From assembly GCA_015520605.1 (NCBI GenBank), contig WAPT01000013.1, forward strand, positions 1 to 26,759: DNA of 26,759 nt, written 5' to 3'. This document shows, piece after piece, positions 1 to 26,759 of this stretch. A model generated the notes under the pieces. The model saw only the letters and a program-made list of their open reading frames with translations. It had not been told where the DNA came from and ran no database searches. Numbering within the stretch: the first letter of the stretch is position 1; each line of letters begins with the position of its first letter. The position numbers and the translations under genes were made by a program. The stretch is from Nanobdellati archaeon (GTDB lineage Archaea; EX4484-52; WAPT01).

Positions 1-29
1 AGGGATTAACAATAAGTAGAGTTCAAAGT

Positions 30-296
30 TCAGAAAAGATCCTTCTCGCTAACTATGACGAAATCACCGACACTCTTAACAGCAGAGAACGGAATGATGT
101 AATTACCCTTCTCATCCTGTTGTATGTTAGCTTCTTTAGCGGCACGAGTAGGGCTCACAAGAATTATATTGATGAGTTCCCCAGTATCCGCGATGAATGT
201 GACATCGTCCACCACACCGAACTTACTGCCAGTCTCATCGCTAACGACGACCTTACCAATTATTTCATGCGCCCTTACCCTCTGCTCCTTAAACAT
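30..296 (-). CDS. PRC-barrel domain protein (CdpB-like, possibly cell division)
   Basis: Pattern IIGKVVVSDETGSKFGVVDDVTF...TGEL...IIPFSAVKSVGDFVIV is typical of archaeal PRC barrels. Start moved to ATG 296, which follows an AGGTGGTG SD. Confidence 0.85.
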   Translation of the reverse strand: MFKEQRVRAHEIIGKVVVSDETGSKFGVVDDVTFIADTGELINIILVSPTRAAKEANIQQDEKGNYIIPFSAVKSVGDFVIVSEKDLF

Positions 297-348
297 AAAA
301 CACCACCTATACCAGAAATATGTATGCAAAACTTTTTAATTAATTTTG

Positions 349-1029
349 TTAAATATGTGCAAGAAGCATGGCCACATATCCACCAGCAAGAGATGCTAGA
401 AAATTGACACTTCCGTTTGAGAGTACACCCTCGTTTTCCCAGATTCCCAAGAAACTATCCAACACGTCGCCAAGAAAGCCACCAGTAAAAATCGCGAGAA
501 TATGATGAAAGGTAATTACCTCGTTCATAAAAAAGAAACAAAGAATCGCAAAAACAAGTGCTCCTAATAGTCCTGCAAAGATGCCGAGTGGTGTGATGGC
601 TCCATTCGTTCCTTTAGGTACACGTTTCCCTAGATTGGTGATGAGAACAGGGTCAGATCGAGATAGCACACCTATCTCGGAACTGATGGTGTCTGAAAGC
701 GCCGCTGCAAGGCTACCGGTAAACAGGAATGGTAGGTTAAGAAGTGCTGCCACAAATGCTACGATGCCGTTTGAGATTACATTGTCAGCACTCCTTTGTC
801 TGTCCTTTTCCTCCTCTCCCTTCTTATCGCTTCCAAAGTAGGTAGCATAGAGAGCTATGAGAAGAAAAGACACCATAACTCCAAACCACCTTACTCCTCG
901 AAGTAAAATTATGTCCATTCCAAACAATGTAGCGATCAAAACCGCGATGTGATCAAAAGCCTTCTTCTTGGAAGTCAGAATTGCCAGAAAAATAACAAAG
1001 ATGGAAGAAAGAACCATTGCCTCCTTCAT
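349..1029 (-). CDS. DUF92/TMEM19 family membrane protein
   Basis: Multi-TM protein with R-x-x-x-N-V-x-x-N-G, SDTISSEIG, PVLIT, VPKGTNGAITPLG and DSFLG...NGSVNF motifs. ATG 1029 follows an AGGTG SD. Confidence 0.85.
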   Translation of the reverse strand: MKEAMVLSSIFVIFLAILTSKKKAFDHIAVLIATLFGMDIILLRGVRWFGVMVSFLLIALYATYFGSDKKGEEEKDRQRSADNVISNGIVAFVAALLNLPFLFTGSLAAALSDTISSEIGVLSRSDPVLITNLGKRVPKGTNGAITPLGIFAGLLGALVFAILCFFFMNEVITFHHILAIFTGGFLGDVLDSFLGIWENEGVLSNGSVNFLASLAGGYVAMLLAHI

Positions 1030-1039
1030 CGTAAAACAC

Positions 1040-2101
1040 CTACGACTCAACAAAGATGTTCTTTATCTTCGGGGTAAGGTCATAAACATATGTCCTGCCC
1101 CTTTTTCTTCTCATCACAAAACCCCCATTCTCAAGCCTTCTGAGAAGGTTGTTCATCGCCCTTAAAGCATGCATCTTAGTTTTGTAGGAACTCATATCTA
1201 TCTGCTCGATAATTTCAGCCGGAGTCATCGCGCCCTTTCTGGCAAGAAGCTCAACAACTTCCCTTTGTTTTTCCGTTAGACCCTCCAGTTCTTCAACCGG
1301 GTTGGTTGTGGAGCTTTCATTCTCTTCGCTACTTACAAAAAACGAACCATCTATGACGTATGTGTTCCTTCTTATCGCTTCATTTACAAGCTGATTACAG
1401 AGTTTCAGAACTTCTCTAGGAAAGCCACCAGTCATCCTGTAGATCATTTCGAGGGCTTCAAGAGTAAACGGCTCTATGCCCTTTCCCCCAACATCCTCTA
1501 TCCTCTTTCTCACCAGCTCTATCATTTCGTCCTTGCTGAGGGTGTTGAGTTCTACTTCAAGCGTGACTCTCTGGCTGAGTGTTTCAAGTTGCTTTAATGT
1601 CTCGCTCTTAAGTTTCGGTAATCCTGCAAAAATCGCGATGCAATTAGGGATGTGATCACCAATGCTTCTTAACCATTCAAGAATGTCGGTCGTGGATTCG
1701 TGCGCTTCGTCCACAAGCAACAGGAACTTCCTGCCACCATATTTCTTTCTGAATCTTTCCGGAATGTCGTAGATCGTGAGGTTTTTTCTTCCAAAAATTC
1801 GTTCCAACAGGGTGGGTTTTAGGACACTCTCCCGAAAAACTTCAACTATTTCTTCCTTTGTCGTCGGAGGTTTTGGCAAGTAGAGTGAAAAATACTTGGT
1901 GGAGAGCCATTTGAGCAATGTTGTCTTACCCGCTCCTGTGGGGCCGATTATGATTATGAACTTCTCACCATCCCCTATACCTGAAAGAAGATTTCCAACC
2001 TCACTACTGTGACCAACAAAAAGGTGAGGTTTTATTTCCAGTGTGAAAGGATTACCATCCCAACCCAGTCGAGAGTACCATGAAGCTTTCGCGTCTTCCA
2101 T
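1040..2101 (-). CDS. AAA+ ATPase (ExeA-like N-terminus) with C-terminal winged helix
   Basis: N-terminal GWxxNPF, Walker A GPTGAGKT, Walker B LLLVDEAH, SQR arginine finger, GGFPRE sensor-2, and a wHTH-like tail (LRRLENGGFVMRRKRGRTYVYDL). ATG 2101 follows an AGGTGA SD. Confidence 0.8.
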   Translation of the reverse strand: MEDAKASWYSRLGWDGNPFTLEIKPHLFVGHSSEVGNLLSGIGDGEKFIIIIGPTGAGKTTLLKWLSTKYFSLYLPKPPTTKEEIVEVFRESVLKPTLLERIFGRKNLTIYDIPERFRKKYGGRKFLLLVDEAHESTTDILEWLRSIGDHIPNCIAIFAGLPKLKSETLKQLETLSQRVTLEVELNTLSKDEMIELVRKRIEDVGGKGIEPFTLEALEMIYRMTGGFPREVLKLCNQLVNEAIRRNTYVIDGSFFVSSEENESSTTNPVEELEGLTEKQREVVELLARKGAMTPAEIIEQIDMSSYKTKMHALRAMNNLLRRLENGGFVMRRKRGRTYVYDLTPKIKNIFVES

Positions 2102-2203
2102 GAAGTTCACCTGAAATTAAAATTAACTTCACGTTAATGGATAAAGATAGTAAGATTATAAACTAAAGTAAGATTTAAATTTTTAAGAACGTGGAGCATC
2201 TTA

Positions 2204-2779
2204 ATGCACACCACTAAAAGATGTTTCATAGCATTTAACCTACCGGAACGCGTAAAGGACGAGATTCTTAATGCAATAGGAGGACATACACGTGAAGTTA
2301 AAAGAGTTGCCGATGTGAAGTTCGTAAGCAGAGAAAACCTGCACATAACCGCGAAGTTTCTCGGGAACATAAGCGAGAGTACAATAGAGGATATTTCACG
2401 TGCCTTAACAGACCTATCTAGAAACTTGCGTGAAGTTCAATGTGAACTTCATCCAGACTTAGGATGCTTCCCCAGCGAGAACCACATACGGGTTGTGTGG
2501 GTCGGGGTAAGCTCGGACGATAAGCTCGAAAATATGATGCGTGAAATTGATGACGAGATCTCAAAAATCGGGTTCAGAAAGGAAAAAAATTACATACCCC
2601 ACATAACCGTGTTTAGAGTGAAGAAAGTTCACAATAAGAACAGGTTGCGTGAACTTCTGAAGAAATCCAAAATACCAAAAGTGAAATTCATTTTGAAGGA
2701 AGTGGTACTTTACGAAAGCGTACTAAGACAAGAAGGACCAACATACCTCCCATTAAAGGTTTACCATCTCTCAAGGTGA
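2204..2779 (+). CDS. thpR: RNA 2',3'-cyclic phosphodiesterase (2H family, LigT/ThpR)
   Basis: N-terminal RCFIA, two HxT motifs (LHITAKF, PHITVFR), GCFP...RVVWVG, and C-terminal LYESVL...GPTY. Confidence 0.92.
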   Translation: MHTTKRCFIAFNLPERVKDEILNAIGGHTREVKRVADVKFVSRENLHITAKFLGNISESTIEDISRALTDLSRNLREVQCELHPDLGCFPSENHIRVVWVGVSSDDKLENMMREIDDEISKIGFRKEKNYIPHITVFRVKKVHNKNRLRELLKKSKIPKVKFILKEVVLYESVLRQEGPTYLPLKVYHLSR

Positions 2780-2786
2780 ATTAAAC

Positions 2787-3200
2787 GTGAAGATAAACGT
2801 GAACTTCACTGATGTTTTCCTTTTAGTATCTTTCTTTTTTCTTTCCATCCTCACTTGTGTTTTAGCTGGGCGTTTCCATGTGAAGGTGGTTGATGCCTGT
2901 GAACTCGAGAACTACAAAAATGATTATGTGAAAGTTTGCTTTTCCAAAACTTCAATAAAAAAGGGCCACAACTTTGTTAGAATCTATATTCTTGATAATT
3001 CTTCCAAAGCTTGTGGTGAACTCATAATTTTTTCACGTGACGTGAACATGAACTTAATGAGTAGAAATATTATTTGTGCAGAAGGAGAAGTAAATTATAA
3101 TGGAATTATGGTTGTTAAGAAGCTCTATATTTGTGAAGATAATCTCTTATGTTTACAGCAACACCCCTTTCAAACTCCATCATCTCATCAGGAGTCATGA
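2787..3200 (+). CDS. Hypothetical membrane-anchored protein, possibly OB-fold
   Basis: GTG start after an AGGTGA SD, one N-terminal hydrophobic helix, then a beta-rich domain (ICAEGEVNYNGIMVVKKLYI). The 3' end overlaps tgtA. Confidence 0.6.
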   Translation: MKINVNFTDVFLLVSFFFLSILTCVLAGRFHVKVVDACELENYKNDYVKVCFSKTSIKKGHNFVRIYILDNSSKACGELIIFSRDVNMNLMSRNIICAEGEVNYNGIMVVKKLYICEDNLLCLQQHPFQTPSSHQES

Positions 3201-4851
3201 GCGCCGTTCCACATCCAATAAGTTCGTTCTCTGTTGTTTTTACCATAACTTCATCCCCAACCCTTATTTTGCCTGAGCTTTTCACCACGAACTTTGCGAA
3301 CACGTTTTTCCCCTCTTTAACGAACGACTCCGCCTCCTCATCAACCACCACAACATAATCCTCCCCGAAAAGACGCTCCGCTCTCATGAAAAAGTAAAGG
3401 GTTGGGACAAAAAGACCATCTTGCGCCCTCATCGTGCCGAGGAGTTTGTCTCCATCGTAAATTCTCCTTATCGCACCACTTGCTTTGGAAAACTCGACGT
3501 GAAGGTTCATTGTTTTAAAGATGGGGGCTACATCAATACCGTACTGGTAAATAATAACTGCCCTAACTATTTCTATTGCTTCTTCCTCACTATCTGTAAC
3601 TTTCCCCTCATCCTCCCAACTTTCCGAGGTCATTTCGGGAAATACCGTCTGCGCAAAAGGATATGTACATCTCAACTCATGAGGTATGTTGTATTTGAGC
3701 CAGCGGAACGTTCTTTTACTCTTTACCCTCCTCGCTTTTCTTGCCGCCAATCTAAAGGTTGGCCTCGTCATACTAAGATCATCAAAATAGAAAGTGCCTT
3801 TAAGGCGTGAAGCTGGCTCAAATTTATCAAGGAATTTCTTATATTTTCTTAGCTCGAGATAGGCTTTGATCATGGAGGGGTGTGATCTTATCCTCTGCTC
3901 GACCAGCTCCCACAGTCTCTTTTCGTAAATTGCCTGTTTGATGGTTTTGAGCTCCTCTGCAATGACATGAAGGTTGTGGAGCGCCAATTCTCGCTCGGTG
4001 AATTCCCTTATGGAGTAAGATGTGCATACAGGACATGTGCAGGCGACATCTCTCATCTCATTTATGTTGAAGCTGTGACCTGTCTGAAGGAGGTATTTAC
4101 CACGTTTTGCTGCTAAGGCATAGTAAGCACTATCAAATAAGTCTATTCCTAGGAGGACAGCTAAACTGAATATTAGCGGGTGTCCGGCTCCAAAAAGGTG
4201 TACTGGCTTGCTGAGTGGGAGTTGCTGCTTGGCTGTAAGTATCTGGTTGACCACTATATCAAACCAATAGTTATCGAGCGCAGGCACCACGCTGCCGATG
4301 CAGTACAGGTCGAAGTCCATCTCTGCCATTTTCCTTGCGCAATAGGCAACAAGATCCATGTGTTTGCCCCCTTGGATGGGTCCGGCCCATAAAGTGGAAT
4401 CCTTCCCGAGAGTGAACAATTTCCTCGCTCTCCTTATAGTCTCATCGACCATTTCTTTTGCTTTCTGTTTGTTTTCCCCCAACCCCACAATAAGGTCGAG
4501 AATCACACCTATGTCTGTGTTGATCTTCTTCTGAAAATCAATAGCGCTTTCGTTTGTCAGCTCAACATCCTTATACTGGTAGGCTTGAAATGCTCCGCTG
4601 TCCGTCATGATCACACCATCGAAACCCAAGAAATTATGGAGCCCCATCTTTATCACTTCATCGCGCTTCGTTTTCCAGAGGATATAGGAGCTCGTGATGA
4701 TCGGAAGACCAAGTTTCTTTATTTCTGCTGGTTTGATCGTCGGTATGTTCGGGTTATAAACCACAAAAATTGTGGGTGTTTCAAGTACTTTCCCTCTTAC
4801 TTTAAACTTACCTATTCTTGCAAGACCTTCCCTTTCCTTTATTTCAAACAT
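3115..4851 (-). CDS. tgtA: Archaeosine tRNA-guanine(15) transglycosylase (ArcTGT)
   Basis: ARIG..ETP, MTDSGAFQ (catalytic Asp), GPIQGG, PVHLFGAGHP, DLFDSA, Zn site CTCPVC...HNL, LWELVEQRIRSHP, and a C-terminal PUA domain (GKNVFAKFV...IRVGDEV). Confidence 0.95.
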   Translation of the reverse strand: MFEIKEREGLARIGKFKVRGKVLETPTIFVVYNPNIPTIKPAEIKKLGLPIITSSYILWKTKRDEVIKMGLHNFLGFDGVIMTDSGAFQAYQYKDVELTNESAIDFQKKINTDIGVILDLIVGLGENKQKAKEMVDETIRRARKLFTLGKDSTLWAGPIQGGKHMDLVAYCARKMAEMDFDLYCIGSVVPALDNYWFDIVVNQILTAKQQLPLSKPVHLFGAGHPLIFSLAVLLGIDLFDSAYYALAAKRGKYLLQTGHSFNINEMRDVACTCPVCTSYSIREFTERELALHNLHVIAEELKTIKQAIYEKRLWELVEQRIRSHPSMIKAYLELRKYKKFLDKFEPASRLKGTFYFDDLSMTRPTFRLAARKARRVKSKRTFRWLKYNIPHELRCTYPFAQTVFPEMTSESWEDEGKVTDSEEEAIEIVRAVIIYQYGIDVAPIFKTMNLHVEFSKASGAIRRIYDGDKLLGTMRAQDGLFVPTLYFFMRAERLFGEDYVVVVDEEAESFVKEGKNVFAKFVVKSSGKIRVGDEVMVKTTENELIGCGTALMTPDEMMEFERGVAVNIRDYLHKYRAS

Positions 4852-4902
4852 AATCGTGCTTTTTTTGCTAAATTATTAAAGGTTTGGCGATTAGCTTAGT
4901 GC
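4852..4902. promoter_or_regulatory. Putative bidirectional TATA promoter between tgtA and the RaSEA-ArcS gene
   Basis: TTATTAAA at 4873-4880 (TTTAATAA on the minus strand) lies 21-22 nt from both start codons in a 51-bp gap. Neither gene has an SD. Confidence 0.5.
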
Positions 4903-6306
4903 ATGGCTGAATGTGTTATCATCACCTACAGCGGGAAGTGTTTTTGGGGAAAGTGTATATTCTGTCCTTTCGGTCAAAAGGAGAAAGGGAGAAAGAGCTG
5001 TGAAGAGCTCAAGAGAGAGGTTGAAGAGAAAATAAAGAAGTGTAAGGAAAAGACGAATTTTGATGAGGATGAAAGGAAAGTGTTGAAGTTCTTTAACTCT
5101 GGAAGCTTTCTCGATGAAAATCAAATTCCCGCTGAGTTCAGGAAGACGCTAATCGATATCGCGAGAAAACATGGGTTTGATTCTGTGGTGGTCGAGGTTG
5201 TCCCTCAGTTCGTTATTGAAAAGAGGAAGGAAGCCTGCTCCCTTATCAAGTACGCATTGAATAAGGGTGTTGAGCTCTGGTTTGCTATGGGGCTTGAAGC
5301 AGCTGATGATGACATCCTTGCTAAGATAAACAAGCCGTTCAGCATTAAACAATTCGTGGAGGCGTGTAAGATAATAAGGAGTTGTGGGGGTAAAGTGAGG
5401 GCATATTTAATGGTTAATCTGCCCTTTGTGGAAGACGATATTACCCTCCTTGTAAAATCACTTGCCTTCTGTAAAGATCATACTGATAAAGCCGTGCTCA
5501 TAAACACCTATGCAAGGCCGGGAACTGCACTCTTCAAACTCTGGCTCGAGGGAAAATGGCATCCAATCTCGAGAAAGGAGTTTGAAGATAGAGTTAAAAA
5601 AGCGCTTGAACTCAGCGGGGTTGGGGAGAACTTTGTAGAGAGATACTACGAGGATTATATATGTCCTCCGAGGATCCCAAAAAAAGAAAGAGAATTTCTA
5701 ACGGGTGTCGGTAGAGAGTACCTTCTACATCCTCACTTCAACCTGTGGCATGACTATATAGTTAAGGTTTACGAGCCCCCTTCGTTCAAGAAGTTCGCAC
5801 TCTTTCTCCCCTGCTCCTACAGGAAGCCCTACTCAAAGTCAGCAACCCACAGAGCCATATTAAGGAAGCTCGTTCAGCTGTCGTTCTACGGGAGGATACA
5901 CCAGATAATGATATCAAATGCTGGAGTCGTGCCAAGAGAGTTCGAGAACGAGTATCCCTTCAACAGCTACGACTGGGAGGAATGGAAAGAAACCGAGGAA
6001 GTTCAGAAAGAATACTATGAGGTTACAAGGCAGAGGCTTGAGAATTATATAAGGGAGAAGAAGGACAATTATATCCTCTGGTTTGCGTATCTCAAGCCGG
6101 ATTCACTTTCTTACAGAGCGCTCATGAATGCGGCAAGAGCTGTTGGGGTTGAGATCGTAGATTGCGTTGACCACGATATCTACCACCGGATTAAAGAAAC
6201 CTACGGGAAACAGGTACTGACTCACCCGGATCTCCTAGACGGCATGATGAAAAAAATAAAGGAATATGTGAAGAAGTGTCCAGATTTTAGTGATGGGAAA
6301 AAGTGA
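4903..6306 (+). CDS. Radical SAM RaSEA-like (TIGR01210-type) domain fused to an ArcS-like DUF5591 domain; putative bifunctional archaeosine synthase
   Basis: N-half: C13-x4-C18-x2-C21, KFFNSGSFLD, MGLEAADD, INKPF, VRAYL, GT-x-x-x-x-L-W-x-x-G-x-W-x-P. C-half: LPCSYRKPYSKSATH (PC-x3-KPY-x2-S-x2-H) and GVVPREFE..YP...YD. Confidence 0.85.
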   Translation: MAECVIITYSGKCFWGKCIFCPFGQKEKGRKSCEELKREVEEKIKKCKEKTNFDEDERKVLKFFNSGSFLDENQIPAEFRKTLIDIARKHGFDSVVVEVVPQFVIEKRKEACSLIKYALNKGVELWFAMGLEAADDDILAKINKPFSIKQFVEACKIIRSCGGKVRAYLMVNLPFVEDDITLLVKSLAFCKDHTDKAVLINTYARPGTALFKLWLEGKWHPISRKEFEDRVKKALELSGVGENFVERYYEDYICPPRIPKKEREFLTGVGREYLLHPHFNLWHDYIVKVYEPPSFKKFALFLPCSYRKPYSKSATHRAILRKLVQLSFYGRIHQIMISNAGVVPREFENEYPFNSYDWEEWKETEEVQKEYYEVTRQRLENYIREKKDNYILWFAYLKPDSLSYRALMNAARAVGVEIVDCVDHDIYHRIKETYGKQVLTHPDLLDGMMKKIKEYVKKCPDFSDGKK

Positions 6307-7370
6307 TCATTATGAGTTCGGATGGTTTTCTGAAAAGACGGAAGATGTTCCTTGAAAAAATGAAGAAGAACGGAATAAGCTGCTCCGTTCTTTATGCAAG
6401 GGATTTTCATCCCAACTTTTACTATCTGACCGGGGTCGTTGATTTTGTGTCGATATTGCTTGCTGACGCTGAAGATGATAAATTCGTTCTTTTTTTAACC
6501 TGTGAGGATCTTGTGCCGAAGGGTTTTGAGGGAGAGGTCAGAAAAATGGGAAAAGATTCCATTAAAGAGCTCTCTGTTCTTCTCAAAAACAGAAAAACCG
6601 TTTGCGTGGATTTCTCACTGCCCCACCACACCATATCAAGACTCTCCAGGGATATGAAAATTCCTCTCAGTAAGATGCGTGACATCTCTGAACTCATACT
6701 GAAGATGAGGGCTGTGAAGGACGATGCAGAGGTGGATAAAGTTAAGAAGTCCTGTGATATTTTGGAAAAGTTGTTTGAAATGGGTGAGAGTGAACCATTA
6801 TGGAAACATACTGATGAGGGTGCATATTTCCTACTCAAGAGATGGATGGCTGAGATGCAGGTTGATCCCGCGTTTGACCCTCTCGTTTGTTATGACGAAA
6901 ACAGCTCTATCATCCATGGTATAAAAAGCGGGAAAATGTGTGAAAGGGTTGCTCTTGTCGATATGGGTGTAAGGTTTCGGAATTACTGTAGTGATGCCAC
7001 CAACACGTACGTTTTTGATGAGGAATTGGAAAGGATAAGAGAAGTTTTGATTGAACTTCTTCATGAACTTTCCAGAAACGCTCGTGATGGCGTCAGAATT
7101 TCCGAGTTGTGTGACCATGCGGAAAGATGTCTCAAAGATTATGGATTTGGTGAGGAAGCGTACTTCAATTTTCACTCATTAGGACACGGAGTAGGGTTAG
7201 AGGTTCATGAAGAGCCCCTGCTCACAAAGAACAGCAATGCGGTGCTCAAGAAAAACATGACAGTCGCTTTTGAACCAGCAGTCTATTTTAAAAGGAAGTT
7301 TGGTATCAGGGTTGAGACCGTTGTGCTTGTAGGAAAAAGGAGAGGGAAGAAACTGATCAAAATTAGATAG
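6303..7370 (+). CDS. Xaa-Pro aminopeptidase/dipeptidase, M24 family
   Basis: NFYYLTG, RAVKD..E, VDMG...YCSDAT, HSLGHGVGLEVHE, EPAVY and GIRVE metal-ligand motifs. GTGA overlap with the upstream stop codon. Confidence 0.9.
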   Translation: MIIMSSDGFLKRRKMFLEKMKKNGISCSVLYARDFHPNFYYLTGVVDFVSILLADAEDDKFVLFLTCEDLVPKGFEGEVRKMGKDSIKELSVLLKNRKTVCVDFSLPHHTISRLSRDMKIPLSKMRDISELILKMRAVKDDAEVDKVKKSCDILEKLFEMGESEPLWKHTDEGAYFLLKRWMAEMQVDPAFDPLVCYDENSSIIHGIKSGKMCERVALVDMGVRFRNYCSDATNTYVFDEELERIREVLIELLHELSRNARDGVRISELCDHAERCLKDYGFGEEAYFNFHSLGHGVGLEVHEEPLLTKNSNAVLKKNMTVAFEPAVYFKRKFGIRVETVVLVGKRRGKKLIKIR

Positions 7371-7371
7371 A

Positions 7372-8712
7372 CTACTCCAGGTCATTCTGTCCCAGAACGG
7401 TTATGCTACTTTTTCTCTTCGTTTTTACTTCCCTCCCCACAAGAATAGATATACCTTTGCTTGCCGCCCTCAAGATTTCGTCAGTTATATCAGCATCCAC
7501 CACCACTGCTCTTGCGTTCTCCACCTGGGTAAGCGCTTTTTCCAGCTCTTTAAGGGGAACTCTACCGATAAACTCCAGTTTCTCGTTGAATATTGATGCT
7601 GCACGCGTTCCAACAAGATCTTCAAGTTCTCTTTTAAAAATATCTTTTATTTCTGGGTGGGTTTCTTCAATTTTTTCCATCCTTATAGAGATATTTTTTT
7701 TCTCCATTGATGACTGATCTTCCTCTTTTTTTTCACCAGTTCTTATATGTTTTGGTTTTGTATGTTTTCTTTCTTCCCGCACACCCACCGACAATGTCTG
7801 TTCTTTTTCATTGAATTTCTGTGTATTCTCTCTTTTTTTATCAATACCGTCTGCGGTAAACGACCCCTTTACTTCACTCAAATACTGCGTTCCCTGCTGA
7901 CCTCCAATCCCCTCTACCGGAACAGCCTCGCGCAGACACTTATACAGTTCCTTGCGCGTTAGCTCCTCTACCTCCTTACCACGTGGTGCCCTCGCCACAT
8001 AATCTATATCTGCTTTCTGAAGAAGCTCTTTGAGGATTAAATCACCACCCCTATCTCCATCCAGAAGGACGGTGACCTCCTTCTCTTTAGAAAGGTCGAT
8101 TATGGTCTGAGGGACGCTTGTTCCCTCGAGCGCTATTACATTCCTAATGCCGTGTTTGAGAAGGTTTATCACATCGGCTCTTCCTTCCACCACAATTATC
8201 TTGTCAGACTCCACAACCGCCGGACCGGCAGGCAGGCCTCTGTACTCCGTTATCTCATTTGCACGGACGGACTGCATGAGATCTTCCGTTATCTGTGAGG
8301 GTTCAGGGAGCTGAGCAAGAACCTGCTGAAGAAGCTCTTTTGCTCTGTCCACGATGTACTTCCTCTTTACAGTTCTCAAATCCTCCACATAAACCACTTT
8401 TATATTTGCGTTACACGGTCCTATTCGTTCTATGGTTTCAAGTGCTGCGGCTATAAGAACCGTTTCAGCTACATCAAGACTGGTGGGTATGGTTATTGTG
8501 CCCTCGGATTTGCCCTTGTCGTAAGTTATATCGACTTCAATTCTCCCCATCCGTCCAGTACGTTGTAGCTCTCTTAAATCAAGATCTGGTCCAAGCAAAC
8601 CCTCAGTTTGACCAAAGATGGCACCTATAACATCTGGCCTTTCCACATAACCAGAGGCTTTGAATTTGGCTTTAATGAGATATTTTACCGATGTCTGAGC
8701 AAGTTTAGCCAT
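7372..8712 (-). CDS. dnaG: Archaeal DnaG (TOPRIM primase-like, exosome-associated)
   Basis: KYLIKA, VERPDVIGAIFGQTEGLLG, LRELQRTGRMGRI, IIVVEGRADV, DGDRGG and EVEEL motifs. AGGTGA SD at 8720-8725. Confidence 0.96.
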   Translation of the reverse strand: MAKLAQTSVKYLIKAKFKASGYVERPDVIGAIFGQTEGLLGPDLDLRELQRTGRMGRIEVDITYDKGKSEGTITIPTSLDVAETVLIAAALETIERIGPCNANIKVVYVEDLRTVKRKYIVDRAKELLQQVLAQLPEPSQITEDLMQSVRANEITEYRGLPAGPAVVESDKIIVVEGRADVINLLKHGIRNVIALEGTSVPQTIIDLSKEKEVTVLLDGDRGGDLILKELLQKADIDYVARAPRGKEVEELTRKELYKCLREAVPVEGIGGQQGTQYLSEVKGSFTADGIDKKRENTQKFNEKEQTLSVGVREERKHTKPKHIRTGEKKEEDQSSMEKKNISIRMEKIEETHPEIKDIFKRELEDLVGTRAASIFNEKLEFIGRVPLKELEKALTQVENARAVVVDADITDEILRAASKGISILVGREVKTKRKSSITVLGQNDLE

Positions 8713-8745
8713 ATGAACATCACCTTGTGTGTTTTTTATTTATAG

Positions 8746-8963
8746 ATCCAACCCAGAAGCAACCCCACACCCACACCACCGCATTTATTCATCCAAGAAC
8801 CGTCATGTATCGTCATGTGCATTGTGAAAACAAATGTTGTTTAAGTTAGTGGGAAGTGAATATGAATTGCTCTGGGTTGGATGGTGAAGTATGGCCCACA
8901 TGTAACACAGCGCTTCATCGTAGGCCAGAGGCGCACTCTGGCTGCTGACGGGTGTGGGCCATA
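8746..8963 (-). ncRNA. Candidate structured RNA (two long hairpins) upstream of dnaG; family unknown
   Basis: Perfect 11-bp stem 8890-8900/8953-8963 with an inner 7-bp stem 8924-8930/8936-8942. A second stem of about 27 bp at 8746-8774/8856-8882 extends through G-U pairs only on the minus strand. Confidence 0.45.
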
Positions 8964-9001
8964 ATACCAGTCAAAAATAAAAATATGTATTTTTTAAAAT
9001 A

Positions 9002-9559
9002 TTACTCCTCTTGATCGTAACACACATCACACACCCATTTACCATTCTTGTACCTTAGCGCTTCGGAGTAGTTCCCGCAGCTTTCACACACCCCCTCCAT
9101 TATTTCCTCATCAGGTGCTTCTTCACCTGCTCCCTCTCCCCCCTCCACAATTTTCAACTCCTCTTCCAGCACTTCCAGAATAGAGGGGAACGTGTTAATT
9201 ATCGTCCTTTCTGACACTATACCGACGAACTTGTTGTTTTTATCCACCACCGGCAATCTGCCAATATTATATTTCCTCATTTTCTTAAGAGCGTCAAGCA
9301 CGCTTTCATCCTCACCTGCTGTGATAAGTTCAGAGCTCATTATTTCCATTGCCTTGTCCTCCAATTTCTTACCAGAAGCTATATTATAAACAACATCTCT
9401 GAGAGTTATTACTCCCACAACAGCCTCCCTCTCAACGACCAACACCTCAGAAGCGTTGGCATCCTTCATTTTCTTTGTAATATCAACAATCTTATCGCCA
9501 GATAAAACCTTCACAAATTGTGTATCCATAATATCCTTGACCTTATATTCCCTGAACAT
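9002..9559 (-). CDS. CBS-pair protein with C-terminal zinc ribbon
   Basis: Two CBS repeats (VKDIM...VGVITLRD; EIMS...IGRLPVVD...VGIVS) and GVCESCG...WVCDVC. ATG 9559 follows a GGTGGTG SD. Confidence 0.88.
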   Translation of the reverse strand: MFREYKVKDIMDTQFVKVLSGDKIVDITKKMKDANASEVLVVEREAVVGVITLRDVVYNIASGKKLEDKAMEIMSSELITAGEDESVLDALKKMRKYNIGRLPVVDKNNKFVGIVSERTIINTFPSILEVLEEELKIVEGGEGAGEEAPDEEIMEGVCESCGNYSEALRYKNGKWVCDVCYDQEE

Positions 9560-9629
9560 ACACACCACCACCAGAAGTTTTAATAACGATAAAGTGGGAT
9601 AAATTTATTAAGGGTTCTGGTGCTGTGTT

Positions 9630-9986
9630 ATGTCATACAAGAAGGGGTATAAGTTTGAGTGGGAGGTTAAGAAGTTTCTGGAAAAGAAGGGCTACTACGT
9701 CATACGCTCCGCAGGGAGTAAAAAGCCAGACATAATTGCAGGGAAAGAGGGCAACATTATAGTTGTGGAATGTAAATACACGGCTAAAAGCAAGTTATAT
9801 TTACTAAAGGATGAGGTAAATAACCTAATATATGTGGCCTCAATGTTCAGAGCCAAACCAATATACTTAATTAAAAAGAAGAACTCTGGTTTGTTTGTTG
9901 TTGAAATACACCATTTAAAAGAATTAGACGGACACTATTTTTTCGTTGATTTAGATAAGTTAAAAAATAAGTTAAAAATAGAATAA
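9630..9986 (+). CDS. hjc: Holliday junction resolvase Hjc
   Basis: Y.KG..FE.E...L...GY.VIRSAGS..PDIIAG....VVECK PD-(D/E)xK signature. Confidence 0.9.
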   Translation: MSYKKGYKFEWEVKKFLEKKGYYVIRSAGSKKPDIIAGKEGNIIVVECKYTAKSKLYLLKDEVNNLIYVASMFRAKPIYLIKKKNSGLFVVEIHHLKELDGHYFFVDLDKLKNKLKIE

Positions 9987-10013
9987 ATTAAATCAACAAT
10001 TTTGTGTAGTTTT

Positions 10014-10193
10014 TTATGTGGTTTTTGGTAGTATTCCGACCCTCTCCAATAAGAACCAAAGAGTTATGAAAAACAAGAGAATAATAGAAAGGTAGGTTGT
10101 TGTATCTAGATTTTTAGTTGTAAAAAAAGATTTTGTTGATTTATAAAAAATGTAGAAAACAACTACATCCCTTAAATAAGATCTTAACCCCAT
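10014..10193 (-). CDS. Small hypothetical membrane protein (about 59 aa)
   Basis: ATG 10193, two hydrophobic segments ending in WFLLERVGIL. It fills the gap between hjc and the HTH gene. Confidence 0.55.
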   Translation of the reverse strand: MGLRSYLRDVVVFYIFYKSTKSFFTTKNLDTTTYLSIILLFFITLWFLLERVGILPKTT

Positions 10194-10257
10194 AACAACA
10201 TAAAATAATAATTTCAATTTTTAAATAAGTGTTCTTAAAATAAAATTTTGAGTGTGT

Positions 10258-10986
10258 ATGGAGGAAAGAAACTACACGCCGTTTGAAAAGGCAAAGAGAA
10301 TGCTTGCAGTACAGATAGCTGGAGAAATTGTTCTCTCTAACGATCCAGGGGTTGTCATTCAGAAGTGGAGAACAATATTCAAAATACCTCAGAGAAGACT
10401 CGCTCAAGAGTTGGGAATAATGCCATCCGTCATTTCTGATTATGAAAGTGGGAGAAGAAAATCTCCCGGAGTTAAATTCATAAGAAAACTTGTTGATGCA
10501 ATACTAAACATTGATGAAAAAAGAGGAGGGGATATAATAAAAGAGTATTCTACTTTATTCCCAGAGGAAAAAATAAGTGATGTTATATTAAGTATGAAAG
10601 AATTCGAGAGACCCGTCTCTCTTGAAAAGTTCGCTGAAACTATAGATGGGTATGTTGTTATCAATAGTGATGTTAAGAAGTATATTTTTGGATATACTAT
10701 TATAGATTCAGTGAGAGCTATAATAGAACTATCACCAGCAGAATTAGTTAAGATGTATGGATTAACGACAGAAAGGGCACTAGTATTCACAAACATTACA
10801 CACGGTAGGTCCCCATTCATAGCAATCAAAGTTACTAATTTAAGACCGGGTGTTGTTGTGTTCCATGAAATTGATAAATTAGATAGTATAGGTAGAAGAA
10901 TAGCTGAAGTTGAAAACATACCTGTTATCCTTTCTAGAATAAAAAGTGTCGAAGAAATTATTCGAAGATTGAAATGTTTAGAGTAG
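10258..10986 (+). CDS. XRE-HTH transcriptional regulator (COG1709-like)
   Basis: IAGEIVLS..PG..I.KWR, SVISDYESGRRKSPG, GYTIIDS, ERALVFT....GRSP.IAI motifs. Confidence 0.85.
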   Translation: MEERNYTPFEKAKRMLAVQIAGEIVLSNDPGVVIQKWRTIFKIPQRRLAQELGIMPSVISDYESGRRKSPGVKFIRKLVDAILNIDEKRGGDIIKEYSTLFPEEKISDVILSMKEFERPVSLEKFAETIDGYVVINSDVKKYIFGYTIIDSVRAIIELSPAELVKMYGLTTERALVFTNITHGRSPFIAIKVTNLRPGVVVFHEIDKLDSIGRRIAEVENIPVILSRIKSVEEIIRRLKCLE

Positions 10987-11109
10987 ACCCCTTTATTTCA
11001 TATGGATGATATAATAATATCATTGTATATTATATAGTTTTGTTATATAACATTGTTATATTTTGTGGTGATGTTTTAATAAGAAGTTTCACATGAAATA
11101 AAGGGGTCT
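10985..11109. other. Replication origin oriC: inverted ORB pair around an AT-rich unwinding element
   Basis: TCCATATGAAATAAAGGGGTCT (minus strand, 10985-11006) and TTCACATGAAATAAAGGGGTCT (plus strand, 11088-11109) match at 20/22 positions. They flank an 81-bp very AT-rich spacer directly upstream of cdc6. Confidence 0.85.
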
Positions 11110-11195
11110 CTGTAAAGAAGGTGTGTGAATTGTTTAAATTTTTTACTAACAACAACCTTAACTTACCGAAAGTTCAAGTAATTCGTGTGGTTCGT

Positions 11196-12434
11196 ATGGA
11201 GAATAAACAACTCACACATTTCACAACACCACCACAACAAACTCTTGAAAATTTATTTGAAAGTTTTATGAATAAAGAATCTATTTTTAGAAATAAAGAT
11301 GCACTTTCTATTAAATACTCACCGGAAAAAATCTACCATAGAGATGAACAGATCAATGCTTTAAGTAGAATTCTTGCACCTATGCTTAGAAATGAAAAAC
11401 CATCTAATGTTTTTATCTACGGTTTGACAGGTACAGGTAAAACTCTCGTAACGACTTATGTCACCACCAATCTCGAAAACTTCACAATAAAACACAACAT
11501 TCCTTTGAAAGTACTTTTCGTTAATTGTAAAATGAAGAAAGTTGCCGATACAGAGTACAGACTTTTGGCTTATCTTTCTTCTTTACTCGGAGAGGGTGTG
11601 CCTGCAACAGGACTTCCGACTGATGAAGTTTACAGACGGTTTTATTCAGCGCTGGAAAATATTGGTGGGAATGTTGTTATCGTGCTTGATGAGATAGATG
11701 CTCTTGTGAAAAAGGTGGGTGATGAACTTCTCTATAACTTCACGAGAATGTGCGAAACGATAAAAGATGTTAATCTTAGTCTTATTGGTATCTCGAACGA
11801 TCTGTCCTTTATGGAGTATTTGGATGCCAGAGTCAAATCCTCCCTTTCTGAAGAGGAGATAATATTTCCACCATACAACTACGAACAGTTAAAGGACATC
11901 CTTTTTGATAGAGCTATGGTGGCGTTCAACCCGGGTAAGATTGATGAGGCTGCCATAACTAAATGTGCAGCCCTTGCAGCGCAGGAACATGGTGATGCGA
12001 GGAGAGCACTCGATCTTTTAAGGATAGCTGGAGAAATAGCGGAGAGAAACGGTGATGAGAGGGTTGTGGAGAAACACATAGACTTAGCGGAGGAGAAACT
12101 CGATCTGGATAGGATGAGTGAAGCAGCAAGGGTGTTGCCGAAACACTCCAAGATAGTGCTTTATACTGTATTGTGTTTGCTCCGAAATAGGGATAAAGTC
12201 CTTACAGGAGACATACAAAAATACTACGAACATATCTGTGAGCAACTCGGCGTGAGACCTCTAACTCAAAGGAGAATATCTGATATCATTGCTGAGCTGG
12301 ATATGCAGGGTTTGATAAACGCGAGCGTCATTTCAAAGGGCAGGTATGGAAGAACAAGGGAGATAACACTCTCCCTCTCAAAAGCGACACACGATAAAAT
12401 ACTCTTGCAACTCAAACAGGAATTAGATTTATAA
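11196..12434 (+). CDS. cdc6: Orc1/Cdc6 replication initiator
   Basis: IFRNKDAL...Y.P....HRDEQI, Walker A GLTGTGKT, Walker B IVLDEID, RVKSSL, FPPY...QL..IL, GDARRALDLLR, and wHTH ELDMQGLI...SKGRYGRT. Confidence 0.96.
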   Translation: MENKQLTHFTTPPQQTLENLFESFMNKESIFRNKDALSIKYSPEKIYHRDEQINALSRILAPMLRNEKPSNVFIYGLTGTGKTLVTTYVTTNLENFTIKHNIPLKVLFVNCKMKKVADTEYRLLAYLSSLLGEGVPATGLPTDEVYRRFYSALENIGGNVVIVLDEIDALVKKVGDELLYNFTRMCETIKDVNLSLIGISNDLSFMEYLDARVKSSLSEEEIIFPPYNYEQLKDILFDRAMVAFNPGKIDEAAITKCAALAAQEHGDARRALDLLRIAGEIAERNGDERVVEKHIDLAEEKLDLDRMSEAARVLPKHSKIVLYTVLCLLRNRDKVLTGDIQKYYEHICEQLGVRPLTQRRISDIIAELDMQGLINASVISKGRYGRTREITLSLSKATHDKILLQLKQELDL

Positions 12435-12456
12435 TCTTGTCACAAAACCTCTAATT

Positions 12457-13983
12457 ATGGACGCTGTCCAAAAACTCATTCAGGATCTTATGGAGCGCGG
12501 AATTCTTATCGAACCGTCAGCTTTTGATTTCATAAAACAACACAACATACCACCCGATAAGATTTATTCTTTAAAAATTGAGGAGGGGGTACTCACAAGA
12601 AAACACCTCGAACCGCTTATCGGTGGTGTAGGTTGTGAAGGGAGAAGAGACGAAAATGAGAATATGGGAAACACTTCCAATTTACTTGCTTTTGTTGAGA
12701 TTGTAAGGAAAAAGAAAAGAGCAATAGCAGAAGAGTATGATTTTTCAGTGGTGGTTGAAAACAAAGAGACTAATAATGGAGAAATTTCCCAAAAAGGTGT
12801 GGAAATTTTCGTAGAAATGTTTAAAGATAGGTACGAAAGGCTGCGCGATTTACTTGTTCAGAGAGCCGAACTCAGGAACGCGATATCAATAGGCAGGCTC
12901 AAGGACGCGAGAAATCTCGAAGGGGAGGTTGTGGTAATAGGGCTTGTCAGAACAAAAACAAAAACTAAATCTGGAAGTTACATACTCGAACTGGAGGATC
13001 CAACCGGAGTGGTGAGTGTTTTCGTCAGAGAGGAAGCTTCAAAACTGGCCGAATATGTAGTGGAGGATGAGGTGATAGGTGTTAGAGGTACGTTCAACGG
13101 AAATTTCTTGTACGCTTCGAATATAGTGTTTCCCGACATACCTATCCCCACAGGAGTAAATAAGGTCAAAGATCCTGTTGCAGCAGTCTTCATTTCCGAT
13201 CTGCATTATGGGAGTAAGCAGTTTATAGTAGACATTGAAAGAAGGTTTCTTAGGTGGATAAATGACAAAAATGATGAGCTCGCATCTAAGGTTAAATACA
13301 TCTTCATAGCGGGAGATCTCGTCGATGGTATAGGGATTTATCCAGAGCAGGAGGATGATCTTCTCATCAAAGACATCTATAATCAGTACGAGCTTCTGGA
13401 AAGGTTCATTGAAAGAATCCCCGAACACATAGCGGTGGTGTTGTGTCCTGGCAACCACGATGCGGTTAGAAGTGCGGAACCACAACCACCCATCCCTAAA
13501 GACTTTGTCCCGAACCTTTATTCAATGAGTAATATTTTTATGGCGACCAATCCAGCTTACGTGAGAATACACGCGATGGATGGGGAGAAGGGAGTTCTGG
13601 TTCTGATGTATCACGGTTATAGCTTTACATCCATGATAGACGCCATGACACCTATAAGGAAGCACGGCACCACACATCCACAGTATGTTATGAGGGAGAT
13701 ATTAAAAAAGAGACACCTCGCCCCCACATACGGATGTGTGATTCAGGTACCATATCCCAAAGATCAGCTCGTGATAGATAAAGTGCCGGACATATTTCAC
13801 ACAGGAGATTTGCACTCTCACGGTGTTGATAATTATAAGGGCGTAACGCTCATAAGTTCGTCAACTTTTCAGGGGCAGACGGCCTTCATGGACAGGGTTG
13901 GACACGTGGCGAATCCGGGCAAGATAACGGTTGTGGAACTTAACACAAGAGACGTCAGAGTGCTCGATTTTTACGGAGGATAG
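12457..13983 (+). CDS. polB: DNA polymerase D small (proofreading) subunit DP1
   Basis: OB fold (LELEDPTG) and calcineurin-like phosphoesterase motifs ISDLHYGS, GDLVDGIGIYP, PGNHD, YHG, RHLAPTYG. Confidence 0.95.
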   Translation: MDAVQKLIQDLMERGILIEPSAFDFIKQHNIPPDKIYSLKIEEGVLTRKHLEPLIGGVGCEGRRDENENMGNTSNLLAFVEIVRKKKRAIAEEYDFSVVVENKETNNGEISQKGVEIFVEMFKDRYERLRDLLVQRAELRNAISIGRLKDARNLEGEVVVIGLVRTKTKTKSGSYILELEDPTGVVSVFVREEASKLAEYVVEDEVIGVRGTFNGNFLYASNIVFPDIPIPTGVNKVKDPVAAVFISDLHYGSKQFIVDIERRFLRWINDKNDELASKVKYIFIAGDLVDGIGIYPEQEDDLLIKDIYNQYELLERFIERIPEHIAVVLCPGNHDAVRSAEPQPPIPKDFVPNLYSMSNIFMATNPAYVRIHAMDGEKGVLVLMYHGYSFTSMIDAMTPIRKHGTTHPQYVMREILKKRHLAPTYGCVIQVPYPKDQLVIDKVPDIFHTGDLHSHGVDNYKGVTLISSSTFQGQTAFMDRVGHVANPGKITVVELNTRDVRVLDFYGG

Positions 13984-13996
13984 AAGTAGACAATCT

Positions 13997-14230
13997 CTAC
14001 TCTTCGTCTATGGGTTTTTTGATCTCCTCAAAAGGAAAGATATTTTTTAGCACGTTGTGGATGTATTTGGAGTCCACAAGCTCCCTGAAAACTATGAGAA
14101 CACTCTTCCTGACATCCTCCTTATCAAGCTCTTCAATTTCGTAATCCTCAACATACTCACTATTCTTCAGAGCATTCTCAACATCTTCCCTTCTGGCATC
14201 TAAAATGATCTCAATCATCGACACACGCAT
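13997..14230 (-). CDS. Small acidic hypothetical protein (possible beta-alpha-beta-beta-alpha fold)
   Basis: 77-aa ORF with a protein-like E/K-rich composition. A TTTATAAAA box (14254-14262) about 24 nt upstream of the ATG suggests a leaderless transcript. Confidence 0.65.
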   Translation of the reverse strand: MRVSMIEIILDARREDVENALKNSEYVEDYEIEELDKEDVRKSVLIVFRELVDSKYIHNVLKNIFPFEEIKKPIDEE

Positions 14231-14303
14231 GAGGAAATATTGTGGCTGTTAACTTTTATAAACTTCTCTCGTGTTAATACTGGAAAATTTTCCCACTTAA
14301 TCA

Positions 14304-14321
14304 CCGAAAAATTTATATATA
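14304..14321 (+). promoter_or_regulatory. BRE-TATA promoter candidate with no long ORF downstream
   Basis: CCGAAAAA-TTTATATATA; predicted start near 14340. Confidence 0.5.
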
Positions 14322-14352
14322 AGTTAGTATAATATATTAGGGTCAACCTTCT

Positions 14353-14642
14353 CCTTACTGAAAAGAAATGAAAAATCGGGCTCGGACGGTGGGGGTTGCG
14401 TGCCTTCTTGCCTCCTACCTCCGCCCTCCGATTAATTTCACATAATTTCTTCAAAGGGGTTAACACGAGCAACAACCATCCCGGTCGTCCACACACCATC
14501 CATCAGAAGAAAGATGGAATGTGGAGTCATCCCGGGATTATTCTGTGGAGCATCCCGGGATAATGTACATAACTTTGGCTACCCACTTGCAGAACTTCCA
14601 TAGATTTAGATGGATGTGGGTAGCCGCCATTTTAACTACCTC
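14353..14642 (-). ncRNA. Candidate three-hairpin RNA or small-ORF transcript; family unknown
   Basis: Minus-strand promoter at 14665-14681, hairpins at 14577-14625, 14478-14538 and 14374-14433, then a U-rich tract (TTTTTCATTTCTTTTC). Confidence 0.4.
14520..14564 (+). repeat. Tandem direct repeat of about 21 bp containing palindrome ATCCCGGGAT
   Basis: TGTGGAGTCATCCCGGGATTAT and TGTGGAG-CATCCCGGGATAAT. Confidence 0.7.
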
Positions 14643-14664
14643 AATTCAAAGTATGGTTTGATTA

Positions 14665-14681
14665 TTTATAAATTTTACCCG
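14665..14681 (-). promoter_or_regulatory. BRE-TATA promoter candidate
   Basis: Minus strand CGGGTAAAA-TTTATAAA; predicted start near 14642. Confidence 0.5.
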
Positions 14682-14708
14682 AAATTTTCGAAGATCTTCG
14701 ACAATAGA

Positions 14709-15365
14709 CTAAACGCTTGATTTGAGTTCCAATAACTCTCTTCTAAGCTTTGCGAGCTCGGTTAGATATTCCCTTTCCTTAGATATTTGGGACACTTTTC
14801 TTACTTTCCTCGCAGCTTCCTTACTTTCCTCACCCTTTCTTGCTTTACTTTTTTCTTGCTTTTTACTTACCTCTACTTCAACCTGAGCGGTAGCTTCAGT
14901 CTTTTTTATGTTCTTTGCTTCATCCAGAATCGTTGCGGTGCTGCTCTTTATCACTTCATCCACAAGCTTGTCGATGGCAAGAAGCATCTCATTAACCATG
15001 GCTTCGATTCTATTCAATCTCTCATGGTTGTTCAGCACAACTTTACCGAGGATACTTATGTTATCGACTATCTTTTCAAGTGAAGCAACGCGTTGCTCTA
15101 ACAGACCAAACGAGGATGCGAAGTTATTGGTGTTGGAACCTGATGCTTTGCTGGAGGATTTCAACTCATTAACTACAGATACAATCCCATCTATGTCCGT
15201 GTGAAGTTGGTGAAGGTAAGTGTAAATTTTCTGGAACTCATCCTGAATGTACGAGCTAAGCTGGTTATAGTTGTTTTCGAGTCCGAGAACACGGTTCTTT
15301 ATCTCCTCAAGCTCGCTGTTTGGTTTTTTTCCTTCCTTTTTCCCAAAAAGAAAACTTAACACCAT
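14709..15365 (-). CDS. Hypothetical coiled-coil protein
   Basis: Starts MVLSFLFGKK at ATG 15365, which avoids overlap with DP2. Heptad-rich helices, a charged linker and a C-terminal helix. Divergent from DP2. Confidence 0.75.
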   Translation of the reverse strand: MVLSFLFGKKEGKKPNSELEEIKNRVLGLENNYNQLSSYIQDEFQKIYTYLHQLHTDIDGIVSVVNELKSSSKASGSNTNNFASSFGLLEQRVASLEKIVDNISILGKVVLNNHERLNRIEAMVNEMLLAIDKLVDEVIKSSTATILDEAKNIKKTEATAQVEVEVSKKQEKSKARKGEESKEAARKVRKVSQISKEREYLTELAKLRRELLELKSSV

Positions 15366-15420
15366 ACGCTCTATATGGGACTGAAAGTAAATAAAAGTTT
15401 TGATATACGGATATGTTGTC

Positions 15421-18400
15421 ATGAAGATCCGCGATTACTTCGAAATGATCAGAAAGGAGTGTGAGAGAGCTTACGAAATAGCCAACAGGGCCAGGGACAA
15501 GGGATTCGATCCTGAGGATAGAGTAGCAATACCTGTAGCTGAAGACCTTGCCGCGAGGGTGGAAGGCCTTGTATCAATAATATTCCCTCAATTATTCGAT
15601 TCTGGGTTGAAGGAGAGGATAAGGGAACTGGAGAAAGAATATCATAAAAACGACGAGAGAGTGGCATTTATAGTAGGAAAAGAAGTGGCTCTTGACAAAT
15701 TTTGTAACTTCTATTCAAAAGAGAAAGCTGCCGAAGCCGGTGTGAGGGTCGCAGTTGCATACTTAACACTTGGTGTTGTTACAGCTCCTCTTGAAGGCAT
15801 ATCTAAAGTCAAGATTAAGAAAAATAAAGACGGAACGGAATACCTCGCTATTTACTACGCCGGTCCGATCAGAAGCGCCGGTGGTACAGCATCAGCTATG
15901 TCCGTTGTTGCTGCCGACTACATAAGAAGGGCTTTGGGGCTGGATCGCTACAAAGCGGAAGAAGTTGAGATACTCCGTTACTACACCGAAGTGGAGGACT
16001 ACTACAACCGTGTTGCCAAGAAGCAGTACCACCCGACCAAGGAGGAGATAGAGTTCATAATAAAGCATATGCCTGTAGAGATTACGGGAGAGCCAACAGA
16101 GAAGCTGGAGGTGAGCAACTATAAGGATCTGGAGAGGGTAGAGACCAATAGAATAAGGGGGGGAATGTGTTTGGTTCTCCTTGACGGCCTTCCCTTAAAG
16201 GCGGAGAAAGTACTGAAGAGGATAAAGAAGTACGGCCATGAATTCGACCTGGAGGACTGGCTCTGGCTGGAGGAGTTCGTTCAGCTGAAGCACAGGATTC
16301 ATGCTGCCAAGGAAGTCGACGAAGATTCCAGCGTTAAGTACGTGCCGAGCACCAAATACCTTGAAAAGATCGTGGCCGGCAGGCCGATAATAGCGCACCC
16401 GGCAAGAAATGGGGGTTTCAGGCTCAGGTATGGCAGGGCAAGAACATGCGGTATTGCCGCAACGGCCATACACCCAGCTACGGCACACCTGATTGACTTT
16501 CTCGCAATAGGAACGCAGATGGCAACGGAAGCTCCGGGGAAAGCAACCGTAGTTACTGTTTGCGACTCGATAGAAGGCCCGGTGGTTCTCCTGAAAAATG
16601 GAGACATAGTTGAGCTCAAAAGCAGGGAGGGTGTCGAAAAGTACAGAAAAGATGTTGTCAAAATATTAAGTCTGGGAGACATACTTGTGCCGTTTGGCGA
16701 GTTCCTATCCAACAATCATGTTCTCCTTCCTGCAGCTTACTGCGAGGAGTGGTGGGCCCTGGAAGTTAAGAAAGCTTTGGAAGAGGGTAGGAAGTGTAGC
16801 ATTAACTTAACAAAGTATGTGGAAAAACCATACCCTGCTCCATCCTTGGAGGAGGCGATAAAGATCTCGCAGGAACTGGAAGTTCCACTCCATCCCTATT
16901 ACAACTTCTTCTGGCATGATATAACCAAAGAGCAGTTGAAGCTGCTGATAAACCACTTCTCCAGGAGTAAGCTCGAAGGAAACGAGTTAACCGTGAAGTT
17001 CGACAGGAAAGTTCACGAGGTTTTGCAGGAGCTGTGTGCGCCATGTGAAGTTAGGGATGAAAAAATAATCCTGAAGGGAAAAAGTATTGCGATTCACTTC
17101 TGTCTTGGCAGGCCTGATGAAGGTAACGTGAAGGAATTGATGGAAATTGTGGACTCATGCACATCCGTTATGGAAGCGCTACAGAAACTCAGTGGCATAA
17201 AAATAATGGAGAAAGGCCCTACCAGAATAGGGACGAAGATGGGAAGGCCCGAGAAGGCTGATAAGAGGGTGATGAAGGGCAGGCCGCAGATTCTTTTCCC
17301 CTGTGGACAGGAAGGGGGAAGGATGAGGAACATAATGGAAGCCTACTCAAAAGGATACGTGGAAGCGGAGTTCCCCCTGTACAAGTGTGAGAAATGCAAC
17401 GATTTTGTCTTCTACCCTACCTGTCCATTCTGCGGAAGTAGAACAACTCGTTACTACCAGTGCGTGAAGTGCAACAGGATAGTGAAGGAAGAGAAGCACT
17501 GCGGAACAGACGCGAGACCTTATGCTAAAATGAATGTGAAGATAAGGAAGTTTTTGGATGCTGCTCTCAAAAACTTAGGGATGAGTCCTCCTACACTGTT
17601 TAAAGGTGTGCGCGGTGTTTCGGGAGCGGAGAGAACCATGGAGAGGTTGGAAAAGGGACTGTTGCGTGTCATACATGGGCTGTACGTGAATAAGGACGGT
17701 ACGATAAGGTACGACAGCACCGATGTCCCTCTAACTCACTTCAAACCGAAAGAAATTGGCGTGAGTGTTGAGAAGTTAAAAGAGCTTGGTTATACTCATG
17801 ACATTTACGGCAACGAGCTAATACACGAGGATCAGGTTCTCGAGCTGATGCATCAGGATATAATAATCTCTGACAACGATGAGAGTTCTGCAGCGGAATA
17901 CTTATTGAAGGTAGCGCAGTTTGTGGATGAACTTCTCGTGAGGTTTTACGGGCTTGAGCCATACTACAACGCTAAAACAAAAGAGGATCTTGTAGGAAAG
18001 CTGGTGATAGGGCTTGCTCCACACACCTCAGCTGGAATTGTGGGTAGGATAATCGGATTCACAAAAGCAAGGGTGTGCTTTGCTCACCCCTTCTGGCATG
18101 CAGCGAAGAGAAGAAACTGTGATGGAGATGAGGACAGCATAATGCTTCTTATGGACGCTCTGCTAAACTTCTCCAGAAAGTATTTGCCAGCTACACGCGG
18201 AGCTTCAACTATGGATGCACCTCTCGTTTTAACCGTGCAGTTGAATCCAGAGGAGATAGATGACGAGGCATGGAATGTGGACATAGATGATCACTACCCT
18301 CTCGAGTTTTATTACGCCACCCTTCGTTATGAGATGCCCACTGAAGTTGAAGCTAGACCTGAAGTGGTGGAGGATGTGCTTGAAGAGGAAGAGATTCACA

Positions 18401-18876
18401 TTAAGTTCACTCATGACGCGTCAGACATTCACGATGCACCATTCAAAACAAGGTATGTGTTGTTGAAGAAGATGGAGGAAAAGATAGAGGAGCAGTTGAA
18501 GGTTGCAGAACTCATAAGAGCATGCGATGAGAATAAAGTTGCTGAGGCCGTCATAGTCAACCACTTCATGCGTGACATAAAAGGTAACCTAAGAACATTC
18601 TCCAAACAATCGTTTAGATGTGTGGATTGCAACGAGAAATACAGGCGTATGCCTCTGAGCGGGAAGTGTGAAAAGTGTGGTGGAAAGCTTCTGCTCACTG
18701 TGTCTGAAGGCACCATAAGAAAATACGTCGACCCTACCAAAATGCTTCTGGAAAGGTATAAAGTGTCCAGCTATGTTATTCAGGTGTTCCAGCTGCTTGA
18801 GAGAGACATAGATGATCTGTTTGGAAAGAAGGGGAGACAGGTTAATCTTTTCAGTCTTGCATCAAATAACGCATGA
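15421..18876 (+). CDS. polC: DNA polymerase D large subunit DP2 (no intein)
   Basis: DLAARVEGL, YAGPIRSAGGT, GGFRLRYGR, RIGTKMGRPEK, central Zn fingers, NKDGTIRYD, catalytic HAAKRRNCDGDED, MDAPL, and C-terminal Zn finger FRCVDC...CEKCGG. Confidence 0.97.
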   Translation: MKIRDYFEMIRKECERAYEIANRARDKGFDPEDRVAIPVAEDLAARVEGLVSIIFPQLFDSGLKERIRELEKEYHKNDERVAFIVGKEVALDKFCNFYSKEKAAEAGVRVAVAYLTLGVVTAPLEGISKVKIKKNKDGTEYLAIYYAGPIRSAGGTASAMSVVAADYIRRALGLDRYKAEEVEILRYYTEVEDYYNRVAKKQYHPTKEEIEFIIKHMPVEITGEPTEKLEVSNYKDLERVETNRIRGGMCLVLLDGLPLKAEKVLKRIKKYGHEFDLEDWLWLEEFVQLKHRIHAAKEVDEDSSVKYVPSTKYLEKIVAGRPIIAHPARNGGFRLRYGRARTCGIAATAIHPATAHLIDFLAIGTQMATEAPGKATVVTVCDSIEGPVVLLKNGDIVELKSREGVEKYRKDVVKILSLGDILVPFGEFLSNNHVLLPAAYCEEWWALEVKKALEEGRKCSINLTKYVEKPYPAPSLEEAIKISQELEVPLHPYYNFFWHDITKEQLKLLINHFSRSKLEGNELTVKFDRKVHEVLQELCAPCEVRDEKIILKGKSIAIHFCLGRPDEGNVKELMEIVDSCTSVMEALQKLSGIKIMEKGPTRIGTKMGRPEKADKRVMKGRPQILFPCGQEGGRMRNIMEAYSKGYVEAEFPLYKCEKCNDFVFYPTCPFCGSRTTRYYQCVKCNRIVKEEKHCGTDARPYAKMNVKIRKFLDAALKNLGMSPPTLFKGVRGVSGAERTMERLEKGLLRVIHGLYVNKDGTIRYDSTDVPLTHFKPKEIGVSVEKLKELGYTHDIYGNELIHEDQVLELMHQDIIISDNDESSAAEYLLKVAQFVDELLVRFYGLEPYYNAKTKEDLVGKLVIGLAPHTSAGIVGRIIGFTKARVCFAHPFWHAAKRRNCDGDEDSIMLLMDALLNFSRKYLPATRGASTMDAPLVLTVQLNPEEIDDEAWNVDIDDHYPLEFYYATLRYEMPTEVEARPEVVEDVLEEEEIHIKFTHDASDIHDAPFKTRYVLLKKMEEKIEEQLKVAELIRACDENKVAEAVIVNHFMRDIKGNLRTFSKQSFRCVDCNEKYRRMPLSGKCEKCGGKLLLTVSEGTIRKYVDPTKMLLERYKVSSYVIQVFQLLERDIDDLFGKKGRQVNLFSLASNNA

Positions 18877-19080
18877 ATTTCATATGATTTTTTGGAGAAT
18901 AACGTAATTTCATGTTATTTTTTCTATATCAGATGAATTTAACCTTTTTTAATGTTACATCATTTTCCACATGAAATGAAGGGGGGTTAAGTTCATGTAC
19001 TTCCTTCACGTCTCTTACCAAAATCTTTATAAAATTTATGGTAGGTTTTCCACATGAAACAAAGGGGTGTGTTAACTTCA
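18877..19080. repeat. Second ORB-like cluster in the convergent DP2/TctA gap
   Basis: TTCCACATGAAATGAAGGGGGG (18965-18986) and TTCCACATGAAACAAAGGGG (19048-19067), plus minus-strand cores CATATGAAAT (about 18877-18886) and ACATGAAAT (about 18907-18915) and AT-rich spacers. Confidence 0.75.
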
Positions 19081-20295
19081 TCACACCAAATAGTTCAGAA
19101 TTATCGGGAAGATGAGCGCAGCCATCAGTAAACTCTTCTTCACCGCCATACGGTAGGCAAGAATTCCGAGCAAACATGAAGTTAACATGATAAACACGCC
19201 AAGCAGTGATGCTTGGATAAAGGTTAAAACTATCAGAAAAAGCAATATTATAATGCTAAGCTTTCTGTAGTTGATTTCCACAAGGTTTGAAGCGAACCTT
19301 CTACCCGCTACAATCGTTATTGCGGTTGCTAGTGATGCCGATACAACCGTACACAATATTAGGAGGGGTATTAGACTCTTCCCCATCCCGAGACTCTGTA
19401 GAGCTATTGCCACACCCGATCTCGGTCTCAGAATTATAAAAAGAGACATAACGGCAATGAACGCATGCACGGTGTTCGCGCTTCCAAGCATGGTTATGAA
19501 GCTCCTCTCGCTCATCCTTCTCTTCAGCTGAGCGAGAACTATGGAGCTCTGCGTGGGCGTTATGCCGGGGAGCAATCCGGAAAGAATACCGGCAATGCTG
19601 CCAAGGAGGCTGTTAGTCGCGATATCCTTCCAGTTAATTTTGAAAGTCAGCTTTTGCCTCTCTATAGAGGGGGTGGTATGTATGCTCATGATTATTGTGC
19701 TCAATCCGAACAAACCTGTGAGCATCGCTGCCAGCGCATCACCACTCGTCATTGGCAAAGACAGAACAACGATACCAAGAAAGCAACTGAGCAGAATGAT
19801 GATCACTGCGCTTACCTTTTTTCTTTCACCCAACAGAAGAAGGAATATCACACTGATGAGAATGTAAGGTATGAACGACTTTACGGTATTATAAACTTCA
19901 TTTCCGAATGAAAAGAGGAGTGGAAGGAACAACACAGCAAATAAGGAGCCAAACAGTCCGCTTAGCGCTGAGTAAACCAAAGCAACGTAACCGTGTCCGC
20001 GCAGCGTTAGTCTATGTCCAGGCAGCACAGACAGGCAGGTTGACTCGTCAGGCGCTCCAACAAAAATGGACGGAATAAAGTCAACAAAAGTATGTGTTAT
20101 TGCCGCGCTCATTATGAACGTTATGGCTGGTGTAAGCAACAACGGGTTTGCGGAGAGCAAACTACTAATTAGGCTGACAAACAGAAAAGCAGCGGTGTTA
20201 ACATGAACACCGGGAATCAGACCCGTGAGCGTGCCAACGAGCACTCCAAGAAGCATTGCAAGGAGACAGAATACAAGTATGCTGACTAAGGGCAT
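19081..20295 (-). CDS. Tripartite tricarboxylate transporter TctA-like permease (DUF112)
   Basis: GTLTGLIPGVHVN, THTFVDFIPSIFVGAPD, SVLPGHRL...G.G, LTGLFG, GLLPG and RPRSG motifs; multi-TM. Confidence 0.85.
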   Translation of the reverse strand: MPLVSILVFCLLAMLLGVLVGTLTGLIPGVHVNTAAFLFVSLISSLLSANPLLLTPAITFIMSAAITHTFVDFIPSIFVGAPDESTCLSVLPGHRLTLRGHGYVALVYSALSGLFGSLFAVLFLPLLFSFGNEVYNTVKSFIPYILISVIFLLLLGERKKVSAVIIILLSCFLGIVVLSLPMTSGDALAAMLTGLFGLSTIIMSIHTTPSIERQKLTFKINWKDIATNSLLGSIAGILSGLLPGITPTQSSIVLAQLKRRMSERSFITMLGSANTVHAFIAVMSLFIILRPRSGVAIALQSLGMGKSLIPLLILCTVVSASLATAITIVAGRRFASNLVEINYRKLSIIILLFLIVLTFIQASLLGVFIMLTSCLLGILAYRMAVKKSLLMAALIFPIILNYLV

Positions 20296-20330
20296 ATCTT
20301 TTTAAGGGTTAACTCCTTTTTAAAGCATGT

Positions 20331-20669
20331 ATGTTGCCAGCCGGGATCAATCCTAAAGATATGGAGAAGCTCCTGAAAAGGATGGGAATGAACATCGAAA
20401 GTATTGGTGATGCTAGAGAAGTGGTTATAAAGTGTGAGAATAAGGAAATAATAATCAAAGAGCCTGTGGTGCAGGTTGTAAGGCTCCAGGGTATCCAGAC
20501 CTTCCAGATACAGGGCAGAGTGGAAGAGAAACCGCTCATCACAATCTCAGATGAAGATGTTGATCTTGTTGCCCAGCAGGCAAATATCAGCAGGGATAAA
20601 GCCCGAAGGATGTTGGAGGAGTGTGATGGAGACATAGCGGAAGCCATAATGAGGTTGAAGGGTGAATGA
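20331..20669 (+). CDS. nac: Archaeal nascent polypeptide-associated complex protein
   Basis: NPKDMEKLLKRMGM, EVVI, P.V, TFQI.G, and UBA-like EDVDLVAQQA...GDIAEAIM.L. Confidence 0.92.
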   Translation: MLPAGINPKDMEKLLKRMGMNIESIGDAREVVIKCENKEIIIKEPVVQVVRLQGIQTFQIQGRVEEKPLITISDEDVDLVAQQANISRDKARRMLEECDGDIAEAIMRLKGE

Positions 20670-21586
20670 ATCGTGCACACAAACTAACCCTCAATCGAAA
20701 TGTAATTCCTATTGTGACCTTTCTATCCTATCTTTTTATTGTTGTTTTTCTTCATCATCGCTGTAAAACACTGGAATACAAATTGTCCGCGGCGGATGTG
20801 CTCCTGCTTCTTCTGATATCTCTCATTGCAACTCTGATAAAAGGGGTAAGATGGCATTATCTCTTGAAAGAAAGCGGAATAGAGCTGAGGTTTAGAGACA
20901 CATACTTGGTTTATCTTGCAGGCCTCATCGGGGTGGTGACGCCGGCTAAGGTCGGTGATGTTGTGAAGAGTGTGCTTCTCAAAAGAAAGTTTGGATTTAG
21001 ATACAGAGCGGTGCTACCCACAATTTTGATGGAAAGGATAACGGATGTTATCTCTCTCTCCATTCTGTCTCTCTTGGGTGTTTTGCACACAGGATCTGCC
21101 GTCAGCAGATATGTGGTGCTTGGTGTATTTGCGACATTTTTAATGGTGTTCATTTTGAAATCGGATACAGTATTGTCCCTTCTACTCTCCCGAATAGGAA
21201 AAGGTTCTAAACGCATGGCAGCACGCGTTATTCTGAGAAACACGAGAAAATTAATGAAATTACGGGTAATCGCAATCTCAACATTTATAGACAGCGCCGG
21301 GTGGTTGGTGGAAGCAGTAATCTTGTATTATTTAATCCACATTTACGGTTACAACATAGGATTTGCTTCTACAATCTTTACATATGTTTTTTCGGTATTG
21401 GCTGGCGTGCTTATTTTTCTGCCCGGTGGTCTCGGAGCAACTGACGTTAGCATGGTCGCGTTATTGATGTGGGGTGGAATTCCAGTAGCTGTGGCAACAT
21501 CAATTACAGTTCTATTCCGAATCTTCACTTTCTGGTTTCATGCGGGAACGGGAGCGTTCTTCTCTGCTTTTGTGTCGAAAAAATAG
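20666..21586 (+). CDS. Lysylphosphatidylglycerol-synthase TM / flippase-like protein (UPF0104)
   Basis: RWHYLL, TPAKVGD..K, ERITD, LPGGLGATD and FRI.TFW motifs. Confidence 0.85.
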   Translation: MNRAHKLTLNRNVIPIVTFLSYLFIVVFLHHRCKTLEYKLSAADVLLLLLISLIATLIKGVRWHYLLKESGIELRFRDTYLVYLAGLIGVVTPAKVGDVVKSVLLKRKFGFRYRAVLPTILMERITDVISLSILSLLGVLHTGSAVSRYVVLGVFATFLMVFILKSDTVLSLLLSRIGKGSKRMAARVILRNTRKLMKLRVIAISTFIDSAGWLVEAVILYYLIHIYGYNIGFASTIFTYVFSVLAGVLIFLPGGLGATDVSMVALLMWGGIPVAVATSITVLFRIFTFWFHAGTGAFFSAFVSKK

Positions 21587-21618
21587 AATTTATATTTTTG
21601 GGCTTTTGATATTGAGGT

Positions 21619-23118
21619 ATGGGGCAAAAAAAGAATGGGGGAGAAACACAAATTCAAAATTTAATTAGAGACCCTTACAACATTATTTTGCTCGCTCTCT
21701 TTATCTTTTCCCTGATCATAAGGCTCAGGTATGCGTTTCTGCCAACGGTTTGGGTTGATGAGGGGAGATATTCCCTTATAGGCAGAGCTCTTCTTCATCA
21801 CCCGTTAAGCTATGAAACTAACGTTCATGGAGTTGTGAAATCATACCCACCACTATACCCGTTCTTACTCTTTCTCGCTCAGCTCATCTTGGGTGAGGGA
21901 GATTTCGCGACCAGAGTGGTAAATCCCATTCTGGGCGCGTTTCTTGTGCTGGCTGTCTATTATTTTGGAAAGGAATTGTTCAACAGAAGAGTTGGCTTGA
22001 TAGCGGCAGCACTAATGGCTGTTGCTCCCTACAGCATGTTTTTTAGCGATAGAAGATTGCTGGAGATACCTCATGTGCTCTTTTTCACACTTGGCATAGC
22101 TTTCTTTTACAGCGGCTGGGAAAAGAAAAAACCGCGAAATCTTTATCTCAGCGCAATATTTCTTGCACTGGGTGTGTTGGTGAAGCAGCCCGGCTATATA
22201 GCTGTTGCGGTTATAGGTATGTGGCTCCTCCTCTTCTACAGAATCTCTTGGATTAAGGACAGAAAAATATGGAAGGCTGCGCTCATCTTCGTTCTTGTAC
22301 TCGCTCCGTGGAGCATCAGGAGTCTCAAAGTGTGTGGTAAGCTCTCCTGCGAGGCGAGTTATGCTGTGTTCTGGTTTGAACACAAGGGTGGTGGGTTGGA
22401 TGTTGTTCAGGATCCCCTTTATTACATCAAGCTGTTGCCGTGGATACTGAACAAATGGGTGTTCGTATTCTCCTTTTTTATCGGAGCGGTGCTTCTCGTT
22501 TCTGATAAAAACAAAAGGAAAGAATTCACACTCCTTGCATTATGGTTTATCGCAATACTTTTCGTTTTTTCCATAACTCCTGTGAAGGTTCCGAGATATA
22601 TTATCTCCATCATTGTTCCCGGAATTCTCCTCACAGCGTACGGTGTTGAGAGGGTAACATTCACAATCTTCAAGGACAGAACAATGCAAGGCATTATCTG
22701 TGTTCTTCTCACAGGGTTTCTGATGTACTCTTCATACTCCCAGGGTGTGCTGATGATAAAAGCTCATGCGAACGATTTTTCAAAGCTCATCGATGCGGGC
22801 AAGTATTTTGAGAATATACCTCCTAATGAGGTGGTTGTGACCGCCACCCCCGAAATAATAGGATTCTATGGCAACGATCAGAAGGCGTTATACTACCCAA
22901 GGGAGAAGGAAAAGTTTGCGGAGTATCTGTACGAGAAAAATGTCCGTTATGTTGTTCTCGATGCATACGAGAGGACACAACCATCATGGACATGGAATTT
23001 TGTACCTAAACAGCCGTATCTGAAGCCTGTAAAAGCATACTACCAGGGGAGAAAGATCGCAGTGATCATCTACAAAGTCAACAGAACCGCACTTAGACAG
23101 TATCTGGGTGTGCATTAA
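21619..23118 (+). CDS. GT-C fold membrane glycosyltransferase (ArnT/PMT-like)
   Basis: WVDEGRY acidic loop, YPPLYP, YYFGKELF....GLIAA.L.A, LVK, PRY; many TM helices and a C-terminal extracytoplasmic domain. Confidence 0.85.
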   Translation: MGQKKNGGETQIQNLIRDPYNIILLALFIFSLIIRLRYAFLPTVWVDEGRYSLIGRALLHHPLSYETNVHGVVKSYPPLYPFLLFLAQLILGEGDFATRVVNPILGAFLVLAVYYFGKELFNRRVGLIAAALMAVAPYSMFFSDRRLLEIPHVLFFTLGIAFFYSGWEKKKPRNLYLSAIFLALGVLVKQPGYIAVAVIGMWLLLFYRISWIKDRKIWKAALIFVLVLAPWSIRSLKVCGKLSCEASYAVFWFEHKGGGLDVVQDPLYYIKLLPWILNKWVFVFSFFIGAVLLVSDKNKRKEFTLLALWFIAILFVFSITPVKVPRYIISIIVPGILLTAYGVERVTFTIFKDRTMQGIICVLLTGFLMYSSYSQGVLMIKAHANDFSKLIDAGKYFENIPPNEVVVTATPEIIGFYGNDQKALYYPREKEKFAEYLYEKNVRYVVLDAYERTQPSWTWNFVPKQPYLKPVKAYYQGRKIAVIIYKVNRTALRQYLGVH

Positions 23119-23816
23119 TGAACTGGGATGGTGTTTACGTCATCCTGCCTACTCTGAATGAGGAGGAAGGTCTCAGTCATGTGCTCTTGGAACTCAGGAA
23201 AATGAAGTTTCCGATGAGACAGGTTGTGGTCGTGGACGGACACAGCACCGATAATACGCTTGAGGTTGCGAGAAACTACGGAGTCAATATAATTCTGCAG
23301 AGAGGTGCAGGCAAAGGCATGGCCTTTCAGACGTTCATGGAGGAGTTTCTAATAGAAGATGACAACATATACGTTATGCTTGACGCCGATTACAGTTACA
23401 ATCCGAGAGAGGTTGTGAAGTTTGTGAGCACAATAAGAGAAGGTTATGATGTGGTTGCAGGAAGGAGGAAATTCTTCATAGGAGATGCACGCAGCTTTCT
23501 CCATATCTTCGGAAATCTTGCGATATCTTTTGTTTCCGCGCTTCTTACACGCAGAATCTTCCTTGACATATGTACGGGATACTGGGCTTTTAAGGGTAGC
23601 GCCCTCAAAAAAATGGAGATAAAAGCAAGCGGTTTTGAGCTCGAGGCAAATCTTTTCATCGAGACGGCACGGAAAAATCTGAAGTTCAGAAACATCATCG
23701 TTGACTACCGTGAGAGGAAGGGTAAGCGAAAGCTGAAAAGCCTTGATGGATTTAAAATATTGTTCTTTTTATTAAAGGAGTGCTTACAGGGTGAGAAGGG
23801 GTTGAGGACCGCATGA
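23118..23816 (+). CDS. GT2 glycosyltransferase (Dol-P-sugar synthase-like)
   Basis: ILPTLNEE, VVDGHSTDNT, GKG.A, LDAD.SY.P, D...G.R, D..TGY, FELE and Y.ER.G motifs. Confidence 0.9.
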   Translation: MNWDGVYVILPTLNEEEGLSHVLLELRKMKFPMRQVVVVDGHSTDNTLEVARNYGVNIILQRGAGKGMAFQTFMEEFLIEDDNIYVMLDADYSYNPREVVKFVSTIREGYDVVAGRRKFFIGDARSFLHIFGNLAISFVSALLTRRIFLDICTGYWAFKGSALKKMEIKASGFELEANLFIETARKNLKFRNIIVDYRERKGKRKLKSLDGFKILFFLLKECLQGEKGLRTA

Positions 23817-25000
23817 GCGCACGAGTACTGATCTTCCACCCCTATCTCAAAGCGAGGGGCGGATGCGAAAAACTGATAATGGAGTACCTTTCCAGAACGA
23901 GGTTTGATGTTGACCTCTACACATTCATCCACATAAAGGACAGGAGCTTTAAGGAGTTTGAAAATTTTAATGTGATCGAATTAAGAAACGGCTGGCTTAC
24001 AAGGAGGTATGTTGAAGCTTTTTTTACCAGAGGTCTTGTTTTTTCTATCTATGGGATGTTAACAAAACTTCCTGTTAGGAGATATGATGCTCTTCTTATT
24101 TCTGCGGGAGGTTTTGCGGATCTTCTCTCTATCAAAAACAAACTGGAGGGCAGAACATTTATGTACTGCCATACACCGTTGAGAGTCTCATCTGACGTGC
24201 ATGATATAAAATGGGTGGAAAAGCAAATGCCCAGAAAAAAATTGATGTATTTTCTTGCCAGAAAGATGTATTCTTTTGTGGAAAAACTTGCATGGAAACG
24301 CTACGATTTTGTTTTTTTCAACTCGAATTTAAGCAGAAAACGTGCTATAACCAAGAATCTCATTCCTATGGAAAAGACGGACGTAGTATATCCCGGAGTG
24401 GATCTTCCAGAGGTTACTTCCGGCACAAGCTACGGGAACTATATTATTTATGTATCCAGATATAGTACGGCAAAGAGGCAGCTTGAACTCTTAGATGCAT
24501 GGAAAAAATTTTATGAAAAGTATGAGCCTGATTTAACGCTTGTTCTTGTTGGATCCTCGGCCAAAAAACACTATTACCTCAAAGTTATCAGGAAGGCATC
24601 CAAAATTAAAGGTGTTGAGGTATATGCCGATGTAAGTAACGAAGTGCTCAATGAACTTTATAGCAGTGCTATGGTCGGGCTTAATCTTGCATGGCGCGAA
24701 GATTTTGGTATAGTGCCCTTTGAGGTTCTGGCTTACGGCAAACCCTTAATTACTGTTGATGGTGGTGGCTTCATGGAGCTTATAAAAGACGCACCGTCCA
24801 TAATGGTCATAAAAGATACTTTTAATGAGGAGAAATTCATCAACAGAGTCTACAACGCTCTTGTTCAGTTTTGGAGGAACAAAGATTACTATCTTGATAA
24901 AGCAAAACAGAACCAAAAATTTGTTAAAAGCTTAAATCTCAGTTGGGATAGATTTGCAAAGGAACTTGATGAAAAGATTGAACGGCTGATTGGATTGTAA
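23813..25000 (+). CDS. GT4 (GT-B) glycosyltransferase
   Basis: GGCEK, YCHTPLR, NS, VVYPGVD, VSR...KR and EDFGIVPFE..A.GKP motifs. Confidence 0.9.
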   Translation: MSARVLIFHPYLKARGGCEKLIMEYLSRTRFDVDLYTFIHIKDRSFKEFENFNVIELRNGWLTRRYVEAFFTRGLVFSIYGMLTKLPVRRYDALLISAGGFADLLSIKNKLEGRTFMYCHTPLRVSSDVHDIKWVEKQMPRKKLMYFLARKMYSFVEKLAWKRYDFVFFNSNLSRKRAITKNLIPMEKTDVVYPGVDLPEVTSGTSYGNYIIYVSRYSTAKRQLELLDAWKKFYEKYEPDLTLVLVGSSAKKHYYLKVIRKASKIKGVEVYADVSNEVLNELYSSAMVGLNLAWREDFGIVPFEVLAYGKPLITVDGGGFMELIKDAPSIMVIKDTFNEEKFINRVYNALVQFWRNKDYYLDKAKQNQKFVKSLNLSWDRFAKELDEKIERLIGL

Positions 25001-25011
25001 ATGTGTGTGGT

Positions 25012-25225
25012 GTGGGTAAGGAAACTATCGTTACCGGTGGGGTTGGTTTTATAGGGAGACATTTTATAAGAGGACTTTTGAATGAATGCTACAGGGCTTA
25101 TCCCACAGGATAACTTTCATACAGGCACACAGAATAACAGAGAAAAAGGCGCTCATTATTTTCTAAGTACTGTCGGTGATGTATCTTCCATACCAAAATG
25201 CGCTCAAAATGTTGAAAAAAGCTAA
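25012..25225 (+). pseudogene. Remnant of an NAD-dependent epimerase/dehydratase (extended SDR) 5' end
   Basis: Frame from 25012 reads VGKETIVTGGVGFIGRHFIRGLL... and stops at 25111. A shifted frame continues DNFHTG...GDV and stops at 25223. Confidence 0.75.
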
Positions 25226-25270
25226 AAAATTTAAAAACACCCCCTCACTACATACTTGGGAGGAGGCGTC

Positions 25271-26759
25271 ATGACTGATCATAAAAAACTGTTAATCATC
25301 GGTCTTGATGGCGCGACTTGGGACGTTTTAATACCTCTAATAGAAGGGGGCAAACTTCCAATACTGGGGAAATTGGTCAAAAACGGCGCATACGGAACCC
25401 TAAAATCAACAATCCCGCCGGTAACGGGTGGTGCTTGGTTATCTATTGCAACTGGAAAAAGTCCGGGAAAAACCGGAATAATCGACTTTTTGAACAGGAA
25501 AGATCTTTCATACAGGTTATGCCCGGTGTCATCTGCGGACTTTAAGGGGCAATCTTTTTGGGATTATCTCGGTAAGATAAACAAAAAAGTTGGCATTTTT
25601 AACTACCCCATGTTATTTCCGCCTTACGGGGTTAACGGTTTTATGGTTTCCGGAGTGGGCGCATCCCCAGCAGATGAAATAACATACCCACCCTCATTAA
25701 AAAACGAGCTTGAAAATGTTGAAAGCCCCTATGAGGTGTCCATTTATTTTCACAGCAAAAGATACGAAAACCCGGATTTGTTCATAAGAGATTTAAACGA
25801 ATTCTTAGATAAATTCGAGAAGTGGGTCTATTATGTAGTTAAGGAGAAAGAATGGGATGTTCTGTTTTTAGTGATCTCCGTTACAGACTGGGTGCAGCAC
25901 ATACTCTGGAGACACATAGACGAGGACCACCCCTGGCATGATCCAAAAACATCCCCAAAGTACAAACGGGAGTTTATTAAATTCTGGCAGAGAATAGACG
26001 AAATACTCGGAAAGGTTTTGGAGCTGTCCTGCGAAAATACAGCTGTTTTTATGGTCTCAGACCATGGGTTTGGATCCAATGATCAGACATTTAATTTGGC
26101 TAAATGGCTTGTAAAGAAAGGGTACATGATCCAGAAAAGGAGCATTAAGAGGCTTGTTAAAAAATATATGTATAAGATTGTGAACAAAACTGCCGTAATC
26201 ATGGCAAAAACACCGGTTTTTGGTTTAATGGAAAAAGTTTTTCTTAAAAGCGCCGAAAATGTGTTGGGAACAAACCTTATGGACGAAATTGATTTTGAAA
26301 AAAGTAAGGCATATTGTTTGGGACACACCATTCCCTTCGGAGCCATTTACATAAACGCAAAAAATGAAAAAGAAAAGAAAAAAATAAAATCTAAATTGAT
26401 ACATGATTTGAAAAATCTGAGTAAAGATATTGGAAAAGAGGTAGAAGTTCAAATATATGAACCAAAAAAACTTTATTCTGGAGAGAAATCGGACCTCTTA
26501 CCTGATATAATTTTTACCATAAATGACTGGCGGTGTGTCGTAATCGAGGACAGGTTTGATAGACCTCTGTTTGAAGAAAAACCGTTTTCAACAAGACATA
26601 CGGGCACACACAGACTCAACGGCATCTTCTTAGCTTATGGTCCCGGTATCAAAAAAGGTTATAAGATAACCGATGCAAAAATATACGACATAGCTCCAAC
26701 AGTCCTCCACATCTTCGGCCTGCCAATTCCGAACGATATGGACGGAAGGGTTTTGATGG
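25271..26759 (+). CDS. Alkaline phosphatase superfamily / type I phosphodiesterase-nucleotide pyrophosphatase (runs off window)
   Basis: GGAGG SD, then MTDHKKLLIIGLDGATW...LKSTIPPVT..AW..IATGK.PGK.GI.DF, D..QH, MVSDHGFG, GTH..NGIF...GPGI, DIAPTVLH.FG.....MDGRVL. It is absent from the ORF track, consistent with no stop codon inside the window. Confidence 0.88.
   Translation, partial: MTDHKKLLIIGLDGATWDVLIPLIEGGKLPILGKLVKNGAYGTLKSTIPPVTGGAWLSIATGKSPGKTGIIDFLNRKDLSYRLCPVSSADFKGQSFWDYLGKINKKVGIFNYPMLFPPYGVNGFMVSGVGASPADEITYPPSLKNELENVESPYEVSIYFHSKRYENPDLFIRDLNEFLDKFEKWVYYVVKEKEWDVLFLVISVTDWVQHILWRHIDEDHPWHDPKTSPKYKREFIKFWQRIDEILGKVLELSCENTAVFMVSDHGFGSNDQTFNLAKWLVKKGYMIQKRSIKRLVKKYMYKIVNKTAVIMAKTPVFGLMEKVFLKSAENVLGTNLMDEIDFEKSKAYCLGHTIPFGAIYINAKNEKEKKKIKSKLIHDLKNLSKDIGKEVEVQIYEPKKLYSGEKSDLLPDIIFTINDWRCVVIEDRFDRPLFEEKPFSTRHTGTHRLNGIFLAYGPGIKKGYKITDAKIYDIAPTVLHIFGLPIPNDMDGRVLM

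Follow-up and report, generated by a model that had tools for sequence, protein, structure and literature searches.

How does a small archaeal genome complete the synthesis of archaeosine, which stabilises archaeal tRNA at position 15? The question is raised by a 26,759-nucleotide stretch of DNA from a Nanobdellati archaeon (the window), in which tgtA lies head to head with a frame that joins a RaSEA-like radical SAM domain to the C1 domain of ArcS (DUF5591). Apart from the QueF-like and Gat-QueC alternatives, the only enzyme known to us for the last steps towards archaeosine is the two-subunit ArcS-RaSEA. Judging from sequence comparisons, we would put at about 70% the probability that the frame specifies an archaeosine synthase in a single polypeptide, which would follow ArcTGT in the pathway and take the place of that two-subunit enzyme.

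The original prediction described one uninterrupted frame 51 bp from tgtA on the opposite strand, and both the ORF list and the sequence confirm this (Table 1): the frame begins with ATG and has zero internal stops. The tgtA product is a full ArcTGT, since its 434.8 bits against TIGR00432 exceed the equivalog-level cut-off of 350; its Pfam scores are 247.6 (TGT), 44.1 (TGT_C2) and 76.4 bits (PUA). A single A/T-rich element, AAATTATTAAA (4871-4881), sits in the middle of the spacer, roughly 25 bp from either start codon; it is a putative bidirectional TATA-type promoter that tgtA and the fusion gene might share, with leaderless transcripts. Linkage to tgtA recurs in relatives: among 80 related loci, tgtA is upstream in the opposite orientation in 26 and adjacent (<900 bp) in 15, and gaps of 32-71 bp are seen in several. 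The M24 gene is probably co-transcribed with the fusion gene. M24 metallopeptidases have no known link to archaeosine; a co-oriented homologue lies 3' of the fusion in 13/80 loci, as read from the locus survey. By the same reading, the LigT-family gene past the 3' end of tgtA recurs there in 12/80 loci, and it is a conserved neighbour among closer relatives.

Table 1. Features of the archaeosine locus (positions in the window).
Feature	Position	Strand	Details
LigT/2',5'-RNA-ligase-family phosphoesterase gene	2204..2779	+	Pfam LigT_PEase 77.3 bits
tgtA, archaeosine tRNA-guanine transglycosylase	3115..4851	-	578 aa; TGT catalytic, C2 and PUA domains
Divergent intergenic spacer	4852..4902	.	51 bp between tgtA and fusion start codons
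Fusion gene, RaSEA-like radical SAM + ArcS C1 (DUF5591)	4903..6306	+	467 aa
N-terminal radical SAM domain of fusion, ~aa 1-240	4903..5622	+	TIGR01210 match aa 5-221
[4Fe-4S]/SAM cluster motif C13-x4-C18-x2-C21 of fusion	4939..4965	+	invariant Cys, family alignment
ArcS C1-type domain of fusion, ~aa 262-440	5686..6222	+	PF17884
ArcS signature PC-x3-KPY-x2-S-x2-H (PCSYRKPYSKSATH), aa 303-316	5809..5850	+	translation
M24 metallopeptidase gene	6303..7370	+	GTG start, 4-nt overlap with fusion stop

The N-terminal half resembles RaSEA more than any other curated family. TIGR01210 is its best NCBIfam match (E 5e-29, 101.5 bits, profile positions 17-229 of 313), followed by TIGR01212 (53.1 bits) and Elp3 (36.1 bits), and it meets the gathering score of Pfam Radical_SAM (PF04055; 31.5 vs 29.5 bits). 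All motifs lie where the original prediction had placed them: SGSFLD at 66-71, GLE at 130-132, INK at 142-144, AYL at 167-169, the cysteines C13/C18/C21 and the ArcS signature. An alignment shows SGSF(L)D, GLE, INKGF and xYL to be common to the fusion and five canonical RaSEA. The same alignment shows that the fusion lacks the RaSEA N-extension (~60-70 residues) and the five-Cys C-terminal module, in whose place stand a linker and DUF5591. The TIGR01210 equivalog cut-off of 212.15 bits is not reached here, nor by the fusion copies in any of 50 surveyed fusion genomes (85-153 bits). In the tree the radical SAM half is set apart from canonical RaSEA as a clade of its own, on a long branch of 2.68 substitutions per column, and the two group together against MiaB-like outgroups at 99%. 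The RaSEA identity is hence weaker than had been claimed. The CX4CX2C cluster motif, which had been called non-canonical, does differ from the CX9CX2C of 11 canonical RaSEA. It is not a defect: because it is invariant across the fusion family and shared with an archaeal Elp3 structure (6iad) in alignment, it has to be seen as a family trait.

The C-terminal half matches PF17884 (E 2.4e-19, 70.1 bits, cut-off 26, aa 282-420). Its matches to the ArcS equivalogs NF040592 and NF053620 are confined to the C1 region and stay, at 65.5 and 65.6 bits, below the cut-offs of 440 and 600. It aligns with the C1 domain of five canonical ArcS, the alignment stopping before C2/PUA, and a Pfam scan finds no TGT, TGT_C2 or PUA domain in the fusion. 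The solved AF0587 (2q07) is matched at E 8.9e-9. In the tree the fusion C1 is a clade of its own (98% SH-aLRT), separate from canonical ArcS C1. The motif PC-x3-KPY-x2-S-x2-H is named ArcS-specific in the available portions of bioRxiv 10.1101/2023.04.13.536721 and PMC5699537. The claim of a RaSEA-ArcS fusion thus holds for a RaSEA-like domain joined to C1 alone, with neither half at its curated cut-off.

The module is not peculiar to this locus but belongs to a large family. The PF04055 + PF17884 architecture is found in 119 of 120 homologues among the matches listed, from several sources, and a pattern search of species-representative genomes gave 467 stretches, of which 437 encode a relative, mostly in genomes labelled as DPANN-type lineages or Altiarchaeota. 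C13, C18, C21, C304, K308, P309, Y310 and S313 are invariant in all 38 diverse members that we aligned (36-66% identical to the query), P303 and H316 are retained in at least 90% of them, and the four cysteines named are the only invariant ones. Judging from this alignment, both predicted active sites are under selection. The AlphaFold2 model (mean pLDDT 94.4, pTM 0.89) predicts a fixed two-domain body. Given to Foldseek, it retrieves predominantly radical SAM folds, with Elp3 on top (8avg_C, E 1.6e-9). One protein, P0152, has the opposite order, DUF5591 followed by a RaSEA-like domain.

If the fusion replaces ArcS and RaSEA, the genomes that carry it should do without them. The profile search of the source genome (863 kb, 90.7% complete) found no TIGR01210, DUF5591 or TGT match besides this locus, so that in the assembled part of the genome the check for stand-alone arcS and raSEA comes out in favour of the original prediction. 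We then surveyed 50 fusion-bearing genomes with varied lineage labels. Canonical ArcS is above cut-off in none of the 50, canonical RaSEA in one, and a TGT gene is present in 48; the fusion is the only ArcS-type gene found in every one of these genomes and the only RaSEA-type gene in all but one. One fusion genome (G171) also carries stand-alone RaSEA-like genes. In the source phylum 31 of 42 genomes have DUF5591, in frames of fusion length or truncated by the contig (an exception, G032, has two weak extra matches), and there is one ArcTGT-type TGT per genome. Both fusion/DUF5591 and TGT are present in 28 genomes and neither in 6, so that 34 of 42 are concordant; DUF5591 alone occurs in 3 and TGT alone in 5, and all 8 discordant genomes are less than 90% complete. 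In 101 genomes labelled Asgard, strong ArcS-type DUF5591 and RaSEA matches co-occur in the same 57, usually as adjacent genes, and the only fusion carrier (G042) is without either canonical gene. Related genomes in all these counts are not independent, and the canonical comparison set comes from one phylum only. The near-exclusive distribution of the fusion versus ArcS + RaSEA indicates that both serve the same pathway step.

Among known systems, the ArcS-RaSEA complex of T. kodakarensis (alpha and beta subunits; NF040592, TIGR01210) is closest, with the same two catalytic modules, the same C1 motif and RaSEA core (SGSF(L)D, GLE, INKGF), and the same pathway partner, ArcTGT. It consists of two chains and the fusion of one, in which RaSEA precedes C1, whereas the genes in the Asgard-labelled sample run in the order arcS-raSEA. 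Compared with ArcS the fusion is cut to C1, without TGT-like, C2 and PUA domains; compared with RaSEA it is cut to the core, with its own cluster spacing and neither extension nor tail. Elp3, the top fold match, has the same CX4CX2C, but its NCBIfam score is low. Elp3 bears a GNAT domain and modifies U34. The queuine lyase of Clostridium spiroforme (6p78), a radical SAM enzyme from the same branch with a 7-deazaguanine substrate, is the best match of the family profile among solved structures (62.7 bits; Elp3 56.6), with a TM-score of 0.65 normalised to the target. In salvage, queuine lyase turns queuine into preQ1. Unlike the fusion, 6p78 is a bacterial single-domain enzyme of 251 residues without C1. 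Stand-alone C1/DUF5591 proteins (phage and viral ArcS2, AF0587, short forms from the Asgard-labelled sample) have the catalytic motif of the fusion but no radical SAM domain, and the short Asgard-sample forms fall outside the fusion clade.

How might such an enzyme work? The divergently encoded ArcTGT would place preQ0 at G15 of tRNA, and the pathway's substrate, G at nucleotide 15, is present in 18 of the 22 predicted tRNAs. In the source genome preQ0 is probably salvaged, as the original prediction suggested. The gene content is consistent with this: there is no QueC (two weak QueC-Pfam matches are ThiI and TtuA), PTPS/QueD was not found, and QueE is not among the other 17 radical SAM ORFs, which include a separate true Elp3 (734 bits). 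With Cys304 of PC-x3-KPY, the C1 domain would then attach an amine donor at the nitrile; if the fusion behaves like T. kodakarensis ArcS, this donor would be lysine and the product preQ0-Lys. The radical SAM domain, with SAM and a [4Fe-4S] cluster held by C13/C18/C21, would cut the C-N bond of the adduct, leaving the formamidine of archaeosine. The available text of PMC11298593 reports that free ArcS is inactive, that only the ArcS-RaSEA complex transfers lysine and that its activities require physical association; the fusion joins both modules. The original prediction suggested that the PUA domain of ArcTGT may lend the fusion its tRNA binding, which is speculative; according to the same paper, T. 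kodakarensis ArcTGT fails to co-purify with ArcS, and its abstract states that the preQ0 nucleoside and its 5'-phosphate serve as ArcS substrates. By analogy with these minimal substrates, the fusion probably reads only the local D-arm or nucleotide.

Several points speak against a synthase: both halves are below curated cut-offs and in separate clades, and there is no tRNA-binding domain. One could argue that the substrate of the fusion is not tRNA but a free base, a nucleoside or a nucleotide, with the fusion either turning preQ0 into G+ base for insertion by ArcTGT or trimming salvaged 7-deazaguanine for ArcTGT as queuine lyase would. The missing TGT-like, C2 and PUA domains would fit this, as would the small substrates accepted by T. 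kodakarensis ArcS, the lack of QueC, QueD and QueE in the source genome, and the 6p78 entry, the solved structure closest to the N half by family profile, in which the enzyme was crystallised together with queuine as a free base. We nevertheless consider it unlikely. The fusion is not bound to preQ0 salvage, given that 16 of the 50 genomes carrying it have QueC above cut-off; the distribution points to the step of ArcS + RaSEA; TIGR01210 is the best NCBIfam match; and the family is basic (median pI 9.15, vs 7.4 for 11 RaSEA and 7.2 for 12 ArcS), which suits nucleic-acid binding.

It is quite improbable that C1 alone makes G+ from ammonia or glutamine while the radical SAM domain does other work, such as a further change of G+ or another tRNA modification. 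In its favour, the N half stays below the RaSEA cut-off, its cluster cysteines are spaced differently and the Cys-rich tail is absent, and ArcS used Gln, Asn or NH4+ in vitro (PMC5699537, available portion). According to the accessible part of bioRxiv 10.1101/2023.04.13.536721, phage nt-1 ArcS expressed with DpdA2 yields dG+ in DNA, and phage C1-only ArcS yields dG+ in E. coli; such stand-alone C1 proteins work without RaSEA, so the radical SAM step is dispensable in some C1 systems. However, RaSEA is the closest curated family and joins the fusion in the tree, the RaSEA-like domain of P0152 is fuller (132 bits, TIGR01210 profile positions 15-298), and 49 of 50 fusion genomes have no canonical RaSEA for the lyase step. 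That the fusion and TgtA modify DNA, like phage DpdA + ArcS2 systems, seems very remote. Archaeal viruses and cyanophages do carry C1-only homologues (8 phage records), and the copy of virus PhiF1 (46% identical over 142 aa) nests inside the fusion clade on a long branch. Yet the neighbouring gene encodes an equivalog-level ArcTGT with PUA, scoring 34.6 bits against a DpdA cut-off of 200, the fusion is in no phage record (0/8 cover at least 80% of the query), and the other surrounding genes are housekeeping genes (DnaG-type Toprim, Hjc, Cdc6, PolD). That the fusion is an artefact of assembly or gene calling, or a gene in decay, is refuted by the intact frame, intact orthologues in two same-genus genomes (90% and 67% identical), the recurring architecture and the invariant catalytic residues; we found no support for it. 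Since the architecture is conserved in relatives, our results are none of the three outcomes that the original prediction had set against itself (an N-domain of a non-RaSEA family, complete arcS and raSEA elsewhere with an inactive fusion, or an artefact absent from relatives).

We did not find a description of the fusion in the full-text literature searched, in which coverage of the key papers is incomplete, and automatic annotation calls its genes 'DUF5591 domain-containing protein', 'radical SAM protein' or 'hypothetical protein'. The fusion is common in small-genome archaea, where it would recast the known ArcS-RaSEA pathway in one chain. It is tempting, if doubtful, to go further and see in it a distinct and old archaeosine synthase lineage, not a recent ArcS-RaSEA weld: a self-sufficient protein of 430-470 aa that would perform both late steps without a tRNA-binding domain or auxiliary Cys module, at the nucleotide or free-base level or via hand-off from ArcTGT, and that would be the main G+ route in DPANN-type archaea and Altiarchaeota. 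The authors of PMC11298593 state, in the text available, that an ArcS-RaSEA-tRNA structure is still needed. With its confident predicted structure, the fusion would offer a compact natural single chain for studying coupled amine-transfer and radical-lyase chemistry, and its pared-down form may reveal which parts of ArcS and RaSEA are dispensable. It would also account for the way in which many small-genome archaea finish archaeosine synthesis.

Comparative genomics points to a replacement of ArcS plus RaSEA by the fusion protein. Its N-terminal half (aa 5–221) has the RaSEA profile TIGR01210 as top NCBIfam match (E = 5e-29, 101.5 bits), followed by TIGR01212 (53.1 bits) and Elp3 (36.1 bits), and aa 282–420 match DUF5591, the C1 domain of ArcS, with 70.1 bits (cut-off 26). 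The RaSEA-ArcS(DUF5591) identity put forward in the original prediction stands insofar as TIGR01210 ranks first and DUF5591 lies above its cut-off, but the TIGR01210 match falls well short of the curated 212.15-bit cut-off and is limited to positions 17–229 of the 313 in the profile. All motifs named in that prediction were found in place, including PCSYRKPYSKSATH at aa 303–316 (nt 5809–5850). The ORFs also confirm that the fusion forms a single frame and lies head-to-head with tgtA across a spacer of 51 bp.

Across an alignment of 38 members (36–66% identity to the query) the invariant residues include C13, C18, C21, S66, G67, D71, Q74, E98, G130-L-E132 and K144 and, in the C half, C304, K308-P-Y310 and S313, with H316 conserved in at least 90% of the members. 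No cysteines other than C13, C18, C21 and C304 are invariant. The AlphaFold2 model built from this alignment has a mean pLDDT of 94.4 and a pTM of 0.89, values which imply that, as modelled, the two domains would be held in a fixed arrangement.

How far the fusion departs from the canonical enzymes can be seen by comparison with 11 stand-alone RaSEA and 12 full-length ArcS proteins, all from a sample of Asgard-labelled genomes, that is, from one other phylum. Fusion and canonical RaSEA have the motifs SGSF(L)D, GLE, INKGF and xYL in common. However, the cysteine motif is CX4CX2C in the fusion and CX9CX2C in canonical RaSEA, the N-terminal extension of about 60–70 residues found in RaSEA is missing, and a linker and C1 take the place of the C-terminal RaSEA module and its five conserved cysteines. 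Alignment of the C half with C1 of canonical ArcS extends over the catalytic motif and a GVVPRE...YP..YD block, and the C2 and PUA domains of ArcS lie beyond its end. This ArcS-specific segment is missing from the window's own TgtA.

A reading of the N domain as an Elp3 was considered. Archaeal Elp3 (6iad) has the CX4CX2C spacing of the fusion in our alignment, and all Foldseek matches to the complete 467-aa model were radical SAM folds, Elp3 being the top match and queuine lyase the 21st. Among solved structures scored against the family profile, queuine lyase (6p78, 62.7 bits) comes out best, ahead of Elp3 (56.6 bits) and AF0587 (2q07, 54.5 bits, C half). We dropped the Elp3 reading because the same genome encodes a separate Elp3 (734 bits). 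A DNA-modification role of the tgtA–fusion pair was likewise rejected. The ArcS-RaSEA complex did not appear in Foldseek as a match to the whole fusion model. The fusion is structurally distinct from both characterised subunits, and its function is a predicted one.

An assembly artefact absent from relatives, a possibility raised in the original prediction, was rejected as well. Orthologues in two genomes of the same genus are 90% and 67% identical to the fusion, and PF04055 and PF17884 occur together in 119 of the 120 listed relatives (400–510 aa each) out of 191 in the databases. Our species-level scan, which covered one genome per prokaryotic species by sequence pattern, yielded 467 pattern matches, 437 of which encode a relative. 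Hence, the fusion is genuine and belongs to a large family, which clustering at 50% reduces to about a dozen full-length representatives. The 80 loci that were kept from the 437 carry labels from metagenome bins, some possibly wrong, that name mostly Altiarchaeota and DPANN-type lineages (Nanobdellati, Aenigmatarchaeota, Nanohalarchaeota, Micrarchaeota, Parvarchaeota, Woesearchaeota and Iainarchaeum), with Asgard (1), Culexarchaeia (1) and Thermodiscus (2) as minor labels.

Three proteins, P0152, P0207 and P0148, have the reverse domain order. In P0152 (680 aa) a RaSEA-like domain (profile positions 15–298) comes after DUF5591. In P0207 (752 aa) a C-terminal RaSEA domain above the cut-off follows about 400 residues for which no Pfam or NCBIfam match was reported, and P0148 (544 aa) similarly has a C-terminal RaSEA-type domain and 300–400 N-terminal residues without a family match. 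P0129 (635 aa) keeps the usual order with about 300 additional residues between the domains. In two genomes of the window's phylum (G013:C53 and G007:C46) the match to the fusion is broken in two at about aa 181/182, both pieces lying within one open frame (502 and 402 aa); an insertion may separate them.

The argument for replacement rests on which genes occur together. In the genome that carries the window (863 kb, 27 contigs, 90.7% complete) there are no TIGR01210, DUF5591 or TGT matches outside the tgtA–fusion locus; the check for stand-alone arcS and raSEA genes proposed earlier thus found none at this completeness. Among 42 genomes of the phylum, all of a single order, DUF5591 is present in 31, in fusion-length or contig-truncated frames except in G032, where two weak additional matches occur, one of them inside the genome's own TgtA frame. 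TGT is present in 33, with one ArcTGT-type copy per genome. Besides its ArcTGT, G041, a genome of the same genus, has a second TGT (409-aa frame, G041:C3:31411-32571, PF01702 401 bits), which may be a bacterial-type Tgt as found in some DPANN genomes (PMC8204110). DUF5591 and TGT occur together in 28 genomes and are both missing from 6, one of which is 91% complete; all 8 discordant genomes are less than 90% complete. Since the genomes are related, these counts are not a statistical test.

For 50 of the 80 named loci we surveyed the whole genome (those left out, 30 in all, were mostly short contigs and the closest relatives; the phylum set shares at least 5 genomes with the 50). TGT is found in 48 of the 50, ArcS above cut-off in none and RaSEA above cut-off in one. 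That genome, G171, has RaSEA-type matches that stand alone, one at the end of a contig (217.7 bits) and one in a frame of 415 aa (190.4 bits). Either true co-occurrence or a mixed bin could account for them. Of the 101 Asgard-labelled genomes, the same 57 have a strong ArcS-type DUF5591 match (111–189 bits) and a RaSEA match, the latter above cut-off in 56. In the large majority of the 57, arcS and raSEA are adjoining genes in this order (for example in G100, G092, G133, G109, G048 and G083). The sole fusion carrier among the 101 genomes, G042, has neither canonical gene.

Two trees, both built by a quick search and supported by SH-aLRT values alone, place the halves of the protein. In the radical SAM tree fusions and RaSEA group together against MiaB-like outgroups (99%), and a long branch leads to a separate RaSEA clade (100%). 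The Elp3 branch has a length of 3.55, and the tree, which could not be rooted, does not resolve the base of the group formed by fusions and RaSEA; either form may be the ancestral one. In the C-half tree fusions and canonical ArcS form one clade each (98% for both), and the short stand-alone forms lie outside that of the fusions. Because identical subgroups recur in both trees, the data fit a single old fusion that would have evolved as a unit since.

The short stand-alone DUF5591 proteins (L167–L173 and L176; 201–283 aa, with the PCxxxKPY motif) come from Asgard-labelled genomes without a RaSEA match and belong neither to the fusion clade nor to that of ArcS. A 170-aa DUF5591 protein of Methanobacterium virus PhiF1 (L166; MK994522.1, locus 1001–1612), annotated as 'putative archaeosine tRNA-guanine transglycosylase', is nested among the fusions as a long branch, with 46% identity to the fusion C half.

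Gene features of the locus and of the putative replication region.
Feature	Coordinates	Strand	Remark
LigT/2',5'-RNA-ligase-family gene	2204–2779		beyond tgtA
tgtA	3115–4851	-	578 aa, ArcTGT
Fusion ORF	4903–6306	+	467 aa, frame without interruption
M24 metallopeptidase gene	6303–7370		GTG start overlaps fusion stop by 4 nt
DnaG-type Toprim gene	7372–8712		near low-GC stretch
Hjc gene	9630–9986		near low-GC stretch
Orc1/Cdc6 gene	11121–12434
PolD small subunit gene	12457–13983
PolD large subunit gene	15400–18876

With 434.8 bits against TIGR00432 (cut-off 350), the product of tgtA is an ArcTGT at equivalog level, and it has the complete set of TGT, C2 and PUA domains in a profile search. The spacer between the divergent genes has a single A/T-rich element, which lies in its centre some 25 bp from either start codon and suggests that a common bidirectional promoter may drive both. 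In 26 of the 80 loci tgtA is found no more than 6 kb upstream of the fusion, always on the opposite strand, and in 15 of the 26 the distance is less than 900 bp; upstream sequence of 2 kb or more is available for 63 of the 80. A same-strand M24 homologue lies 3' of the fusion in 13 of the 80 loci and a LigT-family gene beyond tgtA in 12; closer relatives have the gene block LigT–tgtA–fusion–M24. We know of no functional tie between M24 metallopeptidases and archaeosine. Further along, GC content falls to 0.32–0.36 at 10–12 kb (1-kb bins), and the stretch 9990–11120 lies directly upstream of the Orc1/Cdc6 gene. The region 9990–18876 may be a replication origin region.

Salvage of preQ0, as suggested in the original prediction, appears plausible, since QueC, QueD, QueE and QueF-like genes were not found in a genome that is about 9% incomplete. 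Two weak QueC-Pfam matches are ThiI and TtuA, and PTPS/QueD, QueF/QueF-like and the preQ0 transporter Vut_1/YhhQ were not found in the 90.7% of the genome available. The other 17 radical SAM ORFs do not include a QueE; the one that comes closest, with a weak 43 bits against a QueE model, is an NrdG activase (216 bits). Since a third of the fusion genomes (16 of 50) have QueC above cut-off, the fusion is not confined to organisms that salvage preQ0. For a genome as small as 863 kb, 18 radical SAM genes are a rich set; they include Tes (tetraether lipid synthase, 739 bits), Elp3, TYW1, two MiaB-like enzymes, an HxsB/HxsC-like pair and an AmmeMemoRadiSam-type enzyme.

The fusion is widespread and already in databases under generic names, although its function is predicted; those of the listed relatives that have a name in their source are called 'DUF5591 domain-containing protein', 'radical SAM protein', 'hypothetical protein' or, at JGI, 'archaeosine synthase'. 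Yokogawa et al. 2019 reportedly found RaSEA by comparative genomics. A full-text literature search, with that paper, Phillips et al. 2010 and supplements lying outside it, returned no description of a RaSEA-DUF5591 fusion; in it the term TIGR01210 was absent and DUF5591 was confined to one work.

How could such a protein make archaeosine? ArcTGT would insert preQ0 at G15, and G is found at nucleotide 15 in 18 of the 22 predicted tRNAs. The C1 domain would then add an amine donor via Cys304, with chemistry and donor both presumed, and the radical SAM domain would cleave the adduct to archaeosine, again by putative chemistry and at a putative substrate level. QueF-type enzymes form a thioimide on a cysteine, and by analogy we assume one on the motif cysteine. 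In T. kodakarensis, free ArcS is reported to be inactive and only the ArcS-RaSEA complex transfers lysine, ArcS accepts the preQ0 nucleoside and its 5'-phosphate, RaSEA converts preQ0-Lys to archaeosine, and ArcTGT does not co-purify with ArcS (PMC11298593). In the original prediction the PUA domain of ArcTGT would perhaps provide tRNA binding; this precedent speaks against a stable complex. The median pI of the fusion family is 9.15, compared to 7.2–7.4 in the canonical proteins, a basic character that would suit direct RNA binding. A covalent fusion of both catalytic cores, without the tRNA-binding domains, fits the T. kodakarensis findings.

Follow-up and report, generated by a model that had tools for sequence, protein, structure and literature searches.

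A tandem pair of ORB boxes behind the DP2 gene of a DPANN-type archaeon, a candidate accessory landing site for the replication initiator

Initiator boxes outside the origin, in described systems and in this locus

In the Thermococcales, cdc6 is flanked on both sides by ORB clusters, and the second cluster is inside dp1, ~1.5 kb from oriC (Matsunaga et al. 2007, PMC1904270). In Pyrococcus both clusters were reported to be bound by Cdc6 in vivo and in vitro, by ChIP and gel shift, and the same authors describe the second cluster as conserved in the order and propose for it a role in initiation, possibly by looping (PMC1904270). In Haloarcula hispanica, oriC2D holds 11 ORBs in 722 bp downstream of cdc6E; according to Wu et al. 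(2014, PMC3936714), it lowers the activity of oriC2, likely by initiator titration, and is not itself an origin. ORBs downstream of other haloarchaeal ori-cdc6 units have also been noted (PMC3936714, PMC4010727), and both initiator titration and looping have precedents in these reports (PMC3936714, PMC1904270). Sulfolobus oriC1 is described as having two inverted ORBs that are each required for firing, each ORB binding one Orc1-1 monomer with a defined polarity (PMC12141716), and non-origin Orc1 sites have been seen in Sulfolobus by ChIP-seq (PMC3607249). Two Thermococcus species are reported to have oriC and cdc6 hundreds of kb apart (PMC4640148). In bacteria, E. coli datA, a small group of initiator boxes at a distance from the origin, restrains initiation (cited in PMC3936714 and PMC4010727).

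Our study concerns a stretch of 26,759 bases, referred to as the window, from a DPANN-type archaeon, the closest DP2 relatives of which are MAGs labelled Nanobdellati, DPANN, Aenigmarchaeota or Nanohaloarchaeota. To our knowledge, replication control in DPANN archaea is unstudied, and a literature search found no description of ORBs in DPANN or Nanoarchaeota. The window holds an origin-like site beside the orc1/cdc6 gene and, behind the gene for the large subunit of PolD, a pair of boxes here called ORB A and ORB B (Table 1). A DP2 scan of a genome collection provided seven related loci for comparison (L001 to L007).

Like the dp1 cluster of the Thermococcales, the pair behind DP2 consists of extra ORBs across cdc6 from the origin, within the cdc6-PolD neighbourhood, and is conserved (window, L001 and L002). 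It differs in being intergenic, behind DP2 and 7.9 kb from the origin, rather than inside dp1 at ~1.5 kb, in comprising two full tandem ORBs rather than one ORB with mini-ORBs, and in persisting in L004 with neither cdc6 nor DP1 adjacent; moreover, a scan with a 24-nt matrix found no ORB of at least 8 bits inside the DP1 coding sequence of the window. As with oriC2D, a separate group of predicted initiator boxes lies downstream of the origin-initiator unit, but there are 2 full ORBs in 204 bp, placed after two further genes, and the high density of oriC2D is not seen. With Sulfolobus oriC1 (ORB1, ORB2 and ORB3 with a DUE) the site shares ORB-type boxes and an Orc1-1-type initiator, predicted to bind here, and also an arrangement of three boxes with one opposed, if a minus-strand core in the gap is counted. 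Unlike oriC1, which is described as an AT-rich region flanked by two full inverted ORBs, both needed (PMC12141716), the site has an opposed element without a G-string and an AT-rich stretch that is not conserved, and it is not beside the initiator gene. The comparison with datA is an analogy only, as datA belongs to the bacterial DnaA system and the proteins are unrelated. The pair is probably an additional landing site for the initiator, comparable to those described in other archaea, and probably not a full second origin. The present case is set apart by the intergenic position behind DP2, the presence of two full tandem boxes, the independence from cdc6 linkage and a conservation better than that of the origin boxes.

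Table 1. Positions of genes, ORB boxes and smaller elements in the 26,759-base window
Feature	Position	Strand	Remarks
HTH_3 regulator	10252-10986	+	
Origin-like gap	10985-11109		
Left full ORB, cdc6-proximal origin	10985-11008	-	
Right full ORB, cdc6-proximal origin	11086-11109	+	
orc1/cdc6 initiator gene	11121-12434	+	Pfam Cdc6_C, Cdc6_lid, AAA
DP1, PolD small subunit	12457-13983	+	Pfam DNA_pol_E_B, Metallophos
1.4-kb stretch between DP1 and DP2	13984-15399		
Conserved opposite-strand ORF between DP1 and DP2	14709-15422	-	
DP2, PolD large subunit	15400-18876	+	Pfam PolC_DP2_N, central and catalytic domains
Gap with ORB pair	18877-19080		204 bp, between convergent DP2 and TctA
Mini-ORB core CATATGAAAT, without G-string	18877-18886	-	0 mismatches to CAYATGAAAT; directly after DP2 stop
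AT-rich spacer, opposite-strand cores to ORB A	18887-18962		40-nt GC 0.20-0.25; includes T6 run after DP2
Second, weaker core AACATGAAAT	18907-18916	-	1 mismatch to CAYATGAAAT
ORB A, full box (dyad-like core and G6 string)	18964-18987	+	Matrix 38.2 bits
Inverted half-core TTAAGTTCATGT, 3' of ORB A	18987-18998		12-nt imperfect inverted repeat with 18969-18980, 83% complementary
AT-rich palindrome with TATA-box-like TTTATAAAATTT, between ORBs	19016-19043		Inverted-repeat search
ORB B, full box, same orientation as ORB A	19047-19070	+	Matrix 35.9 bits
TctA-family transporter gene, convergent with DP2	19081-20295	-	Pfam TctA, E 4.7e-53

Motif, initiator and conservation

The preliminary description of this DNA had placed two full ORB boxes with G-strings, starting 83 bp apart, in the 204-bp gap between two convergent genes, and this was confirmed, with gene ends at 18876 and 19081. 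Our data also bear out GTTAA(G/C)TTCAT directly 3' of both ORB A and ORB B, and the 3' flank of ORB B reaches into the TctA stop codon. The core and G-string that were said to be common to these boxes and the cdc6-proximal ORBs were recovered by pattern search, in which CACATGAAANNNAGGGG, allowing up to 2 mismatches, matched the window at 10988-11004 (-), 11090-11106 (+), 18968-18984 (+) and 19051-19067 (+). These four matches compare with a shuffle mean of 0.22, none of 100 shuffles reaching four, and all of them fall in two gaps, the cdc6-proximal gap and that between DP2 and TctA. The dyad core TTCCACATGAAA, of the mini-ORB type, is present without mismatch at 18965 and at 19048, and AGGGG stands 3 nt 3' of the core in all four boxes of the window and in 16 of 16 matrix sites. 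Compared by eye, the downstream boxes also contain 'TTCC' and 'GAA', which are given as core motifs of the ORBs of Pyrococcus (PMC1904270).

Exclusivity was quantified with a 24-nt matrix built from 15 sites, the scan of which covered 116,322 bases. It returned 16 sites of at least 20.5 bits, with the next best at 13.9, and every one of the 16 was upstream of cdc6 or downstream of DP2. The wide scattering of the motif that the preliminary description had named as an argument against its reading was thus not found within the 116 kb scanned.

The same motif occurs at an initiator-adjacent, AT-rich, inverted-repeat site, the cdc6-proximal origin, where inverted full ORBs flank a core of 10-16% GC and a 39-nt imperfect inverted repeat surrounds this DNA. 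The layout is repeated in L001 (329-439) and L002 (5748-5856). It had been suggested that the boxes behind DP2 could be part of an origin split by rearrangement; this is unlikely, because the cdc6-proximal site, complete in the window, L001 and L002, already has two inverted full ORBs and a low-GC core. The Cdc6 protein matched the NCBIfam ORC1-type equivalog with 515 bits against a cut-off of 501, and among solved chains it was closest to 2qby_A (E 8.5e-108), which is Sulfolobus Cdc6-1, and to 2v1u_A (E 2.1e-99), both of them ORB-bound structures. The encoded initiator is an Orc1-1-type protein, and a cognate initiator for the boxes is present. At the other side of this origin, the HTH_3 gene ends (10984-10986) inside the left ORB and is kept at the same place in L001 and L002 (83% identity in L002); its product may be a regulator linked to the origin.

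The block of cdc6, DP1 and DP2, as it had been termed, is not a single operon, because 1.4 kb with a conserved opposite-strand gene separates DP1 from DP2. That minus-strand ORF (237 aa) overlaps the start of DP2 by 23 nt and is kept in L001 (79%) and L002 (59%); it has no Pfam family, and its sole NCBIfam match is sub-threshold and L19e-like. ORF 14215-14499 (-), also between DP1 and DP2, had no match. The DP2 of the window, of 1,158 aa, has neither intein nor homing-endonuclease domains, and many DP2 relatives (e.g. P0004, P0012 and P0016) are ~1,620-1,650 aa long, with the intein/homing-endonuclease domains PF14528 and PF14890.

By-eye counts on the strings returned by the matrix scan gave an identity of ORB A to the window of 24/24 in L001, 24/24 in L002 and 20/24 in L004, and of ORB B of 24/24, 22/24 and 18/24, respectively, amounting for the two boxes to 46/48 in L002 and 38/48 in L004. 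The cdc6-proximal ORBs, in comparison, were identical at 33/48 positions between the window and L002, and are therefore less conserved than the downstream pair. Four-fold degenerate third positions of DP2 were identical to the window at 358/442 sites in L001 (0.81), 135/375 in L002 (0.36) and 63/280 in L004 (0.23), which indicates that neutral sites are essentially randomized in the latter two. Because the boxes stay largely identical while four-fold sites have fallen to these values, the comparison points to strong purifying selection on the downstream ORBs. In a three-way alignment of the window, L001 and L002, the invariant blocks were ORB A with its 3' flank, continuing through GTTAAGTT, then TTTATAAAATTT, and ORB B plus its flanking sequence; elsewhere the gap has diverged. 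The downstream pair is a genuine second ORB cluster, comprising predicted initiator sites under strong constraint.

This conservation bears on the reading that the boxes are not initiator sites, and either belong to another DNA-binding protein, such as the HTH_3 regulator, or are an inactive relic. HTH dimers read short dyads such as this core, and the HTH gene, which ends inside the left ORB of the origin and is conserved in L001 and L002, would fit such a protein. However, a core and a G-string at fixed distance are the signature of an ORB, here with the 'TTCC' and 'GAA' motifs described for Pyrococcus (PMC1904270), and a relic would not stay 46/48 identical while synonymous sites are at 0.36. 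We regard this reading as very improbable.

Occurrence and linkage in related loci

Conservation of ORBs downstream of polC in relatives, put forward earlier as a check, was found down to 58% DP2 identity. A tandem ORB pair in the same orientation follows DP2 in four of the seven related loci: L001 (95% DP2 identity) and L002 (82%) carry the exact 17-nt pattern twice directly 3' of DP2, and in L003 and L004 (58% DP2 identity) the pair was detected by a looser pattern, the core being CCACAGGAAATG in both copies. The spacing of the pair in the window and L001 to L004 is 83, 83, 82, 75 and 75 bp, respectively. The distance from the DP2 stop to the start of ORB A is 87-88 nt in four of these five genomes (window, L001, L002 and L004) and 309 nt in L003, and the full ORBs behind DP2 are on the plus strand in all five. 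In L005 and L006 a gene directly follows DP2, and no ORB was found there. L007 is uninformative, because its contig, which has post-stop sequence in common with L003, ends 209 nt past the tblastn match of DP2 (~190 nt past the stop), before the place where L003 carries its ORBs.

The neighbourhood of L001 and L002 is fully syntenic with the window. TctA is also 3' of DP2 in L001, L002 and L004, and a different gene takes this place in L003, where the downstream genes differ from those of the window and no cdc6 was found within 9.7 kb downstream. Upstream of DP2 in L004, 5.3 kb of sequence hold genes for a serpin, threonine synthase, phosphoglycerate mutase, a Yip1 protein and one unknown protein, with no cdc6 or DP1, and the ORB pair is still 87 nt behind DP2. 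The description of a cdc6-DP1-DP2 block bracketed by ORBs is therefore accurate for the window, L001 and L002, but not for L004, in which the pair occurs without cdc6 or DP1 beside DP2. Bracketing is lineage-specific, being confined to the clade of the window, and the ORB pair belongs with the 3' end of DP2, since L004 keeps it with neither of the other two genes nearby.

Further elements in the gap and readings of the pair

In addition to the two full boxes, the DP2-TctA gap harbours weaker elements, of which the opposite-strand cores were identified by short-pattern searches only. The core at 18877-18886 exactly matches that of the left ORB at the cdc6-proximal origin and is kept in L001 (8225-8234) and, as CACGTGAAAT, in L002 (13477-13486). 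L004 has a single CGTGAAAT in 9,812 bases, at 8895-8902 (-), 9 nt after its DP2 stop, which is weak evidence because the pattern was chosen after looking, and no opposing core was found in L003 by short-pattern searches. The core at 18907-18916 is kept in L001 (8255-8264) and absent from L002, and may be a chance match. Over the whole window the 10-mer core is not enriched, with 10 matches against 5.59 expected and 7 of 100 shuffles reaching 10; six of the 10 matches fall in the two gaps. The inverted half-core after ORB A is partly kept in L002. A micro-ORF of about a dozen codons (ATG to stop, by eye) on the minus strand over ORB A was dropped, as its ATG is not kept in L002.

The preliminary description saw in these elements the same divergent layout as at 10985-11109. 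Opposite-strand cores are indeed present at 18877 and 18907, but both full ORBs lie on one strand and the cores opposing them have no G-string, whereas at 10985-11109 full ORBs with G-strings oppose each other. The AT-rich stretch reported upstream of ORB A is likewise there, at 20% GC, but it is no lower than other gaps of the window: the 80-nt GC minimum of the DP2-TctA gap is 0.20, starting at 18877, and values of 0.20 and 0.16 occur at 2111 and 10172. AT-richness was given little weight as evidence of unwinding because other gaps are equally AT-rich. GC of the spacer is 0.15-0.25 in the window, L001 and L002 and 0.50-0.62 in L004, and its sequence has diverged in L002. Between the Hjc resolvase and HTH genes (9910-10251), GC over 80 nt falls to 0.16, as low as in the origin core, yet this gap contains no ORB.

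If the site were a second, firing origin, initiator bound to the opposite-strand core or cores and to ORB A would load MCM in head-to-head fashion across a spacer of 75-90 bp, with ORB B corresponding to the third box of three-ORB origins. The identity of the 18877 core with that of the left origin ORB, its retention in L001 and L002 and the single CGTGAAAT at the matching place in L004 agree with this, as do the low GC of the spacer in the window, L001 and L002 and a spacer length that is fixed (87-88 nt, stop to ORB A) even where the sequence diverges. Furthermore, the downstream ORBs are the best conserved ones, and a distance from cdc6 is no obstacle in itself, as oriC and cdc6 are reported to be far apart in some Thermococcales (PMC4640148). 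On the opposing side, however, there is no G-string, and a single mini-ORB was reported to bind Pyrococcus Cdc6 weakly (PMC1904270); L003 has no opposing core, the spacer of L004 is not AT-rich, and that of the window is no richer in AT than other gaps. The cumulative GC skew has its minimum at ~9.5-10 kb, beside the cdc6 origin, and does not turn at 19 kb, although over 27 kb it mostly tracks gene orientation and cannot separate sites 7.9 kb apart. A leftward fork would meet DP2, DP1 and cdc6 head-on, and two origins 7.9 kb apart would bring no obvious gain. Because the full ORBs have a single polarity and neither L003 nor L004 keeps an AT-rich stretch, a second firing origin, which had been among the possibilities raised at the outset, is not favoured; we hold it to be doubtful, with an appreciable but minor chance of being correct.

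The TATA-like element between the boxes raises a transcriptional role, in which Orc1/Cdc6 would serve either as a roadblock or insulator that separates the convergent transcripts of DP2 and TctA, or as a repressor of the element itself. The element, TTTATAAAATTT, is invariant in the window, L001 and L002, L003 and L004 carry a similar CTTTATATT in the corresponding position, the pair has a fixed position relative to the DP2 stop (87-88 nt), and archaeal Orc1/Cdc6 proteins are reported to have non-origin sites and to affect transcript profiles (PMC3607249). However, no conserved gene or RNA lies downstream of the element, which in the window would read antisense into TctA or DP2, and its separation from ORB B is not constant across clades (24 nt or 15 nt). 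The pair is also kept in L003, where the downstream gene is a different one and co-oriented. A transcriptional role is, in our view, improbable.

A small structured RNA gene, rather than a DNA-binding site, would also produce a conserved, non-coding block with a TATA-like element nearby, but here the conservation is concentrated in two copies of a 24-mer that is also present, inverted, at the cdc6 origin. This candidate was rejected. No Rfam family reached its gathering score and no tRNA was found, the folding z-scores (-0.05 on the plus strand and -0.49 on the minus strand) were no better than those of shuffles, and the consensus fold of five sequences had -4.7 kcal/mol, with 1 of 11 pairs compensatory. 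We attach to it hardly any probability.

The reading we prefer, tentatively and with slightly less than even confidence, is that the ORB pair is an accessory Orc1/Cdc6 landing site that modulates initiation and does not fire by itself. What the DNA itself shows is the motif, how exclusive it is, where it lies and how well it is conserved, and the presence of an Orc1-1-type initiator. The pair is probably not self-firing because it has neither an opposed full ORB nor a conserved unwinding stretch. Also counted for an accessory site are the retention of the pair where cdc6 and DP1 are not adjacent (L004) and where the downstream gene differs (L003), and the single polarity of the full ORBs behind DP2, which are inverted in none of the five genomes. 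Proximity to the initiator gene, which is usual but not universal for origins, is also lacking, as the pair is 7.9 kb from cdc6 in the window.

Initiator binding, relative affinity and a regulatory effect are what we infer for this accessory site. Each box would bind one initiator monomer with the same polarity, the dyad side facing DP2 and the G-string facing away, and the boxes are ~7-8 helical turns apart. Being near-consensus and invariant, the pair behind DP2 may be of high affinity and filled first, and the more degenerate, drifting ORBs at the cdc6-proximal origin may be filled only once more active initiator is available. The pair could in this way determine the amount of free or active initiator that remains available to the origin, or could help to build a higher-order complex with it.

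Several points count against an accessory site. Two sites are few for titration, compared with the 11 ORBs of oriC2D, and titration would need a low copy number of the initiator, which is expected in very small cells but is an assumption. On the other hand, DPANN cells are very small, and one molecule in a 300-nm sphere would correspond, by simple arithmetic, to roughly 100 nM, which is in the range of the half-binding values of Pyrococcus ORBs, reported as 110-240 nM (PMC1904270). The clade of the window also has opposite-strand cores and a stretch of 20% GC beside ORB A, and L004 has a possible core, which leaves some probability to an origin-like layout; the pair may even be the sole origin of L003 and of L004. 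The sampling of the window clade covers ~68 kb, and further ORB sites may exist elsewhere in the genome.

A broader proposal is that the conserved initiator landmark of this DPANN clade is the 3' end of polD-L and not cdc6, with a pair of top-affinity ORBs that serves either as an origin (ancestral or second) or, like datA, as a buffer or timer; we think this unlikely. If it were true, in nano-sized cells with few initiator molecules the buffer would decide when the weaker ORBs of the cdc6 origin fill, and the pair would amount to a minimal device for timing replication, made of two sites and physically coupled to the polymerase gene. Boxes that exceed those of the origin in conservation and survive the loss of cdc6 linkage point to a site that the cell cannot do without. 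The four 24-bp sites and one protein offer a simple in vitro system for studying site-affinity hierarchy in archaeal initiation. Origin-prediction tools would either miss the DP2 site, as it has no adjacent cdc6, or call it a second origin.

Minor observations were made on the related loci. In L001, the TctA homologue at 8432-9554 matches in two frames that meet near 8547, indicating a frameshift or a sequencing error, and ORF 8277-9644, derived from this two-frame match, crosses the ORB region. L007 has a 26-nt hairpin-forming repeat twice 3' of DP2 (6629-6654 and 6710-6735, 81 nt apart), which is not ORB-like. Weak ORB-like 24-mers occur on the minus strand at the same place inside DP2 in L004 (5865-5888, 8.2 bits) and L007 (3378-3401, 12.9 bits), and probably reflect coding conservation and chance. 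L003 is labelled as a Methanosarcinales MAG, and its DP2 end and ORB pair are nearly the same as those of L004, an uncultured archaeon; the L003 contig may be mis-binned.
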